A stretch of 64,000 nt of DNA, taken from the NCBI GenBank assembly GCA_963800045.1, contig CAWCZN010000003.1, positions 260,730 through 324,729 on the forward strand, read 5' to 3'. Source of the DNA: an uncultured Acidobacteriaceae bacterium. Lineage in GTDB: Bacteria > Acidobacteriota > Terriglobia > Terriglobales > Acidobacteriaceae. The position numbers and the translations under genes were made by a program. The notes below the pieces were generated by a model. The model searched no databases, was not told the DNA's origin, and worked only from the letters and a program-made list of their open reading frames with translations. Shown here in pieces: positions 1-64,000 of the stretch (position 1 is the first letter of the stretch; the number at the start of each line of letters is the position of its first letter).

Positions 1-76
1 TCTATGGAAGGATGCTGACACAGACGTTCCGGTTCTGGAGCAAGCTCGGAATGAATACCGAAGACTAACTCAATGA
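1..76 (+). CDS. 3' end of a gene cut by the window edge (C-terminal tail of a TPR-sensor kinase/regulator paralog)
   Basis: Reading from nt 2 gives LWKDADTDVPVLEQARNEYRRLTQ, then TGA at 74-76. The same tail motif ends the 20758..23703 kinase ([26 protein letters not shown]) and the decayed copy at 23849..24130. Confidence 0.5.
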   Translation, partial: LWKDADTDVPVLEQARNEYRRLTQ

Positions 77-458
77 GACCGTTGTGGCGTAATCATCACC
101 GTTCGTCATAGTTCGTATATCGGTCGATGCTCAGCGAGGCCGCATTTGAGACGATGCGAGGTAAAGAATCGCCAGTTGTAGAGAGGCCCAAGTGCAGAGA
201 TGTTTCGCCCTGACCGTTCAGAGCACCTGGGTCGACGCCAGAGGGTCGATCACGCTCTAACCCCGGGCGCCTGATTGCTATCAATACGTTGCGCTTGGCC
301 TGTTGGCGTTAGGGCCCGGATTGTAGTCGATTTTGTGACGGGCACGCGCTCACAGATTCACCAAGCTTCAACATGACACCGGAAAATTCTGGTGCAATCA
401 AAGGATTAGAAGCAAAGAGGATCCGGGTCATTCCCATTGTTATTTACACCTCGAAAGG

Positions 459-2258
459 TCATGCACTTCGTGGCATACAGGGAAAGCCACAGCGATCCAG
501 AATTGCTGCAAATCGTGGGGTGTGCCGCAAAAAATCCCACTTGGGATCTATGGGGAGGAAAACCAGATGAACATCGCGTTGTTCGAATGCCCTTTCCAGA
601 TTGTCCATCGCTTGGTCCGTCTGATCCAATCCAGCATGTATTAGTGCCATCGCATAAGGTGGAATATATCGTTCTCGCGAGATTACTTCTAACGTGCGTA
701 ATCCTTGCCTCGCCTCATTGATTTGTCCGATCTGCGAAAAGAGATAACTTCGGAGAGCGATCACCTTCGTATTCCCGCCGCTAAGTCTGCCGGCACGACT
801 AAGGGCATCGAGGGCCGGGTCGGTGTTTCGCAGTTGGACCTGCACCTGCGCCAGTTGAAAATAACCAATCCAGAATTCCGGATCGATTACGGTGGCTTGC
901 GTGGCAAACTCGACCGCTGCGGCATAGTTGCGCGAGGCGAAGGCGATTTGCGCGGAGAGTGCGTGGTGCATGGCGTACAGCGGATCGAGTTCACGGGCGC
1001 GGCGAATCGAGTCGCTAGCTGGTTCGTGGCGACCCATATGCGATAGGACAATTCCTAACATGCGGTGCGCCAGGGGATAGCTTGGATCAAGCGAAAGGGC
1101 CCGATGGTACGCTTCTTCCGCTTCCCTCCAGTCCCATTCGAGCCAAAACTTAAGGAAGCCAAGAGAAGTTTGCACCTCCGCCAGCCCTGGATCCGAGCTC
1201 ACAGCATGAACCACCGCGTCATGAGCGGGAGGCGTAACGGCGAGAGGAGCAGCATCACCATTAACAGGGCTCGCCGAGTAAGCGTCCGCCAGTCCAGCCC
1301 ATGCAAGCGCATATTGAGAATCCACCTTCGTCGCTCGCGTGAAGTATTCAATCGCGCGCTTGGTAGTTGGAGGCGTACTTTGGTTCCAGAAATGTCGTCC
1401 GTGAAGATATAGATCGTAAGCTTCGGCATTTTGCGTCTGCCGCCGCGCCAGGGCCGTCAAACGTTCCGGTGAAAGTCGTAACCGGATCTCCTCCGCAATG
1501 CTTTCGCTCAATTCACGCTGAAACGCTAGGATGCTGCCAGGCTCGCTGTCGTACGACGCCGCCCAGACTTGTACCTGGTCGTACGAGCGAATGAGTCGGG
1601 AGGTAATGCGCAAGCGTTCGTTCTCGCCGCGAAGCGTGTTTTCGACGATATATGTCGCCCCCAGTTCGCGGCCGATGGTGGCGAGGTTCTTGTTTCCACC
1701 TTTGTAGACCATGACGGACCGGCGTCCGATAACATGAAAGTTGTCTCTTCCAATCTGGCCAAGAGAGAGTATGGTTTCTTCGGTGAGACCATCGGCCAGA
1801 TATTCCCGTTCCCGTCCCGCTCCAAGATTCTCGAAGGGTAAAACGGCAACGATGACTTGTGCCGGCTCCCCTTGCGCCCGCCCGTCAGCGACGACCCAAA
1901 CATCGGCGATGAACCGATAACCTTTTCGCGGGACCGTTTCAATAAAGACAGGAGGGTCCGTTGAGTCTTTCAGCGCTCGACGAATTTTGCGGACCGCGGT
2001 GTTGACGCCGGTTTCAACGTCAGTGAATACATCTGCGCCCCAGAGCCTCTCGGCGATCTCGGCTCTTGACACAAGACGCTGTCGACGTTCCAACAGAAGG
2101 ATAAGAAGGTCCATCGGCTGTCGCTCAACGTGGACTGGCTGCCCCTGACAGCGCAAGTCATAGTTCGCCACGTCGAGTTCGAAATCGCCGAAACAGAACC
2201 TCGGGCTCAGATCTGACAAGGCGTCGTCCTTTGGGCATCTAGAGTGCCACATCTCCAA
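459..2258 (-). CDS. CadC/OmpR-type winged-helix DNA-binding regulator fused to a TolB-N-like segment and TPR repeats
   Basis: 599-aa ORF. The N-terminus (FGDFELD, RQPMDLLILLLERRQRLVSRAEIAERLW, VNTAVRKIRRAL, ETVPRKGYRF) is a Trans_reg_C winged helix. The VAVLPFENLG...YLADGLTEE segment is typical of this regulator class. The C-terminal half is TPR-like (AYDLYLHGRHFW, ALSLDPSYPLAHRMLG, VIDPEFWIGYFQLA). Confidence 0.8.
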   Translation of the reverse strand: MEMWHSRCPKDDALSDLSPRFCFGDFELDVANYDLRCQGQPVHVERQPMDLLILLLERRQRLVSRAEIAERLWGADVFTDVETGVNTAVRKIRRALKDSTDPPVFIETVPRKGYRFIADVWVVADGRAQGEPAQVIVAVLPFENLGAGREREYLADGLTEETILSLGQIGRDNFHVIGRRSVMVYKGGNKNLATIGRELGATYIVENTLRGENERLRITSRLIRSYDQVQVWAASYDSEPGSILAFQRELSESIAEEIRLRLSPERLTALARRQTQNAEAYDLYLHGRHFWNQSTPPTTKRAIEYFTRATKVDSQYALAWAGLADAYSASPVNGDAAPLAVTPPAHDAVVHAVSSDPGLAEVQTSLGFLKFWLEWDWREAEEAYHRALSLDPSYPLAHRMLGIVLSHMGRHEPASDSIRRARELDPLYAMHHALSAQIAFASRNYAAAVEFATQATVIDPEFWIGYFQLAQVQVQLRNTDPALDALSRAGRLSGGNTKVIALRSYLFSQIGQINEARQGLRTLEVISRERYIPPYAMALIHAGLDQTDQAMDNLERAFEQRDVHLVFLPIDPKWDFLRHTPRFAAILDRCGFPCMPRSA

Positions 2259-2404
2259 CAGCTATCGCCAGTTGTCGCTTCAGAAAAAGTTCAGATTCAA
2301 GTCATCCGCTCTACATGGTCAAGAGCATCGGTCGGTGCGAATATCGCACCTGTCTTTGCGCTGGTCAGAACGATGACAAATCCAAAATTGCCGGGGGCAA
2401 CAAA

Positions 2405-3910
2405 ATGTCAGAACTCGGAAGATTTCAACCTTTGAGGCACGCACCTGCCCCAATCCATCAAACGCTCAACCTGGGGGTCCGCATGCAGTATCAGGAGACC
2501 ACTCAATGGTGCTGGGTGGCAGTTGCCACCAGCATCAACCACTTTTACAACCCTCCCAGCACCGAAACTCAATGCGAACTCATGACGATCGTGGGCCAAA
2601 CCATCAACGAACTCTCTCTGTCCACCGGCGCCTGTCCCGACCCATCGATAGTCGCAGCGAATCCGACCTTGGCCAGCCAATTGGCGGATCCCTACAACTC
2701 CAATGCGCTGTATTGCCTCGAAGGCTTGATCACGCCTGCCTATTTTAAGAGCGGCGGGGTGGGTGATGCGCTCAATGTACACGACAATTGGAACAGCCCG
2801 GGGCTTCCCAGCATCTCGCTGTCACAGATCGCCGCCGAAATCGATAATGGCCGCCCGGTTGTTGTGGACATCACCTGGCAGTCCGGCACTCAACATTACG
2901 TCGCCATTGTCGGCGTGGTGAACGACATGCTGCTGATCTGCGATCCCATCAACGGCCAGTCGAGCTTCCAGTATTCCGCTTTCCCGTCACAGTATTTCGG
3001 CGGTGCAACCTTGAACCATGCATTCCTGACTCAGCCGGGGTACAGCCCGGGCAGCGCGAAGTGGTCGCCTGAGCAGCAAGGTGTCGGAGTCGGCACCAGC
3101 AATGCTCCCGCGCTGGCGGAGTTCAATGGCCGGCTCTATGCGGCGTGGAAAGGCGTGCCCGGCGACACGCGCATGTTCTGGTCCTCATTCGACGGGAGGA
3201 ACTGGTCGCCCGAACAGCCAGGCGTTGGCGTTGGCAGCAGCAATGGTCCATCCCTCGCCGTGTTCAACGGCAAGCTGTATGCGGCATGGAAAGGCGTGCC
3301 TGGCGACACGCGCATGTTCTGGTCCTCGTTCGACGGCAGGAACTGGTCGCCGGAGGAGCCAGGAGTTGGCGTCGGCACGAGCGATGGGCCATCCCTCGCT
3401 GTATTCAATGGCAGGCTGTACGCGGCATGGAAGGGCGTACCCGGCGACACGCGCATGTTCTGGTCCAGTTTCGATGGTAGGAACTGGTTACCCGAGCAGC
3501 AGGGAGTCGGCTTCGGCACAAGCTCGGGTCCCGCGTTAGCAGCCTTCAACGGCAAGCTGTATGCGGCCTGGAAGGGAGAGCCCGGCGACGGCCGCATGTT
3601 CTGGTCTTCTTTCAACGGCGGGGGTTGGTCGTCCGAACAGAAGCTGAGCGCAGCGGTCGGAACCAGTGCCAGGCCAACCCTGGCAGTTTTCAACGGGCAA
3701 CTCTATGCGGCCTGGAAAAGCGTGCCCAACGACAACCGGATGTTGTTGTCCGTGTTCGATGGAACCTCAACCTGGTCGCTGGCGCGCAGAGGCATCGGAG
3801 TCGGTACGAGTGATAGTCCCAGCCTCGCTGTGCTCGGCTCCCGATTGTTTGCTGCATGGAAGGGTGTGCCGGGCGACACCCGCATGTTCTGGTCAGTCTT
3901 CGAACCATAG
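2405..3910 (+). CDS. Papain-like (C39-like) cysteine peptidase domain fused to a six-repeat, beta-propeller-like domain
   Basis: The ORF track gives 2315..3910. The ATG at 2405 (MSELGRF) has GGGGG 7 nt upstream; the ATG at 2483 is an alternative start. N-domain: QWCWVAVATSINHFY (Cys nucleophile context), TQHYVAIVGV (His), LLICDP (Asp). C-domain: six ~47-aa repeats with consensus WSPEQxGVGVGTSxGPSLAVFNGxLYAAWKGVPGDTRMFWSSFDGRN. No obvious signal peptide. Confidence 0.75.
   Translation: MSELGRFQPLRHAPAPIHQTLNLGVRMQYQETTQWCWVAVATSINHFYNPPSTETQCELMTIVGQTINELSLSTGACPDPSIVAANPTLASQLADPYNSNALYCLEGLITPAYFKSGGVGDALNVHDNWNSPGLPSISLSQIAAEIDNGRPVVVDITWQSGTQHYVAIVGVVNDMLLICDPINGQSSFQYSAFPSQYFGGATLNHAFLTQPGYSPGSAKWSPEQQGVGVGTSNAPALAEFNGRLYAAWKGVPGDTRMFWSSFDGRNWSPEQPGVGVGSSNGPSLAVFNGKLYAAWKGVPGDTRMFWSSFDGRNWSPEEPGVGVGTSDGPSLAVFNGRLYAAWKGVPGDTRMFWSSFDGRNWLPEQQGVGFGTSSGPALAAFNGKLYAAWKGEPGDGRMFWSSFNGGGWSSEQKLSAAVGTSARPTLAVFNGQLYAAWKSVPNDNRMLLSVFDGTSTWSLARRGIGVGTSDSPSLAVLGSRLFAAWKGVPGDTRMFWSVFEP
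3062..3907 (+). repeat. Six in-frame tandem coding repeats, period 141 nt (47 aa)
   Basis: The TGG (Trp) that opens successive units falls at 3062, 3203, 3344 and 3485, an exact 141-nt spacing. Two more divergent units follow. Units 1-3 share a nearly identical ~60-nt core (tggaaaggcgtgccYggcgacacgcgcatgttctggtcctcRttcgacggSaggaactggtcgcc). Confidence 0.9.
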
Positions 3911-4033
3911 ATCCGGGCTGTTGGCCGCAGTTCTTCGCTCGGTGGGCCGAGCAGTCATTCATCGGCGGGCGCAGGTGTCCGATTCGTAAGCCCGCGGAAC
4001 GAACATCACGAATTCGAAAGGGAGGGTATTACC

Positions 4034-4660
4034 TTGAAATTCCGGCATGGATTGCTGTCGCTATTTGTGCTTTGCCTCGTCGCGCCTCCGGCTGTGGCCC
4101 AGAACGATCTCTATGATAATGGTCCGACGAACGGCACAGCTTTCGCGTGGACCATTAATAACAACTTCGTGGAAAGTGATACTTTCACGCTAAGCGAAGC
4201 TTCGACGATCAACGGCCTGAACTTTGCCGCCTGGCTGACACCGGGCGACATATTGCAGTCAGCGGACGTTTCTATCACCTCGAACGAGTTCGGCGGGACT
4301 AGCTATTTCAATCAGACCGTCAGCTTTACACAGAGCGGCTGCAGTCTGAACGGGTCCGATTATTTCGTCTGCAACGAATCGGGCACTTTCGCGGGCGTGA
4401 GTCTGAATGCCGGTACGTACTGGCTGAGTCTCCAGAACGCGGTCGTACCCAGCGGGGACCCAGTTTACTGGGACGAGAACGAAGGTCCGTCGTCAGCCTC
4501 AAACAACGAGGTCGGTACGATTCCTTCCGAGTCGTTTACCGTGCTCGGCAGTGTCAGCGGCACAACCAGCGGTACAGTTCCTGAGCCCAGCAGCATCCTT
4601 TTGCTAGTGTCTGGGATTCTGGCTCTGAGCGGCGTCGTCCGTCCTAAACTGACTCCGTGA
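4034..4660 (+). CDS. Secreted PEP-CTERM sorting-domain protein
   Basis: 208 aa with a TTG start per the ORF track. Signal peptide MKFRHGLLSLFVLCLVAPPAVAQ. The C-terminus VPEPSSILLLVSGILALSGVVRPKL has the PEP motif, a hydrophobic helix and a basic tail. No exosortase gene is visible in the window. Confidence 0.85.
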   Translation: MKFRHGLLSLFVLCLVAPPAVAQNDLYDNGPTNGTAFAWTINNNFVESDTFTLSEASTINGLNFAAWLTPGDILQSADVSITSNEFGGTSYFNQTVSFTQSGCSLNGSDYFVCNESGTFAGVSLNAGTYWLSLQNAVVPSGDPVYWDENEGPSSASNNEVGTIPSESFTVLGSVSGTTSGTVPEPSSILLLVSGILALSGVVRPKLTP

Positions 4661-5032
4661 CATGGCGGCCTTTCTTCATCAACCAATTACGTGCGGAAGC
4701 CGGGGAAAACCCTGGCTTCCAACCATGACATCTCGTTTTTTCATCACATCGCATCGCCCATTTGTTGTTCGAGTTTATTGCAGCCGGGCGAATCAACGCC
4801 GTCTCGACGCTGTAAATTCGCGATTTCCATGCTTGCAATAAGTGGCTTGCAACTGGTAGAGCACCTGGTTTTTCCATCACAGAACTGTGGTCGATTTTGT
4901 AGACGGTCTTGCCTCGCTTACAAGTGCAGTATTTATGCGGCTCTGGGCGTATTGCCAGTGGGCGAAATCTGGTACAAAACCAGGTGGTCGGTTTTGAGGC
5001 TTGGGCTTAGGGTATAAGTGATTAAAAATAAT

Positions 5033-5077
<45 letters not shown>

Positions 5078-5089
5078 CCAAATGCTCTT

Positions 5090-5124
5090 AAACTCATAGT
5101 TTTAGGAACAGCAAAGGCGGCCGA
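5090..5124 (+). repeat. 35-nt direct repeat, copy A (partner at 29239..29273)
   Basis: aaactcatagttttaggaacagcaaaggcggccga versus aaactcatagttttagggacagcaaaggcggccga, 34/35 identical on the same strand. Copy A abuts the tRNA-Pro fragment, and its 3' end forms the first arm of the terminator hairpin. Confidence 0.85.
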
Positions 5125-5144
5125 CTTCGGCCGCCTGTTTTTTT
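5116..5144. terminator. Intrinsic terminator hairpin, possibly bidirectional
   Basis: ggcggccg-actt-cggccgcc (8-bp GC stem, 4-nt loop) is followed by tgttttttt on the + strand. On the - strand the same hairpin is followed by TTTGCTGTT and lies just 3' of the minus-strand ABC operon and small ORF. Confidence 0.7.
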
Positions 5145-5186
5145 CAGGTTACGCGGGCGATGGAACGCACCCTTTTGTGACACCGG

Positions 5187-5357
5187 CTACGAGAGCCGGC
5201 GGATGAGGTAGTTCAGCATCCGGCGGTGTTCGTCCAGCTTGCGCTGCAGCTCCAGACAGCGCCGCAGGCTGGCATTCTGGTTGCGGTCGAGGTCACGCCT
5301 GATTTCAAGCACCAGGTCCTGCTGATCGCGCTTTCGTTCCGATTCTTCGCAGCCCAT
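5187..5357 (-). CDS. Small hypothetical protein (56 aa), predicted coiled-coil
   Basis: Hand translation gives MGCEESERKRDQQDLVLEIRRDLDRNQNASLRRCLELQRKLDEHRRMLNYLIRRLS then TAG. It is too short for the ORF track. It lies between the ABC-2 permease stop and the terminator hairpin. The RBS is weak and I recognise no homology. Confidence 0.3.
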   Translation of the reverse strand: MGCEESERKRDQQDLVLEIRRDLDRNQNASLRRCLELQRKLDEHRRMLNYLIRRLS

Positions 5358-5439
5358 CTACGTCGGCTTATTCCCGATTATTTTGCATGATGCTATCGAC
5401 GGGTGGCGCGTAACACGCAGCCCGGCAAAAGTAGGACGC

Positions 5440-7002
5440 TCAGGCGTAGGCGAGCCGAATGCGCCTACCCGCATAAGCGGCCGCGGCGAGCGCCAGGGCG
5501 AGCACAAGAAAAACCATCGGCGTCCTCGACTGCTCCAGTGTGCCAAGGAAGTCCAAGCCTCGGACGTGGTTCGCCACTCCGAAATACCACCAGATCGTAT
5601 AGGTCGCCTCAAAGGTCTTGCTGGTTCCGCTCCACGTGCCAAGCGCGAGCGCCAAGGCAGGAATAAACAACACGGCAGCCGCCCATGCAGTGATCGCTCC
5701 CCAGTCTCCTGCGATCAGAACTCGCATGCCAAGACCCGCGCTAACGACCACCGTGAAGAGGACGCCCGCTGCCAACGTTGCCGTCAGTTGCTTTCGCAGC
5801 GGTTCCGGACTGGAGAACATCAGCGCACCCATACCAAAGCGGTTCTCTCGTGTCCCCAGTTGCGACCATACCAACACCGGCCACAGAAAGGTTGCCGCAA
5901 CCATAGCAGCACGTCCGTTGCCATCGGGCACTGCCGCGGATGCCACGATCAAACCGGCCATCACTGCGTACCACCACCTGCGCTTGCCTTTCAGCATGAG
6001 CCGCAGCTCGGAGATCACGAGGTAGGCGAATCGGAAACGTCGCGCATTCGCTGGCAGGGGCGTCAAGTGGGCGGCCGAGGCGGTCGGCGAGAGATGGGCT
6101 ACTTCCGGCGCAGGCGCAATCTGGCGGTTACCTGATCGCTTCCCGCGGCGTTCATAGGCAGGGTCGAAGCGATGAAAAAACATGGCAGCCATCGCGGTCA
6201 GACCCACCGCAACTGCCAGCCAGAGTAGTCGTCCGAGAAGCAACTGGGCATCCCAATGCAATCCCTGCCACAGCACGGTCTTGCCGGAGGAAGCGGCAAC
6301 GTCGGCGCTGACCAGGCTAAGCGTAAAGCTCCGTTGCCATGCCGGATCGATCGCCCTCACGGTCTGCTCCATGCTGTTCATGAAGACGCCGATACCCGTC
6401 AAGTCTGGTAAGTGGGTTTGGATCGGCGCAGACAGCATTGCCGCCCATACGAAAAAGTAGATGACATTTCCGGCACCGCCCCGCAGGACCGGCGTTGTTT
6501 CGAATAAGACGGCCATCGCGGCTACTACCGCCATGGCCGGCAGCGCTACCAAAAGGAATGGAGTGATGAGCGTTCCAAGGTGGAGAGCGCCTACTCCCTT
6601 GGTGAGCTGCATGGTGATCGCCGCGCCCATGAGCACCAGCACCATGGCCGAGAGCACGGCAAAATTGCTGACCACTTTGGCCGCGGTATAGAAAAAACGC
6701 GTCATGGGGGTGGCAGCTAGAATCCGGCCGACACCTGTCTGCTGGTCGCGGTCAACCGAGTTACGCACTACGTAGAATCCGACCAGCGACAGGAACGTCG
6801 TGGTCACCAGCGTCATGAGCGCGCTTAGCCACGCGGTGTTATACACCCCGCGATAGTCACCGAGCCGCATGATCACCCGACCGCTATAAGCTGAATATCC
6901 GAGATACACCGCAAAGACCAGCGTGACCAGGAAGCTGTAGCGGCGCACTCGCTCCAGGAAATCGGCACGGGCCATCTGAAACAGAACATGTGGCGAGTTC
7001 AC
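5440..7002 (-). CDS. ABC-2-type exporter permease (polytopic membrane protein)
   Basis: 520 aa with many hydrophobic segments (FLVTLVFAVYLGY, AWLSALMTLVTTTFLSLVGFYVV, FLLVALPAMAVVAAMAVLF). Its start overlaps the stop of the upstream ATPase gene (6999-7002), which suggests translational coupling. Confidence 0.75.
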   Translation of the reverse strand: MNSPHVLFQMARADFLERVRRYSFLVTLVFAVYLGYSAYSGRVIMRLGDYRGVYNTAWLSALMTLVTTTFLSLVGFYVVRNSVDRDQQTGVGRILAATPMTRFFYTAAKVVSNFAVLSAMVLVLMGAAITMQLTKGVGALHLGTLITPFLLVALPAMAVVAAMAVLFETTPVLRGGAGNVIYFFVWAAMLSAPIQTHLPDLTGIGVFMNSMEQTVRAIDPAWQRSFTLSLVSADVAASSGKTVLWQGLHWDAQLLLGRLLWLAVAVGLTAMAAMFFHRFDPAYERRGKRSGNRQIAPAPEVAHLSPTASAAHLTPLPANARRFRFAYLVISELRLMLKGKRRWWYAVMAGLIVASAAVPDGNGRAAMVAATFLWPVLVWSQLGTRENRFGMGALMFSSPEPLRKQLTATLAAGVLFTVVVSAGLGMRVLIAGDWGAITAWAAAVLFIPALALALGTWSGTSKTFEATYTIWWYFGVANHVRGLDFLGTLEQSRTPMVFLVLALALAAAAYAGRRIRLAYA

Positions 7003-7880
7003 GCCGTCGCCCCTGCGCGCTGGCGTGACATGCAGAACAAGTACGCATCTTCCAGGGTGGGCGGAACGGGGGCTGCTTGCGACGGAGGCGACTGCGCCAC
7101 CACCCGGGCGTGAACGCCGTCGGCGCGATGCATGGTGTTGCTGATCAGATAGCTTCGTCGCGCCGCGGGTAGTTCAGCGCTGGGCAGCACCCATTCCCAG
7201 ACCTTACCCGCGACCATACTCAACAACTCCTCGGGGGAGGCGTGTACCACCAGCCTGCCTTCCGAGATCAAAGCGATATCAGTGGCGGTCGCCTCCACGT
7301 CGGAGACAATGTGGGTCGATAGAATCACGATGCGCTCGCCCGGAAGTTCAGCTAACAGGTTGCGGAAGCGCACTCGCTCTTCCGGGTCAAGACCCGCCGT
7401 GGGCTCGTCCACGATAAGCAGTTGCGGATCGTTCAGCAGTGCCTGGGCAATCCCGATGCGCTGCTTCATGCCTCCCGAATAACCGCCCAGCGGCCGCTTG
7501 CGAACGTCGGACAAATTGACAACGTTGAGCAATTCGTCGATTCGGCGGCGCGCCGCATTGGGATCCAGTCCCTTAACAGCCGCCAGATAACCGAGAAACT
7601 CCACTGCATTCAGGTTGGGATAAACGCCGAAATCCTGGGGCAAGTAGCCCAGCACAGCGCGGATGGTGTTCGGGGCTTTTGCGACCTCAGCCCCGTTCCA
7701 GTGGATGGCGCCCTCGGTCGGTCGCGTGATGGTCGCAAGGATGCTCATCAGCGTGGTTTTGCCGGCGCCATTAGGACCGAGCAGACCAACGATGCCCGGC
7801 CGCAGCTTGAGGGAAAACTCACGCAGCGCCCACTTGTCGCCGCTGTACCGCTTACCGACACGTTCGATCTGCAGTTCCAT
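6999..7880 (-). CDS. ABC transporter ATP-binding protein (ABC-2 / DrrA-like)
   Basis: Walker A GPNGAGKTT, Q-loop LPQD, signature YSGGMKQR, Walker B LLIVDEPTAGLD, H-loop STHI. Confidence 0.9.
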   Translation of the reverse strand: MELQIERVGKRYSGDKWALREFSLKLRPGIVGLLGPNGAGKTTLMSILATITRPTEGAIHWNGAEVAKAPNTIRAVLGYLPQDFGVYPNLNAVEFLGYLAAVKGLDPNAARRRIDELLNVVNLSDVRKRPLGGYSGGMKQRIGIAQALLNDPQLLIVDEPTAGLDPEERVRFRNLLAELPGERIVILSTHIVSDVEATATDIALISEGRLVVHASPEELLSMVAGKVWEWVLPSAELPAARRSYLISNTMHRADGVHARVVAQSPPSQAAPVPPTLEDAYLFCMSRQRAGATA

Positions 7881-8140
7881 GATCTATTTCAGCCCGGGTC
7901 TGGCTCTGATATACGCGACCAGAACTGCTTTCGTTCCCGTCGTCCGCAGTCCCCCTGTCGCTTCATTGGCAACCGCATTGGACTCGGGATCATTCCTTAA
8001 ACGGCAGTATGAAAGAAGAGGCATTCGTAACACTGGCCGACATACCGCTACCAACCCGTGTCTTGTTCGATCACTTCCGCGTCGCCTACAAACAAGGAGT
8101 TATGGAAAATTGCTCAATCAGGTCTGTCTACCGGCAGCCC

Positions 8141-10778
8141 CTACTTTGGTTGACCCGCCCAGTTCACAATCACGGTGATGGGAGGCCGACTGTCGTTGCC
8201 GACAGGTGTGAGAGAGAGAAAGCGTTGTCCGTCCGTCTGCGGTACGACCGGGCCTTTGACTTTGAAGAGCAGCTTCGGCAATCCGAAATCCAGGGCGCCA
8301 TTACCCGACCTTCCCACCGAGACGCTCATCAGTTGGCCTTCTGTTGTGTAATACAACTCCTTGCCATCGTGTCGCCAGAAGGGAGTCTGTCCGCCCTCGG
8401 TGGAAACGCGCACCGCCGGGCCTGGCCCGGGGAAGGGACGCACGAAAACCTCGTCGAGCCCAGTCTCATCCGATTCGTACGCCACCCACTTTCCATCGGG
8501 AGAGAACCGCCCACCCCTCTCCTCAGCTGCTGTCTGAACCACCGGAAATGGTTTTCGATCAGTTCCGCCGACCGGGAGGGCCCAGACATCGCGAGCGGTA
8601 GTGGGACTTTGGCTTGAGAACAGAATGAATTTGCCGTCGGGCGACCAGTCCGTGAGGTTCTTGGCCTCCTTTGAGGCAAACAGCACCTCATCCGGACTAC
8701 CGCTACCCACGACCTTCCAGTAGAGGTCGAGGACACCAACTCGTCCTGCACTGAAGGCGATTCGCTTCCCATCCGGCGACCAGCGCGCTGCACTGCTTTC
8801 CGCCTGGGTGAGCCGAGTGACCGTGCCGCGAGACATGTCCATCAAAAGATCATCTGGCGCACCGTCCTCCCCACGTCGGCTGGTGATCACCAGGGTGCGA
8901 CCGTCGGGTGAGAGTTCGCCGAACGCCACATCGGGCAACGGTTCACCTACGGTGCCAGCCGGCTTGCCGGAGCGATCGAACCAGGTGACTTGTCGGCGCG
9001 CGGCTTCATCCGGACGGTACGCGATCAGCCCTGTGTCTGACGCTGTGACCCGCGGGAAATTGACGCGATAGGACGAGATGCCGGAAGCGACCGGAAACGG
9101 CTCCCCGGAGACTTCCATCTTGACGGGATCGAAACGTTGCGCATACAAGACGCGCTCCCGCACCAGCAAAAGATAATTCGGCGGCGCAAACGTGACCGGA
9201 CCGTCGGCCTCGCAGATCCGGCGGAAGTCCTTGCTATCCAGCGAGCCGACGTATTCGCCCTCCACTTCCGGCGGACCGATGACCCAGAACAAGAAGTGAT
9301 GCCCGTCAGGCAGGAACGAAGGTAGGCGATGACTGGCATCCTGGGGGCTGCGCTGTTGTGTCACTTGTTCGGGACGCCCGCCAGTTGCTGGAATCCTGTA
9401 TAAGGGTCCGTTGCCTGCAGGAGCAAACAGAATCGTCCCGTCGCGATTCCACGATCCCCCGCGCGGCGTGGGGGCGTCGGCCAGGGTTTGCACTGTACCA
9501 CTCTCGATGTCGATTCGCTTCAGCGCCTGGTGGGAGAAGAACCCGACCGATCTGCTGTCGGCGGACCAGAAGGGTTCGAAGGCCGACTCGGTTCCCGCAA
9601 GTGGCTTGGCAGTTTCAGAATCGAGAGGCCGGAGCCAGAGTTGGTAGCCATTGCCAACCACCGCAGGACCAACGAAAACGATCTGGCGACCGTCCGGCGA
9701 AAGCTCCAGCTCGTCGCTGTCGCCGGGCATCAGGACTTGCAGACGCAGCTCTGGGGGACGAAGCGCGTTCGATGGTCTGTACCAAAGAAACAGTACAACG
9801 ACGGCAACAACGGCGAGCGCCGCGATCGTCCACGGGAGCGCATTGTGCCGACGCTGCGTGGGTGAAGCAAGTTTTGCGCTTGAGCCGGCTGCGTCGGAAT
9901 CCGGCGCGCCACTGATCAATTGCTCGAGTATCCGCCTCGCTTCTCCGATGTCGCGAAGGCGCTGCTTCGGTTCGCGCACCAGACAATCTCGCAACAGGAT
10001 ACGCAACCGCGAGGGTGTATTGGCGGGCAGAGCCGTCCAGTCAACCTCTCGCGTCAGCACCGCTGCCAGCGTGTCCGACACGTCATCGGCCTGATAGCCG
10101 CGCTTGCCGCTGAGCATTTCGTACAGCACGACGGCGAACGCCCAGATGTCGGCGCGCCGATCGACGGTCTTGCCCTTGGCTTGCTCGGGAGCCATATAAG
10201 CGGCCGTCCCTAAGAATGACGCCGATCTGCGTCGCTCGGCCGGTAAGCGTCGGCGAATTCCTGGCGTCCGACGATCCACTCGCGGAGTCTGGCAAGAAGG
10301 CCTTTGCCAGTCCGAAGTCCAGCACCTTCACCGTTCCATCCTCGCGAATCTTGATGTTCGCAGGCTTTAAATCGCGGTGGATAATCCCGCGTTCATGGGC
10401 GAACTCGATGGCCTCGGCGATCTGCCGCGCAATCGGCAGGGCTTCTTCTATGGGAATCGGCCCCTGTGCGAGGCGCTCGGCAAGGGTCGGTCCTTCCACC
10501 AGTTCGAGGACGAGGGCTCGATCCTCTACTCCGTAGATGGCAGCGATATTTGGATGATTGAGGGAGGCCAAGACCTGGGCCTCCCGGGTGAAGCGCGCCA
10601 AGCGATCCGTGTCCCCCGCCAAGGAGTCAGGAAGGACTTTGATGGCGACCTCGCGTCCCAGCTTGGTGTCAGTGGCCCGGTAAACCGCGCCCATGCCGCC
10701 TTCCCCGAGCTTAGTAGTAATCCTGTAGTGAGCGATACTGGTCTGCGGGATCATCGACTTGCAGCGTAATCGTATCAC
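8141..10778 (-). pseudogene. Hanks-type Ser/Thr kinase fused to a TolB-like (PD40) beta-propeller, interrupted by a 1-nt frameshift
   Basis: ORF 10083..10778 carries GEGGMGAVY, AIKVL, HRDLKPANI and DFGLAK, then runs out of frame after ...ATQIGVIL. ORF 8141..10279 resumes in another frame with GTAAYMAPEQAKGK...DIWAFAVVLYEML, then a TM segment and PD40 repeats (SPDGRQIVF, WSPDGKRIAFS, WSPDGKFILFS, FSPDGKWVAYES). Deleting the T at + strand 10211 restores IGVILGTAAYMAPEQ. The likely start is the ATG at 10754 (MIPQTSIAHYRI). Confidence 0.8.
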
Positions 10779-12540
10779 TGTGCCCTTGAGCTGGGCATAA
10801 GGAACGGCTAACGCGTCTGTGTATTCGGATCTGACCTGACACTCCTATTGGTGGACCAAATCACTCGGACGAGCAGTCGGCGTTCCGTACTTGTGGCGGC
10901 GAAGCCGGTGTAATTCCTCAAGAGCACGGGATGAGCGTTATACGTCACTCTAACACTGTTTCCTTGTCAAGCACATTTTGAGGCACCCACAGCATCCGCT
11001 CCTAAGAGCGCGCCATTTCGCTCTCATGGAAAACCCCGTGCCATCATCAACCAAAGGCTCGCGTGTAAATCTCTCGGGTGGAACTCAGTTCGACCCAACC
11101 ATCTCTCCGGTCGCAACATCGATCATGATTACTACTTCGAACTCCCTCTTAGCAGGGAGCGGAAGGTCCAATCAAGTGGGCGGTGATTTACTGCACACCA
11201 TGGACGTGTTCGAACTCTCCCGCGTGCGAACCGAATTTTGCAACCTGTTCGTAATTCCATTCCTTGCGCCACATCCAGAACAAACTGACAGCGAGTTTAC
11301 GTGCCATGGCTACCTTAGCGATCCGGGGATCCCGCCGCATGGCCAGGTGTAAATACTTCCGTCGCCACTCCTGGTCGCAACGGACAGCCGCCTGGGCTGC
11401 TTCCACCAGCAAGAAACGCAACAGCGTGTTGCCCTGCTTGCTGATATGCCCCAACCGCTGACGATTGGCGCTGGAGTCTTCACAGGGAATGAGTCCCAAG
11501 TAGCTGCCAATCTGCTTGCCGCAAGCGAAACGCTTGGTTGATCCGATGATCAGCACAAAGGCGAGGGCAGTCAGGGGACCAACCCCGGGATGCGTCATCA
11601 GCCGTAGCACCTCGGGTCGTTTTTTTGATTCCTCCTCCACCGCCGTGCTCAGTTCATCGATGGTGGGGTTCAAGCGGTCTAGCACGTCCAACAAGTCTTG
11701 CCGGCGTCGGCTGGCCCAAGGTAATAACACGAAGGACTCCAACTGGGCGCGCCCCGACTTGCTCCACAGTGCTTTCTTGCGTCGCACTCCTTCATTCATA
11801 GCCACAGCCTGCAACTGATTCAAGACTCGTGTCCGTATCTGCACCAGCCGATGCCGATGCCAAAGCAGTTGGCGCAGATCCCGATTCTCCGGGCTCGGCA
11901 CCCATATGCGTGGAAAGCGATCTTCCACCAGCAGCTTCAGCAGCAGCTCCGCATCCAACCGGTCGTTCTTCTGCTTCCGCACTCGCGCAGCCTTAATCTC
12001 TGACGGATTGCCAATCCATAGCTCGAAACCCAGCTCCGCCAGTAACCGTTCGAACCAGCGGGCGTGCCCTGTGGCTTCTATCCCCACGCGCACGCTTACA
12101 ACTCGTAGCTTTAAGTCGCGGTAAAACCTTTCAGCTTCGCCGTCCTTGCGCAGCAGTCGTCGTTCACCGCTCTCTCCAGTCCCTGAATCGACAAACGCGA
12201 TTTGCTGAACGCTCGGGTGATAATCGCAACCTATAATCAGCATGTTCGGCTCCTTCCTCCCGAGCCTTGGTTGCTTGGCAGCTATCAAGTCTACTCACGT
12301 CGAGGGAGCCGACAGTGTTATGAAATCAAGTGGAATGCTAATGCGGTTGCTGGATACTTGCCCATTTTCCGGAGTAATCTTCCAGAAGCCGGCTTTGTGG
12401 CCAATATCACGAGCAAATGCCGCCGAGGATCATATCCGGCTTAGTTTAGTTAGGTTAGGACACGAGTTGATATGGCTCTTTGACGGAGCGTCACCCGTTC
12501 GCGAGTAGGATGAGAGACGAGCAAGCCTAAAGGAGCCGGT
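10779..12540 (-). mobile_element. Interval containing an IS110-family insertion sequence (exact ends not determinable from one copy)
   Basis: The transposase gene 11188..12243 sits alone between two chromosomal genes. The IS110 family lacks classical terminal inverted repeats, so the ends cannot be read off a single copy. The element must lie inside this intergenic interval. Confidence 0.6.
11188..12243 (-). CDS. IS110-family transposase (DEDD RuvC-like N-domain plus Transposase_20 C-domain)
   Basis: MLIIGCDYHPSVQQIAFVD and VGIEATGHARWF form the DEDD_Tnp_IS110 N-domain. LMTHPGVGPLTALAFVLIIG...GSYLGLIPCEDSSANRQRLGHISKQGNTLLRFLLVEAA is the C-terminal domain with the conserved Ser region. The start at ATG 12243 has GGAGGAAGGAG upstream. 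Confidence 0.92.
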   Translation of the reverse strand: MLIIGCDYHPSVQQIAFVDSGTGESGERRLLRKDGEAERFYRDLKLRVVSVRVGIEATGHARWFERLLAELGFELWIGNPSEIKAARVRKQKNDRLDAELLLKLLVEDRFPRIWVPSPENRDLRQLLWHRHRLVQIRTRVLNQLQAVAMNEGVRRKKALWSKSGRAQLESFVLLPWASRRRQDLLDVLDRLNPTIDELSTAVEEESKKRPEVLRLMTHPGVGPLTALAFVLIIGSTKRFACGKQIGSYLGLIPCEDSSANRQRLGHISKQGNTLLRFLLVEAAQAAVRCDQEWRRKYLHLAMRRDPRIAKVAMARKLAVSLFWMWRKEWNYEQVAKFGSHAGEFEHVHGVQ

Positions 12541-14595
12541 TTACGGTCGCTGTAAATCCAGGATCACCACATCCGAGCGGTCCTGCACTCGTTCCAGGAC
12601 AACTTCACGACCGTCCGGAGAAATATCGAAGTCGCGGATGTCGAAGTCGGCAGCGAAATTGGTTAACTGCCGCTCGTCGCCCGTAGTCAGGTCGACCACC
12701 CAAAGATTCTTGTGTTGGATATCTCCCCGCAGCAGAACGAGCGCTTCTTCGCCACGCAAGAACGTCACATGTCGAGCGCCCCGAGTGAGGGTCAGCGGCG
12801 GCAAGGGGTGCGGCGCGGCATCGGGCGTGGCGGCTTTCAGCACAAACTTGGTACCAACGTCGGCTCCTGAGTAAACAACATAGCTGCCGTCGGGAGCCCA
12901 TGCAGGGTCGACCGAATACTCACGCACCAAGGGAGCAGGGGAGCCGCCGTCGATAGGCACGCGAAACAGGTGCGGTACGCCATGGTCGTCGGCGGCGGTT
13001 GTGATCGACTTGCCATCGGGCGCCCATGCTGGAGCACCTTGCAAGTCTATCGAGCTTGACACGATGCGCGGGTTGGTTCCGTCGGCCTGCATCACATACA
13101 ACAATGACTGACCGCGCTGCCGCACGGAAAACGCGATAGACCGTCCATCGGGAGAGATTGCCGGGCCGCCGAAGACTTGCGCTTCCTTACCACTCCACAA
13201 TTCGGTTGCAGTTTCGTTGGCCAGCTTCCAGACACTCTCGCCGGTCCCGGTCGCGGAAACATACAGGAGAAAGTCGGTACCCAACCTTGGAGAAAATCCC
13301 GTGGTGGTGGTCAACGCGATCGGCGCAGCGGCGGGTATCTGCGCTAAAGAGTTGCCGATGGGCAGGCGCCAGAGGGTTCGCTTCGGATTATCCAGTGTAA
13401 CCACCACGCGACGACCGTCGGCACTGGCTGAAAGCGACGTGTAGCGGTAAAGATCGGAGCTCAACTGATGAGGAATGCGGCGGTCCGTGTCGATGCTGTA
13501 GAGCGATGGTCCGGATCCATCGGAAGCGGTGGCAAGGTACATCAAGGTTTTCCGATCCAGCAGGACCGGATAGGTTACACGGACGTTCTGCGATGTGATC
13601 CGCTCAGGAGTCCCGCCGCTGGGACGGACGCGCCAGATATCCAACTTGTCTGGCAGCGCTCCTTCTACGAAGTAAATGAACTTTCTATCGGGCGACCATG
13701 TTGGAAAATGCGAGTGGAGTCCAGGCGGCGCAGTGAAGATAGGACGATCCTGGGCGCGGGAGATGCCGTCCGATACAAATAGCGGGTCTCCGGGACCCGG
13801 CGTGTGATAGGCGAGGCGGGAGCCGTCCCTCGACCAGTCCAGCTCAGCCGCACCTTCCATGTACAGTCTCGGCTGCCCTCCTAGTGTAGGCACCGCCCAG
13901 ATATTAATAGCGTCGCCACCGGAAGCGTTTTGGTCTCGAGCCCAGAATGTGACCAGAGCACCGTCGGGTGAGAAGCCGAGAGTACGGACGGAGGGATTAA
14001 CCAGTTCACGCGCGCTGCCGCGGGTCAGATTATGGAATTGTCCCGAACCGACCTGGGTGACCCATACGTCTACCGGGCCGTCCCGGTCGGAGAGGAATGC
14101 CACGAAGTGTCCGTCGGGCGACAGGACAGCAGCCTGCTCCACTCCGCCAAAGTCCGTGACGGCCTGGATGTGCGCGTTGGTGATCGGACTTTTCCAGAAG
14201 TACTCGGTCCTGTAAAACCAAACAGATGCGGCTGTGGCCAGCACCGCTCCCAACACCACTAAATACACTCCCCGCGGCCATCCGCCCACAGACGTTAATG
14301 TAGTTGAACCCGGCTGCTGCACAGCACGCCCGACGGACGGGGCATCGCTCACGCCCTGAGGCTCGGTGCGCAGCTTTCGGCTGCTGGCCCAAGCGTCCAA
14401 GTCCGCCCGGAAAGCGTACACCGAGCCCATCCTGTCGTGGAGGTGCCGGTGAACGGGCATCCCCTCTCGCTTTTCCCATCGCTGGACCGTAGTGACGTCA
14501 CGGTTGAGGTAGGCGGCGATCTCCTTCCACGAATCGAGTCGGACTTCGGGCGATTTCCCGGCTCCCTCTGTGTTGGCGGGCAGTTGGCCCATCAC
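12541..14595 (-). CDS. HTH-domain membrane protein with a TolB-like (PD40) beta-propeller sensor
   Basis: The N-terminus SWKEIAAYLNRDVTTVQRWEKREGMPVHR is an excisionase/MerR-like HTH. There is one TM segment (VYLVVLGAVLATAASVWFY). Repeated PD40 motifs follow: LSPDGHFVAFLSDRDG, FSPDGALVTF, WSRDGSRLAY, WSPDRKFIYF, ISPDGRSIAFS, WAPDGKSITT, WAPDGSYVVYS, ISPDGREVVLE. Confidence 0.8.
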   Translation of the reverse strand: MMGQLPANTEGAGKSPEVRLDSWKEIAAYLNRDVTTVQRWEKREGMPVHRHLHDRMGSVYAFRADLDAWASSRKLRTEPQGVSDAPSVGRAVQQPGSTTLTSVGGWPRGVYLVVLGAVLATAASVWFYRTEYFWKSPITNAHIQAVTDFGGVEQAAVLSPDGHFVAFLSDRDGPVDVWVTQVGSGQFHNLTRGSARELVNPSVRTLGFSPDGALVTFWARDQNASGGDAINIWAVPTLGGQPRLYMEGAAELDWSRDGSRLAYHTPGPGDPLFVSDGISRAQDRPIFTAPPGLHSHFPTWSPDRKFIYFVEGALPDKLDIWRVRPSGGTPERITSQNVRVTYPVLLDRKTLMYLATASDGSGPSLYSIDTDRRIPHQLSSDLYRYTSLSASADGRRVVVTLDNPKRTLWRLPIGNSLAQIPAAAPIALTTTTGFSPRLGTDFLLYVSATGTGESVWKLANETATELWSGKEAQVFGGPAISPDGRSIAFSVRQRGQSLLYVMQADGTNPRIVSSSIDLQGAPAWAPDGKSITTAADDHGVPHLFRVPIDGGSPAPLVREYSVDPAWAPDGSYVVYSGADVGTKFVLKAATPDAAPHPLPPLTLTRGARHVTFLRGEEALVLLRGDIQHKNLWVVDLTTGDERQLTNFAADFDIRDFDISPDGREVVLERVQDRSDVVILDLQRP

Positions 14596-14809
14596 GCTCT
14601 CCTGATTGTCTTTCGCCTACTGAAACCGATTGCGGTTCAGGAACCAGATTGTAGCCTTCCCGAGCCGCGCACGGCAAAGCGCGGTATTTGACTGCAAAGT
14701 ACAGAATCGGTTGCGGTTCCGCACCTTGCTGCTTGAGCTTCACGGCAAAGTGGACCCATCTTGGGCAGGCGTCACCGGCCGGCGGCGCTAACACAGACAG
14801 GAGATCGAA

Positions 14810-15322
14810 ATGCGAAAAAGATTGCTCGTACTGACGTTCGGCGCCGCGATTGCGGTCGCGGCTCTTTATCACGCAGGCAATGTCTGGGCGACCTCAGGCT
14901 CTGGGTACACCAGCACCACGCTGTACAGCGGCAGGTTCGCCGACATCGATGTGTTTAACCAGTTCATGCCCCAACCCGGCAAGACCTGGACCTCTTCTCA
15001 AAAGACGACTGCGCCCTCTGATCTGTACGTGCAGCAGAACACGTGGCAGGCAGGTGGAACTACCGGCTGGCACACCCATCCTGGTCACAGCCTGATCATC
15101 GTTACCGAGGGAACGGTGACCGACTACGAAGGAGATGATCCCCAGTGCACGCCCCATGTTTACAGCCAGGGTATGACCTTCGTCGATGAGGGCGGCGAGC
15201 ACCACGAGCACATCATTAGGAATGAAACCGGCGCGGAGGCCCAGACCATCGCGGTTCAGCTCATTCCAGCTGGCGCCATGCGCCGCATTGACTTGCCCGA
15301 CCCAGGGAATTGTCCCTTTTAA
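14810..15322 (+). CDS. Secreted cupin-domain protein
   Basis: Signal peptide MRKRLLVLTFGAAIAVAALYHAGNVWA. Cupin motifs GWHTHPGHSLIIVTEGTV and GGEHHEHIIRN. Confidence 0.8.
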   Translation: MRKRLLVLTFGAAIAVAALYHAGNVWATSGSGYTSTTLYSGRFADIDVFNQFMPQPGKTWTSSQKTTAPSDLYVQQNTWQAGGTTGWHTHPGHSLIIVTEGTVTDYEGDDPQCTPHVYSQGMTFVDEGGEHHEHIIRNETGAEAQTIAVQLIPAGAMRRIDLPDPGNCPF

Positions 15323-15408
15323 CGGAGAGGTTGGCGCGGCAAGTTGGAAAACATCGGTTGACTGGAACTTGAAAGTGAAACTAGGCCACGACTGAAAGGG
15401 AGAGAGTT

Positions 15409-15552
15409 ATGGATTTTCTTGAGCGGCTCTTCGGATTTGCTCCGGACAATGGAAGCGGACTTTGGGAGGCGTTTATAGTGCTCCTCCCTTTCATCGTGGC
15501 TCTCTACTGCAGTCTGCGCAGAAAGCGAATGTCTGACCAATCTCGGATGTAG
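15409..15552 (+). CDS. Small membrane protein (47 aa), unannotated
   Basis: Hand translation gives MDFLERLFGFAPDNGSGLWEAFIVLLPFIVALYCSLRRKRMSDQSRM then TAG, with GGGAGAGAG 6-8 nt upstream of the ATG. It has one hydrophobic helix and a basic tail. The N-terminal motif (LE.LFG..PD.GSG) resembles a widespread small-protein family from memory; this is not verified. Confidence 0.5.
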   Translation: MDFLERLFGFAPDNGSGLWEAFIVLLPFIVALYCSLRRKRMSDQSRM

Positions 15553-15631
15553 GGCTCTCGCGCTTCGACATCGCGCCGCCCGCGGGCAGCGCGGCACATA
15601 GTGAACCAAACAGCACAGGGACAAAGGACAC

Positions 15632-18600
15632 ATGCAGATCACCGACATCAGCCCGACCTCCGCCAATACGAGCGCGACCGATACGAACCGCTGCGTTTCC
15701 GGACGCATGCTCTCCATAGCTTGCGCCCCGGACGGATCAGTCTTGTTCGCAGGCTCGTACTCAAACCTTTGGAAATCTTTAGACAGCGGCCAGAGCTGGA
15801 CGCAGTTAACCTGGCCGCAGCCGCCAATGGACCAGTACGATGTTCCCGGATCGCTCGACGGCTGGTGCGCAGTCGATATCGCGATGACTCTCGGATGGCG
15901 GGTCGAGAAGCATCCCAGGATGCTGGAGACGCTAACCGACAGCGGCCATACCGACATCATCGGATTCGGCGATTGCGGAGTGTGGACAGCGCTCGGCAAG
16001 GGCGACGGCAGCTTTGCGAATCCCAACGTTGTGCTGGCGGCCTTTGGCTACCAGGCCGGAGGATGGAAGGTTGATCTGCATCCCAGGTGTCTGGCAACGC
16101 TGACCGACAGCCGCCATCCCGACATTGTGGGATTTGGGGACGCCGGGGTGTGGACCGCCCTGGGCTTGGGCAACGGCGGATTTGAGGCCGCGCAGTATGT
16201 TCTCGCCGCCTTCGGCGTGCAGCAGGGATGGCAGGTCGCGGCGCATCTCAGGCTCGTGGAGGACTTAACCGGCAATGGCCATGCGGACATCGTAGGCTTC
16301 GGCGATGCCGGCGTTGTGGTGGCCTTGGGGAGCGGAGACGGCTCCTTTCAACCCCCGCTGGCGGTCTATCCCGGCTTCGGAGTGCAACAGGGATGGCTGG
16401 TCGCGCAGCATCCCAGATTTCTGGCGGTGACAACCAGCAGCGGCCATCTGGACATCGTGGGGTTCGGCGACGCGGGCGTGGAGGTTGCACTGGGCAACGG
16501 AGACGGCACGTTTCAGCCTGCGATGTCTGCCCTGGCCGACTTCGGCGTTCAACAGGGATGGCAAGTCGATCAGCATCCGCGTTTTGTCATCGATTTAACC
16601 GGCAACGGGCATGCAGACATAGTTGGCTTTGGCCCCGCGGGAGTGTCGGTTGCGTTGGGCAATGGCGATGGCACGTTTCAGCCCGCACTGCCGGTTTATC
16701 CAGGGTTCGGCGTGCAACAGGGATGGCAGGTGGCACTGCATCCCAGGTTTCTTGCCGTGACGACTGCCAGCGGCCACGCGGACATTGTAGGCTTCGGTGA
16801 TGCCGGGGTAGAAATCGCGCTGGGCAACGGCGACGGCACGTTCCAGCCCGCGCAATCCGCAGCTGCCGCCTTCGGCGTTCAACAAGGATGGCAAGTCGAC
16901 CGGCATCCCAGATTCGTCGCCAGCCTGACTAAGGGCGGCTTCGCGGGAATCGTCGCGTTCGGGGAGGCCGGTGTAAGTACAGCACTGTCCTATGGTGATG
17001 GTGTATTCCCTGCCTCCAACTTTGTACTGTCCAACTTCGGGTATCAGACCATCGTGTTGGCCCTGATGAGTCATGACCGCACCCTGGGACCGCTAGGTTT
17101 GGGCAGCCGGGGTATATGGCGGTCCAGCGACGGGGGGTCTACCTGGAGCCAAGTGCATCTCTTCTCTGCCCCACAAAACGTTGGCCAACTGGAATGGGCT
17201 CTGGGCAGCGATCATCTGGTGTACGCGGCGGGCGGAGATTCCCTGGTGGTCAGTAAAGATGCGGGAGCGACGTTTACTGAGATTACTCCTTGGGGTACGG
17301 GCGCGGGCAAGAGCGTCAATCACGTTGCGGTGTGGCAGAACGCGCCTGCGGACCCGTACCCGACCGTGATCTACGCTCTGGGTGCCAGTTGCATGTTTCT
17401 CTCGTTCGACGGCGGCGCATCGTGGACCGAAGACACGGCTACGCTTCCGGCGAACATCGGCGGTGCGGCACATACAACCGCCAATTCCAACACTCCAAAG
17501 GTGATGGCGATTTCTCCGGTCAATTCGCGCCAGGTCTACATCGTTGGCAATGGAGGAGACGCGGCCGCGCCCGCCATGATTTATTTGTTCGATTACTCGC
17601 AGTTCCCCTTGGTGCTGCAGAAATCGGTGCCCCCGCAAATACTGCCGCTGCCTTCGTATCTCACTGACGCGTCTCCCAGTGGTTCCACGCAGGATTCCGG
17701 CAACGTTTTTTTATTGGCCACACAACCCGGCCACGGCGACCTCTTGTTCTTAGGTGGTCAAAGGCCGGTGGCTTATGTGGGCCCGCTCAATCCTGCTTCG
17801 GGTTCCGACTGGCAGGCTTTGGATTCCAGGGTTCACTGGGACCTGCATGGGATTCTTCTGTCGCCTGATTTCGCGGCGTCGCTGCAGGGAGGCAATTACG
17901 CGGCGAGCGCCGGGACCGTTTGGATGTTGAGCGACGGCGGAATACACAGAAGCACGGATGGCGGAAAAACCTTTCTCCCAACCATCGGGCTCAACACCCT
18001 ATCGGTTTTAAGTGTCGGTGGAGTCGCCATAGCTGGACGCGGTCCCGCCTTGTCGCTGAATACCGGCGACAACGACGGATTCTATTCCCTGGACGGCGGG
18101 AAGAGTTGGACTTATCAGCAGTATGGCGGTGGCGACAACGACTGTGCTTTTGCCGATCCACAACGACCGTACTCCATGTTCATCGCAACCCCTCGCTGGG
18201 ACACCGCAGGAACGCTCGCTGACCACACCAGCGATGGCCAGACGGTGACAATCTATGAGGCTTCGCCCGGCAGCCTGCCCAACGCCTCAAACAACGGAAC
18301 GAGTTCTCGGCACGTCATTCCCGGGCCGCCGTACATTACCTATCCACCATCTACCAATGGGACTTATCCCGGGTGGAACGCGAGCAGCGGGTCTTTTTCA
18401 CGCGGCTCCCGGCCCGTCATTCTCGGGCTGCCGGGAGAAGAGCCGCCGGTGCAGGGCGACTACGTATTCGTCCTAAACCCGGAGCTTCAACCGAGTCTGG
18501 TGAGAACGCAAAGCATTCTGAATATCAGCAGCCGGGACGAGTGGCAGACCACGGCAACGGAACCGGTTCCGGGAACGAACGTCTACCTGCAAGGGCCTCC

Positions 18601-19885
18601 AATTCCTATCGGGAAGACGAATATCCTCCCGGGATTTCTGAACGTGGTGCAGGCCTCCGGCGGTCACGGAGCGACCGTGTTCTATGCGGGCGGCAACGGA
18701 AATCTGCAAAGTTGGACGGCCGGGCAGTCCGCGTGGCGGCTACTGGTACCGGCCAGCGCGAGCAACGGGCCTGTCTTCGCCGAGCACGCTGTTCGGTTCT
18801 TCGTCAGCCCGTACCTGCCAAGTCTGATCTATGTTCTGGACACCGACCACATAAAACGCTCGGATGACGGCGGCAAAACTTGGGCGTTGGATTCGGCGCT
18901 GGAGGCCGAGCTGACGTGGGGTAATCGAATCGCAGTCTCCGATCCGAATGCACCGGGGAATGACAATACCAGCGGACTCGGCGATCATTTCGATCTGATA
19001 CTGACGGACATGAAGTTCGACCCCAACAATCCTCTCGTGCGTTTTGCTATTGGCCAGGGCGGGGTGTTCTACACCACTGACGGGGCTGCCTGGAGCCGGT
19101 TGCTGCACACCGGAGCGTTCGCCGGCCGGCCTTCGAGCTGTTACTACGATTGGATTACCAATCCGTCGAATCCCGCTTTGTACGTGTCATTAGCGGGACG
19201 AGGCATCGTAAAGATCGACGGGTTTATGGTTCCCCAGCAGACGGTGACGGTAGTGCCAACCACGCTGACGTTCCCGACGCAACAGGTGGGCACGACCAGT
19301 TTGCAGCAGACCGTCACCGTGACCACCGGCTCCGAAACACTTACAGCCATCTCTCTGGTTAGCGGTTCCCCGGGATCGCCGGTCGACTTCGCCTCCGTAC
19401 CGCCTCCCGGCGCGGCGCTGAACCCTGTAGATGGCCAACTGGTGATTACCGTGTGGTTCCGTCCAACTGCCGGAGGCTCGCGCAACGCGAATCTGGAGAT
19501 CGCGCACAGTGGGGCGGGAAGTCCACTGGTAGTGGAGCTTTCGGGCACGGGGAACGCAGCGCCCTTGCCCCTGTTGAGTGTCTCGCCCACGAGTCTGTTC
19601 TTTAACCCCAAACAAATAACCAACCACGTGGTAACGCTGACCAATACTGGTACCGCGCCAGTGAAGATCAGCAGCATCGTAATCGCCGATTCGAACTTCT
19701 CCATGAGCAACACTTGCGGAGCGGGTGCCGTCACTCTGCAACCTGGCCAGCAGTGCACAATTACCGTGACATGCCATTTTGTCGGGGCAGGGGGGACAAC
19801 CTCGATGGTGATCACTCATGATGCCCCCGGCAGTCCCACTATCGTCGAACTGACGGCGACATCCAAGTCGGGCCTAAACCCGTAG
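15632..19885 (+). CDS. 1417-aa multi-propeller protein: 7 FG-GAP/VCBS-like repeats nested in an Asp-box (BNR/sortilin-like) propeller region, plus two C-terminal Ig-like (choice-of-anchor D / ASH-like) domains
   Basis: Seven 55-aa units have consensus GWQVxxHPRFLxxLTGxGHADIVGFGDAGVxVALGNGDGTFQPA...FGVQQ. Asp-box motifs lie before and after them: SLDSGQSW, SSDGGSTW, SKDAGATF, SFDGGASW, STDGGKTF, SLDGGKSW, RSDDGGKTW, TTDGAAW. The C-terminus has LTFPTQQVGTTSLQQTVTVT...LEIAHSGAGSPLVVELSGTG and a second copy LFFNP...VTLTNTGTAPVKISSIV...ITHDAPGSPTIVELTA. No recognisable signal peptide. Confidence 0.85.
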   Translation: MQITDISPTSANTSATDTNRCVSGRMLSIACAPDGSVLFAGSYSNLWKSLDSGQSWTQLTWPQPPMDQYDVPGSLDGWCAVDIAMTLGWRVEKHPRMLETLTDSGHTDIIGFGDCGVWTALGKGDGSFANPNVVLAAFGYQAGGWKVDLHPRCLATLTDSRHPDIVGFGDAGVWTALGLGNGGFEAAQYVLAAFGVQQGWQVAAHLRLVEDLTGNGHADIVGFGDAGVVVALGSGDGSFQPPLAVYPGFGVQQGWLVAQHPRFLAVTTSSGHLDIVGFGDAGVEVALGNGDGTFQPAMSALADFGVQQGWQVDQHPRFVIDLTGNGHADIVGFGPAGVSVALGNGDGTFQPALPVYPGFGVQQGWQVALHPRFLAVTTASGHADIVGFGDAGVEIALGNGDGTFQPAQSAAAAFGVQQGWQVDRHPRFVASLTKGGFAGIVAFGEAGVSTALSYGDGVFPASNFVLSNFGYQTIVLALMSHDRTLGPLGLGSRGIWRSSDGGSTWSQVHLFSAPQNVGQLEWALGSDHLVYAAGGDSLVVSKDAGATFTEITPWGTGAGKSVNHVAVWQNAPADPYPTVIYALGASCMFLSFDGGASWTEDTATLPANIGGAAHTTANSNTPKVMAISPVNSRQVYIVGNGGDAAAPAMIYLFDYSQFPLVLQKSVPPQILPLPSYLTDASPSGSTQDSGNVFLLATQPGHGDLLFLGGQRPVAYVGPLNPASGSDWQALDSRVHWDLHGILLSPDFAASLQGGNYAASAGTVWMLSDGGIHRSTDGGKTFLPTIGLNTLSVLSVGGVAIAGRGPALSLNTGDNDGFYSLDGGKSWTYQQYGGGDNDCAFADPQRPYSMFIATPRWDTAGTLADHTSDGQTVTIYEASPGSLPNASNNGTSSRHVIPGPPYITYPPSTNGTYPGWNASSGSFSRGSRPVILGLPGEEPPVQGDYVFVLNPELQPSLVRTQSILNISSRDEWQTTATEPVPGTNVYLQGPPIPIGKTNILPGFLNVVQASGGHGATVFYAGGNGNLQSWTAGQSAWRLLVPASASNGPVFAEHAVRFFVSPYLPSLIYVLDTDHIKRSDDGGKTWALDSALEAELTWGNRIAVSDPNAPGNDNTSGLGDHFDLILTDMKFDPNNPLVRFAIGQGGVFYTTDGAAWSRLLHTGAFAGRPSSCYYDWITNPSNPALYVSLAGRGIVKIDGFMVPQQTVTVVPTTLTFPTQQVGTTSLQQTVTVTTGSETLTAISLVSGSPGSPVDFASVPPPGAALNPVDGQLVITVWFRPTAGGSRNANLEIAHSGAGSPLVVELSGTGNAAPLPLLSVSPTSLFFNPKQITNHVVTLTNTGTAPVKISSIVIADSNFSMSNTCGAGAVTLQPGQQCTITVTCHFVGAGGTTSMVITHDAPGSPTIVELTATSKSGLNP
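15893..17047 (+). repeat. Seven in-frame tandem coding repeats, period 165 nt (55 aa)
   Basis: The units start at the GW of GWRVEKHP, GWKVDLHP, GWQVAAHL, GWLVAQHP, GWQVDQHP, GWQVALHP and GWQVDRHP. Their repetitive GC-rich codons also produce several long antisense shadow ORFs in the track. Confidence 0.85.
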
Positions 19886-20288
19886 GCGATGGGCAACGCA
19901 CCGAAGGCTGCCCCGCCCGATGATCGTCGAGAAGTCGTTCAGGGAGACCTCGCCGGACTAATATCGAGAAACGCGCCAGATCTTCCAACGCTATTCGGCG
20001 CGTTTCGCGGCGAAGTCCATATGAGCGCGTTGTCGGCATGTCGTACATGTGACTGCGTTGAGAGTTCCTGACCCAAACAGTGAACGATAAAGGACGATAT
20101 CGTCAGCAAACGCGATAATGTATTTTATCGAGTTAGAGAGGTGATGACGGCATGCAACGAAGGGCACCCCGCTGAGGCTGCCCTCTTTATGTTGTGGACC
20201 AATCAGTAGAACATTCAAATTGTCCTACAAAACGATGAAGCGCCCCTAAGTCACGGAAAGTAAAGCGTTTGGATTTCCCGTTCAAGTA

Positions 20289-20333
20289 CTACGAACCAGA
20301 AGGTCGGGAGTTCGAATCTCTCAGGGCGCGCCA
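20289..20333 (+). pseudogene. Orphan 3' fragment of tRNA-Arg(ACG), from the anticodon loop to CCA (45 nt)
   Basis: CTACGAA CCAGA AGGTC GGGAG TTCGAAT CTCTC AGGGCGC G CCA. This gives a canonical Arg-ACG anticodon loop, 3' anticodon stem, variable loop, T-arm, acceptor 3' strand and CCA. The upstream 5' anticodon-stem strand (expected TCTGG) and the D-arm are absent. The sequence immediately 5' is AT-rich. Confidence 0.55.
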
Positions 20334-20357
20334 TCTAACCTCTGAATCTATCCACAT

Positions 20358-20741
20358 TTAGGCGGCTTTTGAAAGGCTCCTCTTCGCCGGCCGCTTGGGT
20401 ACATCAGGTATAACAGAGGACGTAGGAATCTCGAAGCCAATCCCGACCTGCGCCACGATCTCCTGACGCCACTCTACGTCGTCCTGCAACTGCTCTGCGT
20501 ATTCACGACTGAAGTCACGGTTCTCATGTCCCAGCCAAAACTGTGAACTGGCCCGTGCCGCCGACATATGCTTCGCCAAGCCTTGAGCACTCGTTAGAAG
20601 ATCGGAGTCGGCAGGTAAGTTATTGTATTTAAATAGTTTGTTTCCTTTGATATGTTGGTGAGGGATTATCGTGGAACAAATCGGGGTCATTGCGCCCTCG
20701 CATTGACGCAACGTCCGCCGGGCCCTATCATCAGGCACCAA
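20358..20741 (-). CDS. Hypothetical protein (127 aa), possibly a gene remnant
   Basis: An ORF in an AT-richer segment right next to the tRNA-Arg fragment. [16 protein letters not shown] faintly resembles the LGHxxxxxTxxY box of tyrosine recombinases, but no R-H-R-Y set can be traced. Confidence 0.3.
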
Positions 20742-20757
20742 CTTAGCTCAGATCGAC

Positions 20758-23703
20758 ATGCTCGACTCGACGATCTCGCACTACCGCGTCGTAGGGAAGC
20801 TCGGCGGCGGTGGGATGGGTGTGGTGTACAAGGCCGAGGACATGCGCCTTGGCCGCTTCGTCGCCCTTAAGTTCCTGCCCGAAAAGATAGCCTCCGACCC
20901 CCAGGCGCTGGAACGGTTCCGCCGCGAAGCCCGCGCCGCCTCTGCGCTCAATCATCCCAATATCTGCACCATTCATGACATCGGCGAAGACCAAGGTCGG
21001 GTTTTCATGGTGATGGAGTTCCTGGACGGCGTGACGCTGAAGCACCAGATTGCCAACCGCCCGATGGAGTCGGAGCCGCTGTTGTCTCTCGGCATTGAGG
21101 TCGCCGATGCGCTCGACGCGGCGCATACCGAAGGCATCATTCATCGCGACATCAAGCCAGCCAACATCTTCGTCACCCGTCGCGGTCACGCCAAGATTCT
21201 CGACTTCGGACTGGCGAAGCTGACCGGCAAGGCGGCGGCCACGGCCTCCGATCTCGAGACGGAGATCGTTGGCTCTGACCCACAGCACCTCACCAGCCCC
21301 GGCATCATGCTGGGAACCGTAGCCTTCATGTCGCCCGAGCAGATTCGGGCGAAGGACGTTGACACCCGTACCGACCTGTTTTCCTTTGGTGCGGTGCTAT
21401 ATGAAATGGCCACGGGCAAGATGCCATTTGACGGCGAAAGCTCAGGCGAGATTTGCGGCGCGATTCTGCACACGGAGCCGACACCGGCGTCGCAGCTGAA
21501 TTCGGAGATTACTCCCTCGCTCGAAGCGGTCATCACCAAGGCTTTGGAGAAAGATCGCGATCTCCGCTATCAAACCGCAGCCGAGATGCGCGCTGATTTG
21601 AAGCGTCTGAAGCGCGATGGCGACAGTGGAAGGAGCTCCACTATAGGAATGGGGTTAACGGATGCTCCGTCATCTTCTGCCCTACGCTTGCCGGCTTCGG
21701 GCTCCAGTGTCGCGTTTCCGTCTTCGGCCGTGTCGGGGAAGACGGCTCCGTCGCCTGCGTCTGCCGGATCTGCCCCAGAGCAACCGACACGATGGAAGGC
21801 CGTCGGCATTGTCGCGGCGATCGCTGCTCTGGTTGTGCTTGGCTGCTTTTTCTACTGGCGTCACGCGCAGAAGAACACCTTCGCTACCCAAGACACTATC
21901 GTCCTCGCCGACTTCACCAACACCACGGGCGAAGACGTGTTCGACGAAACGCTGAAGCAGGCTCTGGCGATCAAGCTGGAAGAGTCACCGTACCTCAAGC
22001 TCCTGCCAGACAGTACCGCGCGTTCGACACTCAAGCTAATGAACATGCCTGTAGATACGCGCCTGGCGAGCGACGTTGCTCGCGAACTCTGCCAGCGCAG
22101 TAATAGTCGCGCGGTGCTGGACAGCTCGATCGGCATGGTGGGCTCGCATTATCTGATCGGGTTGCGGGCGATCGATTGCCAGAGCGGCGCGCCCCTGGCC
22201 AGCTCGCAAGCGGAAGCCGCAAACCGGGATGACGTTCTAAAGCAACTCGGCAGCGCGGCTGATAATCTCCGCGGCAAGCTCGGCGAATCGCTGGCTTCGG
22301 TGCAACGCAACAACAAGCCTCTCGATCAGGCGACAACCTCTTCGCTCGATGCGTTGAAGGCGTTCAGCGAAGGCCGCGCGCTGCAATGGCAAAAGGGCGA
22401 TGCCGCTTCCATTCCCTTTCACCAGCGCGCCGTTGAGCTCGATCCGAACTTTGCTCGCGCGTATGCGTCGCTAGGCATGGCCCAATACAACATCGGCGAG
22501 TACAGCACCTCTGCTAAGAGTTTCGCGAAAGCATTTGAACTGCGCGATCGCGTCAGCGAGCGTGAGAAGTTCTACATCGAGACCTGCTACTACAGCTTCG
22601 TCACCGGCGAACTGCTCAAAGCCGATGACATTTATCGGCAGTGGATCGCTGCGTATCCGGACGACTCCGCTCCATATGCCAATCTATCGCTGAACTTGGT
22701 TGCGCTCGGCGACTACGAGAAGGTGGTTGATGCCGCACGGCAAGCTATTCGCTTACGACCGGAGTCTGGCTCCGGACATGGGCAGCTGCTTACAGCTTAC
22801 GTTAGCCTGGATCGCTTGGATGAGGCCAAGAGCGTATACGATCAGGCGCTCCCGTTGCATCCCAACATGGAATACCTGCGCGAGCAGCGATACTATATCG
22901 CCTTTCTTCAGAACGACGAAGCCGGCATGCAACAGCAGTTGGACTGGTCGAAGGCAAAACCCTACGACCATTCACAGATGCTGCTGGCCGCTTCGCTAAC
23001 CGCGGCCTATCACGGAGAGCTCTCGAAAGCTCGGGGCCTGATTCAGCAGGCGGAGCAGGAGGCCAAAGCCGCCGACGATGCCGAGCAGGGTGTACTGATG
23101 ATGGCTGTTCAAGCCGGAATCGAGGCTGAGTTCGGCAATCTCGACTTGGCCCGGCAGGAGGCGACGGCCGCACTACAAACACAGAGTACGCGTGACGTGA
23201 AGACACTGGTTGCCGTAGCCCAGGCCGCAGCCGACGACACCACAAGCGCACAAAAGCTCGCCGATGAGTTGAGTAGCCAGTTCCCGCTCGACACCATTAT
23301 CCAGTCTTACTGGCAGCCCGTAATTCGCGGTAGGGTAGCTATCCACGCCAGACAGCCCCAGCAGGCGATCACCACCCTGGAGGTCGCGCTTCCCTATGAT
23401 CTCGGTCAGCCGGGTTACTGGTCGGGGTATCCGATATACGTTCGCGGCATGGCTTACCTGCAAGCAGGAGAAGCGCAGAAGGCCATCGCAGAATTCAACC
23501 GGATCGTGAAGCATCGCGGCGTCGTGCGCAATTGCCCCCTGGGCTCGCTCGCTCATCTGCAACTGGCCCGAGCCCAGGTTGCCGGCGGAGACGCAAGCGC
23601 GGCACGCGTGTCCTATCAGGACTTCCTCGCGCTCTGGAAGAATGCCGATCCGGACATTCCCATCTACCAGCAAGCCAAGAGCGAGTACGCGAGGCTGCAA
23701 TAG
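20758..23703 (+). CDS. Hanks-type Ser/Thr protein kinase with one TM segment and a large TPR sensor domain
   Basis: [29 protein letters not shown] and [10 protein letters not shown] define the kinase. The TM segment is [23 protein letters not shown]-like repeats run to the C-terminus, which ends [26 protein letters not shown]. Confidence 0.92.
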
Positions 23704-23848
23704 CTGCTGGCTTTTTGGGATCACTTGTCCGACACGCCTACTACACGTCCAAGCGAAACCTCCTCCAAGAAGACTTCTGGGGATTCCGTTCATCATGGTC
23801 TTTGAATCGGTGTGATCTCCGCGGTTGCTCGGACTACTGCAACTTTGC

Positions 23849-24130
23849 TTATTCCGCTTTAGCTTGGATGAGGATGGGAGCGACGGGGTCGGCGTCCTTC
23901 CAGAGCGTGAGGAAGTCTTGCTAGGAAGTACGAGCTTTGGTCGTGTCGCCCTAAATGGCATAGGCGCGAGCCAGTTCGAGACGGTCCAGCGCTCCCCAAG
24001 CTATGTTGGCCGTCAGTCCTGGGTGGTCAATGAACTTATGAAATTCGCCTGCGGCCGTTCGGCCATCACGCAACATCAGGCGAGCTTCTGCTCGCAAGTA
24101 GGCTGGAATGATCAGGTGCCAAGCCCAAAC
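23849..24130 (-). pseudogene. Decayed C-terminal remnant of a TPR-kinase paralog, tail-to-tail with 20758..23703
   Basis: Minus-strand translation gives VWAWHLIIPAYLRAEARLMLRDGRTAAGEFHKFIDHPGLTANIAWGALDRLELARAYAI*GDTTKARTS*QDFLTLWKDADPVAPILIQAKAE*. It is collinear with the last ~95 aa of the intact kinase ([29 protein letters not shown]...[25 protein letters not shown]). There are two in-frame TAG stops (+ strand 23951-23953 and 23921-23923) and nothing recognisable upstream. Confidence 0.7.
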
Positions 24131-24366
24131 TCGACTGCGCCCGCCACCTGCACCGTTCGAGCGCCAGGTTCAGAAATTGGTCGGCGTTGCAGTATCCCAT
24201 TCGGAAATCACAGCCTAAGCTGTAAGGAGATTAGCCAGGGAACCCATCAGCCCTGAATGGGCGGCATGGATTTCCCACAATGGGAGACGGGGTAGATATT
24301 GCGGGACTAATCCCTACTATTTCGATAGACATAGTAGTAAGCTGCTGTCTTTGGAGACTGCAGCCG

Positions 24367-24867
24367 ATGAAGATTTCACAGAAGGGGCTCTACGCTTTGC
24401 AGGCCATGATGCGACTAGCCAGACGATATAACGAGGGCGCTATTCGTATACGTGAAATTGCTTATGACGAAGGTCTGCCCGAGAAGTTTCTCGAACTCAT
24501 CCTCCTCGAACTGAAGAATGCGCGGCTGGTGGAAAGCGTTCGTGGGGCCAAGGGCGGTTATAGGCTTCGCCGGCCTCCCTCGGAAATCTTTCTCGCCGAG
24601 ATCATCCGCTTGATGGACGGAGCGCTGGCGCCATTTGGCGACGCCGAGCAACTTCGTACCCTGATCGAGAACGACGTGGAGCATCGCGCTTTATACCAAG
24701 TATTCCTGGACGTGCGCGATCAGGCTGCAAGGATCTTCGAGAACACCTCTCTCGCTGACATCATCGAGGACGTCGCCCCGAATCACAAAAAAAAGAAGCG
24801 CGAAGTCGAGCACACCGCACCGCGTGTGTTGCCGATGATACCGGCGCGCAATCGTAATGAGAAATGA
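24367..24867 (+). CDS. Rrf2-family transcriptional regulator, cysteine-free
   Basis: MKISQKGLYALQAMMRLARRY...IREIAYDEGLPEKFLELILLELKNARLVESVRGAKGGYRL is the Rrf2 wHTH. The 166-aa sequence contains no Cys, so it cannot ligate an IscR/NsrR-type cluster. Confidence 0.9.
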   Translation: MKISQKGLYALQAMMRLARRYNEGAIRIREIAYDEGLPEKFLELILLELKNARLVESVRGAKGGYRLRRPPSEIFLAEIIRLMDGALAPFGDAEQLRTLIENDVEHRALYQVFLDVRDQAARIFENTSLADIIEDVAPNHKKKKREVEHTAPRVLPMIPARNRNEK

Positions 24868-24894
24868 TTCGTAAGAACCGTTGCAGGAGAACGA

Positions 24895-25743
24895 ATGACG
24901 AACTCTCGTGTATTAGATCAGCCCATCGCGGCCAGAACCCGCAAGATTGACACCATCACTGTCCTTGGGGGACAAGGCAAGAACGGTGCTCCCGAACCAC
25001 TGCGTCAGCTCGATCTTGAAATGGGCGACATCGTGAGCATTGTCGGACCCACCGGCTGCGGTAAAACGACGTTGATCAACGACATCGAGTTGTACGCCAA
25101 CGGGGACACTCCGACGCGACGGACCGTTCTGATTAACGGCGAGCCTCTTCCTGAGGACTACTTGTCGGACCCTTCTTCCAATCCAATCGCGCTGATTTCC
25201 CAGCACACAAACTTCCTCTCCGATCTCCCGGTAAATGTGTTTCTGGAGACGCACGCTCGTATTCGCGGCGTAGCTTCGCCGACTCGCGCGGTGGAGGAAA
25301 CGGTGGAATTCGCCAATCAACTTACCGGCGAACCCATCATCCTGGAGAACGCGATGACCGAGCTTTCCGGGGGGCAGACTCGGTCGCTGCTGATTGCGGA
25401 CGCCATCATCATCGGCAACTCGCCGATCATCCTCCTTGACGAAATTGAAAATGCCGGAATTCATCGAACCCGCGCTCTAGAAATGCTCAAGGGCTACGAG
25501 AAGATCTTCATTTTTGTCACCCATGATCCGCGCATCGCCCTGCTGTCGGATTACCGCATCGTGATGCGTGACGGGGCCATGCAGAAGCTGATCGTCACCA
25601 AGGATGAGGAAAAGGAGGTCGCCCAAGAGATTCTCAAGCTTGATGACCTCCTGCTGGGGCTTCGTCAGCGTATTCGCCTTGGCGAGGAACTGGGAGTCGA
25701 ACAACTCCACGGACAGCTTCGCGATCTGGGATACATCGCCTGA
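24895..25743 (+). CDS. Soluble ABC-type ATPase with no cognate permease nearby
   Basis: Walker A GPTGCGKTT, Q-loop ISQH, signature LSGGQTR, Walker B ILLDEIENAG, H-loop VTHD. The neighbours are a regulator and a GTPase, not membrane proteins. Confidence 0.85.
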   Translation: MTNSRVLDQPIAARTRKIDTITVLGGQGKNGAPEPLRQLDLEMGDIVSIVGPTGCGKTTLINDIELYANGDTPTRRTVLINGEPLPEDYLSDPSSNPIALISQHTNFLSDLPVNVFLETHARIRGVASPTRAVEETVEFANQLTGEPIILENAMTELSGGQTRSLLIADAIIIGNSPIILLDEIENAGIHRTRALEMLKGYEKIFIFVTHDPRIALLSDYRIVMRDGAMQKLIVTKDEEKEVAQEILKLDDLLLGLRQRIRLGEELGVEQLHGQLRDLGYIA

Positions 25744-25750
25744 GGGAATC

Positions 25751-26452
25751 ATGAAACTGGTTATTTGTGCGGGACCTCCTACGTGTGGCAAGACCACTGT
25801 TTTGCGGCAAGTCACCAAACGCCTTTTAGCTAAACAGCGCAAAGTCAGTTTTCTGAAGATCGACGTGCAGTATGCCGACGAAGACGAGATCTTTCAGAAA
25901 GAGTTTTCCATCCCGACGCGCAAGGTTTACTCCGGGGAGCTTTGTCCCGATCACTGTACTGTGATGGTGCTTGGCGATGCATTGCATTGGGCTGAGCAAA
26001 GCGGTGCAGACCTCTTGATTGTCGAGACAGCTGGGCTGTGTTTGCGCTGCTCCCCCTACGTCGAAGGACTTCTCGGGCTGGTCGTACTAGAAGCCACCAG
26101 CGGTATGAACCTTCCGCGCAAGATCGGACCGATGCTTTCGTTGGCCGATGTGGCTGTCGTAACCAAGATCGATCTGGTCTCGCAAGCCGAGCGCGAGGTT
26201 TTCCGGGCTCGCATCCAGGAAGCGGCGCCGGCGACGGCAATCGTTGAATCCAACGCGCTCTACGGTATTGGGATCGAGCCCCTGGTACGCGGAATCGAGC
26301 GCGCTGCCGAAGTTGAACCTCCTCTGTTCCTGCGGGGCAATCCACCCATCGGTACTTGCACTATCTGTGTCGGGAAGAAGGAGATCGGCTGGCAGTCACA
26401 CTTCGGAGTTGTCCGAGCGCTGGAGAACCAGAACTTCTATCGCGGGGAGTGA
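25751..26452 (+). CDS. G3E-like P-loop GTPase (HypB/UreG/CobW-type metallochaperone fold), Cys-rich
   Basis: MKLVICAGPPTCGKTT is the Walker A. LIVETAGL is the Walker B / switch II. VVTKIDL is an NKxD-like motif. Cys/His motifs are ELCPDHC, GLCLRCSPY and GTCTICVGKK. The start at 25751 has GAGGGA upstream and lies 7 nt after the previous stop. Confidence 0.75.
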   Translation: MKLVICAGPPTCGKTTVLRQVTKRLLAKQRKVSFLKIDVQYADEDEIFQKEFSIPTRKVYSGELCPDHCTVMVLGDALHWAEQSGADLLIVETAGLCLRCSPYVEGLLGLVVLEATSGMNLPRKIGPMLSLADVAVVTKIDLVSQAEREVFRARIQEAAPATAIVESNALYGIGIEPLVRGIERAAEVEPPLFLRGNPPIGTCTICVGKKEIGWQSHFGVVRALENQNFYRGE

Positions 26453-26455
26453 GAT

Positions 26456-27658
26456 ATGGCGGACCGCATCTACTTCGATCACTCCGCCACCACGCCGCTG
26501 GATCACCGGGTTGCGATGGCCATGGACCTGGCGGAGGAGACATTCGGTAATCCTTCCAGCCTGCACTCCGAGGGACGCCATGCCCGTGCCCAGGTCGAGA
26601 AAGCGCGAGGCCAAGTGGCTGCGCTAATCCACGCGAACCCGGAAGAGATCATATTTACATCGAGCGGCACCGAGTCCGACAACCTGGCTTTGCTGGGTGT
26701 CTTCCGCGACAGCGATCAAAGCTCTCCGGGCCACATGATCACGAGTGCAATCGAGCATCCCGCGATTATCGAGACTTGCCGGTTTCTGGAGCGGACTGGT
26801 GTCGAAGTGACGTGCCTCGGTGTAGATGCGAACGGACTCGTGGATCCCGATGACCTGACGAAGGCGATGCGGCCCGAAACTCGGCTGGTTTCTATTATGG
26901 CTGCGAACAATGTGGTGGGAACTCTGCAGCCCATCGCAGAATTAGCTCGCATCACGAAGGAACATGGAGCCCTGTTTCATACCGATGCAGTGCAATCCAC
27001 AGGCAAAGTGCCGCTCGATGTGACTCGGATACCGGTAGACATGGTGTCGATGTCGGCCCATAAGCTGCATGGCCCGAAGGGTGTGGGCGGGCTCTTCGTT
27101 CGCGAGAATCTTCGAAAAGGTGGTCGCAACGGAGCACGCCTGCAGCCGGTGGTCTTCGGCGGAGGACAAGAATACGGCCTTCGCTCTGCCACCGAGAACG
27201 TCAGTGGAATCGTCGGATTCGGCGCGGCGGCTGAACTGGCCGCCTCTGAGATGACCGGCGAAGCGGCGCGACTGGTCCAGTTGCGTGAATACCTGTCAGA
27301 CGGTCTGCGAGAGCAACTTCCTCAGACCTACCTGATCGGCCATCCCTTCAAGCGGCTCCCCGGGCATCTTTGCCTGGGATTCGCCGGGCAGGAGGGGGAG
27401 GCGATCCGATTATTGCTCAGTCTGGACGAAGCCGGCGTGGCGATTTCATCCGGCAGCGCTTGCAGTGCCCACAAAGTATCCGAACCTTCATATGTTCTGC
27501 TCGCGATGGGATTCAATCCTATCCGCGCGCGAGGTTCTCTTCGTATCACCCTTGGACGCTTCAATACGAACGCGGAAGTCGACCGCCTTCTTGAGATTTT
27601 GCCGCAAGTGGTGAATTCACTCAGGCCGGTCGCCAGTTACGCCGGCTTTAGCCGCTAA
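26456..27658 (+). CDS. nifS: Cysteine desulfurase, NifS/IscS type (class V aminotransferase)
   Basis: YFDHSATTP, FTSSGTESDN, SMSAHKLHGPKG (PLP-lysine context) and SSGSACSA (active-site Cys loop). 400 aa. The start lies 3 nt after the GTPase stop. Confidence 0.92.
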   Translation: MADRIYFDHSATTPLDHRVAMAMDLAEETFGNPSSLHSEGRHARAQVEKARGQVAALIHANPEEIIFTSSGTESDNLALLGVFRDSDQSSPGHMITSAIEHPAIIETCRFLERTGVEVTCLGVDANGLVDPDDLTKAMRPETRLVSIMAANNVVGTLQPIAELARITKEHGALFHTDAVQSTGKVPLDVTRIPVDMVSMSAHKLHGPKGVGGLFVRENLRKGGRNGARLQPVVFGGGQEYGLRSATENVSGIVGFGAAAELAASEMTGEAARLVQLREYLSDGLREQLPQTYLIGHPFKRLPGHLCLGFAGQEGEAIRLLLSLDEAGVAISSGSACSAHKVSEPSYVLLAMGFNPIRARGSLRITLGRFNTNAEVDRLLEILPQVVNSLRPVASYAGFSR

Positions 27659-27676
27659 TTAAGGGAGATGCTTACG

Positions 27677-28378
27677 ATGTCTGAAACAGCACAAGTGAAA
27701 TTGCCCGGCTTGGACTGCGGTCTCTGCGGATTCAAGCACTGTGATGATCTGGAGCGGGAGCTTGTTCTGCGCCCGGAACTTCTAAAACGATGTCCCCAGA
27801 TTCCGGAGGCAGCGGCCAGCGTTGGTTCGGCAGGCGCTAACCCTTCAAGCGGGACGTCTGTGGCGTCGTCCTCAATGGCTTCTGCTAGTCCTCGCTCTAG
27901 CAAGCTACCGCCATTCGTCGATAATCTGGGCCGAGATTTTGATTTCTATCTGGAGCATTTTCCTGAAGATCCCGGGCCGCGCGAGATCATCATTCCTCAT
28001 AACCCAATGATCACTCGGGAACTCGATATCAAGAAAGGCGACATTCTGATCGGCCGCCCATTGGGTATGTCGTGCGGTTGTCCCATCACACATTGCGGCT
28101 TCGTCGTGGAAGTGGATCACCGCACCGGTGTAATGGTCTGGTGTGTCACCGGTCCGCTGGCGCCGCGCGCGCAGGGCTTCAAAGACTTGGGATACTACAT
28201 TGCAGAAGGCTACGAAGGATTGATCACCGAGACCAAGTCCGAGATCAGAATTGGCTGCCGCTACTACTTCCAACCTCGGATGTGCATGTTGCAGTGGCGC
28301 CACTCTGGGCTGGTGAATTACATGAACCGAACCAAAGAAGGAATCCAAGTGAGGGTCGAAGGGCTCTGGATCGGCTAG
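27677..28378 (+). CDS. Fe-S-motif protein: RnfB/CdhD-like N-terminal CxxCxxxxC...C motif, Ala/Ser linker, and an unassigned Cys-rich C-domain
   Basis: LPGLDCGLCGFKHCDDLERELVLRPELLKRCPQ, then a low-complexity linker (AAASVGSAGANPSSGTSVASSSMASASPRSS), then a ~170-aa domain with GMSCGCPITHCGF, WCVTG, IGCRYYFQPRMCMLQW. The ORF track start is 27668. The ATG at 27677 has better spacing from AAGGGAG. Confidence 0.75.
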   Translation: MSETAQVKLPGLDCGLCGFKHCDDLERELVLRPELLKRCPQIPEAAASVGSAGANPSSGTSVASSSMASASPRSSKLPPFVDNLGRDFDFYLEHFPEDPGPREIIIPHNPMITRELDIKKGDILIGRPLGMSCGCPITHCGFVVEVDHRTGVMVWCVTGPLAPRAQGFKDLGYYIAEGYEGLITETKSEIRIGCRYYFQPRMCMLQWRHSGLVNYMNRTKEGIQVRVEGLWIG

Positions 28379-28442
28379 GTCTTCGTTGTTGAATATCGTC
28401 TTACAGTCAACTCCACAGGTACGTGTTAAGGAAAGGGGCTTC

Positions 28443-28808
28443 ATGGATACCGCACAGATAATTCGTCCGATACGAGATGTTCGTCAACGTCTTCATGGCA
28501 TCGAGGCTGTTCAATTCACTTGGGAACCTGGAACGCGAACGATTAAACACAGACATCACTCGCGTGGAATCGTTAAGATTCAGGAGGGCTGCCTCTTTGA
28601 GATTAAGGATGGCGTGAAGACCTACTACACTGCGGGCGACACTCTTCTCGAAGTTCCAAACGAGTCAGTTCACATCGTCGGAAACGATACAAATAGGATG
28701 GCTCGCAGTTTCCACGTGTACTGGCCCGAACTGACGATGGATGAGCTTCCCGACGATGACTCCGACGCCGTTGCTCTCGCAACGCCACCTCCACCTGAAT
28801 TGCGGTAG
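28443..28808 (+). CDS. Small cupin-domain protein
   Basis: 121 aa from the ATG at 28443 (AAGGAAAGGGG upstream). It contains RTIKHRHHSRGIVKIQEGCLFEIKDG and VHIVGND, typical of a single-barrel cupin. It is the last gene of the Rrf2-NifS operon. Confidence 0.7.
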   Translation: MDTAQIIRPIRDVRQRLHGIEAVQFTWEPGTRTIKHRHHSRGIVKIQEGCLFEIKDGVKTYYTAGDTLLEVPNESVHIVGNDTNRMARSFHVYWPELTMDELPDDDSDAVALATPPPPELR

Positions 28809-29238
28809 GTAAACGGCCCGTGCCTACTGCGGTCCCACGGGCGGGGGGCAAGGTGTATGGAATCGAATTCTCGCCCGGCATCACGACCTACCGTGCGATG
28901 CATATCTGTATCGTCAGTTGATAAGGAACGACGGTCGCCGCTGCTTCCGGATTTGTCCGGCAATCCGAAAGTAGCGCGGGCATCCTGTAGAGAACTCGAT
29001 CCTGGCTGTCCAGAAACTGGCATGTGGGAGATCACTTCCGAAAGGTCGGCAAGTGTTTGCGAACGTATTCGCTTCACTTAGACCTAAAACGCCCTATGCG
29101 CCGATTTGAATCCAGCGCGGGCAAATGCCCAAGCCCCTTTTCAGCTCGCCAGTCTTCGTAGTGAATGATGAAGGACGTTATGATTCCCTAACCAGGTGCC
29201 ACGTCGATCGTTGTTTCGAGCCTCTTTTACTTGGATCG

Positions 29239-29273
29239 AAACTCATAGTTTTAGGGACAGCAAAGGCGGCCGA
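29239..29273 (+). repeat. 35-nt direct repeat, copy B (partner at 5090..5124)
   Basis: 34/35 identity with copy A. Here the downstream half of the terminator hairpin is missing (ggcggccgattccggggcaat). It lies in a ~900-bp gene-poor, AT-richer spacer upstream of bamA. Confidence 0.85.
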
Positions 29274-29704
29274 TTCCGGGGCAATAAAACGCTTGGCACA
29301 CATGTGTCCCAAGAATAATTCCGGATTTATGCCGTAAGAGTCGATGTAAATTCTGCGTTAGCTAGGTGTAAAGAGTGCGTAAGGTCGAGAACTCTTCGTA
29401 GGATTGCGAGGTGCGATCTCCGTAGAAATGTGTACCGTAAGCATGTACCGGCACTCCAGCAATTTTCCTTATGCGTTGTGCCGCTACGGAGAGCCCGACC
29501 TCGAGCGTGCGTGTGAGTAAGAGGCTTGCGGTGGTCGGCACAGGGCAAAGTGTTCCATTCCAGATTTGACTCCGAACTAACATTGAGTGCTGGATAATCG
29601 CGCTATACTGCGACCTTCCAAGGGCTAAGATGCTCGCCAATTTGGCTGCTGTGGCGTCAGAGTCCCAATGGCTGGATTGAGGTGTCGGTATTCATTGCGC
29701 GGCA

Positions 29705-32524
29705 GTGCCTACTAAGCGATTGATGTGCGGGGCACGTAGCTGCGCCAGGGCGATCTGTCTTTTCCTCGCGGTATTCTTTCTTGTCGGATCGTGTTTAGCG
29801 CAGCAGGACGTGGTTTCTGAGATCGTGATTCGCGGGAACCGCCGCATCCCGGGCGATACCATCCGTGCCCGCATGTTCACCAAGCCGGGCGACGTGTACG
29901 ACCAGGCCGCGCTGGAACGCGACTTCAACTCCCTGTGGAATACCGGCTACTTCGATGACGTGCGCATCGAGCGCGAGCAGTCGCCCAAGGGCTGGATCAT
30001 CTACGTCTACGTAAAAGAAAAGCCGACGGTCCGCGAGATCAAGTACACCGGCCTCAGCTCCATCACCCAGAGCGACATTCTCGACAAGTTCAAAGAGCAG
30101 AAGGTCGGCCTGACCCAGGAAAGCCAGTACGATCCGACCAAGGTGAAGCACGCCGAAGTCGTGATCAAGCAGCTGGAAGCCGCGCACGGCCACCAGTTTG
30201 CCACCGTCCGCTCGGAAGTGCGGCCCATTCCTCCGGCAGCCGTTTCGCTGACCTTCGTCGTCAAGGAAGGTCCCAAGGTCAAGGTCGGCAAGATCAAGTT
30301 TGAGGGCAACAAGGCCATCAAGAGTCGCGAGTTGCAAAGCGCGATGAAGAACCTGAAGCCCATCGGCATCCCGCACTCCATCTTCCTGGAGAACCTGTTC
30401 CCCCGCACCTACGATTCGACGAAGCTCACGGAAGATTCCGAACGTGTTCGCTACTACTACCAGACCAAGGGCTACTTCAAGGCGCTGGTCGGCGATCCCA
30501 AGACGCAGATTCACGACACCAGCGGTGTGAAGTGGTACTTCCCGTTCAAGTCGTCACCCGGCAAGGCCGTCGACATCACCATGCCCGTCGAAGAAGGCCA
30601 GCGCTACCACTTGAAGGAGATCACCTTCTCGGGCAACAAGGCGGTCACCAATACCAAGGCGCTGCGCTCGCTCTTCAAGATCAAAGATGGCGACATCTTC
30701 GACACCGAGGCCATCCGCAAAGGCCTGGAGTCGCTGCGCAAAGCCTACGCCGCGCTCGGCTACATCAACTTCACGCCTGTCCCGAACACCACGGCAGACG
30801 ATGAGAAGCGTACGATCAGCCTGGAGATCGATCTCGACGAGGGCAAGCAGTTCTACGTCCGCCGGATCGAATTCCAGGGCAACACCACCACGCGCGACAA
30901 AGTGATTCGTCGCGAACTGGCGCTGGAAGAAGGCCAGATCTATAACGGCAACCTGTGGGAGCTGTCGCTGCTGCGCCTGAATCAGTTGCAGTACTTCGAC
31001 CAGCTCAAGCCGGAGCAGGATTCGGAAATCAAGCAGAATCCGCAGGACGGTACGGTCGACATCACCCTGAAGGTGAAAGAGAAGGGTAAAAACAGTATCG
31101 GCTTGACGGGCGGCGTCAGCGGCTTGGCCGGAGCTTTCATCGGCATCAACTACACCACCAACAATCTGTTCGGCAAAGGCGAGAGCCTGACCCTGCAGTT
31201 CCAGGTTGGCCAGTATCAGCGCAACGAGCAGTTGTCGTTCACCCAGCCGTATCTGTTCGACCGGCCGTTGCAGTTTGGCTGGACGGTGTATCACACCAGC
31301 TACAACTACAATCAGGCGGCGCTGACCTCCCAGGAGTATCAGCAGCAGATCAAATATCCCACCAGCTACCAGGCATACCTGCAGAACTACACGCAGACCT
31401 CGACCGGCTTCACGACTTCGCTGACCTATCCGATTAAGCGCTCGTTCAAGCGTGTTGGCATCACCTACGGATACGATGACTCTTCGCTGCAGACCTACAG
31501 CACTGCCTCGCAGGACTACTTCGAAGCGCTAGAGTTCCGCGGCATCCAGGGTCCGAACGCGCTGACCGGCATCATCACCAGCAAAATCGTTCCCAACTTC
31601 TCCTTCAACAAGATTGACAATCCGCAGCGCCCGCACAACGGACAGAGCTTCTATTTCGCCAGTGATATCGCAGGTCTGGGCGGCAATGTCAAGTATCTGA
31701 AACCGTCCGCCGAGTACAAGAAATTCCTGCCCGTAAACAAGGGCCGCAACACCGTCGGCTTTCGCGCCCTGGGCTCGTGGATTACCGGCTACGGCGGCCT
31801 GGTTGCGCCGCCTGCCGACCGCTTCTACATGGGTGGCGACACCGACATGCGCGGCTTCGATACACGCTCCATCTCGCCGGTTTCCTTCTTTCCCACTTAC
31901 ACGACGGTCACGCTAACCAACCCTGACGGTACGTCCGTGCCGCTCAATCCGGCCAACCCGCGCCAGGGCAACTACACCATCACCATCCCGGTCGAGCAGG
32001 TTGTCTTTCCGGGCGGCGACACCAACATCGTGACCAATCTGGAATATCGCATCCCAATCGTCGGCCCAGTGACACTGGCGCCATTCATCGACACCGGATG
32101 GGACTTCGCCTCGCGCTCATCGCAGCTGCGCATCGCTGCCGACCAGGTCAGCACCCTGAACAGCACGGTATTCGGATGCCCGCTGCTGTCGTCGTCGTTT
32201 AGCTGCGTCGGCGGCACCAACATCCACTACAGTTCCAACCTGCCCATCGTCGGCGGAACTAACTACCAGACCCGCATGTCGACCGGTTTGGAGCTGCAAG
32301 TCGTACTGCCCGTGGTCAATGCACCGTTCCGCGTCTACTGGGCCTACAACCCGATGCGCATCAACGAAGTGATCACGACATCCAACGCGATTACCCGCTC
32401 GATGTTCCCCGCTGGAGCCGCCGGCGATTACACGTACGCGGAGGCTCTGGCCTCGTATCCTCAGAAGTACTACCTGTCGGAGCCGCTCAAGACATTCCGC
32501 TTCACGGTCGCTACGACATTCTAG
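29705..32524 (+). CDS. bamA: Outer membrane protein assembly factor BamA
   Basis: POTRA repeats (IVIRGNRRIPGDTIRARMFTKPGDVYD, VKEKPTVREIKYTGL, IKFEGNKAIKSREL, ITFSGNKAVTNTKAL, IEFQGNTTTRDKVIRREL). The C-terminal Omp85 barrel includes the RFYMGGDTDMRGF motif, and the protein ends in ...FRFTVATTF. An alternative start is the ATG at 29726. Confidence 0.92.
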   Translation: MPTKRLMCGARSCARAICLFLAVFFLVGSCLAQQDVVSEIVIRGNRRIPGDTIRARMFTKPGDVYDQAALERDFNSLWNTGYFDDVRIEREQSPKGWIIYVYVKEKPTVREIKYTGLSSITQSDILDKFKEQKVGLTQESQYDPTKVKHAEVVIKQLEAAHGHQFATVRSEVRPIPPAAVSLTFVVKEGPKVKVGKIKFEGNKAIKSRELQSAMKNLKPIGIPHSIFLENLFPRTYDSTKLTEDSERVRYYYQTKGYFKALVGDPKTQIHDTSGVKWYFPFKSSPGKAVDITMPVEEGQRYHLKEITFSGNKAVTNTKALRSLFKIKDGDIFDTEAIRKGLESLRKAYAALGYINFTPVPNTTADDEKRTISLEIDLDEGKQFYVRRIEFQGNTTTRDKVIRRELALEEGQIYNGNLWELSLLRLNQLQYFDQLKPEQDSEIKQNPQDGTVDITLKVKEKGKNSIGLTGGVSGLAGAFIGINYTTNNLFGKGESLTLQFQVGQYQRNEQLSFTQPYLFDRPLQFGWTVYHTSYNYNQAALTSQEYQQQIKYPTSYQAYLQNYTQTSTGFTTSLTYPIKRSFKRVGITYGYDDSSLQTYSTASQDYFEALEFRGIQGPNALTGIITSKIVPNFSFNKIDNPQRPHNGQSFYFASDIAGLGGNVKYLKPSAEYKKFLPVNKGRNTVGFRALGSWITGYGGLVAPPADRFYMGGDTDMRGFDTRSISPVSFFPTYTTVTLTNPDGTSVPLNPANPRQGNYTITIPVEQVVFPGGDTNIVTNLEYRIPIVGPVTLAPFIDTGWDFASRSSQLRIAADQVSTLNSTVFGCPLLSSSFSCVGGTNIHYSSNLPIVGGTNYQTRMSTGLELQVVLPVVNAPFRVYWAYNPMRINEVITTSNAITRSMFPAGAAGDYTYAEALASYPQKYYLSEPLKTFRFTVATTF

Positions 32525-32540
32525 GCATTAGATTCGCAGC

Positions 32541-33851
32541 TCACGATGTGGCGATCGGCATTCGGACGGTGACCAGTAAGCCCGGTGAGAGATTCCTAGC
32601 GCAGATCTGTCCATGATGAAAGAGGACGGCACGTCGCGCTATGGAAAGTCCTAGACCAACTCCCCCGTCGGTCGTGTTGCGCGAGTCGTCGCCGCGGAAG
32701 AAGGGGTCGAAGATCCTCGTCAGCTGATCCTCGGGCACGCCGGGGCCTTGGTCGCGAATGCTGATTTGGACATTTCCGTTCGCAGAGTTCAGACCGACAG
32801 CAATCGTCGAGTGCGAGGGTGAGTATCGAATCGCGTTCCGCAGTACGTTCTCGATGGCACGGCGCAGTAGTTCAGCATCTCCTCCGATGACCGGAGATGA
32901 CTCCGCCGTGACATGAATCAACACGTCGCGGGCCTCGGCTTCGATGCGGCAATCCTGAACGATATCTTTCACCAGTTGACTAATGGCGACCTGCTGGCCT
33001 CGGTGGGTAGCTGCATCGGTTTCCACCGAGGATATCTCCATTAACGTTGAGACAAGCTGGCTGAGTCTCTCCACCTCACGGCGCACGCGCGCAATCGCGG
33101 TGTCCTTGTCCAGGGTGGTCTTCAGAAGCTCAGTGGCAAAGCTGAGCCGGGCGAGAGGCGAACGCAACTCGTGCGAGACGTCCTGCAACAACCTTCGTTC
33201 AATCATCAGCAGGGTTTCGATGCGCGAGGCCATGTCGTTGAAGGCGCGGGCGACAGCTCCGATTTCGTCTCTGCGATTGGTGTGGATCCGCGCTGACATA
33301 TCGCCGCGGCCGAACTGCTCCATCGTGCCCGCAACCTCCAGGAGCGGAGAGACGATACCCGCAGACAAACCCCAGCCGAGGCCCAAGGTCACGATCAGGA
33401 TGAGAATGAAGTAAGGCATGAAGCTGGTGAGATGAATCGGCGGGGGGGCGGTGACGATGAGCCAGTACTTCCCATCCGGCGACGACCGCGCGATTGTAAC
33501 TCCGCCATTGCTAAATTTTGGTAGGCCGAGAAAGTTGAACTGAATATGTCGCATCTCCGATCGATTGAGACCGGACACCAGGTCGACGCCATCAGCATCT
33601 GTAAAGAACCGCGTGCCCTTCAGCGCTCCATCGACCCGGTTCAGGTACGCTTTCAAGGCTACTGGGCCGCCGCTCTCATAGGCGTGCTGACCTTCCTGCA
33701 GCTCCAAGTTCATCGAGCCTTCAAAGAACTCTCCAATAGCGCGGCGCTGAATTCGTGCCGATACCCACGACACGCCGATGAAGCAGACCAGGAGAGCAGC
33801 CGCGAATGTGACGATAATCCGGAGATACAGCGATCTCATGTCATTGGCCAC
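32541..33851 (-). CDS. Sensor histidine kinase (two TM segments, HAMP, HisKA, HATPase_c)
   Basis: H-box VSHELRSPLARL, N-box NVLRNAIRYSP, G-boxes IRDQGPGVP and GGVGLGLSI. HAMP-like region LLEVAGTMEQFGRGDMSARI. Overlaps the upstream RR gene by 11 nt. Confidence 0.9.
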   Translation of the reverse strand: MANDMRSLYLRIIVTFAAALLVCFIGVSWVSARIQRRAIGEFFEGSMNLELQEGQHAYESGGPVALKAYLNRVDGALKGTRFFTDADGVDLVSGLNRSEMRHIQFNFLGLPKFSNGGVTIARSSPDGKYWLIVTAPPPIHLTSFMPYFILILIVTLGLGWGLSAGIVSPLLEVAGTMEQFGRGDMSARIHTNRRDEIGAVARAFNDMASRIETLLMIERRLLQDVSHELRSPLARLSFATELLKTTLDKDTAIARVRREVERLSQLVSTLMEISSVETDAATHRGQQVAISQLVKDIVQDCRIEAEARDVLIHVTAESSPVIGGDAELLRRAIENVLRNAIRYSPSHSTIAVGLNSANGNVQISIRDQGPGVPEDQLTRIFDPFFRGDDSRNTTDGGVGLGLSIARRAVLFHHGQICARNLSPGLLVTVRMPIATS

Positions 33852-34548
33852 CGGCGGAAGTCATTCGATACCCGGCGCCTCGAACCGTCTGAATCAACGA
33901 TTTGCCCTCCCGCTCGATCTTTTTCCTTAGGTGACTGACATGCACATCGAGCGAGCGCTCGTAAGGAGTGGTTTCTCTTTGATAGAGCGCGGCGGCAATT
34001 TCATCTCTGCTTACAACACGCCCCGCCGATCGCATAAGCAATTCAAGGATCTGAAACTCCAGTTCGGTCAGGATGACTTCTTCACCCGCCTGGCGAACGA
34101 TTCTGTTGTCGGGTTCGAGTTCGATCGGACCAACCCGAAGTGACCCAAATATGGGCGCTTTCCTACTGTAGCGCCGAAGGACCGCTCGAATTCTTGCCAG
34201 CAGCTCATCCGGACCGAAGGGTTTCGGAAGGTAGTCGTCTGCGCCGCTGTCCAAGCCAGCGATTCGATCGCGTTCCTGCGTGCGCGCCGTGAGCATAATC
34301 ACCGGAATGCTGCTTTGCTTACGCAGTTGTCGCATCACCTCGAAGCCGTCGAGCACCGGAAGCATCCCATCCAGGATTACCAGATCATGCTTGGCTTCCA
34401 AAGCTGCAGCCAGGCCAGCGCGTCCATTGTGCACCGCATGGAGATCATAGCCGTGGGAAATGAAGTACTCCCGCATAAGCGCACACAGCTCGACATCGTC
34501 ATCGATGATGAGCAGTGAAGGGCGCTGTTCTGGCTGGTTGTGCGTCAT
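33841..34548 (-). CDS. OmpR/PhoB-family response regulator
   Basis: The receiver is LLIIDDDVELCALM...DLVILDGMLPVLDG...PVIMLTAR. The winged helix is LTELEFQILELLMRSAGRVVSRDEI...LDVHVSHLRKKIE...IQTVRGAGYR. The ATG at 34548 is preferred over the track start at 34578. Confidence 0.9.
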   Translation of the reverse strand: MTHNQPEQRPSLLIIDDDVELCALMREYFISHGYDLHAVHNGRAGLAAALEAKHDLVILDGMLPVLDGFEVMRQLRKQSSIPVIMLTARTQERDRIAGLDSGADDYLPKPFGPDELLARIRAVLRRYSRKAPIFGSLRVGPIELEPDNRIVRQAGEEVILTELEFQILELLMRSAGRVVSRDEIAAALYQRETTPYERSLDVHVSHLRKKIEREGKSLIQTVRGAGYRMTSAGGQ

Positions 34549-34692
34549 GTGTACAGAGGATACGCGCCAGTTTGACATAATCCTGCTTCACGCGGAAAGG
34601 TCACTGAAGCTTTTTACAAATCTTAAGCTCTTCCCTCGTGCGCGGCACTTTTACAAAACTTAAGATGCGGTTGCCTCAGCGCTGTCGTCTAC

Positions 34693-35868
34693 TTGCAAGA
34701 GAGACGGATTGGCGACGTGAGACGGATCGCACTTCACATGTTGATGGGAGACACGGGCAAGTACCTCGGTATTGTGGCCGGAGTAATGTTCGCGTCGTTC
34801 CTGATTATCCAGCAGCTGGCGATGTTCTTTGGCATTCTTCGCCAGACTTATTCGGGCATTACTGCCGTCAACGCTGACCTATGGGTGATGGACCCTAACG
34901 TGAAGAGTATCGACGATTCCAAACCGATGACCGACGGCCAACTTGGCCGCGTGAAGAGTGTGGAGGGCGTGGGGTGGGCAGTCGGGCTCTATAAGGGTTC
35001 CACTTCGGCGCGACTGGAGAACGGTGACACGGCTGGTGTGACGCTGTACGGCTTGGACGATACAACGTTCATCGGCGGCCCCGCTGAGATGGAGGAAGGC
35101 AAGCTCAGCGATCTTCGTCTCAGTGACGCCGTAATCGTGGACTCGATGAGCGCTTTCGATAAGTTGGCTCACTTCGCGCCCGATGGAACGCGCGTTCCGC
35201 TCAAGGTGGGCGACACCCTGGAGTTGAACGATCACCTTGTCCGCGTTGTGGGGCTCTGCAAGGTCGCTCGCGGCTTCCAGTCGCAGGCCGTCGTGTACAC
35301 CACCTACAATCGCGCGTTGGCCATCGCACCGCAGCAGCGCAAGAACCTCTCGTTCATTCTTGCAGCAGCGCAGCCGGGCAGGAACGCAGAGGAAGTCGCA
35401 GCCAAGATCTCACGCATCACCGGACTCGGCGCCTATACCTCGCAGCAGTTCATCGACAATACGCTGCACTACTTCATCACGGAAACGAGTGTCGTCTTGA
35501 ACTTCGGCATGTCGGTAATGGTGTCGTTTCTCATTGGCACCTTGATCGCTGGGCAAACTTTCTACAACTTTACTATGGATAACCTGCGGCACTTCGGAGC
35601 CTTGAAGGCGATGGGCACGAGCAATCGCACTTTGCTGTCGATGATCCTGCTGCAGTCGGCGCTGGTCGGCTTCATCGGATACGGGGTGGGGACGGGGCTG
35701 GCTTGCCTGATGGGCCTCGCCACTCAAGACACGATAATGACATTCACACTGCCATGGTATGTCCTCGCCATCGCGGGTGTGGCAGTTGTCGGAATCTCGG
35801 GTTCCTCCGCCCTGCTCAGTCTGCGCAAGGTCATCAAGCTTGAGCCGGGAGTCGTATTTCGAGGATAG
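34693..35868 (+). CDS. ABC exporter permease, FtsX/DevC-like
   Basis: 391 aa. It has an N-terminal TM segment (KYLGIVAGVMFASFLIIQQLAMFFG), a large periplasmic loop and a C-terminal FtsX-type 3-TM bundle (FGMSVMVSFLIGTLIAGQTFY, LLSMILLQSALVGFIGYGVG, WYVLAIAGVAVVGISGSSALL). An alternative GTG start lies at 34717. Confidence 0.85.
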   Translation: MQERRIGDVRRIALHMLMGDTGKYLGIVAGVMFASFLIIQQLAMFFGILRQTYSGITAVNADLWVMDPNVKSIDDSKPMTDGQLGRVKSVEGVGWAVGLYKGSTSARLENGDTAGVTLYGLDDTTFIGGPAEMEEGKLSDLRLSDAVIVDSMSAFDKLAHFAPDGTRVPLKVGDTLELNDHLVRVVGLCKVARGFQSQAVVYTTYNRALAIAPQQRKNLSFILAAAQPGRNAEEVAAKISRITGLGAYTSQQFIDNTLHYFITETSVVLNFGMSVMVSFLIGTLIAGQTFYNFTMDNLRHFGALKAMGTSNRTLLSMILLQSALVGFIGYGVGTGLACLMGLATQDTIMTFTLPWYVLAIAGVAVVGISGSSALLSLRKVIKLEPGVVFRG

Positions 35869-35870
35869 GT

Positions 35871-36605
35871 ATGCACGCAGAAGCACTTCCCGCGGTGGAA
35901 TGTCAGAACGTACACAAGGTATTCGGCTCGGGCAGCAGCGAAGTGAAAGCCCTGCGCGGCATCAACCTCAAGGTTAAGGACGGCGAGCTGATGATGCTGG
36001 TTGGACCTTCGGGCTGCGGCAAAACGACGCTCATCTCGGTAATTGCCGGGGTATTGGACCCCAGCAACGGAAGCTGCCGTGTCTTCGGCGTCTCCATGCA
36101 GGACATGACCAATGACGAGCGCACGCGATATCGCGGTCGAAGCATCGGTTTTGTATTCCAGCAATTCAACCTGATTCCGTCGCTGACGCTCAGCGAGAAC
36201 GTCGCAATTCCGCTTCTGATCAATGGCGAGGGGTACGGCAAAGCGGTTGAGATGGCATCAGCCGCGCTGGAGCGGGTGGGGCTGGGTGGCCGCGAGGGTG
36301 ATCGGCCGTCGCAGTTGTCGGGCGGACAACAACAGCGAGTCGCCATCGCAAGGGCCATCATTCACTCCCCTCAGCTGATTGTCTGCGACGAGCCTACCAG
36401 CGCATTGGATCACGTCACTGGCGAACACATCGTGCAACTGCTGCAGGAGGTCTCTTCCGGCCACGGGCGCGCGCTCATCATCGTGACCCATGACAGCCGC
36501 ATATTCCACTATGCCGAACGGATCGCGCGCATGGACGACGGCATGATCCAACAGATTTATAACTCCTACCAGGAGATGGCCGAAGCCGAGAGGATTGTGC
36601 AGTGA
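35871..36605 (+). CDS. ABC exporter ATP-binding protein (DevA/MacB/LolD-type)
   Basis: Walker A GPSGCGKTT, FVFQQFNLIPSLT, signature LSGGQQQRVAIARA, Walker B LIVCDEPTSALD, H-loop VTHD. Confidence 0.92.
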   Translation: MHAEALPAVECQNVHKVFGSGSSEVKALRGINLKVKDGELMMLVGPSGCGKTTLISVIAGVLDPSNGSCRVFGVSMQDMTNDERTRYRGRSIGFVFQQFNLIPSLTLSENVAIPLLINGEGYGKAVEMASAALERVGLGGREGDRPSQLSGGQQQRVAIARAIIHSPQLIVCDEPTSALDHVTGEHIVQLLQEVSSGHGRALIIVTHDSRIFHYAERIARMDDGMIQQIYNSYQEMAEAERIVQ

Positions 36606-37702
36606 AACGGAAATGGTTGTTGCCGTCGGTGGCGATTGTCGGAGTGATGTTCGCTCTATTCATGGTGGCCAAGACCACGAAGCCGGCGCCGAAGCCCAAT
36701 ATTACCGTTGAGCCGGCCAAGGCTCCGTTCGCGTCCTACGTGTCGGGGGCTGGCCTCATTGAAGCGTCGACCGAAAACGTCAAGGTGGGTTCCACGAGCG
36801 GAGGGCTGGTCATTCAGGTCTTCGTCAAGGTCGGCGACAAGGTGAACAAGGGACAACCTCTGTTCCAGCTCGACCCTGCCGCCAAACGGGCTGAAATGGC
36901 ACGCTACGAGGCCGAGTTGCAATCGGCGCAGGCAACGCTGGAGAAACTGCGTCAAGGCACGCGCCCCGAAGAACTCGCTATGCAGCAGGAGCAAGTGCAA
37001 GAGAGTGCGGCACAATTACAGGACGCACAAGAGCAGTTGAAGCTGCGCGAGTCGGCCGCAGCCGAGGAGGCTCGTGCTGTCAGTCAGGACGAGTTGAACC
37101 AGGCGCGCAACACGGTGAAGCTGCGGGAAGCGGCGTTGAACTACCAGCAGCGCAAGTTGCAAGAGCTGCAGAACGGGACCTGGGCACCCGAAATCAAGAT
37201 CCAGGAAGCCGAGATTGCTTCCGCGCGTGCGCAGGTCGAGCAGATGCGAACGGAAATGGACAGGCTCACCGTTCGTTCTCCTCTAAAAGGAGAGGTTCTG
37301 CAAGTCAAAATTCACCAGGGCGAATATGCTCCGGCCGCTCAAACCGATGATGCCCTCATGATGGTGGGTAGTAACGACGTTATGAGCATTCGGGTCGACG
37401 TCGACGAGCAAGACGCCTGGCGAGTGAAGACCGGGGAGCCCGCCGTCGCGTATCCGCGTGGACGCAACGATGTGAGCATTCCACTCATGTTTTCCAGGGT
37501 GGAGCCCTACGTCGTTCCCAAGAAGTCGCTGACCGGCGACGCCACCGAACGCGTGGATACCCGAGTGCTGCAGGTCGTCTACGACTTTCAACAACCACCA
37601 GATTTTCGTTTGTACGTCGGCCAGCAGATGGATGTGTTTATCCAAGCCGACCCGCTGGTTGATCCAGGCGCGAAGGTGCCGGCGAAAGGCAGATCCTCAT
37701 GA
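36602..37702 (+). CDS. HlyD/DevB-family periplasmic adaptor (membrane fusion protein)
   Basis: An N-terminal anchor helix and a lipoyl-like motif (VKVGDKVNKGQPLFQLD). A long coiled-coil follows (AEMARYEAELQSAQATLEKLRQG...QEAEIASARAQVEQMRTEMDRL), then a beta-barrel segment (SPLKGEVLQVKIHQGEY). The gene has 4-nt overlaps with both neighbours. Confidence 0.88.
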   Translation: MKRKWLLPSVAIVGVMFALFMVAKTTKPAPKPNITVEPAKAPFASYVSGAGLIEASTENVKVGSTSGGLVIQVFVKVGDKVNKGQPLFQLDPAAKRAEMARYEAELQSAQATLEKLRQGTRPEELAMQQEQVQESAAQLQDAQEQLKLRESAAAEEARAVSQDELNQARNTVKLREAALNYQQRKLQELQNGTWAPEIKIQEAEIASARAQVEQMRTEMDRLTVRSPLKGEVLQVKIHQGEYAPAAQTDDALMMVGSNDVMSIRVDVDEQDAWRVKTGEPAVAYPRGRNDVSIPLMFSRVEPYVVPKKSLTGDATERVDTRVLQVVYDFQQPPDFRLYVGQQMDVFIQADPLVDPGAKVPAKGRSS

Positions 37703-39246
37703 GCAGGACTCTAAGGAGCGCAGCTGCCGGTCTCTGCTTCGCTGCCTTGCTCGCACAGCCTGGGCTCGCCAAAGACAAGGGGCAGCTGTCGGTGAAGGTG
37801 CCGGCTCAGTATCAGGAGGCGCACGCGGCTAACGGGCCGGCGGCAGTTGGGGCATTGGCGGACTGGTGGAAGACCTACAACGATCCTGAACTGCAGTCGC
37901 TCATCGAGCGTGCCATGAAGAGCAACCTCGATGTGCGCCTTGCCAAGGCGAATCTGGCTGAGTCTCGAGCTGCGGCCGGGTACACGCGCAACTCGCTGGA
38001 GCTTCCGACCGTGAACACCGACGCCAGTTACACGAGGTCTAGGACGAGTCTCGATAATCCGCAAATACCCAAGCTGAGCGGCACTGGCACACTGATCCCC
38101 ACGACCTACGGCGTGTACCAAGCATACTTCGATGCGAGTTACGAGATCGATATCTTTGGCGGAGTACGAAACCAGGTGAAGGCTGCTCGTGCCGATGCCG
38201 CAGCCAGCGCCGATGATCTACGCAACACGCTCGTCAGCACCCTGGCCGAAGTCGCGCGCGATTACATCCGGCTCAGACAATATCAGGCGCAGCTTAAGGT
38301 CGCTCAGGACAACGAAGCCTCGCAGAAGGACACACTCAAGATCACACAGGTGCGCTACAAAGCGGGGCTGGTAAGCGACCTTGACGTCGCCAACGCCAGT
38401 GCGAATGTAGCGGAGACTCAATCGTCGATCCCGACGCTGCAGAAGAACATCAGCCAGGAGATTCATGCGATCGCGGTGCTCCTGGGACAGAACCCCGAAG
38501 AACTTGGCAGCGAGCTTTCGCCTGCTGCGGCATTGCCGGAAGCGAAGTCCGAGATCGCGGCAGGTATGCCTTCAGACCTTCTGCGCCGACGTCCGGACAT
38601 CCGGGCGGCCGAAAAGAACGTAGAAGCAGCAAGCGCGCGTGTAGGTGTTCAGGTCGCGAAGTTGTTTCCGACATTCAGCTTATCGGCGCAATATGGAGGG
38701 CAGAGCGGCAGCATCACCAATATCGTCGCCGCTGCAGCCCGCTACTTTAGCATCGGTCCCACGATTGAGTGGGGCATCCTGAACTATCCCAGCCTGCGAA
38801 GCAATATCAGCGTTTACAAGGCAAAGCGTGACGAACAGGTCATCACGTATCAGAAGACCGTGCTCACCGCTTTTCAGGATGTCGAGGATGCGTTGGTGGC
38901 ATATACCCGCGAACGCGAACGTGAGGCGACGCTCGAGGAAGAAGTGGATCAGTATCGTCGCGCGGCCTCCATTTCCATGACCAAGTACACACGCGGATTG
39001 TCAACCTTCCTCGACGTACTGACGGCGCAGCGCTCGCAATACAACGCGGAAGACGCACTCGTTCAAAGCAAGGCTGCTGTACAAGTGGATCTCATTTCCC
39101 TATACAAAGCGCTGGGCGGCGGCTGGGAAGACAACGATCCGGCGGTGGCGAGCCAGAGTTCTGGCGCAGCAGCCGCCGCCAGTAACGCCAACCTGGTTCA
39201 GACCTCCCCTTCCAAGACTACGAGCCAATCACACGGAGTCCAATGA
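37699..39246 (+). CDS. Outer-membrane efflux factor, NodT/TolC family
   Basis: WWKTYNDPELQSLIERAMKSNLDVRLA, PTVNTDASYTRSR, LVSDLDVANASANVAETQSSIP, RRPDIRAAE, LFPTFSLSAQYG and LISLYKALGGGW are typical OEP repeats. Confidence 0.9.
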   Translation: MSRTLRSAAAGLCFAALLAQPGLAKDKGQLSVKVPAQYQEAHAANGPAAVGALADWWKTYNDPELQSLIERAMKSNLDVRLAKANLAESRAAAGYTRNSLELPTVNTDASYTRSRTSLDNPQIPKLSGTGTLIPTTYGVYQAYFDASYEIDIFGGVRNQVKAARADAAASADDLRNTLVSTLAEVARDYIRLRQYQAQLKVAQDNEASQKDTLKITQVRYKAGLVSDLDVANASANVAETQSSIPTLQKNISQEIHAIAVLLGQNPEELGSELSPAAALPEAKSEIAAGMPSDLLRRRPDIRAAEKNVEAASARVGVQVAKLFPTFSLSAQYGGQSGSITNIVAAAARYFSIGPTIEWGILNYPSLRSNISVYKAKRDEQVITYQKTVLTAFQDVEDALVAYTREREREATLEEEVDQYRRAASISMTKYTRGLSTFLDVLTAQRSQYNAEDALVQSKAAVQVDLISLYKALGGGWEDNDPAVASQSSGAAAAASNANLVQTSPSKTTSQSHGVQ

Positions 39247-39290
39247 GATCTATCGAGTATTGCGCAGAAGACGACCTCAGTTCCGAACTC

Positions 39291-40004
39291 CCGATGAAAG
39301 AAAAGATTCTGTTAGTGGAAGACGAGAAAGACCTCAGAACGGTCCTGACGGACCGGCTTGAGGAAGAGGGCTACGATGTGCGCTCCTGCGAAAATGGTAG
39401 CGCCGGCTTCGATGAAGCCTTACGAAAGGACGTCGATCTCATCCTGCTGGACCTGATGGTCTCTGGCAAGACCGGCTTCGATGTCTGCCGCGATCTAAGG
39501 CAAGCAGGACTCACGACTCCGATACTTATGCTGAGCGCACGTGGCCACCTGATCGACAGAGTCCTGGGACTCAAGCTTGGTGCGGACGATTACGTTGTGA
39601 AGCCCTTTGAAATGCTCGAATTGATAACTCGGATTGAAGTGCTATTGCGCCGCAGTTCGCAGAATATGTCTCATGAAGGAGTCTACCGATTTGGCTCCGT
39701 TACGATTGACCTTCCTGGGACCGCCGTCTTCCGCGATGGGCAGCAAGTCCCGCTCTCGGCACGGGAATTTGAGTTACTGCGATACCTGGTTGAACATCAA
39801 GGCTTCACGATATCTCGCGCCACACTTCTCGAAGAAGTCTGGGGATACAAAGCCAGCACTTACACGCGCACGGTTGATGCTCACATCTTCACTCTACGTC
39901 AGAAGATTGAGGACAATCCCCGCAGACCCACCTTAATCGTGACGGTGACCGGACTGGGCTACAAGCTCGAAATTAATCCCACTGTGAAAGCTGCCATTCG
40001 CTAA
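39291..40004 (+). CDS. OmpR/PhoB-family response regulator
   Basis: MKEKILLVEDEKDLRTVL, DLILLDLMVSGKTGFD and PILMLSAR form the receiver. SAREFELLRYLVEHQGFTISRATLLEEVWGY...VDAHIFTLRQKIE...VTVTGLGYKL is the winged helix. The track start at 39243 is an alternative. Confidence 0.88.
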   Translation, partial: PMKEKILLVEDEKDLRTVLTDRLEEEGYDVRSCENGSAGFDEALRKDVDLILLDLMVSGKTGFDVCRDLRQAGLTTPILMLSARGHLIDRVLGLKLGADDYVVKPFEMLELITRIEVLLRRSSQNMSHEGVYRFGSVTIDLPGTAVFRDGQQVPLSAREFELLRYLVEHQGFTISRATLLEEVWGYKASTYTRTVDAHIFTLRQKIEDNPRRPTLIVTVTGLGYKLEINPTVKAAIR

Positions 40005-40402
40005 TGATGAAACCACTAAACTCTAGCCAAACTAGCGGCCTTCCTCTAATTATGTGTGTGGATGATGATCCGGCCGTGCTTGAGGTACTGGGGGAGTATT
40101 TGACTCAATCTGGATTTCACGTTATATGCGAGCCTAACCCCCTTCGCGCCAAACAACTGCTTGCCGTCACGGAGTTTGACGCCGTGATACTTGATTACGA
40201 GATGCCAGACTGCAACGGCCTGGAATTGTCAAAAGCTATTCGTCGGAAAAAACCAGATCTGCCGATATTAATGTTTTCGGGTACCCTACTGCCGCCGGAT
40301 GCGCTTACCTGGGTATCTTCATTTGTCTCTAAGAACCAAGGTGCTCTCGGCCTTGTCAGCGCTCTCAAGCGTGAGCTGAGCCGGACTTCGGTCCGCCGGT
40401 AA
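40004..40402 (+). CDS. Stand-alone receiver (CheY-like) response regulator
   Basis: LIMCVDDDPAVLEVL, DAVILDYEMPDCNGLEL and PILMFSG. 132 aa with no output domain. Its start is immediately adjacent to the stop of the preceding RR gene. Confidence 0.8.
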   Translation: MMKPLNSSQTSGLPLIMCVDDDPAVLEVLGEYLTQSGFHVICEPNPLRAKQLLAVTEFDAVILDYEMPDCNGLELSKAIRRKKPDLPILMFSGTLLPPDALTWVSSFVSKNQGALGLVSALKRELSRTSVRR

Positions 40403-40534
40403 CGTCATGGCTCGCAGCATAGGTCACTAGTGCTCAATCTCTCAGACCCAAAACAAACGAACCTCGATTCGGTTGACATCGCTAGTTGCAGTCCCGCCCA
40501 GGCGCTGCTAGCAGGACTTGCGCCGGGGCGAAGC

Positions 40535-41896
40535 TCAATGCAAATTCAGGCAACCCGCTCCTGAATCGCCACCAGTAACGCTGAAGCGCATTGACCGAAA
40601 ATCGAAACTATAGCTTGCAAAGAGGCCAAGCACATTCTGGCCGATGTTTCCGTAGAATTCGTCTGTCGAGTTGCTATGCTGGGTCAGAATATCCACCGAC
40701 TGCGGCCTCACACAGTGTCCGTCAACACTTGCCACGAGGTCGACTACTTCATACGCCATAGCGACGACGCTGCCACCGGCGCCTAAAATCTCCAATGTGC
40801 GCAACTGGTCAGCATCTATGCTGGTTTCACCCTCACCCAAAAACGCCCTGGAGAGAATGGTTCCGATCGCCCCCGTATCGACTGTGAATAGCCGATCTCC
40901 GTGCCCGAGATCGGCGATCACCACCGGCGTAAACTTCTCCAGAAACATATTGTGTGACGTGGAATTGCCCGGCCTCGTCACAAGTGAATCAGCAAAATGT
41001 ACGCTCGCGCCTTGAACGACGCTTACTTCGCCCAATGCCATAAGAACCGGCAGCCCCAAGCACCCTTCGATTCGGTAATTCATCGATGGGAAGGTTAAAT
41101 CGGAATCCTCAACCACCAGTACCGCCACGTTCCGGATCAGTGCGGGTCCTAGCTGAATCTGGGGAATGATAGCGACCCGGACTGGGACAGGATGTCCGGA
41201 GGATGCCGCCGCATCGGCGGTTCTGGTGGAAACCGCCAGACCCAGCCGGTCAGCAACTGATCTGGATACAACGGACAGATTCGCGCCCGTATCGAGGATC
41301 CAGCTTCCGGTATAAGTCCCCACATTGACCGGAACCCGAAGTAGGCCAAGAGAATCGTTGCTGCCGCTTAGGGCGAAGGGGCCACTACTCTGAATGGTCT
41401 GGGGTGGTGCTCCGTCCAGCAACGCCCAGCGTGCTGCCTCGTGGCGCGCATTACAGGTAGATTCTGTATGGTTTGCCTCCGAGACGAGGGCTGCCTGCAG
41501 GTACGTGTTTGCGGCCTTACCATAACGGAAGCCTCTTGCATAATTGTCGGCAAGCGTACATAGTGCATATTCTGCATGCCCGGGATTGCTAATCAGAAGG
41601 CCTGAAATAAGCGGCTGAAGAAGGAGTGTCGATCGGTCCACCAGGTTTATTCGATTGGCCAACACTCCTTCGAAGTACGTGCGATCTTGCGCTGTGAGTC
41701 GAGCCTCTCGGGCCGTGAGTTCAAGTTCAAACTTGTCGTATTGCTTTCGTGCAAGCAACAGATCGAGATCTGGAGACTTAGCTGGCGGCTGCTCTGCAGA
41801 CAACGGACAGCTTGCGCAGATTAAGATCGCAATTACACCACCCGAGACGATACATCGTATGATTGCATTCAGTCGCGAAATAAAGATTTTTGCCAT
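40535..41896 (-). CDS. Exported protein with two retropepsin-like aspartic protease domains
   Basis: The N-terminus has a hydrophobic signal/anchor (GGVIAILICASCPLSA). There are two D-T-G active-site motifs: GSWILDTGANLSVVS and RLFTVDTGAIGTILS. A helical N-domain precedes them. Confidence 0.72.
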   Translation of the reverse strand: MAKIFISRLNAIIRCIVSGGVIAILICASCPLSAEQPPAKSPDLDLLLARKQYDKFELELTAREARLTAQDRTYFEGVLANRINLVDRSTLLLQPLISGLLISNPGHAEYALCTLADNYARGFRYGKAANTYLQAALVSEANHTESTCNARHEAARWALLDGAPPQTIQSSGPFALSGSNDSLGLLRVPVNVGTYTGSWILDTGANLSVVSRSVADRLGLAVSTRTADAAASSGHPVPVRVAIIPQIQLGPALIRNVAVLVVEDSDLTFPSMNYRIEGCLGLPVLMALGEVSVVQGASVHFADSLVTRPGNSTSHNMFLEKFTPVVIADLGHGDRLFTVDTGAIGTILSRAFLGEGETSIDADQLRTLEILGAGGSVVAMAYEVVDLVASVDGHCVRPQSVDILTQHSNSTDEFYGNIGQNVLGLFASYSFDFRSMRFSVTGGDSGAGCLNLH

Positions 41897-42109
41897 GTCT
41901 CATCAGATCATTATCATGGCATGCGCAATGTAAATTCTGACTAAGTTCTAGGTGAGTCTGAGGTAAGTTCCTGCGAGCGGAGCTGGGATGACACCCCCTC
42001 CCTTGCGAAGTGGTCGCCGAACAAATCCGCAGTGTTTGAGAGCGCACAGCCTGTGGATTCGAGTGGCATACCCTCATCGTCGTAAGGCTATGGCGTGCGC
42101 GGCCGCTCG

Positions 42110-42253
42110 TCACATATCTTCACCCATCGCCTGTGAGCGCGTGCTAGGTACGTTTCCGGTCGCTGGGAATCGCGACGCCCCAAAGGCGGACAGCTCGTCG
42201 GCTTGAAAGCCGCCTCGCTGATCCGAGGAGAGCAGCTGGCGGCTCACCTTCAC
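42110..42253 (-). CDS. Possible mini-ORF (47 aa) 3' of the radical SAM gene
   Basis: A GTG start is preceded by GGAGGAACCCT. The product is (M)KVSRQLLSSDQRGGFQADELSAFGASRFPATGNVPSTRSQAMGEDM. It has no Cys, I recognise no homology, and it could be a chance ORF. Confidence 0.2.
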   Translation of the reverse strand: MKVSRQLLSSDQRGGFQADELSAFGASRFPATGNVPSTRSQAMGEDM

Positions 42254-42386
42254 AGGGTTCCTCCAGAAGTGTGGGGCCTTTCTCACACCGGCAGCCAGAA
42301 CGGTCTCTTCAGCGGCCTGCTCCGTTCTTAAATCCCCCGACAGCAGCCAAGGAAGCCGTCGCGAACTGAGACTCTCGTCACGGCGC

Positions 42387-43784
42387 CTACCACTCGAACG
42401 ATATCGTCGTGTCGCGATCCCAGTGCTCCCACAGAAACGCATCGTGACGGTCGTCGGCGATGAGGCGCAGGGCGTAGCGCACCTGGTCTTCGTACAATTC
42501 GCAGAAAGCGCCGGTACGGTCCATGCCGCCATTCATCTCGTAGGCTTCGGCAGGGCAGGGAGAGCCGCAAAAGTGGCGTACGGCGCAGCGGCGACACGGA
42601 TCGATATCTTCGACCTTGCGTCCGGTGACCAGCGCGAAGGGCGGCGTCGCCAGGATGTCGTCGATCGAATCGCGGAACAGGTTGCCGCCTTTGAAACTCG
42701 GCAGGCCGAGAAATTCGCTGCACGGGAAAACGTCGCCATTGGCCGAGAGTGCAAAAAAGCAACGTCCGCCGCCGCACGGGGAGATGTCACACATCAGGCG
42801 GCGAGCCTGTGGCGCCAAGATCGAGATCAGGATGTTCGCGAAGTTCGCGACGACCATGCGGCGTCCCGTCTCGCGATAAAGCTCCTCGGTACGATCCAAC
42901 GCCGCGAGGTAAAAGCGGCTGATGTCTTCGTCCTTCGGCTTGATGTCGCGCGCGCCCTGGCGGGTGCAGCGCACCGGATTCAACATGCAGGTGGTCACGC
43001 CGCGTTCGTGAAAGAAGTCCACTGTCGGGATCAGCTTGTGCACGTTCTCGCTAGTGATGGTGCAGATCACGCTGTAGTTAGGGTAGCCTCGTAGCTTCTC
43101 CATCGCAGCCACGACCTTGTCGTAGATGCTGTGCCTGTCCCAGGTCTTGCGCGTGCGCGTAACGATTTCATCAAGCGATGAATCGAGGGACAAACCGACA
43201 GCGACACCCAGCTCCATCAGCACGTCGTATTGCGCGTCGGTCAGCACCGTGCCGTTGGTCTGGATGCCGAAGCGGAAGTCCTCGCCGTAGCGTTCGAAGG
43301 CAGGTAGCATTGCGTCCCAGTTCAAGGTTGGTTCGGCACCATGGAAGACAATTTGCGGTCGGAAGCCTCCGGGTAGGTGAGCGCAAAAATACTGTTTCAG
43401 AATCTCTAGCGCCGACAACACATGTTCGACCGGCATGTGAATGCCATCCTTGCGCATGGACTCCGGCAGGTAGCAGTACGAGCAGTTCAGATTGCAGCGC
43501 TCGGTAGGATTGAAGTATACGGCAGAGGGGCTGACGTTGAAGCGGAAGCGATGCATCTCTTCGGCGAATGCGGCGGCTTTTTCGCGATACTGATCGAGGA
43601 ACGGTCCCGGCGTGAGCGCTTCTCCGAGTTTGTCTTTCTGAATCAGAGCCCAGAAGGCGGTGTCGGGGTCGACGACGCCGATGTAATTGTCGTGGCCGAT
43701 GTCGATGGGTTGCAGGGTGCCGCCGATGCCGCTGTTGAAGTGCAGGCCGCGCGATGACGCTTGGGATTTCGTTGCGATATTCAT
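42387..43784 (-). CDS. Radical SAM enzyme with a C-terminal SPASM (twin auxiliary 4Fe-4S) domain; putative peptide maturase
   Basis: FNPTERCNLNCSYCYLP (CX3CX2C) begins at about residue 97. The SPASM signature is CDISPCGGGRCFFALSANGDVFPC ... CRRCAVRHFCGSPCPAEAY ... AFCELY. The preferred start is ATG 43784 (MNIATK) with GAGGA 8 nt upstream; the track start is 43799. Confidence 0.9.
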   Translation of the reverse strand: MNIATKSQASSRGLHFNSGIGGTLQPIDIGHDNYIGVVDPDTAFWALIQKDKLGEALTPGPFLDQYREKAAAFAEEMHRFRFNVSPSAVYFNPTERCNLNCSYCYLPESMRKDGIHMPVEHVLSALEILKQYFCAHLPGGFRPQIVFHGAEPTLNWDAMLPAFERYGEDFRFGIQTNGTVLTDAQYDVLMELGVAVGLSLDSSLDEIVTRTRKTWDRHSIYDKVVAAMEKLRGYPNYSVICTITSENVHKLIPTVDFFHERGVTTCMLNPVRCTRQGARDIKPKDEDISRFYLAALDRTEELYRETGRRMVVANFANILISILAPQARRLMCDISPCGGGRCFFALSANGDVFPCSEFLGLPSFKGGNLFRDSIDDILATPPFALVTGRKVEDIDPCRRCAVRHFCGSPCPAEAYEMNGGMDRTGAFCELYEDQVRYALRLIADDRHDAFLWEHWDRDTTISFEW

Positions 43785-43861
43785 TGGGCAAATCCTCATT
43801 CAAGATCTCGACGCGGCGGATGATGAGAACCATCCGCCGCCATGCAATGCCGTTCCGGCGT

Positions 43862-43969
43862 TTACTTCTTCGAATCCGTCATGACGTAATGAGAAAGACC
43901 AGTACCGTTGGCGTTGCAGCTCTTGCGAGTCGCAATGATGGGACGCTGGGCGTTTTTCTTCTTCTTCAC
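43862..43969 (-). CDS. Unannotated 35-aa peptide, candidate RiPP precursor
   Basis: Hand translation base by base gives GTG-MKKKKNAQRPIIATRKSCNANGTGLSHYVMTDSKK-TAA. AAAGGAGGTGATTCC lies immediately upstream; AGGAGGTGA is a full anti-SD complement with 6-7 nt spacing. The ORF ends 77 nt before the preferred rSAM start (43784). It is too short for the ORF track. Confidence 0.55.
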   Translation of the reverse strand: MKKKKNAQRPIIATRKSCNANGTGLSHYVMTDSKK

Positions 43970-44834
43970 GGAATCACCTCCTTTCGCAGCAAAGTGAAAT
44001 GAAGCAGCAGAGTCGGTCGAGCGTACGCACAAGGTTCAGGCCCGATGCGAATGCACGAAGGCGACGCACGGCGCTACGCGATTGCTTGTCTCAGGAGGGG
44101 GTGTTGTTGCCCCGGAGAAACGAAAACCCACATCCCCGTTTCCGCGCGGAGATCATCGGTTGAGACTTCGGTCAGGTCTTCTGGCTCGTGAGTGTCGAGA
44201 GCGGGGATCTCGGCGGCTGGCTTCCACCTTCCCCGGCATTTTCTGACGAGTGGTACTACGGAAGCTGCCTTCTCACTTACAGCGGCGGGACCGCTCCGGT
44301 GTTCAACCGGATTCCCTGTTGCTCTTTGGCAGAGCAACCCGAAGTCGTTTGAGATTGTCGAGCAGAGTGTAAGAGAGGATTGCTGAGTGGCGCTATGACG
44401 TGCATCACAGCGCCACGTTCAAACGGAGACGTCCAGGGCCACCGCCGCATTGGGAAAGGCCCCATCGGCACATGCAGTGAGCGAATAAATAACATTGTAG
44501 GTCCAACCTCCCTGACCGTTAAGGTCTGGTGGCCTCCTAGGGGAGGCGCCGCCGAGCCAAGGCAGTTTGCCGGTCGCGGTTGCACCCACTAGGGAGTGCA
44601 GACGAGGTGGGGATCACTCATAAGTAAGAAAGGCCGTCCAAACGGACGGCGTTAGGGGAAGCAGGCCAGAGGACTTCCGCTCGCCCGGGTTGCTTAAAGC
44701 ACACCTGAAAGAACTCGGCCATTGGTTACAAAAGCAATATCTTGCTTGTGAAGTTTTCACACCGACCTTGATGCCCCCTAACAACGTCTTAACAGTCCGC
44801 CATCGACGCAGCCCGTCCAACAACCAGGTTACCC

Positions 44835-46682
44835 ATGGTTGGACTGCAACGTCCCTCGACTACTCGCGCTGTTCTTTCATTGGGCAGTCCATTCCGGCGT
44901 TGGTTGCTGTTTGGTGCGATCGTCGTGAGTTGCCTCACAGCGTCAGCTGCTGACAATGCCCATACACTTTATGAGAAGGGTCGCGATGCAGAGGCCCGCC
45001 AGGACTACATCGCCGCCTACAACTACTACCATGCAGCCTATGAACAGTCGCCCAAAGACATAACTTACCGAGTCTCGTTTCAGCGAGCACGGTTTTACGC
45101 GGCGACTGCCTACGTCCATCATGGAGAGAACGACCAGCAGGCTGGACAGCTTCTCCAGGCTTTGGCGGACTACCAACGAGCGTTGTCTGTTGATCCTTCC
45201 AGCTTCATCGCGCAGCAGCTTCTAAACAGTGTTACCCAGGAACTAAGAAAAGAGGGCGAGAACAAAGACAGAACAACGAATGCGACAGAAGTTCCCGGCG
45301 AGACGCTTGAGGGGCCTGTCGAATTGAAAGCCATCGTCGCCACGCCCATCACTCTCAGTATGACGGAGGACGCCAAGGTCATTTTTCAGAGCCTGGGGAA
45401 ACTGGCTGGGATAAATGTCTTGTTCGATGCCGATTTCGCGCCACGCAGAGTCCATGTCGATCTCAACGGTGTCACGTTGCAGGAAGCTCTTGAAGTAGCG
45501 GCGATGCAATCTCGAGCATTCTGGCGCCCAGTGACGCGGAACACGATCTTCGTGGCCTCCGACACTCCGGCGAAACGCAAGGAACTGGAGCAAAACGTTG
45601 TTCGCACCTTCTACCTGTCGAGTCTGACCCAGCCCAACGAGCTTCAGGATGTGGTGAACCTCCTGCGAACACTCCTGGATACCCAGCGCCTTCAACAGTT
45701 TCCGGCTCAGCATGCCATTGTGATTAGAGGTACACCCGCGCAGATCTTGATGGCGAACGAGCTCATCAAAGATCTCGACAAGGCTCAGCCGGAAGTGGTC
45801 GTCGATGTCGTCATCATGCAGGTTTCGCGCGATACGCTAAAAGACGTCGGTATTAATCCCCCAACCAGCGTCAGTGCCAATCTCCAGAACAGTTCCACCT
45901 CTACGACCAGTAGTTCCAGTAGCAGCACCACAAGCTCAAGCTCGAGTACCAGCAGCACGACGACCGGCAGCATAAGTTTGAATACCCTCGGGAATCTTAA
46001 CGCCACAAACTTTCAACTTACGATTTCGGAAGCAACCGCCAGCTTCCTCTTCACCGATAGCAACAGCAAGATTTTGCAGCAACCGCAGCTTCGCTCGATC
46101 GATGGACAGAAAGCCAGCCTCAAGCTAGGTGAACGCGTACCCGTCGCAACCGGATCCTACACATCCGGCACCACATCGGCCAGTGCCTTGGTGAACACTC
46201 AGTTCAACTACATCGATGTTGGAGTGAATCTGGATATCACTCCTCTGGTGCTCAACGTTGACGATGTCATGTTGAAGATGTCGATTGACATATCAGCCGT
46301 CGACTCCTATCAGAATATCGGGGGCATTAACGAGCCGGTAATCGGACAACGCAAGATCGAACACGAAGTACAGCTCAAGAATGGTGAGGTGAGCCTGATC
46401 GGCGGACTATTGGAAGAGGATGAGATTCGCAATCTGAGCGGCTATCCTGGTCTCTCAAAGATACCCTTCCTGCGATACCTGTTTTCGGAGAATAAGAAGG
46501 AGTTGAAAGACAATGAACTGGTCTTCGTCGTGATCCCACATGTAGTCCGAATTCGTGAGATCGATAAGGCCAACACGCGCACGATCGACGTGGGCACTGC
46601 CACCACGATTCAGGTTCACAGTGGCTCACAAGGCGCCACTCAGGCGCAGCAGGGCGGCGACCATCCGCAGGATCAGCGCTGA
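44835..46682 (+). CDS. Secretin-family outer membrane channel (type II/III secretion system protein) with an N-terminal TPR-like region and a Ser/Thr-rich linker
   Basis: The C-terminal secretin core is PVIGQRKIEHEVQLKNGEVSLIGGLLEEDEIRNLSGYPGLSKIPFLRYLFS...ELVFVVIPHVV. Secretin N-domains include NGVTLQEALEVAAMQSRAFW and HAIVIRGTPAQILMANELIKDLD. The signal-like N-terminus is RRWLLFGAIVVSCLTASA. Confidence 0.85.
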   Translation: MVGLQRPSTTRAVLSLGSPFRRWLLFGAIVVSCLTASAADNAHTLYEKGRDAEARQDYIAAYNYYHAAYEQSPKDITYRVSFQRARFYAATAYVHHGENDQQAGQLLQALADYQRALSVDPSSFIAQQLLNSVTQELRKEGENKDRTTNATEVPGETLEGPVELKAIVATPITLSMTEDAKVIFQSLGKLAGINVLFDADFAPRRVHVDLNGVTLQEALEVAAMQSRAFWRPVTRNTIFVASDTPAKRKELEQNVVRTFYLSSLTQPNELQDVVNLLRTLLDTQRLQQFPAQHAIVIRGTPAQILMANELIKDLDKAQPEVVVDVVIMQVSRDTLKDVGINPPTSVSANLQNSSTSTTSSSSSSTTSSSSSTSSTTTGSISLNTLGNLNATNFQLTISEATASFLFTDSNSKILQQPQLRSIDGQKASLKLGERVPVATGSYTSGTTSASALVNTQFNYIDVGVNLDITPLVLNVDDVMLKMSIDISAVDSYQNIGGINEPVIGQRKIEHEVQLKNGEVSLIGGLLEEDEIRNLSGYPGLSKIPFLRYLFSENKKELKDNELVFVVIPHVVRIREIDKANTRTIDVGTATTIQVHSGSQGATQAQQGGDHPQDQR

Positions 46683-46738
46683 AGCTGAATCGCCGAAGCT
46701 TCCCAAGCGACGGCGCGGGAATCCATTCTCACTCGTTG

Positions 46739-47425
46739 TTACGCAGCAAACTTATAGCCTAAGCCAGGCACTGTGAGGATCAGGCCAGGGTTCTTCGGAT
46801 CATCCTCGATTTTGTGACGAAGGCTGAAGATATGAACGTCCAGGGTGCGAGTGTAGGTATCTGAATTGTAGCCCCATACATCTCGAAGAATGTCGCCGCG
46901 AGGTATCGTGACCCCCCTGTGCTGTAGCAGATAGCGCAAGAGTTGGAACTCTCGCGCGGAAAGAGGGACCAGATCGCCCTTCCGGAAGACAGCTGTCCCG
47001 CGAAGGTCAATTCTCACTGAACCGAACTGCTGCGTCATGTCGCCTTCACTGCAACTGCCAGCGGCACGACGTAAGAGCACCTCGATTCTGGTCGTGAGTT
47101 CCAGCATCTCAAAGGGCTTGACCAGATAGTCATCCGCTCCGAGTTTCAATCCTAGAATTTTATCGACCAGCTGGTCCCGTGCGGTCAGCATGAGAATCGG
47201 CGTTGTTCTTCCGGCCCTGCGGAGGTCACGGCAAACGTCGAATCCGTTCTTCCCGGGCATTGTCACATCAAGCACGATCAAGTCGTAGGTGCGGCTCACT
47301 GCTTCTTGATAGCCGCTGTTTCCATTGTCGGAAGCGCGGACTTTATAGCCTTCACCCTCCAATCGATCGGTTAAAGTGGTTCTAAGGTCCCTCTCGTCGT
47401 CAATTACCAATATGCTCCCGTTCAT
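46739..47425 (-). CDS. OmpR/PhoB-family response regulator
   Basis: ILVIDDERDLRTTL, DLIVLDVTMPGKNGFD, PILMLTAR, SAREFQLLRYLLQHRGVTIPRGDILRDVWGY and LTVPGLGYKF. It is very similar to the RR at 39291..40004. Confidence 0.9.
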   Translation of the reverse strand: MNGSILVIDDERDLRTTLTDRLEGEGYKVRASDNGNSGYQEAVSRTYDLIVLDVTMPGKNGFDVCRDLRRAGRTTPILMLTARDQLVDKILGLKLGADDYLVKPFEMLELTTRIEVLLRRAAGSCSEGDMTQQFGSVRIDLRGTAVFRKGDLVPLSAREFQLLRYLLQHRGVTIPRGDILRDVWGYNSDTYTRTLDVHIFSLRHKIEDDPKNPGLILTVPGLGYKFAA

Positions 47426-49263
47426 AATATTTCACTACCCGAAGCCATGAGGCTTTCATTTTGTATGCCTGCTTCATCGAGTGCTGGCAGTTGAATAGTG
47501 ACAGACGTTCCCTCGCCTCGTTGACTCACAAGGCTGATGTGTCCACCTGCTTCCTCTACGATACTTTTGGCCAGGGCAAGGCCTAGACCCGTTCCGTGGA
47601 TCGCTGAACCCGCCAGGTGTGCGCCTCGATAGAAAGGTTCGAAAACATGCTTGATGTCCTCAGGGCCGATACCCAGTCCGTGATCTTCTACAATAATGTT
47701 TAGTTCAGGCTTATCTTCAACATATCGCCTTGAGACGCTGACCCTAACCCACAGAGACTCGCCGCTGTACTTGATGGCGTTACCGATGACATTCTGCATG
47801 CACTGCGCCAGAGCTACGGGATCCGCCAAGACCATAGGAACATCTGGCTCATACTTACGAATCACGTATACATCTCTGTTGTTCAGGTTCGTAATGGCCT
47901 CTTCGATGAGGTCCGGAACCGATATTGGTTCGCGAGACAGCTGGATTCGGCGCTGATGACTTGCCGTGAACTGCAAGACCTGTTCAATCAGCATCATCAG
48001 CTGCTTTGCCTGGCGGTGGAGTAGTTCTCCGTACTGCGGAGCGCGACTATTCCGGTGAACAAGGCCGTCTTTCAAGTTCTCCGATGCCGCAAGGATGACC
48101 GAAACTGGCGTCCGCAGCTCATGAGTGACCCCAGCAACAAACCTCATCTGCATTTCCACCAGACTGCGTGCACGATGCGTCGCGACCAGTAGTACAGCCA
48201 AAGTCCCCGCCAATACGAAGAGTATTCCGAAGCTGACTGCCAGATTGCGTCTCCGCAGACGCGCAACGGCGGCCTCGAGCGATCCTCTCCGGTGCTCCGC
48301 CACCAGTTTCCAGTCGTCACGATCGAATCGAGTATCGGGCCCATCCGTGCGCAGCCAGTCGTCGAACTCGCCATCCGTACCGATCAGCTGTGGCAGTTGC
48401 AATTGAAGCGGGAAAAGCACGGGCTCACTACCCGCGTTCATACCTGGGGGTCCTCCCAGGCTCAAGGTGGCATCAGCGGCAGGAGGCAGCTTCGCAGGGA
48501 ACCCCGGTCGGGAGGAATAGATCACGGAAGGCAGGGTGGGCTCACCTCCGAGCACGGCAACATCGAAATCGAGAAGCCCGGAAACCGCGAATTGCTTCTG
48601 TACTAGCGCGGGAAACAGCTGTTCTCGAATGTTCTGAAGATCCAGGACAACGATCAGGAAGGACAGCCCAGAATGACGGCTCACATTATTCGGTTCAGTA
48701 ACGGGAGAGATCAGCGCGGGCACCGCCTCGTCGAGGATCCACATATTGCCACGGGGCGGCAGTGGCCAGGCACCTCGGACGCTCGGTATTCGTGGGTCAG
48801 GACTACGAGGTGAACCCGTGCGTAGTGCCGGGACTAGTGTCCGCCAGCGATTCAGACTTGCCGGCCACTTTACGTCTTCAAACTTGCCTGACTCGGGATT
48901 AAACTTCAACACCCGCGCGCTCTTCTCTCCGACGTCGAGCGCGACATAAACTGTGCTCACTAGGTTCCGACGTGAGGAGGTTTGCAGCCAGACCAGCAGT
49001 TGCTCGATGTAGTTCTTCGAATGTGCGATATCACGTGTGCCACCCGGAGGCCGAAGGCTAAAACCAATCTCGCCCAGGTCCCGCTCCAGATCCTGCCGAA
49101 AGCCTGCCATGGAACGCTGTAACTCGGCATGCATTCTGGCGCTCGCCGCCCGGCTGATCTCCTGAGTCCAGCGATACTGGAGAAGAGCCAAGAAGACTAG
49201 CATCACGGAAAGCACTGCTACTGCGGCAAGAAAAACCGCGTTTTGTGTGGTGGGCCGCTCCAT
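47422..49263 (-). CDS. Sensor histidine kinase with a large periplasmic/extracytoplasmic domain
   Basis: H-box VTHELRTPVSVILAASENL, N-box NVIGNAIKYSG, G-boxes VEDHGLGIGPED and GTGLGLALAKSIV. The two TM segments are AVFLAAVAVLSVMLVFLALL and VSFGILFVLAGTLAVLLV. The ATG at 49263 (MERPTT) is preferred over 49305. Confidence 0.87.
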   Translation of the reverse strand: MERPTTQNAVFLAAVAVLSVMLVFLALLQYRWTQEISRAASARMHAELQRSMAGFRQDLERDLGEIGFSLRPPGGTRDIAHSKNYIEQLLVWLQTSSRRNLVSTVYVALDVGEKSARVLKFNPESGKFEDVKWPASLNRWRTLVPALRTGSPRSPDPRIPSVRGAWPLPPRGNMWILDEAVPALISPVTEPNNVSRHSGLSFLIVVLDLQNIREQLFPALVQKQFAVSGLLDFDVAVLGGEPTLPSVIYSSRPGFPAKLPPAADATLSLGGPPGMNAGSEPVLFPLQLQLPQLIGTDGEFDDWLRTDGPDTRFDRDDWKLVAEHRRGSLEAAVARLRRRNLAVSFGILFVLAGTLAVLLVATHRARSLVEMQMRFVAGVTHELRTPVSVILAASENLKDGLVHRNSRAPQYGELLHRQAKQLMMLIEQVLQFTASHQRRIQLSREPISVPDLIEEAITNLNNRDVYVIRKYEPDVPMVLADPVALAQCMQNVIGNAIKYSGESLWVRVSVSRRYVEDKPELNIIVEDHGLGIGPEDIKHVFEPFYRGAHLAGSAIHGTGLGLALAKSIVEEAGGHISLVSQRGEGTSVTIQLPALDEAGIQNESLMASGSEIL

Positions 49264-49578
49264 ATCAACTGCCGACAGTGAGCAATGCCACGCACCGGAG
49301 CACATTGCCCACGTCCCGCGCGACGCCCCCTAGGGTCGAGTGGCACAGTTGCTCTAGAGCGGCCGTAGCAAAGAAGGATCAGTGCCGATCCGCGCATCCG
49401 AGTAGCGGTGCGTCATAGTGTCGGCTTCTCATCGTTCTTCGTTCTGCTGTGTATTCCGCATACACGGATGAAAGATTCCACAAATCATGTTAAGTCTGTG
49501 TAAAGTACGTTTCCTCCGGAAAGAAAAAGGCGACCGAAAGTCCCGGTCGCCTTTCTAACCAACCGCTTGAGGGGTGAG

Positions 49579-52500
49579 TTAGAACATCAATTTGCCTTGG
49601 AATTGAATAATCCGTCCGGAGGGCAGACCCGTCGCGAATGAACCGTATGGCCCGGTGGGAGGCGCAGTCGTGCTGGTGATCTGCCCGAACGACGAATCGC
49701 CAATTGTGCTGTCTGGGTTGGTGAAGTTCGGATGGTTGAAGACGTTGTAGAGATTGGCACCTAATCCGAACGCAAGCCGTTCGGTCAGCTTGAAGTTCTT
49801 GTTGACACTTAGGTCGGAGTCGAAGAAGCCAGGCCCGCGGTACGTGTTACGACGTTGGTTCGAAAAGCTCGAGAGCGAAATCCCCGTGTAGCCTGGGCTG
49901 CTGTAGATCGAGTTCAGGTTGCCTGTGGAGTCGATTGCAGCCGGCACGCACTGGCTGTTTCCGTTTGTGCATGAGCCCGTGACGTAGCTGTTGATATTGG
50001 CGACCGTGATGCTGGGTCCGTAGCCGCTGAGCGTCGTATAGCCGTCCATAATGGTGTACGGCAGTCCGCTGCGGGCGAAGAAATTCTGGGAGAGCGTCCA
50101 GCCGCCGATGGCGCCGTTGACGTACTTGTTACTAAACTTCCACGGCGTCTGCCATACGTAGCTGGCGCTGAAGTAGTTACGGATGTCATAGTCTGCATTG
50201 CTGTAGTTGTTGCAGCGCAAACAGTTCGGGTCGATCTGGTATTGGATCGACGAGTTGGCGTTGTAGTAGAGGCTGTACCCGCCGTTCGACACTTCATCGA
50301 TGGCATGCGACCAAGTGTAGTTCGCCTGAACCGAAAAGCCATAGGTCACGCGCTGGTTGTAGCTGGCGGTCAAGCCGTTATAGTTCGATACCCCGCTCGA
50401 CGTATATTGCTGCACCGTCCCGAACATCGCTGCCGTCTGTGTATTCGAGATTGCTCCTCCGAAGTAGTTGTTGGGATCGTAGGCATTCACACCCTCGTTC
50501 AACACAGGAATGTGTACACCATGGTTTCCAACATATCCCAACGAGATCGAGCTTTTGTCGCCGAGGGCCTGCTGAATGCCGAAGCTCCACTGCTCGTAGT
50601 AAGGAGTGTGAAATGTTCCCGCCTGCGAGTTGTACGAGGGCTTACGGCAGTTGGTGCCGTTGTAGCTCGAGACGTCGGCCCACGACGCACCCGAGGAGAA
50701 GCCGTTCTGGATCAGGCCCGCACATGCCGCCGCAGTTGCTTCCGTCGCCGGATCAGCCCAGGAGTAGCCGGACAGCCTCTCTTCGACCTCGTTCGGCAGG
50801 TTTGTCATCATATTGTCGCCCACGAGGCCGGCAAGCGCATCGTAGAAAATTCCAAAACCGCCGCGGACGACAGTTTTGTCGCTGCCGCCCGGGGACCACG
50901 CAAATCCGAATCGCGGCGCCAGGTTAACGGCGTCGGTGGAACTGTAGAGTTGGTGCCGGTAGCCGCTGATGATGGAGTCGTACGAAGTCGACGCGTCGCT
51001 GAGAGAGCCTGAAGCCGCGAGTGTGTAAAAGTTGGAGTCAAGAATCGATCCACAGTTTGTCTGGCACACGGGATTGGAGTTGTGTTCCAAGCGCAGAGCT
51101 AGAGTCAACTTTAGATTCTTGCTAACCTGCCATTCATCCTGCCCGTAGACACCGATTCCCCACATGGCCACCGGCTCGGAAGCATTTGTGGGGAAACGCT
51201 GGCGGTAGAGATAAGCATCGCCGGTATACAGCTCATTAATATCTAACATATATACCAATGGATTGTTGTAGGTGCTGAAGGCATAGTCCGAGATGTCGTA
51301 GCGTCGGAAATTTGCTCCCACCTTGAAGGAGTGAGATCCCTTGGTATACGAGAAATCATCTACGAACTGGTACTGCGTGACATTGCGTCCCTGCGGAAAT
51401 GCGTAGGTCTCACCTCCAACGCTAGTTAGGTCGAGACCGTAACCAAGAATGGTATACGGAAATGTGCTGGAGTCATTCTGCGTGAATATCGCCCGGTAGT
51501 AGCTGCCTGCATAAATAAACTGGTTTGTGGCATTCGGGCTGAATACGTGGTTCCACTGTCCCTGTCCATCGTACGATGGTTGGTAACTGGCCGCGCTAAA
51601 GTCGCTGCTGATTGGATCAGCATACGTTGCCTGCGTACCGTGGTCCATGCGAACCCGCCACCACAGATGGTCAGTGTCGGATAGGTTGTAGTCGACTCTT
51701 CCGCTCAGAATCCACTCCGATCCGGGAAGCGAAGGGTTGGCCTGGTACTGGGCAATACAGTTATCGTGCGTTAGGCCACCGATACCTTTCAGGGTTTTGC
51801 TGCCGGAATAATCACAGCTGTTGGCTACGAGACTGTTTTGGTTATATCCCGCAGCATTCTGGAACAGGCTGAAGTATTTCTGATACAGTCCGGAGTTATA
51901 CGCGGCGGTATCATTTGCTGCCAGGTAGGAGAGTGTTGCGTTCGCGAAGGTAGTTGTCGGCGCATACACTGTCTGCGTAGACGGAACGATGTAGCGCATT
52001 CCTTCGGTGTTCACGAAAAAGAAGAGTTTATCCTTCTTGATGGGACCACCGATTGAAGCAGCCCATTCATTATTGTTGGCAAAAGGTCGGGCAGTATTAT
52101 CTCGATTGTTGAACCAGTCGTTCGCGTCCATCGAACTTCCGGTCCACCAGTACTCCGCGTTGCCGTGGAATTGGTTGGTGCCCGACTTGGTTACGTAGTT
52201 CACCTGTGCGCCAGCCTGCTGTCCGTATTGTCCGGAATATGCATTGCTGATGACGGTAGCTTCCTGAACCTCATTCCTCCCCAGTGTAAGGTTGGTGGCA
52301 CCTGAGTTGTTAAGGTTCAGATACGGATCCATGTCATTCTCGCCATTTACGGTAAAGAGATTGGAAGTGGCGGGAAGACCATTGCTGCTAAAATTTCCAT
52401 AGCCCTGGCCTACATTCATAGTGATGCCGGGGGCGGTTTGGGCGACGTAGGTAAGATCATTGCCGCCGTTTGGTTGGTTGGTGATCAGGCTCTGGCCGAA

Positions 52501-52920
52501 ATTAGTGGAAAGGTCTGCGTTATCTGCCTGCACTAACGGAGCCGCTGATGAAACTTCTACGGTTTGAGAAGCGGCTCCGACAGTCATCTTGAGATCACTG
52601 ATTGCGGTTTGACCGACGGCAACTGTCACCTGAGTTTCTGACTTACTGAATCCCGCAGCCGTGACGGTGATGGTGTAGGTCCCTGGCGTGAGCAGGGAGA
52701 AACGATACGTCCCGTTCGACAGAGTTGTGGTAGTCCTGCCTGCACCCGTTGCATTATTCTTAAGCGCGACTGAGGCCCCGGACAACACTGCTCCGCTTGG
52801 ATCTACAACAGTGCCGGTCAGGTCGCCAGAGATCAGGGATTGTGCAGCCAGCAACGGGATCAGTACTGTGGCACAAAGACACATTATGGCCGCCACTACG
52901 ATCCATCGCTTCAGTTTCAT
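49579..52920 (-). CDS. TonB-dependent receptor with an N-terminal carboxypeptidase-regulatory-like domain
   Basis: Signal peptide [28 protein letters not shown]. The CarboxypepD_reg-like domain is [24 protein letters not shown]...[23 protein letters not shown] long beta-barrel ends in ...IQFQGKLMF. This is the typical acidobacterial TBDR architecture. Confidence 0.9.
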
Positions 52921-53271
52921 ATAGTCTCTCCTCATAACAGATCTGCGGATATGCCACGGATTGTGGCGTCTAACGCCGATGTTCCAGACGCAATGCGTTT
53001 TACTCGCTCCTCGAGGTCATGGATAAGACCATGAACTCTCTAAGACCGAGTTCACGTGAAGTTTGTTATGAGCCGCCGTTCATCGTCGACGGATCGCCTA
53101 CAGTTCACGCTTGCTACCAGGCAAATGAGACCACAGATCGCAGCGAACAACGATCAAATGTAGGTAAGGTGTGTGTTAAGGCCACCCCGCGAGCAGAACA
53201 CGACGGGCTTTCTGCAAATTCTGATCAAATAACTAGCGGACGGTCACAGGACGACTCTTATCGAGGCGGCT

Positions 53272-53718
53272 ATGCTCCTGAATCAGGAAGAACTTGTGAG
53301 TCTCCGGAGGAGGTATGGGTACGATACTGGCTGCGACAAAGCGATATTACAAGGCAAACGAATAGCTGTCCGCGCTTTCGATTGTGATAATTACCGTCGG
53401 TGCAAGCAGAAATGTGCGGATTTCGCCAAAACGAGAGAGCCTTTCATCGGCACAGGCTACGAGAAAGGCGCACTGCCACGAATTCTTTTCGTGTCTCTCG
53501 ATCCAGGTCACGCAAGCAAGCACGCCAGCGAAAGAACCGCTGAAGCCCATCGACTGTGGGATCGCTGCGGACTGCTGCCGAAAGAACCGTTAGGTGTCAC
53601 GCATCTCGACATCCTGTTCTTGGTGTCAATCGGTTTGGCTATCTCGCGGCAGGATCCTTGTCCGAATTCTACACGGGGGGAAGCTGGAAACGGGGCCGCT
53701 CATTGCAAGCTCCTCTAG
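53272..53718 (+). CDS. Hypothetical protein, possibly truncated
   Basis: 148-aa ORF with a plausible-looking N-terminal two thirds (CDNYRRCKQKCADF...PFIGTGYEKGALPRILFVSLDPG) but an odd tail. It overlaps the convergent desulfurase gene by 4 nt. I recognise no family. Confidence 0.25.
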   Translation: MLLNQEELVSLRRRYGYDTGCDKAILQGKRIAVRAFDCDNYRRCKQKCADFAKTREPFIGTGYEKGALPRILFVSLDPGHASKHASERTAEAHRLWDRCGLLPKEPLGVTHLDILFLVSIGLAISRQDPCPNSTRGEAGNGAAHCKLL

Positions 53719-54932
53719 TGAACACCAGTAGCGGCAGCAGGTTTCAGCGCATTGTTAGAACGTCCTCGCGCCCAGGATGCGATGTCTGTCATGGCAGCAA
53801 TCGCCGTATCGATTTCTTTCTCGGTGTTGAAGGCGCCGATTGAGAAGCGCACGCCGCCATCGCGTTCGAAGGTTCCAAGTTGCTTATGGACTAGCGGAGC
53901 GCAGTGCAGACCCGTGCGGGTCGCGATATTGTAGTCGACATCGAGCATGACGCCGACGTCGCCTGGGTCGACGCCTTCGAGGTTCATCAGCAGCGTAGGC
54001 AGATGACTCTCCAGAGTGCCGCAGCAATAGAGTTCGACGCCTTCGATCTTGCGGAAGCCCTCGGCCAATCTCTGCGCCAACTTCATCTCCTGCTGGTGCA
54101 CGCGATCTACGCCGTGCTCATCGAGCCAATCCTGTCCGGCCCAAAGCGACGCGATGCCGACGAGGTTAGGCGTTCCATATTCCAAACGCCACGGATATTC
54201 CTCAAGGTGGTAGGGATAAGCGGAGTGCACGCCGGTACCGCCGCTGCGCACCTGCTTAATCTCGACGTGCTTGCGAATGCAGAGCCCACCGATGCCCATA
54301 CTTCCCATCAGCGCCTTGTGCCCGGTGAAAGCCACGACGTCGATATTCATCTCGCGCATGTCGATCGGTATGACCCCGGCGGTCTGAGCGGTGTCGAGGA
54401 CGAAAGTGATGCCACGCTCCCGGCACAGCCTGCCAATCTCCGCTACCGGTTGTACCGTGCCAATCACGTTGGATCCATGATTGACGATGACAAGTTTGGT
54501 ATTCGGGCGCATGGCGCGGGCGATATCGTCAGGATCGACGAAACCGCTGCTGTCGAAGCGGACATACGTCGCCTCGGCTCCATGATCGCGCACCATGTGG
54601 TTCACGGGACGGATCACCGAGTTGTGTTCGAGGTTGGTAATGATGATGTGGTCGCCGCGCGAGATCAGGCCCGGGATGACGAGATTCAAGGCGTCGGTGA
54701 CGTTGTAGCTGAAGACCAGGCGGTCGGAGGCATCTTCATCGCCTCCAAAGAATTTCGTCATGCGCTTGCGCAGGCGATCCAGCAGCGAACCGGTCTCCAT
54801 CGCCAGGTCATATCCGCTGCGGCCGGGATTGACGCCGTGCGTGCGATAGAACTCGTCCATGAAGCGGTAAACCTGCTCGGGTTTCGGCCACCCGGTTGCG
54901 GCGTTATCGAAATAGATCAGCTGGTCTTCCAT
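53715..54932 (-). CDS. Cysteine desulfurase-family class V aminotransferase (SufS/CsdA-like, group II)
   Basis: YFDNAATGWP, NLEHNSV, AFTGHKALMGSMGIGGL (PLP-Lys context) and ATRTGLHCAP (active-site Cys). 405 aa. The start lies 9 nt after the dsrK-like stop. Confidence 0.88.
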   Translation of the reverse strand: MEDQLIYFDNAATGWPKPEQVYRFMDEFYRTHGVNPGRSGYDLAMETGSLLDRLRKRMTKFFGGDEDASDRLVFSYNVTDALNLVIPGLISRGDHIIITNLEHNSVIRPVNHMVRDHGAEATYVRFDSSGFVDPDDIARAMRPNTKLVIVNHGSNVIGTVQPVAEIGRLCRERGITFVLDTAQTAGVIPIDMREMNIDVVAFTGHKALMGSMGIGGLCIRKHVEIKQVRSGGTGVHSAYPYHLEEYPWRLEYGTPNLVGIASLWAGQDWLDEHGVDRVHQQEMKLAQRLAEGFRKIEGVELYCCGTLESHLPTLLMNLEGVDPGDVGVMLDVDYNIATRTGLHCAPLVHKQLGTFERDGGVRFSIGAFNTEKEIDTAIAAMTDIASWARGRSNNALKPAAATGVH

Positions 54933-54941
54933 CGCTGCACC

Positions 54942-56522
54942 TCAGTGAAATTCCCATTGGATGAACGGCTCTTTCAGATCGGACATGGCGTTGACGATCA
55001 GCTCCGCCAGCCCGCCGTAAAGAATTCCAGATTTCTCCCACACTCCGTAGTAGCGGAACAGGTCACGGAACTGGCCTTTGCAATTCGAGCAGGGCGCGCA
55101 AACGTATTTCTTCGTCCGCGGATCGGGGCAATCCACGAAGGCATCCAGCACCTGTTTCAGTTTCATGCGACCCGAGACTAAGAAGCGCCAGTCTTCGAAG
55201 TTGTAGCCGGACATGATGGCGAAACCTGAGCCGCCACCGCAGCAGTAATTCTCGACGCCATGCGGAGTCATCTCGCGAAACTGTGGACAGATGGCACGCA
55301 GGATCTCGCGCTGCGGTTCCACAATGCCCATCATGCGCACCATGTTGCAGGGGTCGTGAAGTGTGACTGGGAAGTCGTTGCGCGCAGGGTCGAGTTTCAG
55401 ACGGCCGCTTCGTACAATGTCGCGCAGCAAGACCAGAGCGCTCTCGCGCGGAATATTCAGGTCGCTGCTCAAAATGCGGTCGGCAGTAACCATCGACGCC
55501 TTGTGTCCGTGGCCACATTCGCCGAGGACGATCTTTTTGACCTTGAGCTTCTTTGCCGCTTCCGCCTGGCGCACGGCAACGCGCGCAAATTGGACGTCGT
55601 CATACCACAGCCCGTAGTTGACGCTGTCGTAACCCATCAGTTCGCTGGACATCGTCCAGTTGATCCCAGCGGCTTCGAGGATGACAGCAAAGGCCATGGG
55701 ATTTTCCGGCCACGCCAGTATCTCTCCTGCATTGTGGATGAGCAGAACGTCGGCGCCTTCCTTATCCCACGGTGTTTGGATATTGAGTCCGGTCTGCTCG
55801 CGAATCTCGTCGTCGAGGAACTCGATGTTGTCGCGCACGGCCGCAGCTTTCATGCCGGTCGACGAGCCGGTGCGCAGTTGCAGCATGGAACCTTTGTCGT
55901 GAATTTCTTTGGGCGCGATACCCAGTTCCATGCTGAAGAGCTTGCGGATCTCGCGGGTCAAAAGCGCGTTGTCGACGCCCATCGGACATGTTTGCGCGCA
56001 GCGGCGGCACAGGGTGCAGCGGTAAGCCGACTCCAGCAAGCGGCACAGCGTGGCCGCGTTTACATCGATGGCTTCGCCCTTCAGCCGCGCCAGCAATTTC
56101 CCGCCCGAGTGTTGCTTGATCAGGCGGCGAAAGACTTCGCTGCGAAAAGTTGGGCGGTAAACTTCTTCGCGTCCGCTGCCCACGTAAACGGGACAGGCCT
56201 CGACGCAGGTCTGGCAGCGCGCGCAATGATCCATCGACAGTTGCAACTGTTTGAGGAACGGCCAATTGTTGTCGGGGCTGAGAAGCTTCTCGATGCCGGA
56301 GAGAAACGCGGAGATGAAGTTCTCTTCTTCTTCGGCGGTTTTCGGAGCGCTGAATCCGAGCGCCGAGAAGCCGTCGAGTGAAGCGTCGTACCTTGGATCG
56401 ACTTGCTTGCGCTTGGGCAGATCAGAAACTTTGTTGTACGGCGCGGGCAGCGGAATCAGCTTGTCTGGATTCAGCTCGCCGAGCATCCCGCCTGCCGTCG
56501 CCATGTCTTCGATCTTAAGCAT
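54942..56522 (-). CDS. dsrK: DsrK/HdrD-like Fe-S protein (two 4Fe-4S ferredoxin motifs plus CCG domains)
   Basis: CARCQTCVEACPVY and CTLCRRCAQTCPMG are CxxCxxCxxxCP motifs. Cys-rich CCG-type motifs are ECGHGHKA, LHDPCNMV, NYCCGGGSGF and CAPCSNCKGQF. The internal ATG at 56522 (MLKIEDM) overlaps the stop region of the upstream gene. The track start at 56690 would overlap it by 176 nt. Confidence 0.82.
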   Translation of the reverse strand: MLKIEDMATAGGMLGELNPDKLIPLPAPYNKVSDLPKRKQVDPRYDASLDGFSALGFSAPKTAEEEENFISAFLSGIEKLLSPDNNWPFLKQLQLSMDHCARCQTCVEACPVYVGSGREEVYRPTFRSEVFRRLIKQHSGGKLLARLKGEAIDVNAATLCRLLESAYRCTLCRRCAQTCPMGVDNALLTREIRKLFSMELGIAPKEIHDKGSMLQLRTGSSTGMKAAAVRDNIEFLDDEIREQTGLNIQTPWDKEGADVLLIHNAGEILAWPENPMAFAVILEAAGINWTMSSELMGYDSVNYGLWYDDVQFARVAVRQAEAAKKLKVKKIVLGECGHGHKASMVTADRILSSDLNIPRESALVLLRDIVRSGRLKLDPARNDFPVTLHDPCNMVRMMGIVEPQREILRAICPQFREMTPHGVENYCCGGGSGFAIMSGYNFEDWRFLVSGRMKLKQVLDAFVDCPDPRTKKYVCAPCSNCKGQFRDLFRYYGVWEKSGILYGGLAELIVNAMSDLKEPFIQWEFH

Positions 56523-57396
56523 GGCGTCCGGCTCCTCGTCCCTCGGCATCGGCGACCGCTTGCGACCACGTCTCGCCTTCCCCCGCGATGTGAGGGGCCG
56601 ACCAGGTAACATGCCGCCGGAGACGTCCGGCAAGTACAGTGTTCGCGGAAGAGACGTGTGCCGCCGGCACGTCGTCCCAGCGCACGCCATGCCAGGTGAA
56701 GAACTTCATGTAAGCGTGGGTCATGTGGGTGAACGGAAAGTAGGCAAGAAAGAACGCGAGAAGCATCAGATGCAAGCTACGAACTGGCGACGCGTCGGAC
56801 ACCAGTGGGACGAAGTTCAACCCTTGAGCAAATTGGCGAGCGATGCCGGTCAGCGACAATCCTCCGGTCACGAAAAACGCCGCGAGGAACAGCAGGTTAA
56901 ACTTTGCTGCGCGCGTCGTGTACGACCGCAGTCGCAGCAGCTTCGTCCGCAGAACAAACAAACCCAGGCTGCCGAGACAGCCGGACACACAACCCAGACC
57001 ACATGTGTATATCGCGAGCCGGAGCAGCATCCCCGAACTCAGCAGCCAACTTGCTGCCATCAGCAGCGCTGCTGCGATGTAAAGGTATAGCCCCCAGTGC
57101 AGCAGCCAGGACCATAGCCACAGCTCGCGAAAGTTCTTGCGCACCGAGTGCAGCAGCAGAACTTCCTGCGCCATGAAGGCCAATTCACCGGTGTGACTGG
57201 ATTCCGCGCGCTTGGTCCACCAATCGGTTTCCTCGAAGTAAGAGCCGCCGTAGCGCTGACGCTCGCAGGGTCCTTTGGGAATGGGGTACAACTCCCATCG
57301 TAAGGGGCGGGGCGTACGCAGCGTTCGCATCACGCGGACGAAGTTTCCAGCGAGGAAGATTGCGGCAGCGATCGCGAGAGTGGGAACGAGCAACAT
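56515..57396 (-). CDS. dsrM: DsrM/NarI-like membrane di-heme cytochrome b family protein
   Basis: 293 aa with about 6 TM helices, including MLLVPTLAIAAAIFLAGNFV, LWSWLLHWGLYLYIAAALLMAASW and SLHLMLLAFFLAYFPFTHMTHAYMKFF. Conserved His residues in the helices fit the respiratory nitrate reductase gamma-like (NarI/DsrM/HdrE) family. Confidence 0.75.
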   Translation of the reverse strand: MLLVPTLAIAAAIFLAGNFVRVMRTLRTPRPLRWELYPIPKGPCERQRYGGSYFEETDWWTKRAESSHTGELAFMAQEVLLLHSVRKNFRELWLWSWLLHWGLYLYIAAALLMAASWLLSSGMLLRLAIYTCGLGCVSGCLGSLGLFVLRTKLLRLRSYTTRAAKFNLLFLAAFFVTGGLSLTGIARQFAQGLNFVPLVSDASPVRSLHLMLLAFFLAYFPFTHMTHAYMKFFTWHGVRWDDVPAAHVSSANTVLAGRLRRHVTWSAPHIAGEGETWSQAVADAEGRGAGRHA

Positions 57397-57422
57397 GGGT
57401 CTTGCTCACTTCGCCGGGCGCG

Positions 57423-57767
57423 TTAAACGCAGCCGGTTGGTTTCGGCAAGCCTGCAACCTTGCAGGCTCCTTTTGCCGGGCCTGAGGGAAACAGCTCGTA
57501 GATTTCCCGCAGCGAGTAGCCGGTTTCTTTGCAGAGCTTGCGGATCATGGGCGCGATCTCGAACTCCTGGTAGTAGCCGCGAATGTATCGAACGACCTTC
57601 CAATGTCCATCGGTCAGTTCACTGACGCCGTCGGCCTGAGCCAGCGCCGCGGCCAGTTGTTCATTCCAAAGTTCGGGCTGCTGAATGAAACCGTCTTCGT
57701 CCACTTCCACCTCGTGACCGTTCCAGCGAAACATCTGCTTTTCGAGATCTGTTGCTGAGGAGCCCAT
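57423..57767 (-). CDS. dsrC: DsrC/TusE-family sulfur relay protein with both C-terminal-arm cysteines
   Basis: The full-length fold motifs are EVDEDGFI, WNEQLA, HWKVVRYIRGYYQEF and PMIRKLCKETG. The C-terminus ...GACKVAGLPKPTGCV has two Cys separated by 10 residues, with the last Cys penultimate. This pattern is diagnostic of DsrC proper rather than single-Cys TusE. Confidence 0.9.
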   Translation of the reverse strand: MGSSATDLEKQMFRWNGHEVEVDEDGFIQQPELWNEQLAAALAQADGVSELTDGHWKVVRYIRGYYQEFEIAPMIRKLCKETGYSLREIYELFPSGPAKGACKVAGLPKPTGCV

Positions 57768-57928
57768 CGCGCCTCCGGCGGTGACACCTTCATGGCGTCG
57801 TCCTGTCCATTATGGTAAGGAAACCCGGAGGCAGAATTACATCCTGACATTCTGGTAATTTTGCGGATTTGCCAACGATTTAGCGGTGAAGCTGGCCAGA
57901 AATTGAAGTTCGTTAAGCTGCTTGCCGG

Positions 57929-58432
57929 TTAGGTTTTGCTCTTGCCTGTCTGTGAAGGGGTCTTTGCGTCGGGGCGGACAATGTTGCCCCATGCCAGAGC
58001 CGTGGAGAGCACCATCAAGGTTGTGGTGGCGACGTAGGGCATCAGAGCGTCAAGCAGTTTTTCCAGGTGGGTGACGTCGGAGACAGCGACCTTCAGCAGG
58101 AAGGATTCGGCGCCGGTCACGCGATGACACTCCAGAACTTCTGGATGAGTGGCTGCCAGCTCCATGAAGCGCGTAAGATTTTCGCCGCCGACCTTCACGT
58201 TGACGAAGGCCTGCATCGGCAAGCCTACTTTTGCGGGATCGATGTGCGCGCGATAGCCGATGATGATGCCGGCCTCCTCCATTTTGTGCACGCGCTCGGT
58301 CACCGCCGGCGTGGAAAGCCCGACCACACGTCCGAGTTCGGCAAAAGGGATGCGGGCGTTCAGTTGTAATTCGCGGAGGATTTTCCAACCGATATCGTCC
58401 AGCAGGTGCTCGATTCCTTTTGTGGTTTCCAA
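57929..58432 (-). CDS. Lrp/AsnC-family transcriptional regulator
   Basis: LDDIGWKILRELQLNARIPFAELGRVVGLSTPAVTERVHKMEEAGIIIGYRAHIDPAKVGL is the HTH_AsnC part. An RAM/ACT-like domain follows (AFVNVKVGGENLTRFMELAATHPEVLECHRVTGAESFLLKVAV). The likely TTG start at 58432 is preferred because the 220-aa track ORF adds an implausible leader. Confidence 0.85.
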   Translation of the reverse strand: METTKGIEHLLDDIGWKILRELQLNARIPFAELGRVVGLSTPAVTERVHKMEEAGIIIGYRAHIDPAKVGLPMQAFVNVKVGGENLTRFMELAATHPEVLECHRVTGAESFLLKVAVSDVTHLEKLLDALMPYVATTTLMVLSTALAWGNIVRPDAKTPSQTGKSKT

Positions 58433-58672
58433 ATGATTTCGCCTTCGCTTAGAGCCTGACAGTCGCCACCATGATAGTTCCCAGTTCCAAATCCTGACTG
58501 TGCCATCGGTCACAATCGTCGACTTCCCTCCTCCCCCAATCGATGCGGAGGTGTCGTTGATACCTCTGCCCAATTGTTCGCCCCTCTCCATTCATGCGCG
58601 AGTTGTCCCGGGACCAGCGGGTGGGAGAGCGTTTAAGATCGTGCTTCTGGAGACAGAAGCTATCTGAAGGAG

Positions 58673-59056
58673 ATGGAAATGATCGACCATATCATTCTTA
58701 CTGTAACCGACATTAAACGCTCACTAGCTTTCTACGAAGCCTGTCTGGCGCCTCTCCACCTCAAGTTCTTCCTGCCGTATAAGGGGAAAGATGGCCATCC
58801 CGATTTATGGGGATTTGGTGATGGCACGAAAGCATGCCTTTGGCTCAAGCAAGGTGAGCCGGAGCCCAAGGCGATTCACTGGGGATTCAGGGCCGACAGC
58901 AACGCCCAGGTCGATGCCTTTTATCAAGCCGCAATAGCGGCTGGAGCAAGAGACAATATCTCGCCGCGGGCGCGAGTCGAATACTATTCAGGATATTACG
59001 CTGCAGACGTCCTCGATCCGGATGGATACTCGTTCGAAGTAGTTCACAAAAGTTAG
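58673..59056 (+). CDS. VOC (glyoxalase/bleomycin-resistance/dioxygenase) family protein
   Basis: IDHIILTVTDIKRSLAFYEACLAPL, HWGFRADSNAQVDAFYQAAIAAGA and YYAADVLDPDGYSFEVV. Confidence 0.85.
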   Translation: MEMIDHIILTVTDIKRSLAFYEACLAPLHLKFFLPYKGKDGHPDLWGFGDGTKACLWLKQGEPEPKAIHWGFRADSNAQVDAFYQAAIAAGARDNISPRARVEYYSGYYAADVLDPDGYSFEVVHKS

Positions 59057-59210
59057 CCTTTTATCGTTTCGGTGATTCCTGATCGGCGAGACCCCTGCTG
59101 GCATCGACACTCCGCAGAGCCGGACGGAACGGGAACCACACAACATCTGGCTGAATTCACTCCGAGTCCAGAGCTGGTGAATTAGACTTGAACCCGAGAG
59201 TCAAAATCTA

Positions 59211-60221
59211 ATGAAGACAACTGGCCTTAAGGCACTGCGGATGTTTGGTCTCGTGGTCATGTGGTTCGTTCTCTCCTTGCTCAACCTGTGGGCACTGGCG
59301 GCCCTTTGGGTCGACTTTCGAGTGCCGGCCCTGCGCGTTCCCGTGACCGTGCTCTACGCTCTCGCAATTCTCGCCATTTTGATCAAGGTCAAAACCCGGC
59401 CTTGGGCGGCTGCACTGTGTTTTGTGGGTTTCGGAATTGTGCTCGCATGGTGGCTCAGCCTGGAACCCTCGAACGACGGCGAGTGGCAAGAAGACACAGC
59501 TCGCTTGGCATCGATCTCGATCAATGGAGATCAGGTCACTATCCATAATCTGCGTAACTGCCACTACGTCACCAAGACCGATTACTCGGATTGCTGGAGT
59601 GACCGGACGGTGAATTTATCGCAGCTCCGGTATGCCGACCTTTTCTTCACTACATGGGGACCGAAGTATATCGGTCACCCGATTCTCAGTTTCCAGTTCG
59701 GCGATCATGACCACATCGCGTTCTCCATCGAGGCGCGGTATAAAGTGGGCCAATCGTATTCGGCGGTTCTTGGGTTCTTTCGACAATACGAGCTGATCTT
59801 CATCACTGCCGACGAACGCGACGTCATTCGATTACGCACAAATTACCGCAAGGACGAACAGGTATTTCTCTATCGCACCACCATCTCGGCGGACGAGGCC
59901 AGAAAGATATTTCTCCTCTATGCCGACTACCTGAACAAGCTGGCAGTTCATCCTGAGTGGTACAACGCCTTGACTCGCAATTGCACTACCACGCTCGATA
60001 CTCAGATCGCCGCAGACATTAATCATCCTCAACCCTGGAACTATCAGCTTCTTTTGAACGGCACGCTGGACGAGTTGTTATATGACCGAGGACGTCTGGT
60101 CACCGGCGGTCTCCCCTTCCCTGAACTAAAAGAGCGCGAGCATATCAATGCCGCGGGTAAGGCAGCGGATGATTCTCCGGATTGGTCCTCGCTGATTCGA
60201 GTCGGGCGGGTCGGATTCTAA
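59211..60221 (+). CDS. Membrane-anchored DUF4105-like protein
   Basis: Three N-terminal TM helices, then a domain with YADLFFTTWGP, HIAFSIEARY, YELIFITADERDVIRLR and WYNALTRNCTT (the Y..xxxNCTT motif I associate with DUF4105). The family assignment is from memory. Confidence 0.65.
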   Translation: MKTTGLKALRMFGLVVMWFVLSLLNLWALAALWVDFRVPALRVPVTVLYALAILAILIKVKTRPWAAALCFVGFGIVLAWWLSLEPSNDGEWQEDTARLASISINGDQVTIHNLRNCHYVTKTDYSDCWSDRTVNLSQLRYADLFFTTWGPKYIGHPILSFQFGDHDHIAFSIEARYKVGQSYSAVLGFFRQYELIFITADERDVIRLRTNYRKDEQVFLYRTTISADEARKIFLLYADYLNKLAVHPEWYNALTRNCTTTLDTQIAADINHPQPWNYQLLLNGTLDELLYDRGRLVTGGLPFPELKEREHINAAGKAADDSPDWSSLIRVGRVGF

Positions 60222-60311
60222 AGACGTACCAACCAGATTGCAGGATGGCAGGAGGTCGCGTCATCGAGTACTTTCTGGGGAATCATTGCCCTGCGGATTA
60301 TAATTGCGCGC

Positions 60312-63284
60312 ATGGCGTTGACCTCGGGTAGCAAGCTGGGGCCGTACCTCATAGAATCGCTTCTCGGCGCCGGCGGCATGGGCGAGGTTTACCTTGCTCG
60401 GGATACGCGGCTCGAGCGCACGGTTGCAATCAAGATCCTTCCCGCTCACCTGTCTTCCAATCCGGACTTGCATCAACGCTTCGAACAGGAAGCCCGCTCG
60501 ATTTCAAAACTGCAACACCCCAACATCTGCGTCGTTCACGATATCGGCTCGCAAGACGGCATTGACTTCATGGTGATGGAGTATGTCGCCGGTCAGACTC
60601 TCGACAAGCTGATCCCTCCCGGTGGCCTGCCCACCGATCAGGCCGTGAAATACGCCGTGCAGATTGCGGACGCTTTGTCTCGTGCGCATGCTTCGGGCAT
60701 CGTGCACCGCGACTTGAAGCCGGCGAACATCATGGTCGACCAGAGCGGGCTCATCAAGGTGCTCGACTTCGGACTGGCCAAACTGGCGACACCGGCTTCG
60801 CTGGCGGCCAGCGCGGCAGCTCCAATGGCAACCGTGGCGACCATGACGACCACGCCCGGCGTGATCGTCGGTACTCTGGCGTACATGTCGCCGGAGCAGG
60901 CAGAGGGAAAGCCGGTTGATGCCCGCAGCGATATCTTCTCGTTCGGCTCGGTGTTTTACGAGATGCTGAGTGGCAGCAGGGCTTTTGACGGTCAATCCAG
61001 CGCGGCACTGCTGGCGGCGGTGATGCGCGATGAGCCCACGCCCCTCACTCAGTTCAAGCGCGATATTCCGGCCGAAGTGAGACAAATCGTAAGACGCTGC
61101 CTTCGCAAAGACCCGGCCGCGCGATACGCTTCCGGCGCCGAACTCGCACAGGAGCTCAAGACTTGTCGCGACCTGCTATTTCCCGAGTCAGGCGTGACCC
61201 TGAGTCCGGCGCGAATTGCGCGAGAGATCCGGCGCCCACGGATTATGCTGCCCATTCTGCTGGCCGTCATCCTTATTACTGCCGGCGCAGTCTGGGGAGT
61301 GAGACGTGCTCGTGAAGTGCGCTGGGCGCATGAAGTGGCTGTGCCCCAAATCTCCCAACTGGCCGATCAGGGAAAATTCGGGGCCGCTTACGACCTGGCG
61401 ACTAAGGCGGAGAAGCTGATCCCCGGGGATCCGGCGCTGGAGAAATTGTGGCCCCTGATCTCCTACAAGACCTCGCTCGAGAGCACACCGCCCGGCGCTG
61501 ACGTCTTCCGCAAAGGTTACGACGACACGACGGCCTGGCAGCCAGTTGGAAAGACGCCGCTGACGGACATTCGCCAGCCGCGCGGAATGTTTCTCTGGAA
61601 ATTCGAAAAGCCGGGATACGGGACGGTCCTGCGGACGACAAGCGCGTTGTTTGGGTGGTATCCGCCGGCTCCCGGTCATCCCGTGGAGGGGGCTGTCACT
61701 CTCGACGAGGCCGCCAACATTCCTCCCGGTATGGTGCGAGTTTCGCCGGCGCACTATTCCAAGATACTATTCATCCCCGGTTATGAAGGAATGCCCGAGC
61801 TGGATCTGAAGGATTATTGGATCGATCAGTATGAAGTGACCAATCGCCAGTTCAAGGCTTTCGTCGATCAGGGTGGGTACCAGAAGCGGGAGTACTGGAA
61901 GATACCTTTCCGCGACGGCGAGAAACAGCTTTCATGGGACGAAGCCATGGCACGCTTCCGCGACAGCACTGCGCGTCCGGGGCCGAAGGACTGGATCCAG
62001 GGGGAATATCCCAAGGGTCAGGATGACTTTCCAGTGACGGGAATCAGCTGGTATGAAGCCGCGGCCTACGCGGAGTTCGCCGGCAAGAGCTTGCCAACCA
62101 TCTTTCACTGGAACCGGGCCGCAGGTCCGGTTTCCGCATCGTACATTGTGCCCGCCAGCAACTTCGGTCGTGCGGGCATCCTGCCAGTCGGCAGCAAACA
62201 AGACCTGGGGCCGTGGGGCGCCTACGACATGGCCGGCAATGTGAAGGAGTGGATCTGGACCGAGGCTGAGTCGGGCAAACGGTACGTCCTTGGAGGCGCG
62301 TGGGACGAGCCGAACTACATGTTTATCGATCCCGACGCGCAGTCTCCGTTCCTCCGAACCGCGAACATTGGCTTTCGCTGCGTGAAGTACATCGAGCCGG
62401 AGTCCGTGCCCAAAGTTGCCATGGATCCCATGCCTTCTCCGCGCCGCGATCTGTCCAAGGAAAAGCCGGTCTCCGACGAACTGTTCCGCGCTTACCGCAG
62501 CTTGTATTCCTATGACAAGGCTCCGCTGAATGCTACGGTGGAACCCTATGGCAAGGACGAAGAGTTCTGGACCGCGCAGAAAATTACGTACGCCGCAGCC
62601 TACGGAAACGAACGGGCTATCACTTATCTATTTCTTCCGAAGAAGGGTAAGCCGCCATATCAGACGGTCCTGTTTTTCCCCGGATCGAACGCACTTCTGC
62701 TCCGGACCTTCGCCATCTACTCGACCGCATCCCTGGACGCCATCCTGAAGAGCGGCCGCGCCGTGCTGTATCCCGTGTACAAAGGGACGTACGAGCGGGG
62801 AGACGGGATGGAGTCGGACGTAGCCAACACGAGCAGCGCTTGGCGGGATCACGTCATCATGTGGGTGAAGGACGCTTCGCGGGCGATCGATTATGCGGAG
62901 ACGCGCCCCGATCTCAACCACGAGAAACTGGCCTACTACGGCTACAGCTGGGGCGCGGAGTTGGGTGGCTTGATTCCGGCCGTGGATACCCGCATCAAGG
63001 TGAATGTTCTAACCCTGGCCGGATTGGATTTCCATCGGTCGCTTCCTGAAGTGGATGTGATCAACTTTATCTCTCATGTGAAACAGCCGACCTTGATGCT
63101 GAACGGGCGCTACGATTTCTTTTTCCCGGTGGAGGAAACTCAGGAGCCGTTTTACCGGTTGCTCGGGTCGCCCAAAGATCAGAAGAAGCATCTACTCTAC
63201 GAAACCGGGCACAACATTCCCCGCAACGAACTCATCAGGGAAAGCCTCGACTGGCTGGATCTATACCTTGGCCCTGTGAACTGA
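60312..63284 (+). CDS. Ser/Thr protein kinase fused to an FGE-sulfatase (SUMF1/EgtB/PvdO-like) domain and a C-terminal alpha/beta-hydrolase domain
   Basis: Kinase: GAGGMGEVY, AIKIL, HRDLKPANI, DFGLAK, GTLAYMSPEQ. TM segment: MLPILLAVILITAGAVWGV. FGE-like domain: YWIDQYEVTNRQFKAFVDQGGY, PVTGISWYEAAAYAEFAGKSLPT, YDMAGNVKEWI, LGGAWDEP, IGFRCV. Hydrolase: YYGYSWGAELGG (GxSxG), PTLMLNGRYDFFFP, YETGHNIP. Confidence 0.9.
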   Translation: MALTSGSKLGPYLIESLLGAGGMGEVYLARDTRLERTVAIKILPAHLSSNPDLHQRFEQEARSISKLQHPNICVVHDIGSQDGIDFMVMEYVAGQTLDKLIPPGGLPTDQAVKYAVQIADALSRAHASGIVHRDLKPANIMVDQSGLIKVLDFGLAKLATPASLAASAAAPMATVATMTTTPGVIVGTLAYMSPEQAEGKPVDARSDIFSFGSVFYEMLSGSRAFDGQSSAALLAAVMRDEPTPLTQFKRDIPAEVRQIVRRCLRKDPAARYASGAELAQELKTCRDLLFPESGVTLSPARIAREIRRPRIMLPILLAVILITAGAVWGVRRAREVRWAHEVAVPQISQLADQGKFGAAYDLATKAEKLIPGDPALEKLWPLISYKTSLESTPPGADVFRKGYDDTTAWQPVGKTPLTDIRQPRGMFLWKFEKPGYGTVLRTTSALFGWYPPAPGHPVEGAVTLDEAANIPPGMVRVSPAHYSKILFIPGYEGMPELDLKDYWIDQYEVTNRQFKAFVDQGGYQKREYWKIPFRDGEKQLSWDEAMARFRDSTARPGPKDWIQGEYPKGQDDFPVTGISWYEAAAYAEFAGKSLPTIFHWNRAAGPVSASYIVPASNFGRAGILPVGSKQDLGPWGAYDMAGNVKEWIWTEAESGKRYVLGGAWDEPNYMFIDPDAQSPFLRTANIGFRCVKYIEPESVPKVAMDPMPSPRRDLSKEKPVSDELFRAYRSLYSYDKAPLNATVEPYGKDEEFWTAQKITYAAAYGNERAITYLFLPKKGKPPYQTVLFFPGSNALLLRTFAIYSTASLDAILKSGRAVLYPVYKGTYERGDGMESDVANTSSAWRDHVIMWVKDASRAIDYAETRPDLNHEKLAYYGYSWGAELGGLIPAVDTRIKVNVLTLAGLDFHRSLPEVDVINFISHVKQPTLMLNGRYDFFFPVEETQEPFYRLLGSPKDQKKHLLYETGHNIPRNELIRESLDWLDLYLGPVN

Positions 63285-63295
63285 AAGCTGCGCGC

Positions 63296-64000
63296 TTAGG
63301 CCAGATATGACCTGTCGATGGAGAACGCCCGCTCCAGCAAGTGCGGCTGCAGGACATCACTTGGCGAGCCGATAATCCAAGCCGGTTCCGGCGTAAGCAG
63401 GATGACCGAAGAAAAGCTCTGCCGGACAAGGTTCAAGTCATGTACGGCGGCGACGGTCGTGATGCCGCTCTGGTTCAGCCGGCGAAGCAGTGCGATCACC
63501 TCGATCTGCCGTCCTACGTCAAGGTGCTGAGTCGGTTCATCCAGCAGCATGAGGCGAGGCTGCTGGGCGAGGGCTATGGCTATCTTCACGCGCTGGCGCT
63601 CGCCTCCCGACAACTCGGAGTAAAAGCGGTGTCGCAGTCTTGCCACGTCGACAGCCCGCATCGCGCTCTCTACGGCCTCGCGATCAGCGGCAGTACTACG
63701 CCCAAATAACGGCTGATGGGGTACCCGTCCCTGCGCGATGATCTCTTCCACTGGAAAATCGAAGGGGATCTCCAGATCCTGCGGAACCAGCGCGATGGCG
63801 CGTGGCAGACCTTGGCGAGACCATGCCGCCAAGGATTTGCCGTCCAGCAGAATTTCTCCAGAGCTGGGCCGCAGCAGGCGCGCCGCCAATTTCAGAAGAG
63901 TGGTCTTTCCCACGCCGTTGGGACCCACAATCGCAACCATCTCGTGTCTCTCGATACTGAAGGACACATGCTTCAGCAGAACGCGTTGGTCGCGGGAAAA
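63296..64000 (-). CDS. ABC transporter ATP-binding protein (FecE/BtuD-like iron-siderophore/cobalamin type); the 5' end runs off the window
   Basis: Walker [11 protein letters not shown]-loop VPQD, signature LSGGERQRV, Walker [14 protein letters not shown]-loop AVHD. The frame stays open upstream of the track ATG (…[19 protein letters not shown]) to nt 64000. Confidence 0.88.

Follow-up and report, generated by a model that had tools for sequence, protein, structure and literature searches.

Described systems related to the cassette

The SUF system (SufS-SufE/U plus SufBC2D) pairs a cysteine desulfurase with a soluble ABC ATPase that has no transport role and with a beta-rich acceptor protein carrying Cys, and nucleotide-driven steps are presumed to act on its scaffold. 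The same appears to apply to the gene cassette analysed here, which lies in a 64-kb window (the whole stretch of DNA under study). However, the cassette contains no SufB or SufD homologue, its ABC protein aligns to E. coli SufC only around Walker A, its desulfurase is of class I (NifS/IscS-like) and not SufS, and it adds a G3E GTPase and a PF04060 [4Fe-4S] domain, the latter in an Fe-S-motif protein that we call FeSX. The GTPases of nickel insertion into urease and [NiFe]-hydrogenase, UreG and HypB, belong to the same cobW/HypB/UreG fold family as the cassette GTPase, which also has the ExxG and (N/T)KxD motifs and a CPxH aligned to the metal-binding CPH of UreG. In contrast to these, the cassette GTPase falls far short of the equivalog cutoffs for HypB and UreG. 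It has two further invariant motifs, CLRC and CTIC, along with a C-terminal tail that is conserved, and is always partnered by the ABC ATPase and FeSX, in loci without UreE/F/D, HypA, urease or hydrogenase genes.

Minimal NIF and ISC arrangements with IscR (NifS-NifU, IscS-IscU, 'MIS') likewise place a NifS/IscS-type desulfurase gene behind an Rrf2 gene in a single operon, and the best match of the cassette desulfurase is NifS. The cassette nevertheless has no U-type scaffold, A-type carrier, HscAB or ferredoxin, its Rrf2 protein lacks the cluster-ligand cysteines, and NifS is dispensable in about 30% of cassette loci. On the regulatory side, the closest parallel is the CymR regulon of Bacillus and Staphylococcus (cymR-yrvO pair; targets cysK, mccAB and ssu): the cassette Rrf2 is Cys-free with CymR as its best equivalog, its gene is adjacent to a NifS-like gene just as cymR adjoins NifS-like yrvO in B. 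cereus (table in PMC3519770), its operator is also found upstream of cysK, and cystathionine beta-synthase, gamma-lyase-like and ssu-like genes are among the cassette neighbours. It differs in that the protein scores under the CymR cutoff (100 vs 195) and the hosts are not Firmicutes. Since IscR and CymR motifs are alike (PMC3828012), the motif alone cannot decide between the two. Finally, the N-domain of FeSX has the C-x2-C-x4-C...C pattern of the corrinoid Fe-S protein (CFeSP) large subunit (AcsC/CdhE) and of the RnfB N-domain (PF04060), but only this ~35-aa domain is in common: FeSX has no TIM-barrel, corrinoid or Rnf part, and its C-domain is unrelated to either protein.

We found no description of the cassette in the searchable literature and regard it as an undescribed, tightly conserved gene set. 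The misfit with ISC, SUF, NIF, Hyp, Ure and CooC systems that a preliminary description of the locus had pointed out holds for the testable features.

Organization and conservation of the gene set

The six co-directional genes named in the preliminary description were all recovered as ORFs (Table 1), separated, from Rrf2 to cupin, by 27, 7, 3, 18 and 64 nt. The upstream neighbour of the set encodes a Ser/Thr kinase-TPR protein, the downstream neighbour a BamA-like protein. Pfam and NCBIfam profile matches confirm the domain assignments of the preliminary description (the cupin match being weak). The translations contain every motif it had listed, namely GPTGCGKTT, LSGGQ and ILLDE in the ABC ATPase, GPPTCGKTT, VETAG, TKID, CPDHC, CLRC and CTIC in the GTPase, and CGLCGFKHC...C and SCGCPITHC in FeSX; Rrf2, said to be Cys-free, has 0 Cys. 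None of the operon genes encodes a permease, binding protein, IscU/NifU, SufB/D, HscAB or ferredoxin, again as first read.

Table 1. Features of the cassette locus (positions in the 64-kb window)
Feature	Position	Strand	Evidence and remarks
Putative Rrf2 operator	24314..24341	+	inverted repeat and PWM match
Rrf2 gene	24367-24867	+	ORF; Pfam Rrf2 1.3e-30; Cys-free, CymR-like; accessory member
ABC ATPase gene	24895-25743	+	ORF; ABC_tran 1.5e-15; soluble; core member
GTPase gene	25751-26452	+	ORF; Pfam cobW 1.9e-11 (cobW/HypB/UreG); G3E P-loop; core member
NifS gene	26456-27658	+	ORF; Aminotran_5 2e-79; class-I desulfurase; frequent accessory
FeSX gene (Fe-S-motif protein)	27677-28378	+	ORF; PF04060 'FeS' 9e-7; core member
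FeSX N-terminal 4-Cys [4Fe-4S]-type domain	about 27701-27796	+	
FeSX C-terminal beta domain	27905-28375	+	predicted; novel
Small cupin-like ORF	28443-28808	+	Cupin_2 19.5 bits, under the 27.2 cutoff; outside conserved module

We surveyed 82 distinct related loci; 70 related loci were informative in that they had enough upstream sequence. The conserved unit is a trio of soluble ABC ATPase, G3E GTPase and FeSX: its genes are adjacent and in the same direction in 69 of the 70 informative loci, which span more than 12 phyla, the FeSX gene being directly preceded by those for the ABC ATPase and the GTPase. This arrangement is far beyond chance, and the grouping is not fortuitous. NifS accompanies the trio in 48/70 loci (69%), 46 times before FeSX and twice after it, and Rrf2 does so in 25/70 (36%). 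A cupin homologue is absent from all 82 loci, which makes the cupin a lineage-specific neighbour outside the module. What had been described as a six-gene module is therefore a three-gene core with NifS and Rrf2 as frequent accessories. As about 30% of loci have no NifS, sulfur donation inside the operon is not obligatory; one protein (P0343) may be a fragment of a NifS-FeSX fusion.

The gene set was found in Acidobacteriota, Planctomycetota, Chloroflexota, Omnitrophota, Desulfobacterota, Nitrospirota, Verrucomicrobiota, Alphaproteobacteria and other lineages, FeSX relatives being present in 451 of 185,579 species genomes. It occurs in many anaerobic bacteria and some archaea, and the host genomes are mostly MAGs of peat, fen, sediment and digester samples, from habitats that are largely anoxic. 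Between phyla the trio proteins are 52–97% identical, and the trio is retained even around distant FeSX relatives of 28–48% identity. The GTPase, present in 69/70 loci, is 68–97% identical across phyla, nearly always exactly 233 aa long among the matches listed, and 79% identical in a Methanoregulaceae archaeon; judged by these sequences, the trio is under very strong purifying selection. Overlaps of 4 nt between genes of the module are frequent (e.g. loci L003, L004 and L090), which fits subunits made in fixed proportion.

Properties of the encoded proteins

The ABC ATPase, found in 69/70 loci at 56–89% identity, keeps its Walker A, signature, Walker B and H-loop motifs across 47 homologues and reaches no NCBIfam cutoff. 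In the PDB it is matched best by domains of the MacB/LolD/MJ0796 type, and the list of its 60 top matches does not name SufC. Among neighbours in the related loci, no permease or binding protein is conserved beside the ABC gene, and we infer, solely from this missing transporter partner, that the protein is of a non-transport type.

The GTPase represents a new subfamily of the G3E family, UreG/HypB-like in character. It is far below the HypB, UreG, MeaB and CobW cutoffs in NCBIfam (44 bits against 121 for HypB, 29 against 204 for UreG and 23 against 241 for MeaB), and its closest PDB proteins are UreG (2e-6) and then HypB. Seven cysteines are invariant (C6 and those of CPDHC, CLRC and CTIC): CPDHC and CLRC are at switch-region positions, the CP(D)H portion aligning with the Ni-binding CPH metal site of UreG, and CTIC lies in the conserved C-terminal tail. 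The desulfurase has NifS TIGR03402 as its best NCBIfam match (4e-134; 447 bits vs a cutoff of 530), and is a class-I (NifS/IscS-type) enzyme; its translation contains the PLP-Lys motif SAHKLHGPKG and the active-site loop SSGSACS.

FeSX consists of a CFeSP/RnfB-type 4-Cys N-domain (weak best PDB sequence match: CFeSP 4djd_C), a flexible Ala/Ser/Pro-rich linker, and a Cys/His-rich C-terminal beta domain with the invariant motifs GRP..SCGCPxTHC and CMLQWRHSG. Across 2233 homologues the invariant residues include C14, C17, C22, C39, H94, H108, C133, C135, H139, C140, C203 and H209. In the wider family C135, H139, C203 and H209 are kept in at least 90% of aligned sequences, so that the widest family conserves only 2 Cys and 2 His. 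The family is small, with only 145 representatives at 50% identity among 1.84 billion proteins. No Pfam or NCBIfam model matches the C-domain, and its confident AlphaFold model (pLDDT 94.2) yielded no PDB fold match (best Foldseek E = 0.03, TM at most 0.31), suggesting a new Cys/His-rich beta domain. In the model the Cys/His residues are placed at loop-to-strand junctions, and of all C-domain blocks the SCGCP loop alone is predicted with mean pLDDT <86, as would be expected for a ligand-dependent site. Of the proteins that the preliminary description had left unassigned, then, none fell into a characterised family: neither the FeSX C-domain nor the GTPase was placed by these searches, and the ABC protein is not SufC-like.

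Regulator and operator

The best NCBIfam equivalog of Rrf2 is CymR (100.5 bits vs a cutoff of 195), and IscR-type clustered Cys are seen in only 3 of the 31 Rrf2 homologues linked to the module. An inverted repeat, CTACTAT-N10-ATAGTAG, at 24314-24337 occurs once in the 64-kb window (0.02 expected) and overlaps a match (24320-24341; 19.8 bits) to a PWM built from related loci, placing the putative operator 26–53 nt upstream of the Rrf2 start codon. In the related loci the motif gave 65 matches vs 1–6 in shuffles, nearly all just upstream of the module's Rrf2 or ABC genes, where the conserved operator overlaps the -10 box. Other sites precede cysK (3 loci), an SsuC-like permease with nitrogenase-like genes, and a second NifS. 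Rrf2 is a CymR-like regulator, and the operator ahead of cysK and sulfur-acquisition genes makes the cassette a member of a cysteine/sulfur regulon. The preliminary description had not seen the CymR-like character of the regulator or its cysK-type sites.

A proposed machine and its alternatives

Our preferred, though tentative, reading, which we hold as a possibility somewhat short of even chances, is an NTP-driven machine, distinct from ISC, SUF, NIF, Hyp and Ure, that assembles or inserts a metal-sulfur centre and acts on FeSX. The interpretation first offered, a metallocluster or sulfur-insertion module, is to this extent partly supported; as to product and target, we infer the 'assembly or insertion machine'. 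The workings of G3E GTPases (UreG, HypB), SufC and NifS are established, and the mechanism draws on them. The unit would be a machine of three soluble proteins, in most cases transcribed along with a NifS-type cysteine desulfurase of its own, which would draw sulfur from cysteine as persulfide. The GTPase would dimerise like UreG/HypB and hold a thiophilic metal or nascent metal-sulfur unit on interface CPxHC/CLRC cysteines until GTP hydrolysis frees it. The acceptor would be the FeSX C-terminal beta domain, in which two loops bear the family-wide Cys-x3-His and Cys-x5-His pairs and, in the main clade, extra cysteines. The tethered N-terminal [4Fe-4S] domain could give electrons for persulfide reduction or centre maturation, and an ABC ATPase dimer could use ATP to drive conformational changes of the FeSX complex in a SufC-like manner, though it is no SufC homologue. 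FeSX would be either a scaffold handing the centre on or itself the end-user redox protein. Expression would be set by the Cys-free CymR-like Rrf2 repressor acting on the module's -10 box; as the operator is common to the module and cysteine-supply genes, the machine would be made together with the latter.

The invariance of the 4-Cys PF04060 domain, which resembles the CFeSP large-subunit N-terminus, and of the C-domain Cys/His set argues for such a machine. So do the conservation and gene overlaps of the trio, its strong purifying selection, the frequent presence of NifS within the operon, the GTPase cysteines and their UreG alignment, the modelled placement of the FeSX Cys/His residues, the lack of a conserved permease and the operator matches. 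Against it, about 30% of loci lack NifS, the ABC ATPase has no specific SufC similarity, and the 2 Cys and 2 His of the widest family would be equally at home in an ordinary electron carrier with a simple redox site, mononuclear or Rieske-like. The hosts also almost certainly carry housekeeping SUF or ISC systems, so that the need for a further general Fe-S machine is not evident. Furthermore, regulon membership fits sulfur scavenging equally well as cluster assembly.

Scavenging is the core of an alternative that we consider unlikely but worth weighing, namely salvage or trafficking under sulfur limitation. Here a persulfide bound to FeSX, its sulfur drawn from cysteine by NifS or from elsewhere, would be reduced to sulfide by the FeSX [4Fe-4S] domain and passed to cysteine/homocysteine synthases or other sulfur acceptors, with the NTPases gating transfer. 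The CymR-like regulator, the operator common to the module, cysK, sulfonate-transport and nitrogenase-like genes, and the recurrent neighbours are consistent with this: CysK, CysE, cystathionine beta-synthase, gamma-synthase or lyase, cysteate synthase, a sulfate-binding protein, SulP, SsuC/SsuA-like proteins and a YeiH-type PF03601 (Cons_hypoth698) membrane protein, a type annotated as putative sulfate exporter. In Pararhodospirillum oryzae the module is also divergent from a marBHDK-like operon, and in relatives such operons are induced by sulfur limitation (PMC13474568; bioRxiv 2026.08.20.746119). However, persulfide relay or reduction is not known to require a GTPase of the G3E metallochaperone type or an ABC ATPase, and the desulfurase would use up cysteine, the regulon's own product. 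In addition, flanks beyond the core are highly variable (the commonest Pfam family is found in only 5 of 137 same-strand neighbours), and the trio is found on its own in housekeeping contexts as well (e.g. L088).

The seven invariant GTPase cysteines, with CPDHC and CLRC at switch-region positions and CTIC in the tail, could instead bridge an Fe-S cluster in a dimer resembling the nitrogenase Fe protein or other SIMIBI-class reductases. GTP-coupled low-potential electrons would then enter FeSX, which as a small reductase with two centres would act on a sulfur compound or other substrate. FeSX does join an electron-entry [4Fe-4S] domain to a second Cys/His site, the module lies beside nitrogenase-like C-S-cleaving systems in 3 loci, and the MAGs come from largely anoxic habitats. 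Yet we know of no G3E GTPase with a redox-active bridging cluster, the ABC ATPase and NifS are left unexplained, and no conserved neighbour suggests a substrate, which makes this reading quite improbable in our view.

The nitrogenase-like genes adjoining the module in 3/82 loci (L084, divergent from marBHDK-like genes; L027/L087, co-directional with NFL D/K-like genes; L060), together with the fact that G3E GTPases normally serve a distinct target enzyme, could also point to a dedicated maturase for a complex metalloenzyme encoded elsewhere (nitrogenase-like Mar/NFL or other Fe-S enzymes), with FeSX as adaptor or carrier. We give this only a slim chance: no target gene is conserved beside the trio in the remaining loci, common membership in sulfur islands explains the adjacency equally well, and the Mar papers make no mention of trio genes, active Mar in heterologous production having needed MarB only, without mention of trio-type factors (PMC12552129).

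Finally, that there is no functional unit, the ABC protein being the ATPase of an importer with membrane parts elsewhere or the genes part of Dnd/Ssp-like DNA-sulfur defence, is scarcely credible: the best ABC matches are indeed transporter ATPases, NifS scores well against SspA and DndA models and one locus has a restriction-modification gene nearby, but the SspA/DndA matches reflect just general IscS-family similarity, PADLOC has no match for the GTPase or FeSX, no plasmid copy of the module was found, no transport partner is conserved, and chance juxtaposition is effectively refuted by the synteny of overlapping trio genes across phyla.

Synteny and spread of the cassette

Six co-directional ORFs occupy positions 24367-28808, with gaps of 27, 7, 3, 18 and 64 nt. 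Profile searches against Pfam/NCBIfam bore out each domain assignment that the preliminary description had made from the sequence, every motif it quoted was found in the translations, and the Rrf2 regulator contains, as claimed, no cysteine at all. A survey of gene neighbourhoods, which the same description had suggested, was made by tblastn with the six window proteins and gave 70 informative loci, each extending at least 3.3 kb upstream of FeSX, the Fe-S-motif protein. Genes for the ABC ATPase and the GTPase lie co-directionally and directly upstream of FeSX in 69 of the 70, while NifS adjoins FeSX in 48 (69%; before it in 46, after it in 2) and Rrf2 lies upstream of the cassette in 25 (36%). 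Identities to the window proteins were 68-97% for the GTPase (median 74), 56-89% for the ABC ATPase, 51-81% for FeSX and 51-76% for NifS. Neighbouring cassette genes frequently overlap by 4 nt. The trio of ABC ATPase, GTPase and FeSX is conserved and probably co-translated, and inclusion of NifS is frequent.

Distant FeSX relatives (28-48% identity) have a cobW-type GTPase adjacent in all four loci examined and an ABC ATPase adjacent as well in three of them (L086, L088, L090); the short contig of the fourth, L085, begins inside the GTPase gene. Since the trio is kept even around these distant relatives, we regard it as the conserved unit. The proposal of a six-gene unit holds insofar as there is a conserved, undescribed cassette. 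Its unit, though, consists of the trio alone; NifS and Rrf2 are frequent additions, and the cupin is unrelated. Although the cupin had been counted as an operon member, tblastn found none in any of 82 distinct related loci, and we rejected it. The sole informative locus without upstream NTPase genes is L035, on the Eremiobacterota chromosome OY969579.1, where FeSX (64% identity) has a partial NifS-like match beside it.

Coordinates of features in the window and in related loci of other genomes (L numbers)
Sequence	Position	Strand	Feature
Window	11188-12288	minus	IS110-family transposase (DEDD_Tnp_IS110 + Transposase_20)
Window	24320-24341		Putative operator; one PWM site, inside a perfect CTACTAT-N10-ATAGTAG repeat
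Window	24367-24867	plus	Rrf2 regulator
Window	24895-25743	plus	ABC ATPase
Window	25751-26452	plus	G3E GTPase
Window	26456-27658	plus	NifS-type desulfurase
Window	27677-28378	plus	FeSX
Window	28443-28808	plus	Cupin-like ORF; weak cupin match in profile search
Window			Flanking genes of the operon: Ser/Thr kinase-TPR protein and BamA-like protein, both unrelated to the cassette
Window	41778-42113	minus	Small ORF
Window	42110-42532	minus	Small ORF
Window	42387-43796	minus	Radical SAM/SPASM-domain protein
Window	54942-57396	minus	HdrD-like Fe-S protein (Fer4 dicluster + CCG domain, 581 aa) and 292-aa ORF
L004	1-6172		Arsenic-resistance-like set followed by cassette
L063	294-872	minus	Small cupin-type ORF
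L084, Pararhodospirillum oryzae NZ_BJZO01000093.1	133-4873	minus	NifB-like radical SAM, NifH-, NifD- and NifK-like genes
L085	3-3877		Distant FeSX relative with its neighbours
L090	4268-6472		Cassette and divergent heavy-metal P-type ATPase

A protein database of 5.8 billion clusters holds 2233 FeSX homologues, the best 120 of which are at least 62% identical, and when a single genome of each species was scanned, FeSX relatives turned up in 451 of 185,579 species. Among the phyla represented in the best 80 loci are Acidobacteriota, Planctomycetota, Chloroflexota, Omnitrophota, Desulfobacterota, Nitrospirota, Verrucomicrobiota, Lentisphaerota, Bdellovibrionota, Hydrogenedentota, Armatimonadota, Eremiobacterota and Sumerlaeota, together with Beta- and Alphaproteobacteria; most of the hosts are MAGs, obtained from peat, fen, sediment, groundwater or digesters. 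Acidobacteriaceae and Terriglobales MAGs hold the loci closest to the window cassette, and the window itself has an acidobacterial look. GTPase homologues also occur in Chlamydiota and, at 79% identity, in a Methanoregulaceae archaeon. Selection on the cassette, which spans more than 12 phyla, is exceptionally strong. The cassette is abundant in metagenomes from peat, fen, sediment and digesters, where sulfur and metal availability controls carbon turnover. A tblastn search of PLSDB found nothing on plasmids. Since two cultured Pararhodospirillum species carry the FeSX gene (P. oryzae with the complete cassette), the question of function is open to experiment.

FeSX combines a PF04060 domain with a novel beta domain

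FeSX has 233 aa, and its only family match, to PF04060, is limited to residues 9-40. PF04060 is the four-cysteine domain of RnfB and the corrinoid Fe-S protein; FeSX differs from RnfB and the CFeSP large subunit in that the Rnf ferredoxin, TIM-barrel and corrinoid domains are all missing. A PDB profile search (hmmsearch) likewise matched the N-domain alone, weakly, to the CFeSP large subunit. Throughout the main FeSX clade the N-domain residues C14, C17, C22 and C39 are invariant, as are H94, H108 and two loops, GRPLGxSCGCPxTHC and FQPxxCMLQWRHSG. The family is compact: HMMER, run exhaustively against 1.84 billion representatives, returned only 145 clusters, and in the most divergent members the conserved core is down to GRP...GCPxxH and FxPxxCMxxxHSG, that is, two Cys and two His. 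The C-domain matched no Pfam family in any of 22 diverse members tested and no NCBIfam model, and neither Pfam (2025) nor NCBIfam (2026) has a curated family that covers FeSX or specifically names the GTPase.

A diverse 50-sequence alignment gave a confident, all-beta AlphaFold model of the C-domain (pLDDT 94.2, pTM 0.87), for which the best Foldseek match among 350,542 PDB chains reached only E = 0.03 and TM 0.31. As modelled, the domain is thus without a known fold match among PDB chains, in agreement with the earlier statement that it could not be assigned. A model of full-length FeSX based on the shallow alignment A1 reached a pLDDT of only 54; its Foldseek matches were meaningless and are superseded. 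The SCGCP loop is the sole C-domain block with a mean pLDDT below 86, and the Cys/His residues sit at loop-to-strand junctions, a placement that would be expected of a ligand-dependent metal or cluster site. FeSX joins a [4Fe-4S]-type domain, through its linker, to a novel beta domain of the Cys/His kind, and the cassette adds a protein domain with no match to a curated family or solved structure.

The linker between the two domains is of low complexity and variable length. Most non-acidobacterial FeSX proteins have an extra CxxC, sometimes CxxCxxxC, in it (alignment A1, columns about 60-100), which is missing from the window protein and its close relatives (equivalent to window 27800-27900). 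One library protein, P0343, is a 314-aa fragment that joins the C-terminal part of an Aminotran_5 desulfurase, PF04060 and the start of the FeSX C-domain in a single ORF; it may represent a fusion of NifS with FeSX, or else an artefact of assembly or of a frameshift.

The GTPase, ABC ATPase and desulfurase

The GTPase scored 44.3 bits against PF02492 (cutoff 20.7), which places it in the G3E superfamily (cobW/HypB/UreG/MeaB). Its P-loop, ExxG and (N/T)KxD motifs, in the forms GPPTCGKT, VETAG and TKID, are conserved across 45 homologues, the C-terminal tail is invariant, and nearly without exception the proteins are exactly 233 aa long. Seven cysteines are invariant, in C6, CPDHC, CLRC (after the VETAG Walker B) and CTIC. 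Equivalog scores were low: 44 bits for HypB (cutoff 121), 29 for UreG (cutoff 204) and far under the cutoff for MeaB. Members of the COG0523/CobW subfamily are marked by a metal motif, GCxCC, and by CobW_C as their C-terminal domain, whereas the window GTPase has CPDHC in place of CxCC and no CobW_C match. It is most aptly classed as a new subfamily of the G3E GTPases. Alignment with H. pylori UreG (4hi0) sets CP(D)H against the CPH motif that binds Ni in UreG, and the GTPase has motifs corresponding to the interface metal site of UreG (CPH) and HypB (CH and a further Cys beyond Walker B); it thus carries UreG-like metal-site motifs and a putative metal site. UreEFD/urease or HypA/hydrogenase partners were absent from the six operon proteins and from the labelled recurrent neighbour clusters, and no partner or target of UreG/HypB was among the commonest neighbour Pfam families.

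The ABC ATPase retains the Walker A, signature, Walker B and H-loop motifs and reached no curated NCBIfam cutoff. It resembles MacB/LolD/MJ0796-type nucleotide-binding domains, and its best 60 PDB matches are all transporter nucleotide-binding domains. No conserved permease adjoins the ABC gene in the 69 loci (of 70) that have it, and BPD_transp_1 was found in just 5 of 137 same-strand neighbours. A SufC-like role by homology was rejected: BLASTP to E. coli SufC aligned only 22 residues, around Walker A.

The desulfurase belongs to class I, with 447 bits for NifS (cutoff 530) and 378 for IscS (cutoff 548), under every equivalog cutoff; the SufS models gave 152 bits (cutoff 475) and 106 bits (cutoff 661). 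Its active-site loop, SSGSACS, is of the class I type.

Comparison with known systems

Known metal-sulfur machineries are few, namely NIF, ISC, SUF and their minimal forms, with Hyp, Ure and CooC as insertases. SUF differs from the cassette in having a SufC-type ABC protein and a desulfurase with class II SufS features. SufB/SufD were absent from the window operon, its flanks and the labelled recurrent neighbour clusters of the 82 loci, and no Suf family was among the 25 commonest Pfam families of the 137 same-strand neighbours. As to a U-type scaffold (IscU/NifU N-domain), there was no NifU_N match in the six proteins and no recurrent neighbour of this kind; L090 has a separate IscS-IscU pair 6 kb off, on the opposite strand. 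Wherever this could be tested, the cassette did not show the features by which ISC, NIF, SUF, Hyp, Ure, COG0523 and ABC transporters are defined, which agrees with the misfit to the first five noted in the preliminary description. A search of the full-text literature found no published description of it, and we know of no described system in which ABC and G3E families work jointly.

A putative operator links the cassette to cysteine genes

The closest NCBIfam equivalog of the window Rrf2 is CymR (100.5 bits, cutoff 195); IscR gave 63 (cutoff 208). IscR would be expected to have three Cys cluster ligands, whereas the window protein has none, and only 3 of 31 module-linked Rrf2 proteins have an IscR-type clustered Cys set. 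Upstream of the module the loci have a sigma-70-like promoter in common, and a motif of ~22 bp, close to the palindrome TCCTAYT...ARTAGGA, overlaps its -10 box. The exact repeat preceding the window Rrf2 occurs once in the 64-kb window and does not recur in the other loci, and we therefore used a PWM, built from 16 sites, for detection. At a threshold of at least 17 bits it gave 65 hits over the 1.17 Mb that the loci comprise; block shuffles gave 1-6. These represent 55 distinct sites, nearly all just upstream of Rrf2/ABC genes and often two or three per locus. Further putative operators lie upstream of cysK-like genes (L060, L068, L079), of a second NifS gene (L053), and of an SsuC-like permease gene followed by two nitrogenase-like genes (L027/L087).

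The operator resembles what we take to be the B. subtilis CymR box. Although the CymR score is under the equivalog cutoff, the Rrf2 protein is Cys-free and the putative operator is shared with genes of cysteine synthesis; the cassette would thus appear to be controlled by a CymR-like Rrf2, through a putative operator common to cysK. No single motif served all loci: a Gibbs search of all 72 upstream regions reached only 10 bits where shuffles reached 8. Planctomycete loci are without Rrf2 and without its operator. Upstream of the ABC gene they have in common another palindrome-like element, of the CCGTCATATATGACGG type (L002, L015, L016, L025, L032, L046, L055 and L066), and in several loci, e.g. 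L045 and L056, a sigma-54-dependent activator is encoded just upstream, which suggests that the cassette has another regulator there. In L063, from a Thiobacillaceae MAG, the cupin-type ORF lies beside an operator site and a divergent cassette Rrf2, and by eye it resembles cysteine dioxygenase; the window cupin could be a comparable addition, specific to its lineage.

Genes of sulfur metabolism recur beside the cassette without being obligatory there: CysK, CysE, cystathionine beta-synthase, and cystathionine gamma-synthase or lyase. SsuC/SsuA-like proteins also occur near the cassette, as do HcyBio (L090), a sulfate-binding protein with SulP (L006, recognised by eye in translations) and a YeiH-type membrane protein of PF03601, Cons_hypoth698 (L086), a type annotated as a putative sulfate exporter. 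Flanks are otherwise variable, the commonest Pfam family accounting for only 5 of 137 same-strand neighbours, so that the cassette behaves as a self-contained, mobile unit, repeatedly wired into cysteine/sulfur control.

Several single loci have other surroundings. The distant FeSX relative of L085, P0381 (29% identity), lies between the cobW-type GTPase and a genuine cysteate synthase (TIGR03844, 505 bits), which is followed by a BioF/serine-palmitoyltransferase-like acyltransferase; the arrangement looks like a sulfonolipid pathway. The set preceding the cassette in L004 comprises thioredoxin, DsbD_TM, LMW phosphatase, methyltransferase, SBF/Acr3-like and acetyltransferase genes, and L090 is archaeal-looking. 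Both contexts may reflect a link with thiophilic metals or metalloids, or may be coincidental.

Possible functions of the cassette

A desulfurase, a non-transport ABC ATPase and an acceptor recall SUF, and a G3E GTPase with an interface Cys/His site recalls the Ure/Hyp insertases; by analogy, the cassette would work most like a hybrid of the two. In kind, it would belong to nucleotide-assisted metallocentre assembly. Tentatively, though we find it plausible, the trio may act as a machine, driven by NTP, for assembling a metal-sulfur centre on the FeSX C-domain or inserting one there; NifS would supply sulfur and the FeSX N-domain electrons. The assembly or insertion machine of the preliminary description finds partial support, in a cassette that is conserved and undescribed; its mechanism is a matter of interpretation, and the link to sulfur regulation had been missed. 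The CymR-like regulon and the anaerobic organosulfur-assimilation islands point to sulfur or cysteine limitation as a physiological condition.

A persulfide or sulfide relay acting under sulfur limitation is one alternative, which we consider unlikely. A GTP-coupled low-potential reductase, with a bridging cluster on the GTPase dimer, seems less likely still. As for a maturase serving nitrogenase-like or other enzymes, the genes of L084 form a marBHDK-type nitrogenase-like operon divergent from an ABC-GTPase-NifS-FeSX cassette, and nitrogenase-like D/K genes follow the cassette in L027/L087 and lie nearby in L060. In relatives, marBHDK-type operons are part of islands induced by sulfur limitation (PMC13474568; bioRxiv 2026.08.20.746119). 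Papers on Mar (methylthio-alkane reductase) do not mention the cassette genes, and we hold a maturase to be improbable. Finally, a fortuitous grouping of genes, a component of a transporter and a defence system can all be dismissed on the synteny, the lack of a conserved permease and the PADLOC results. In PADLOC, Dnd/Ssp DNA phosphorothioation was rejected since the desulfurase alone matches (SspA, DndA); GTPase and FeSX had no match, and the ABC protein only generic ATPase hits. Such a system would call for a DndC/SspD PAPS-reductase-like protein and a DndD/SspC ATPase beside DndA/SspA.

A larger claim, which we regard as rather doubtful, is that the trio and NifS, with the new-fold FeSX C-domain, a fifth G3E subfamily, a non-transport ABC ATPase, horizontal spread among anaerobic Bacteria and Archaea and a cysteine-limitation regulon, represent an unrecognised type of metal-sulfur cluster biogenesis or a nucleotide-driven redox machinery. 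If true, it would add to the list of NIF, ISC, SUF, MIS and SMS, or define a new class of ATP/GTP-coupled reductase; past discoveries of such machineries each reshaped the view of metalloenzyme biogenesis.

Other features of the window

The IS110-family transposase lies ~12 kb upstream of the cassette. The radical SAM/SPASM-domain protein has the two small ORFs immediately downstream, and the region (41778-43799, minus strand) may be a peptide-modification cluster. The HdrD-like Fe-S protein overlaps the end of the 292-aa ORF, which has no Pfam match and an N-terminus that is membrane-protein-like in appearance.

Follow-up and report, generated by a model that had tools for sequence, protein, structure and literature searches.

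The stretch of DNA analysed here, a 64,000-nucleotide (64-kb) piece of the genome of an uncultured Acidobacteriaceae bacterium that is referred to below as the window, carries on its minus strand a cobalamin riboswitch (44154..44357), a short peptide gene, cbpA (43862..43969), and the gene of a radical SAM/SPASM peptide maturase, cbpB (42387..43784). The initial annotation had described a short peptide paired with a radical SAM/SPASM enzyme, and this is borne out by direct reading and by domain and family matches: the peptide ORF, its Shine-Dalgarno sequence, the enzyme ORF, the spacing and the motifs were all found at the positions reported. The riboswitch upstream of cbpA, which is absent from that annotation, is the most informative clue to function.

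The cbpA ORF reads GTG AAG AAG ... TAA on the minus strand (43969..43862, stop codon included) and encodes a 35-aa precursor, MKKKKNAQRPIIATRKSCNANGTGLSHYVMTDSKK. The directly read Shine-Dalgarno sequence AAGGAGGTGA (43974..43983, minus strand) ends 4 nt before the GTG, and its GGAGG core 7 nt before. The initial annotation had described it as the best anti-SD match in the window; on either strand of the window it is the single copy of this 10-mer, against 0.07 copies expected by chance. The GTG start is supported by a close relative (L051), which has an ATG aligned with it behind the same KGGD-coding Shine-Dalgarno region. The peptide is indeed unannotated, as had been noted, and the public contig with the identical enzyme shows no annotated gene in the interval from the secretin gene to the radical SAM gene; the exact CbpA sequence was absent from a collection of 15 billion proteins in an exact-sequence look-up. 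The Rfam family RF01867 (Caulobacter sRNA CC2171) also aligned over cbpA, with 23.8 bits against a gathering threshold of 75; this alignment draws on the Shine-Dalgarno sequence and a hairpin and was taken as chance.

The cbpB gene begins after a gap of 77 nt from the cbpA stop codon, at an ATG with GAGGA 8 nt upstream, which gives a protein of 465 aa. With the alternative ATG at 43799 the protein would measure 470 aa; the homologues, 465-471 aa in length, align from the 465-aa start. Folding of a 96-nt stretch gives -34 kcal/mol (z = -2.2) and places between the two genes a GC-rich hairpin (43813..43840, minus strand) with a 12-bp stem of the GGCGGCGGATGG/CCATCCGCCGCC type and no T-run after it. 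About 15 other loci whose spacers are long have hairpins of differing sequence at this position, and in many other loci cbpA and cbpB abut or overlap. The hairpin may serve, for instance, to attenuate transcription in part or to protect the cbpA message.

Both genes are members of an already curated family. The enzyme matches TIGR04163, "peptide-modifying radical SAM enzyme CbpB", over the full length of the model (1-428 of 428 on CbpB residues 29-456) with 684.2 bits against a curated NCBIfam equivalog cut-off of 375, and the peptide matches TIGR04164, "modified peptide precursor CbpA", also an NCBIfam equivalog, with 47.4 bits against a cut-off of 35 (model 2-25 of 25 on CbpA residues 12-35). 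In NCBI records homologues of the enzyme are already named 'peptide-modifying radical SAM enzyme CbpB'. The earlier proposal of a candidate new RiPP family must therefore be given up: the pair is a textbook member of a family named by the NCBI pipeline, not a new RiPP class, and it shows the same gene order and the same peptide core as every locus examined, with no difference from the family as defined (TIGR04164 'cobo_pep' and TIGR04163 'rSAM_cobopep'). The element 'cobo' in these names might, at a guess, stand for 'cobalamin operon', in which case the curators would have noticed the B12 context. A literature search found no paper on the chemistry or function of CbpA/CbpB, which in the literature searched exists as a bioinformatic definition only, and the overviews of radical SAM/SPASM enzymes that were consulted contain no mention of it.

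The conservation of the pair was examined in a set of 81 loci, five of which are cut by contig ends within 176 nt of the enzyme start. The peptide core is encoded immediately upstream of the enzyme and on the same strand in 76 of the 81 loci, which represent about ten phyla, and the five without it are those cut off; the mini-ORF is thus conserved upstream of orthologous enzyme genes, a check that the initial annotation had set, and peptide and enzyme always travel together. The loci are spread over Acidobacteriota, Verrucomicrobiota, Planctomycetota, Chloroflexota (including corrinoid-salvaging Dehalococcoidia), Desulfobacterota/Myxococcota, Nitrospirota, Omnitrophota and other phyla. Each locus has one precursor with the core V/I-I-A-x-R-K-x-C-x-A-x-G-T-G-L-S-H-Y and a single invariant cysteine (Cys8). 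The part ahead of the core is variable and Lys-rich, from 2 to about 25 residues long.

The 20-codon core occurs in 75 distinct nucleotide versions. In these, R5, C8, G12, G14, L15 and H17 are invariant while all of their synonymous codons are used, and column entropy at codon positions 1, 2 and 3 is 0.58, 0.37 and 1.47 bits, respectively. This codon usage shows selection at the protein level, and cbpA is truly coding. Tyr18 of the core is replaced by Phe in 4 loci, so the Tyr hydroxyl is not essential. Since the ORF lies towards the 5' end of the cbpB transcript, after the riboswitch, it could be taken for a mere regulatory leader peptide or a chance ORF that is no substrate of the enzyme. 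This reading is hardly credible given the conservation of the amino acid sequence over phyla through all synonymous codons, the match to a curated precursor HMM above its cut-off, the peptide's own strong Shine-Dalgarno sequence and its presence also in riboswitch-less loci inside cob operons.

The cobalamin riboswitch aptamer (Rfam RF00174) is the sole Rfam match in the whole window; it scores 95.9 bits against a gathering threshold of 31.5 (E = 1e-23, full model 1-189) and ends 185 nt before the cbpA start, on the same strand. Directly after it, the terminator scan and folding identified a terminator-like expression platform (44116..44153, minus strand), a stem ATCTCCGCGCGGAAACGGGGAT followed by GTGGGTTTTCGTTTCT. 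The stem and the T-run are kept in the Acidobacterial relatives (L001-L003) with one loop substitution, and 51 of the 53 riboswitch-bearing loci have, between aptamer and cbpA, a hairpin of -10 kcal/mol or lower with a T-run after it. The terminator of the window is weak (about -12 kcal/mol), and the platform stem would probably act by switching transcription off. The whole leader was also folded in search of an alternative structure in which the Shine-Dalgarno sequence is masked, but its fold did not surpass that of shuffled sequences (z = 0.77). About 140 nt upstream of the aptamer, a faint promoter-like -35/-10 pair (TTAACG, 17 nt, TACAAT; 44494..44522, minus strand) was picked out by the consensus scan only, with 9/12 matches.

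In the comparison set riboswitches were sought by Rfam and by an nhmmer profile; a simple B12-box regular expression gave 33 loci and missed many real ones. Rfam confirmed the element in 22 related loci, in 21 of them directly upstream of cbpA and in one downstream of cbpB, and the profile extends it to 54 loci, so that it lies directly upstream of cbpA in 53 of 76. In most riboswitch-less loci cbpAB sits among genes of cobamide synthesis, salvage or transport (cob, cbi, btu), the neighbours verified by NCBIfam being CobQ, CbiB, CobT, CobB/CbiA, CobS, CobA, CobU, CbiM and BtuF-like proteins. Altogether a link to B12 exists in 75 of the 81 loci, through a riboswitch only (40), through cob/btu genes only (21) or through both (14). 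Six have neither; three of these are cut off, and the complete-looking ones (L008, L032 and L036) show no riboswitch and no cob genes within view. Flanking genes differ even among Acidobacterial relatives of about 80% identity while the riboswitch, cbpA and cbpB stay together, which indicates that the module is autonomous. The best overall explanation, which we hold with good confidence, is that the minus-strand locus forms a self-contained module of three parts, in the order cobalamin riboswitch, cbpA and cbpB.

The neighbourhoods bear also on the destination of the product. No protease, exporter or sulfatase is conserved among the neighbour clusters of the 81-locus set, and the features of a RiPP with a cleavable leader were not found there, the N-terminal part of the precursor being variable and no protease or exporter cluster recurring. 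In the window, an aspartyl-protease-like gene downstream of cbpB (453 aa, 40535..41896) was considered as a leader protease and rejected: it lies 490 nt off behind a promoter-like site of its own, and none of the 80 other loci has it, not even the 80%-identity relatives. Given that neither a leader protease nor an exporter is conserved, and that in some precursors only 2-3 residues precede the core, the small basic peptide probably functions whole and within the cell. A short peptide beside a radical SAM/SPASM enzyme, unlike the precursors SCIFF, PqqA and MftA, might also belong to a previously unrecognised RiPP family making a secreted bioactive natural product, for example an antimicrobial. 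This is very improbable: apart from the family being curated already, the enzyme is more than 55-60% identical over about ten phyla, the single precursor has an invariant core, the conserved neighbours include no protease, exporter or immunity gene, and control is by a B12 riboswitch. Such conservation under riboswitch control is the profile of a housekeeping or cofactor-like system and not of a variable antibiotic.

On the reading that we favour, CbpA would be a modified peptide, repressed by B12, that works within the cell for the supply of cobamide or cobalt. A role in B12 supply in general, for example as a carrier or ligand of cobalt or corrinoids or as a helper of a cob/btu step, appears rather likely. 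It does not necessarily follow from the riboswitch, since riboswitch OFF-regulons classically include B12-independent isozymes and substitutes too. The modified peptide or the enzyme might accordingly be a B12-sparing substitute that replaces or bypasses a B12-dependent function when B12 is scarce, like MetE for MetH, and in 40 of the 81 loci the riboswitch is indeed the sole link to B12. However, the pair lies in or adjacent to cob/cbi/btu genes in 35 loci, which is the pattern of supply genes and not of substitutes, and no B12-dependent reaction is known to be replaceable by a 30-aa peptide, so that a sparing function is improbable.

Within supply, the product could be a secreted scavenger of cobalt or corrinoids (a 'cobaltophore' or corrinoid-binding peptide) that is re-imported via a TonB-dependent receptor and BtuFCD-type systems, in the way that methanobactin (Mbn) serves for copper. 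The expected expression of the cassette only at low B12, as judged from the riboswitch and terminator, would fit this idea, as would the eight loci in which cbpAB adjoins genes of BtuF-like proteins, BtuC-like permeases, ABC ATPases and TonB-dependent receptors, and the Cys and His that never vary could plausibly bind metal. On the other hand, the loci share no exporter, signal peptide or leader protease, most of them, the window included, have no transporter nearby, and a single Cys with a single His would be a poor high-affinity site if the modification did not supply further ligands, all of which makes a secreted scavenger unlikely. With Mbn the proposed CbpAB system would share the principle of a modified peptide that is made or not according to how much there is of the metal or cofactor it helps to obtain, and some cbpAB loci lie next to TonB-dependent receptor and binding-protein genes. 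However, the Mbn enzymes are MbnBC and not radical SAM proteins, and Mbn operons contain genes dedicated to export and uptake, for which cbpAB loci have no conserved counterpart; the analogy is one of logic only. For the most far-reaching reading, that modified CbpA is a widely conserved and uncharacterised component of the bacterial cobamide economy (a cobalt or corrinoid ligand, carrier or helper) switched through the riboswitch by B12 scarcity, the chances appear evenly balanced.

CbpB belongs to the radical SAM (Pfam PF04055, 76.3 bits against 29.5) and SPASM families (PF13186, 31.9 against 21.5; TIGR04085, 51.3 against 27). Its CX3CX2C motif, C97/C101/C104 (CNLNCSYC), is invariant in 80 sequences, and there are eight invariant SPASM cysteines (C332, C337, C355, C397, C400, C406, C410 and C428) with the spacing C-x4-C-x17-C...C-x2-C-x5-C-x3-C-x17-C, a pattern that fits two predicted auxiliary 4Fe-4S clusters. 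The N-terminal B12-binding domain PF02310, typical of class B (cobalamin-dependent) radical SAM enzymes, was not found in CbpB by Pfam, which returned Radical_SAM and SPASM only; the link to B12 is therefore regulatory and contextual and not a cofactor requirement of CbpB. In the AlphaFold2 model (pLDDT 85, pTM 0.87) as well as by sequence, the best match among solved structures is CteB (E = 7e-20 by fold, 3e-31 by sequence), with anSME second, and the next-best NCBIfam models are those of PapB, anSME and the SCIFF maturase.

The thioether-forming maturases of sactipeptides and ranthipeptides in the systems SCIFF/CteA-CteB and PapA-PapB are thus the closest characterised enzymes to CbpB by sequence and fold. 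Like CbpB, CteB and PapB combine radical SAM and SPASM domains with an N-terminal extension and have a Cys-containing peptide encoded next door. However, CbpB is far below the cut-offs for the SCIFF maturase (TIGR03974, 105.6 against 425) and for the PapB/ranthipeptide maturase (NF047865, 121.8 against 340), CbpA has one Cys where SCIFF- and Pap-type precursors have six or more, CbpB has an extra SPASM Cys where the alignment of CteB shows Lys, and B12 riboswitch control and cob context set CbpAB apart from both systems. Every other maturase model also remains far below its cut-off, in agreement with the view already taken from the peptide that it stands apart from precursors such as SCIFF, PqqA and MftA.

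CbpB contains a conserved N-terminal domain (about residues 1-90), in the extension that the initial annotation had pointed out as a place where RRE-type domains sit. The model predicts for it strands at 25-27, 34-39 and 44-49 and helices at 50-56 and 61-82, the winged-helix fold of a PqqD-like RRE having three strands and three helices. The domain sits where CteB carries its RRE, and full-length Foldseek alignment to CteB extends over 455-472 columns. Modelled by itself (AlphaFold2, pLDDT 73) it had no significant Foldseek match, the best E-value being 1, and the lasso-peptide RRE TbiB1 aligned with it non-significantly (E = 1.1, probability 0.16); a Pfam search of the N-terminal 96 residues with E up to 10 gave noise only and no family match.

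Locus linkage and family annotation suggest that CbpA is modified by CbpB. The most likely chemistry, proposed tentatively, would be an intramolecular cross-link from Cys8 to a carbon in the GTGLSHY stretch, since the nearest characterised relatives, CteB (acting on SCIFF) and PapB, form thioethers; Cys oxidation as by anSME, a His-Tyr aromatic cyclophane or epimerisation are alternatives. The thioether is weakened somewhat by the cluster ligands: CbpB keeps all eight SPASM cysteines in anSME spacing, and with the anSME-type pattern both auxiliary clusters are fully ligated, while in CteB one site stays free to take the substrate Cys.

This pattern, together with the place of anSME as second-best relative by structure and sequence, raises the question of whether CbpB might oxidise the Cys of CbpA to formylglycine or another oxidised residue. 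The two enzymes have the same fold, anSME acts on a single Cys or Ser, and the C-x-A-x of CbpA resembles the first four positions of the sulfatase motif C-x-[PA]-x-R. In contrast to CbpB, anSME has no N-terminal domain. It acts on a folded sulfatase that carries a C/S-x-P/A-x-R motif; the motif of CbpA is C-x-A-x-G, in which position +4 is always Gly and not Arg. CbpB scores 106.9 bits with TIGR03942 against a cut-off of 349.45, and neither sulfatases nor another protein substrate recur among the neighbour clusters of the 81 loci, as the initial annotation had required of a peptide-modifying enzyme. Oxidation of this kind is consequently improbable, and its extreme version, which takes CbpB for a sulfatase maturase and gives the peptide no part, is excluded by the strict linkage of peptide and enzyme.

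As the module might operate, plentiful adenosylcobalamin or another cobamide would bind the aptamer, the terminator would form and cbpAB would remain untranscribed, while scarcity of B12 would allow read-through of the operon. The strong Shine-Dalgarno sequence and the hairpin after cbpA may then favour the peptide in excess over the enzyme. CbpB would bind the invariant core of CbpA, IIA-x-RK-x-C-x-A-x-GTGLSHY, probably aided by its highly conserved N-terminal domain, and would modify it by means of the 5'-deoxyadenosyl radical and two auxiliary Fe-S clusters.

With the systems of PQQ (PqqA/PqqE/PqqD) and mycofactocin (MftA/MftC/MftB), CbpAB shares a single-copy, short and conserved precursor, a conserved radical SAM/SPASM enzyme and a spread across phyla, and both of these systems serve primary metabolism and not antibiosis. 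Unlike CbpAB, a two-gene unit with no conserved partner, they need further enzymes (PqqB/C/F and MftD/E/F) that excise a small-molecule cofactor, and they have other peptide motifs and no riboswitch.

As a discovery claim the pair has little weight, and its value is that of a pointer to an unstudied system linked to B12. It also illustrates an annotation gap, the 35-aa precursor being uncalled in this genome although a model for it (TIGR04164) exists. The role of a radical-SAM-modified peptide in B12 supply appears unaddressed in the literature and is directly testable with two small genes. If such a role is true, CbpA would be, as far as the literature search showed, the first RiPP-type factor in the acquisition or biosynthesis of B12.

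The two genes lie on the minus strand of the window: cbpA (43969..43862), a 35-aa ORF with a GTG start whose product is MKKKKNAQRPIIATRKSCNANGTGLSHYVMTDSKK, and cbpB (43784..42387), a 465-aa ORF with GAGGA 8 nt upstream of its ATG. Over its whole length, the NCBIfam model TIGR04163 ('peptide-modifying radical SAM enzyme CbpB') scores the product of cbpB at 684 bits, where 375 is the curated cut-off; the peptide reaches 47.4 bits with TIGR04164 ('modified peptide precursor CbpA'), whose cut-off is 35. Models of other maturases, including PapB, anSME, SCIFF, HxsB, AmcB and DynA, gave 50-120 bits on CbpB against cut-offs of 300-850. A database search returned thousands of CbpB relatives; the best 120 come from many phyla, share 61-100% identity with the protein of the window and, with two outliers, are 465-502 aa long, and several of them are named CbpB by NCBI. 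With these model matches and names, the pair belongs to a curated family that already exists. Thus, the interpretation in the initial annotation stands in part, its proposal of a new RiPP family being wrong. No publication on the CbpA/CbpB system was found in a literature search; a review states that a large number of the radical SAM/SPASM families set up by Haft and Basu are still uncharacterised (PMC9062424).

The peptide gene itself had been described correctly in full detail: a GTG-start ORF of 35 aa behind a Shine-Dalgarno sequence (AAAGGAGGTGATTCC), with 77 nt between its stop and the start of the enzyme gene. The 10-mer AAGGAGGTGA is present in a single copy in the 64-kb window, both strands counted, with 0.07 expected by chance. 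The peptide also lacks public annotation, as first reported: a search of the protein collection for its exact sequence gave nothing, and the public contig carrying an identical CbpB has no gene call at the position of cbpA. A sub-threshold Rfam match to RF01867, the Caulobacter sRNA CC2171 (43813..43993, minus strand; 23.8 bits against a gathering score of 75), spans the ORF together with its Shine-Dalgarno sequence and the hairpin behind it. The consensus of this 'sRNA' itself starts with GAAAGGAGGUGA, which is Shine-Dalgarno-like, and the match is probably due to chance.

Relatives occur in at least 440 species genomes, of which 80 were examined. These loci, taken from representative genomes, include Acidobacteriota, Verrucomicrobiota, Planctomycetota, Chloroflexota/Dehalococcoidia, deltaproteobacterial lineages, Nitrospirota, Omnitrophota and Brocadiia, and make 81 with the window. 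A motif search for a conserved mini-ORF ahead of the orthologous enzymes showed that 76 of the 81 loci (window counted) encode CbpA, in one copy each, a short distance before cbpB and in the same orientation; in the other five the sequence begins no more than 176 nt from the enzyme gene, and one of them retains the C-terminal half of CbpA. The peptides share a core without indels, [VI]-[IV]-A-x-R-K-x-C-x-A-x-G-T-G-L-S-H-Y-[IV]-[LM], preceded by a variable, Lys-rich region of 2 to about 25 residues and followed by a short basic tail. Among 75 distinct nucleotide versions, R5, C8, G12, G14, L15 and H17 of the core are invariant with every synonymous codon in use, and third codon positions are 3-4 times more variable than the first and second, a pattern which argues that the ORF is translated and under strong selection. 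On one Planctomycetota contig (L008:889-1599) the gap between cbpA and cbpB reaches about 580 nt, compared with 0-100 nt in the other loci, and neither a riboswitch nor cob genes are in view.

Upstream of cbpA and on the same strand (44357..44154) lies a cobalamin riboswitch aptamer, which the initial annotation did not mention. Rfam matched it at full length with 95.9 bits (gathering score 31.5) and gave no other RNA family match in the window; a stem and then GTGGGTTTTCGTTTCT, a terminator-like arrangement, follow the aptamer immediately. Among the related loci, 22 have an Rfam-confirmed riboswitch, which lies upstream of cbpA in 21; with an nhmmer profile built from these matches the number rose to 54, and in 53 of these cbpA follows the riboswitch directly. 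A hairpin (-10 to -41 kcal/mol) and a T-run stand between aptamer and cbpA in 51 of the 53, which indicates a transcription-termination switch. Behind cbpA, folding revealed a 12-bp GC hairpin (-34 kcal/mol for a 96-nt stretch, z = -2.2); about 15 loci have a hairpin with a different sequence at this position, and elsewhere cbpA and cbpB abut or overlap.

The riboswitch is not always arranged in this way. In a Solibacteraceae locus (L015:5794-5984; 126 bits) it is located downstream of cbpB, not upstream of cbpA, and precedes the next genes, encoding CobU and a TonB-dependent receptor. Several Planctomycete loci carry a second, opposite-strand riboswitch facing cobT, cobS or cobQ. Back-to-back riboswitches, one directed toward cbpAB and the other toward divergent genes, were seen in L011, L017, L021 (5170-5305, minus strand, and 5521-5674, plus strand), L040 and L049; the divergent genes are cobT, cobS or cobQ, or cbiM in the case of L040.

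Loci without a riboswitch of their own are mostly located among genes for CobQ, CbiB, CobT, CobB/CbiA, CobS, CobA, CobU, CbiM and BtuF-like proteins (NCBIfam), and BtuC-like permeases, ABC ATPases and TonB-dependent receptors are also found near them. Across the 81 loci, a riboswitch only is present in 40, cob/btu genes only in 21, both in 14 and neither in 6, three of the last being truncated loci. Even between Acidobacterial relatives about 80% identical, the module has different flanks, so riboswitch, cbpA and cbpB form an autonomous unit.

Other neighbours were also recorded. The downstream gene of an aspartyl-protease-like protein (40535..41896, minus strand; 453 aa, retropepsin-like domain PF13650 with 65 bits, signal-peptide-like N-terminus) was rejected as a module member, being beside cbpAB in no other locus examined. 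In the surroundings (34693..39246 and 39243..40402, plus strand; 46739..49305, minus strand), translations read by eye pointed to a histidine kinase, three response regulators and the permease, ATPase, membrane-fusion protein and outer-membrane factor of an ABC efflux set, and a secretin gene (44835..46682) was confirmed by Pfam; none of them is a conserved neighbour of cbpAB in the other loci. In an Omnitrophota MAG (L037:3145-3682), the cbpB match is followed, about 1.1 kb after its end, by two tRNA genes and a 6S RNA (62 bits). In L024, L028, L035, L043 (3977-4927) and L071, which are Omnitrophota, Nitrospirae and Planctomycetia MAGs, an AsnB-like protein of about 316 aa is encoded directly beside cbpA or cbpB, with BtuF/BtuC-like genes adjoining. 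It consists of the asparagine-synthase C-terminal (ATP-pyrophosphatase) domain alone, a domain content like that of lasso-peptide cyclases, and could be a second tailoring enzyme in a subfamily, performing amidation or lactam formation. In L071 (1708-2808) the AsnB-like ORF continues in frame into cbpA without an intervening stop, possibly a natural enzyme-precursor fusion or an assembly error; its close relative L035 has a stop codon between the two.

The radical SAM motif and the SPASM half of CbpB were borne out by Pfam (Radical_SAM, 76.3 bits; SPASM, 31.9 bits), CNLNCSYC providing C97, C101 and C104. The AlphaFold2 model is confident (pLDDT 85, pTM 0.87), and its closest solved structure is CteB, the thioether-forming SCIFF maturase (E = 7e-20, 455-472 columns, thus covering the N-terminal region), followed by anSME (381-394 columns); a sequence search gave the same order. 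Eight SPASM cysteines are invariant, C332-x4-C337-x17-C355 ... C397-x2-C400-x5-C406-x3-C410-x17-C428, which is the spacing of anSME in its published structure; CteB aligns a Lys with C332. The barrel of the radical SAM domain contains three more cysteines (C241, C266 and C273) conserved across 80 sequences. Residues 9-50 match the active site in conservation (SSRGLHFNTGNG..LQP.DIGH..Y.GLVDPDTAFWAL), and the first 50 residues as a whole vary as little as the catalytic core, although residues 1-20 are modelled with low confidence. The N-terminal domain, three strands and two helices in the model, has no Pfam match and, modelled alone, no significant structural match (best E = 1), the lasso-peptide RRE (RiPP recognition element) TbiB1 coming up only at E = 1.1; the RRE-like role proposed for it is plausible from its position. 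No B12-binding domain was found in CbpB by Pfam, so it is not a cobalamin-dependent radical SAM enzyme.

In the mechanism proposed here, cobamide bound to the aptamer would terminate transcription, and cobamide scarcity would allow read-through into cbpAB. Peptide would be made in excess over enzyme, owing to the perfect Shine-Dalgarno sequence and to the GC hairpin behind cbpA, and CbpB would then modify the invariant core of CbpA. As for the predicted chemistry, a thioether from Cys8 is tentatively put first, an aromatic cross-link at His17/Tyr18 seems unlikely and Cys oxidation more unlikely still, the rest falling to epimerisation or other reactions. By mechanism, CbpB resembles the CteB/PapB and anSME enzymes.

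Since no recurrent protease or exporter was seen near cbpAB among the loci examined, and some precursors are nearly leaderless, CbpA probably works as a whole peptide within the cell, serving the supply of cobalt or cobamide. Less likely, the product might be a secreted scavenger, or cbpAB might provide a B12-sparing substitute. In its biology, the system resembles the cofactor-type systems of PQQ and mycofactocin, with which it has in common a single highly conserved precursor, a broad distribution and the lack of antibiotic-type features. The interest of cbpAB lies in the B12 link of a very widespread, unstudied peptide system.

Follow-up and report, generated by a model that had tools for sequence, protein, structure and literature searches.

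A conserved operon of dsrC, alternative dsrMK and cysteine desulfurase genes in peatland Terriglobales

Which sulfur does a DsrC protein handle when its gene is followed by those of a DsrMK-like pair and a cysteine desulfurase, with no dsrAB in view? The question is raised by an operon in a 64-kb stretch of acidobacterial DNA, here called the window. The papers searched contained no description of such an operon, which is conserved in peat-soil Acidobacteria and points to an undescribed route by which cysteine sulfur might enter the respiratory chain.

Layout and gene products of the operon

Five minus-strand open reading frames are present at the coordinates, and with exactly the spacings, given in the initial annotation, and the gene identities proposed there were upheld by Pfam and NCBIfam profile searches and, for the membrane subunit, by hhalign. 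The features, in order of transcription, are:

57929..58432, minus strand: Lrp/AsnC-family transcriptional regulator (167 aa, probable TTG start), first in the conserved block
57768..57928, minus strand: Lrp-dsrC intergenic region, probable regulated promoter/operator of the dsrC operon
57423..57767, minus strand: bona fide two-cysteine DsrC (114 aa; PF04358, TIGR03342)
56515..57396, minus strand: DsrM/NarI-superfamily integral membrane subunit of the alternative DsrMK type, DsrM' (293 aa, about five transmembrane segments)
54942..56522, minus strand: DsrK-family cytoplasmic Fe-S/CCG protein of the alternative DsrMK type, DsrK' (526 aa)
53715..54932, minus strand: type II (SufS/CsdA-like) cysteine desulfurase of the TIGR01977/EF2568 subfamily (405 aa), the operon's last gene

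A gap of 161 nt separates the regulator gene from dsrC, followed by a gap of 26 nt to dsrM', an overlap of 8 nt between dsrM' and dsrK' (with the DsrK' start taken at 56522) and a gap of 9 nt before the desulfurase gene. The regulator combines an AsnC-type helix-turn-helix with a ligand domain (PF13404 and PF01037 matches), and homologues of 154-168 aa, 76-88% identical to the window copy across acidobacterial loci, occupy the equivalent position in related loci. In a MAFFT alignment of 33 distinct Lrp-dsrC intergenic sequences, columns conserved at 80% or more form blocks at 57901-57918, 57834-57856 and 57810-57818, the last being a -10-like TACCATAAT that is followed by GGAGG and the dsrC ATG. 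A generic sigma-70 scan of this region was uninformative; its role in the regulation of the operon is a putative one.

Judged by its sequence, the window protein is a bona fide DsrC (PF04358, 132 bits; TIGR03342, 118.6 bits), with both cysteines present in its C-terminus, ...GACKVAGLPKPTGCV. It is 77% identical to the DsrC encoded in the canonical dsrAB locus of Desulfovirgula thermocuniculi, and the 22-residue C-terminal arms of the two proteins are identical. Both cysteines are kept in all 22 acidobacterial loci compared, and the arm is identical in 20 of them, with one residue different in the remaining two.

The desulfurase scores 410.5 bits against TIGR01977 (cut-off 377) and 285 bits against PF00266, and its sequence contains FTGHK, with the PLP lysine, as well as the catalytic motif RTGLHCAP; the lysine (GHK) and the catalytic cysteine (R-x-G-L-H-C-A) are kept in 24 of 24 acidobacterial orthologues. 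A second desulfurase of the NifS/IscS type, distinct from that of the operon, is encoded at 26456-27658 and adjoins an Rrf2 regulator. With this separate enzyme for housekeeping, the operon desulfurase appears to be a specialised paralogue. In about 13 loci, an extra conserved but unannotated domain of about 110-130 aa follows the desulfurase or is fused to it.

The profile scores of both proteins bear on a biosynthetic explanation, according to which DsrC would behave like TusE and receive sulfur from the desulfurase, or selenium (the selenocysteine lyase SclA is a member of TIGR01977), for delivery to a target that is thiolated or selenated. DsrC does match the TusE model (90 bits), the desulfurase does match SclA (319 bits), and relays from IscS to TusE are established in E. 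coli. However, both scores are far under the cut-offs of 191 and 525 bits, respectively, and the window protein possesses the DsrC-specific motif AGLPKPTGC as well as CysB, which is missing from TusE. Furthermore, the operon has no linked TusBCD, MnmA, SelD or other target enzyme, and such relays have no use for a membrane-bound, quinol-linked reductase. We consider this explanation highly improbable.

The alternative DsrMK pair

The initial annotation described a DsrMK-like pair consisting of a NarI/DsrM-like membrane cytochrome b and a DsrK/HdrD-like protein. Membership of the DsrMK family was borne out, but the pair is of the alternative DsrMK paralogue type rather than canonical DsrMK. The best NCBIfam model for DsrK' is DsrK (325 bits, under the cut-off of 400), followed at a distance by TmcB (207 bits) and HmcF (192 bits). 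Placement of the Fe-S protein among lactate or glycerol-3-phosphate enzymes is ruled out, as the LdhH, GlpC, LutB and GlcF models reach only 24-41 bits. The cofactor cysteines comprise two CxxCxxCxxxC motifs, Cys336 of GECGH, HDPC392, CC427/428 and C475/478/481; each aligns with a cysteine of canonical DsrK, and in an alignment of 73 family sequences all are conserved at 100% except C475 (97%). A scan of DsrK' found no transmembrane segment.

DsrM' has no Pfam match, PF02665 included, and its place in the DsrM/NarI superfamily follows from the comparison of its family profile with canonical DsrM (hhalign probability 98.5%, E 2.4e-15) and with E. coli NarI (1Q16_C; E 2e-8). In the latter alignment, H100 corresponds to NarI H56, H227 to H205 and H209 to H187, whereas no DsrM' residue is aligned with NarI H66. 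The subunit is thus predicted to keep the proximal heme-b ligands and to have an incomplete distal heme site with one ligand missing, and the description as a cytochrome b needs qualification to this extent. DsrM' may hold one heme only, which makes its quinol site and electrogenicity uncertain.

One of the closest known systems is DsrC with DsrMK(JOP), the menaquinol:DsrC-trisulfide oxidoreductase of sulfate/sulfite reducers (A. fulgidus AF0499-0503; PMC10861901), with which the window operon shares a two-cysteine DsrC, a cytoplasmic DsrK-family subunit that has the GECGH cysteine, two [4Fe-4S] motifs and a single CCG-type motif for a noncubane cluster, and a NarI-type membrane partner. In a canonical Firmicute locus, dsrC, dsrM and dsrK are adjacent as well, but in the order dsrM-dsrK-dsrC. 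The window operon differs from the canonical system in the low identity of DsrK' to canonical DsrK (33%), the lack of DsrJOP, the divergent membrane subunit and the lack of DsrAB, D or N nearby.

DsrK' belongs, as far as its sequence tells, to the alternative DsrMK clade of the DsrK family, previously known from sulfate reducers such as A. fulgidus and Desulfomonile, where it is a second copy. Of the three DsrK paralogues in A. fulgidus, the 538-aa subunit of the alternative DsrMK(K) (AF0543-AF0545, with tags deduced here from the gene order; PMC3949148, PMC10861901) is closest to DsrK' at 57% identity, the other two reaching 45% and 41%; between DsrM' and the archaeal 308-aa DsrM paralogue, identity is 36%. 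Identity of DsrK' to the Thermodesulfobacteriota proteins of DsrMK-only pairs (Desulfomonile, Syntrophales) is 56-65%. Window DsrK' and these paralogues share the N-terminal motif MPxHLRWELYP and keep the last CCG cysteine, where many canonical DsrK have Asp. In A. fulgidus and about 50 non-acidobacterial loci (mostly Thermodesulfobacteriota MAGs), however, the pair stands alone or as M-K-K, and neither DsrC nor a catalytically competent cysteine desulfurase lies beside it; among the loci compared, dsrC, alternative DsrMK, desulfurase and Lrp form one operon only in Acidobacteriota. A membrane-anchored CCG-domain thiol/disulfide reductase architecture is also common to HdrDE of methanogens and HmcF/TmcB of Desulfovibrio, but HdrD has two CCG clusters where DsrK' has the single-cluster DsrK layout, and neither CoM/CoB metabolism nor multiheme cytochrome partners are present here.

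Conservation of the operon and the search for dsrAB

The synteny of desulfurase, dsrC and dsrMK, whose conservation the initial annotation had left to be established, extends across about 30 Terriglobales species. The five-gene order is kept in 23 of the 25 species-level Terriglobales MAG loci with enough flanking sequence and in 45 of the 115 sequences examined (window included), and is thus not due to chance. Across these loci, the operon genes are 41-92% identical to those of the window, in contrast to the flanking genes, which are not the same. The operon is carried by peatland Terriglobales, among them one with the label Candidatus Sulfotelmatobacter sp., a genus that NCBI places in Ca. 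Korobacteraceae, and another labelled Ca. Korobacteraceae.

Searches by tblastn with DsrA, B, D and N queries from a canonical locus, in which all four lie within 9 kb, gave no match in the window (53 kb and 5.6 kb of sequence surrounding the operon), the positive control being recovered, nor in the related loci, more than 45 in number and taken with flanks of up to 10 kb (1.7 Mb in total). Among 30 further large ORFs of the window surveyed with Pfam, there was likewise no other dsr gene. The statement that no dsrAB is in view therefore holds for the window and for the flanks of its relatives.

The main rival explanation concerns the remainder of the genome. The operon could be a side branch to a full Dsr pathway with dsrAB(L)(MKJOP) elsewhere: the desulfurase would load DsrC with cysteine sulfur in place of the TusA/DsrEFH relay, which is missing from these bacteria, DsrM'K' would oxidise the persulfide to the DsrC trisulfide with electrons passing to the quinone pool, and DsrAB/DsrL would make sulfite; or the operon would supply a second DsrC/DsrMK set for sulfite respiration. 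We regard this as somewhat unlikely, although several observations favour it. The DsrC cannot be told apart from the reductive type found in sulfite reducers, and the identical arm could mean that a fit to DsrAB is still required. Most occurrences of the alternative DsrMK clade are in organisms with dsrAB, where it is a second copy (A. fulgidus; MAGs labelled Desulfomonile/Desulfomonilaceae), and 67 of the 74 bacterial assemblies in the basal DsrMK clade have DsrAB (PMC10504309). Candidatus Sulfotelmatobacter is the genus of the dsrAB-bearing S. kueseliae, and a census of dsrAB genomes contains three dsrAB-positive 'Bog-209' species with two dsrC copies and no dsrEFH in any Terriglobia, while the way in which sulfur reaches DsrC in dsrAB-bearing Acidobacteria is left unexplained (Hausmann et al.).

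Against this explanation stands, in addition to the negative dsr searches, the organisation of the dsrAB-bearing Acidobacteria SbA1-7, whose MAGs keep all dsr genes, dsrM2K2 included, in one locus, with the single listed dsrC inside it. As none of them is among the best 80 relatives from the genome scan, carrying the operon does not simply identify a genome as a Dsr genome. The census gives one dsrC each for the dsrAB-positive S. kueseliae and T. gaucii, which are likewise missing from the best 80 scan matches. Weak evidence in the same direction is that the operon assemblies GCA_003133445 and GCA_003157545 are absent from the census, which comprises species representatives only.

The neighbourhood of the operon could also hint at another function. 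OsmC, an ECF sigma factor with a zf-HC2 anti-sigma factor and RND efflux genes recur beside it, and some lineages add a rhodanese, a ResA-like thioredoxin and a YeiH-type transporter, others [FeFe]-hydrogenase genes and maturases. The stress and redox functions among them (OsmC, the sigma and anti-sigma factors, RND efflux, thioredoxin and rhodanese) would fit a thiol-disulfide or persulfide-stress module. In it, DsrC, a small dithiol protein, would be held in the reduced state by DsrM'K' with electrons from the quinone pool and would detoxify reactive sulfur species from cysteine and methionine breakdown; the desulfurase would mainly supply sulfur for the Fe-S clusters of DsrK' or detoxify cysteine in parallel, with no direct hand-over. 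The Lrp-type regulator and a methionine-gamma-lyase-like gene, divergent from the Lrp gene in 16 loci, further suggest control by amino-acid excess. However, the neighbours vary by lineage, whereas the desulfurase directly follows dsrK' in most related loci (displaced by 0.5-1.5 kb in two of them) and in some is followed by, or fused to, the extra domain. Moreover, the window has its separate housekeeping desulfurase, and no role of DsrC as a general reductant is known. This explanation thus appears decidedly unlikely.

A possible route for the disposal of cysteine sulfur

The reading that we tentatively prefer is that the operon forms a module under amino-acid control: DsrC would receive cysteine sulfur from the desulfurase, sulfide would be given off, and the DsrMK-like pair would return DsrC to the reduced state with electrons from the quinone pool. 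As the desulfurase is the operon's only sulfur-mobilising enzyme, DsrC is probably presented as substrate in the form of a persulfide or disulfide and not of a trisulfide made by DsrAB. The Lrp-type regulator would activate the operon in the presence of sulfur amino acids. By the chemistry of its family, the type II desulfurase would convert L-cysteine to L-alanine, leaving a persulfide on its catalytic cysteine, and the strict gene linkage leads us to infer a direct transfer of this sulfur to CysA on the flexible C-terminal arm of DsrC. Attack by CysB would then release H2S and leave DsrC as an intramolecular disulfide; alternatively, the persulfide might be reduced directly at DsrK'. Finally, DsrK' would re-reduce DsrC at its noncubane [4Fe-4S]/GECGH site, with electrons passing from menaquinol via DsrM' heme b, a step modelled on the menadiol:DsrC-trisulfide oxidoreductase activity demonstrated for A. 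fulgidus DsrMKJOP (PMC10861901), which provides its biochemical precedent. The net reaction would be cysteine + MKH2 -> alanine + H2S + MK. Such a module would offer an electron sink and a route for desulfurase turnover that needs neither DsrAB nor free thiol reductants, and could benefit peat Acidobacteria that ferment or are facultative anaerobes and live on organic sulfur.

This reading is supported by the linkage kept while flanking genes differ, the tight packing of the genes, the intact functional residues of DsrC, desulfurase and DsrK', the negative dsr searches, and neighbours that fit sulfur-amino-acid catabolism and anaerobic life (methionine-gamma-lyase-like gene, rhodanese, [FeFe]-hydrogenase). 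It is weakened by the Candidatus Sulfotelmatobacter label, the 'Bog-209' species with two dsrC, the DsrC arm and the occurrence of alternative DsrMK in dsrAB organisms, as well as by the missing equivalent of NarI H66. In addition, it is doubtful on thermodynamic grounds that menaquinol can reduce a persulfide or disulfide, a problem shared by canonical DsrMK.

Known routes from a desulfurase to a protein of the DsrC/TusE family, namely IscS or rhodanese via TusA and DsrEFH to DsrC in Allochromatium vinosum (PMC3397948) and IscS via TusA and TusBCD to TusE in E. coli, likewise use a desulfurase or sulfurtransferase as persulfide source and end on the penultimate cysteine of the acceptor. The lack of TusA, DsrE, DsrF and DsrH in the window operon also weighs against the preferred reading; the transfer would have to be direct, possibly via the unannotated domain in some relatives. 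In contrast to these relays, the partner linked to the acceptor in the window is a quinone-linked reductase instead of rDsrAB or MnmA.

The proposed regulation by an Lrp-family protein has parallels in the catabolism of sulfur amino acids, as in mdeR-mdeAB (methionine gamma-lyase) of Pseudomonas putida and in cysteine detoxification by DecR-cyuPA of E. coli. There, too, an Lrp/AsnC regulator lies beside genes for the degradation of sulfur amino acids, but here the regulator is followed by a desulfurase and a respiratory-type DsrC/DsrMK module, not by a lyase or desulfidase alone. The divergent methionine-gamma-lyase-like gene of the 16 loci is absent from the window, where the divergent neighbour of the Lrp gene is a glyoxalase-family gene.

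Organisation and conservation of the five-gene block

The initial annotation described an Lrp/AsnC regulator gene followed by four tightly packed genes on the minus strand at 53715-58432, and all five open reading frames are found as described, with spacings in gene order, from the Lrp gene to the desulfurase gene, of 161 nt, 26 nt, -8 nt and 9 nt. The names DsrM' and DsrK' denote the DsrM-like membrane protein and the DsrK-family Fe-S protein of this operon, and the start of DsrK' is taken as the methionine that gives the 8-nt overlap with the DsrM' gene.

Genes of the operon in the window, with the basis of each assignment
57929-58432, minus strand: Lrp/AsnC regulator (open reading frame and family search)
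57423-57767, minus strand: DsrC (open reading frame and family search)
56515-57396, minus strand: DsrM', a membrane protein of 293 aa (open reading frame and profile comparison)
54942-56522, minus strand: DsrK', an Fe-S protein of 526 aa (open reading frame and family search)
53715-54932, minus strand: TIGR01977 cysteine desulfurase, a class-V PLP enzyme of 405 aa (open reading frame and family search)

The Lrp protein carries an AsnC-type HTH domain (PF13404, 59 bits) and a ligand-binding RAM domain (PF01037, 57 bits); a longer, ATG-started frame of its gene extends to 58591, and homologues are only 154-168 aa long. Long plus-strand frames over the operon, for example 53904-55181 and 55260-56381, were rejected as genes because the minus-strand frames have strong family matches and conserved homologues; these overlapping frames are most simply explained as antisense artefacts of GC-rich coding DNA. 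The spacer between the Lrp gene and dsrC, compared across 33 distinct sequences, contains conserved blocks at 57901-57918 and 57834-57856 and a -10-like element at 57810-57818, a pattern that fits a regulated promoter driving the four genes downstream, and promoter and terminator scans with generic models gave no informative signal.

With DsrK' as query against one genome per GTDB species, the best 80 loci were kept and then searched with the five window proteins by tblastn. Thirty of these best 80 loci are from Acidobacteriota MAGs, which are labelled Acidobacteriaceae, Ca. Korobacteraceae, Ca. Sulfotelmatobacter sp., Terracidiphilus sp., Terriglobales or Acidobacteriota and originate from bog, palsa, fen, SPRUCE peat and Danish soils. 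Conserved synteny of the desulfurase with dsrC and dsrMK, which had been named as a check on the annotation, was found: 23 of the 25 acidobacterial loci with enough flank show the unbroken order Lrp-DsrC-DsrM'-DsrK'-desulfurase, one exception being without an Lrp match and the other without DsrM' and the DsrK' N-terminus, and the five truncated loci keep the same order as far as their sequence extends. Identity to the window ranges from 41-67% for DsrM', the lowest, to 68-91% for DsrK'. Genes outside the core block differ between these loci, and the block is therefore kept by selection and not by recent common ancestry of a larger region.

Look-ups in public assemblies placed the five-gene block on many further peat metagenome contigs; index entries for one DsrC sequence cover 87 blocks of the searched collection, and all five genes co-occur in 45 of all the sequences fetched. 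Block-bearing assembly accessions recovered in this way are GCA_003133445, GCA_003157545, GCA_052915985 and GCA_964420185. The operon is also present on chromosome OY970265.1 and in CAWJSL01 (3.8-Mb contig), CAWIRH01, CAWIOA01, CAVTYG01, CAVSFL01, CAVRID01, JBEKPR01, JBKQRC01, PMAT01, PLQW01, PLXE01, PLIC01, PMMJ01 and PLHW01.

Two irregularities were seen among the related loci. At L024:2517-4108 (MAG MFD10071.bin.2.66), the sequence between dsrC and dsrK' lacks the DsrM' gene and about the first 100 codons of DsrK', which reflects either a decayed copy or an assembly fault. Frameshift-like splits occur in the desulfurase of several long-read (contig_-named) MFD MAG loci (L010, L012 and L023).

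DsrC, the cysteine desulfurase and the alternative DsrMK pair

The first gene downstream of the regulator encodes, as had been proposed, a bona fide DsrC: it scores 132.2 bits with PF04358 (cut-off 24.9) and 118.6 bits with TIGR03342 (cut-off 53.5), its C-terminus (...GACKVAGLPKPTGCV) holds the two redox cysteines, C102 and C113, in the spacing CysB-x10-CysA with CysA penultimate, and it contains the motif AGLPKPTG-C from the DsrC-specific definition used by DiSCo (PMC8477390). The TusE equivalog model scores it at just 90 bits against a cut-off of 191; a TusE-like biosynthetic relay is a lesser rival for the role of the operon. Both arm cysteines are kept in all 22 acidobacterial DsrC copies compared, and the 22-residue arm is identical in 20 of them, with a one-residue difference in each of the other two. 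The window protein is 77% identical to the canonical DsrC of Desulfovirgula thermocuniculi and has the same last 22 residues. In a neighbour-joining tree, cluster-type and canonical copies are not separated because DsrC is too conserved.

The SufS/CsdA-like desulfurase of the initial annotation is likewise corroborated, with 410.5 bits against TIGR01977 (EF2568 subfamily, type II; cut-off 377). The PLP-lysine motif FTGHK and the catalytic RTGLHCAP are kept in 24 of 24 orthologues, so that the enzyme, with its PLP lysine and type II catalytic-loop cysteine, has its predicted active residues intact. The window encodes a second desulfurase, of NifS/IscS type, beside a regulator gene.

Second desulfurase of the window and the associated regulator
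24280-24867, plus strand: Rrf2 regulator resembling CymR/IscR, upstream of the NifS/IscS-type desulfurase
26456-27658, plus strand: NifS/IscS-type desulfurase (TIGR03402, 447 bits, below cut-off)

Given this NifS/IscS-type enzyme beside an Rrf2 gene, the operon desulfurase is taken to be an additional, specialised paralogue. An ABC-ATPase-like frame and a CobW-family GTPase gene also precede the second desulfurase gene, a gene for a PF04060 'FeS'-domain protein comes after the latter, and the segment 24280-28378 (plus strand) is probably a housekeeping Fe-S or cysteine-metabolism locus.

An unannotated frame of about 110-130 aa lies directly 3' of the operon desulfurase gene, or is fused to it, in about 13 related loci (L014:6497-6889 and L089:6996-7331, and also L004, L005, L007, L009, L015-L018 and L021-L023). 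The fusions, 531-aa proteins such as P0392, are genuine single frames on several contigs. The extra frame encodes several cysteines, has no Pfam or NCBIfam match and does not occur in the window copy; a role as dedicated acceptor or adaptor for sulfur is possible.

For the Fe-S protein, the label DsrK-like stands as regards family, cysteines and adjacency to a membrane partner, but the score is below the DsrK equivalog cut-off. The best NCBIfam model is DsrK (NF045796) at 325.4 bits (cut-off 400), ahead by more than 100 bits of TmcB (207 bits) and HmcF (192 bits); DsrK' and its relatives are sub-threshold on this model (196-353 bits), and the canonical DsrK of a dsrAB control locus reaches 412 bits. 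A placement with lactate- or glycerol-3-phosphate-utilisation proteins, raised as a possible objection to the annotation, was ruled out, since GlpC, LutA/B, GlcF and LdhH types score 24-41 bits against 325 for DsrK. A two-CCG HdrD was also rejected, only the single-cluster DsrK pattern being present. DsrK' contains two CxxCxxCxxxC ferredoxin-type [4Fe-4S] motifs (C100/103/106/110 and C169/172/175/179), a CCG motif (CXnCCGXmCXXC; C392, CC427/428, C475/478/481) and the cysteine of GECGHG (C336). Among 73 family sequences, C475 is conserved in 97% and all other cofactor cysteines in 100%, and every conserved cysteine aligns with one of canonical DsrK at an overall identity of only 33%. A single noncubane-cluster layout and the GECGH cysteine are catalytic features of DsrK (Barbosa et al., PMC10861901). 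DsrK' has no predicted TM segment, in keeping with a cytoplasmic subunit; its pairing with DsrM', whose gene it overlaps by 8 nt in the window, is kept in 69 related loci that retain the upstream flank. A sequence search of the PDB recovered neither a DsrK nor a DsrM.

The NarI/DsrM-like cytochrome b of the initial annotation held in part: profile comparison recovers the homology, but matches to family models are lacking and the four-histidine set is incomplete. No Pfam family matches DsrM' at E <= 0.01, including PF02665 (Nitrate_red_gam), which does match the canonical DsrM of the D. thermocuniculi control locus and the 308-aa paralogue of Archaeoglobus fulgidus; the NarI model TIGR00351 gives 17 bits against a cut-off of 105.6, and the QmoC match is likewise faint. 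A DsrM' family profile of 21 sequences aligns with canonical DsrM (hhalign probability 98.5%, E 2.4e-15) and matches the E. coli NarI chains 1Q16_C and 3EGW_C (E ~2e-8). The topology prediction gives about five TM segments and, after them, a conserved tail of about 60 residues on the cytoplasmic side. Conserved parts of the alternative-DsrM family are an N-terminal MPxHLRWELYPxP and, in the tail, W-H-x-V-R-W-D-D ... W-S-A-P-H-I, and NarI is without both.

We take the heme-b ligands of NarI, from the NarGHI structure, to be H56/H205 (proximal) and H66/H187 (distal). DsrM' H100 and H227, aligned to H56 and H205, are invariant. H209, the equivalent of H187, is confined to the acidobacterial clade and a few other members, most alternative DsrM proteins of Thermodesulfobacteriota being without it, and a histidine at the H66 position occurs in no member of the family alignment (A1); canonical DsrM has all four. 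The distal heme site of DsrM' is thus incomplete, a pattern of residues that suggests loss of the distal heme b in the alternative-DsrM family and a possibly mono-heme DsrM'.

The nearest distinct relative of DsrK' in a library clustered at 50% is a protein of A. fulgidus, from the following locus.

Paralogous DsrMK genes of Archaeoglobus fulgidus
L101, AE000782.1, 486553-504118: M (308 aa)-K (521 aa)-K (538 aa), beside a divergent M (244 aa)-K (477 aa)

The DsrMK(K) genes AF0543-0545 and DsrMK genes AF0546-0547 of this archaeon have been published (PMC3949148, PMC10861901), and the genes of L101 match them, the locus tags being assigned here from gene order. DsrK' is 57%, 45% and 41% identical to the three K subunits; the 57% match covers the full length, compared with 33% for the bacterial canonical DsrK, and points either to a paralogue of great age under strong constraint or to a transfer between domains. 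DsrM' and the 308-aa M subunit are 36% identical and have the MPxHLRWELYP N-terminus in common. On these matches the window pair is therefore assigned to the 'alternative DsrMK' type, which sulfate reducers are known to carry as an additional copy.

The other 50 of the best 80 loci are mostly from Thermodesulfobacteriota MAGs (Desulfomonile, Desulfomonilaceae, Syntrophaceae, Syntrophales) and include Zixibacteria and one Bacillota. Only the DsrM'-DsrK' pair is kept in them, at 56-65% identity, among housekeeping genes (AAA ATPase, ilvC, 2-oxoacid:ferredoxin oxidoreductase, uvrC), and neither DsrC nor a catalytically competent desulfurase lies beside the pair in any of the 50. In the 90%-identity cluster of P0028, a DsrK' representative, desulfurase sequences are listed among the members; the two adjacent genes may have been merged or mis-clustered in some gene calls.

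Proposed sulfur transfer to DsrC with or without DsrAB

The absence of dsrAB from view, on which the initial annotation turned, extends to the related loci. With tblastn at E <= 1e-3, DsrA, DsrB, DsrD and DsrN have no match in the 64-kb window or in related loci; across the 115 sequences searched (1.72 Mb), matches occur only in control loci. The control L082, found via a DsrC relative in the cultured sulfate reducer D. thermocuniculi, was recovered and has fd-dsrA-dsrB-dsrD-...-dsrM-dsrK-dsrC-dsrN within 9.4 kb.

Type II desulfurases form a cysteine persulfide from cysteine. In the mechanism we propose, the operon desulfurase would pass this persulfide to DsrC, sulfide would leave as oxidised DsrC forms, DsrM'K' would recycle DsrC using the quinone pool, and the Lrp regulator would respond to sulfur amino acids. 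Precedents for single steps are the reduction of oxidised DsrC by DsrMKJOP with menadiol, via the DsrM hemes and the DsrK noncubane cluster (PMC10861901), and the uptake of persulfide sulfur on CysA of DsrC in sulfur oxidisers (PMC3397948). The observations behind the proposal are the content, order and conservation of the genes, catalytic residues that are intact, the homology between DsrMK and the reductase pair, and the lack of linked dsrAB. Cysteine-sulfur respiration in many dsrAB-free peatland Terriglobales, with direct transfer of the zero-valent sulfur of cysteine from desulfurase to DsrC and then quinol reduction to sulfide by an alternative, possibly mono-heme DsrMK, is a reading that we put forward tentatively and consider rather unlikely as a whole. 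A role in thiol or persulfide stress is a lesser rival.

The main rival keeps the same hand-over, with DsrM'K' acting oxidatively and the DsrC trisulfide going to a DsrAB encoded elsewhere. It would fill a gap, namely the sulfur route to DsrC in Acidobacteria, which lack DsrEFH; the alternative DsrMK clade is found mostly in dsrAB organisms, and the DsrC arm is that of sulfite reducers. However, linkage of the operon to dsrAB was never seen in the loci searched, and in SbA1-7, published dsrAB-bearing acidobacterial MAGs, the single dsrC listed sits inside a compact dsr locus that also holds dsrM2K2. Copy numbers in a census of 950 dsrAB genomes (Diao et al., 2023, Table S1) point both ways: three dsrAB-positive 'Bog-209' species have two dsrC each, whereas S. 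kueseliae and T. gaucii each have a single copy, and neither species appears among the 80 best scan matches. Assemblies of dsrAB-positive Terriglobales are GCF_900290255, GCF_900290245, GCA_003132325, GCA_003139095, GCA_003139995, GCA_003162255 and GCA_003162935. Two operon-bearing assemblies, GCA_003133445 and GCA_003157545, are missing from this census, which speaks against the rival, but the census holds species representatives only and their absence is therefore weak evidence and not decisive. An argument from the lack of Koribacteraceae in the census was dropped, since in NCBI taxonomy Ca. Sulfotelmatobacter belongs to Ca. Korobacteraceae. One carrier locus bears the former name (Ca. Sulfotelmatobacter sp.) and another the latter, which speaks for the rival. 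Overall, the chance that the window's genome has dsrAB is roughly even.

The usual view treats DsrC and DsrMK as components of the DsrAB pathway, and matches to dsrC and dsrMK serve as metagenome markers of dissimilatory sulfite metabolism. About 30 species of abundant peat Acidobacteria conserve the operon, and it recurs in many peat metagenome samples. It calls for caution with these markers: dsrC or dsrMK matches are not proof of sulfite reduction. If the hosts are without DsrAB, the operon would represent a DsrAB-independent use of DsrC/DsrMK that turns organic sulfur into sulfide with a respiratory link; if they possess DsrAB, it would supply the missing DsrC sulfur-loading step of Dsr-bearing Acidobacteria. 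In either case it offers a testable source of wetland sulfide and of 'cryptic' sulfur cycling from organic sulfur, and it gives a way into the function of the 'alternative DsrMK' paralogues that classical sulfate reducers carry and that are uncharacterised. Should cysteine-sulfur respiration prove true, DsrC/DsrMK would be a self-standing respiratory module independent of DsrAB, and organic-sulfur mineralisation and cryptic sulfide formation in wetlands would be tied to the energy metabolism of abundant Acidobacteria.

Full-text searches found no published description of an operon of DsrC, DsrMK/DsrK and a cysteine desulfurase in Acidobacteria or Koribacter; those on DsrC/DsrK without DsrAB gave no account of it, and the main comparative papers are silent on it. 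Each part is of a known kind; what sets the operon apart within the DsrC/DsrMK system is the way they are combined, together with a membrane subunit that may be mono-heme.

Gene neighbourhood of the operon

In 16 loci a gene for a methionine-gamma-lyase-like PLP enzyme is divergent from the Lrp gene; this is the best model for these genes, at 480-496 bits, yet below its cut-off, and the layout resembles mdeR-mdeAB of Pseudomonas putida. Recurrent neighbours in the relatives are an RND efflux system, OsmC and an ECF sigma/anti-sigma pair, and one lineage has an extra rhodanese, a ResA-like thioredoxin and a YeiH-type transporter. In two lineages the operon adjoins genes for an [FeFe]-hydrogenase (HydA-like, NuoF-/NuoE-like) and its maturases HydE, HydF and HydG.

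Operon loci adjoining hydrogenase genes
L107-L110: 14361-20318
L113: 14626-20318

The adjacent hydrogenase and maturase genes imply hosts capable of anaerobic metabolism, and these acidobacterial carriers appear to ferment or to metabolise hydrogen.

Another 30 large frames of the window, surveyed with Pfam, encode regulators, kinases, efflux systems, BamA, an IS110 transposase and a radical-SAM/SPASM protein, and there are no sulfur-respiration genes among the 30. The IS110-family transposase gene (DEDD_Tnp_IS110 and Transposase_20; 11188-12288, minus strand) lies between two genes for PD40 beta-propeller proteins. Three large Ser/Thr kinase genes (60312-63284 and 20758-23703, plus strand; 8141-10279, minus strand) encode one fusion each, to a formylglycine-generating-enzyme-like FGE-sulfatase domain, to TPR repeats and to PD40 repeats. 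The radical-SAM/SPASM gene (42387-43799) is near that of a retropepsin-like aspartyl protease (40535-41896), and the segment 40535-43799 on the minus strand may be a peptide-modification locus.
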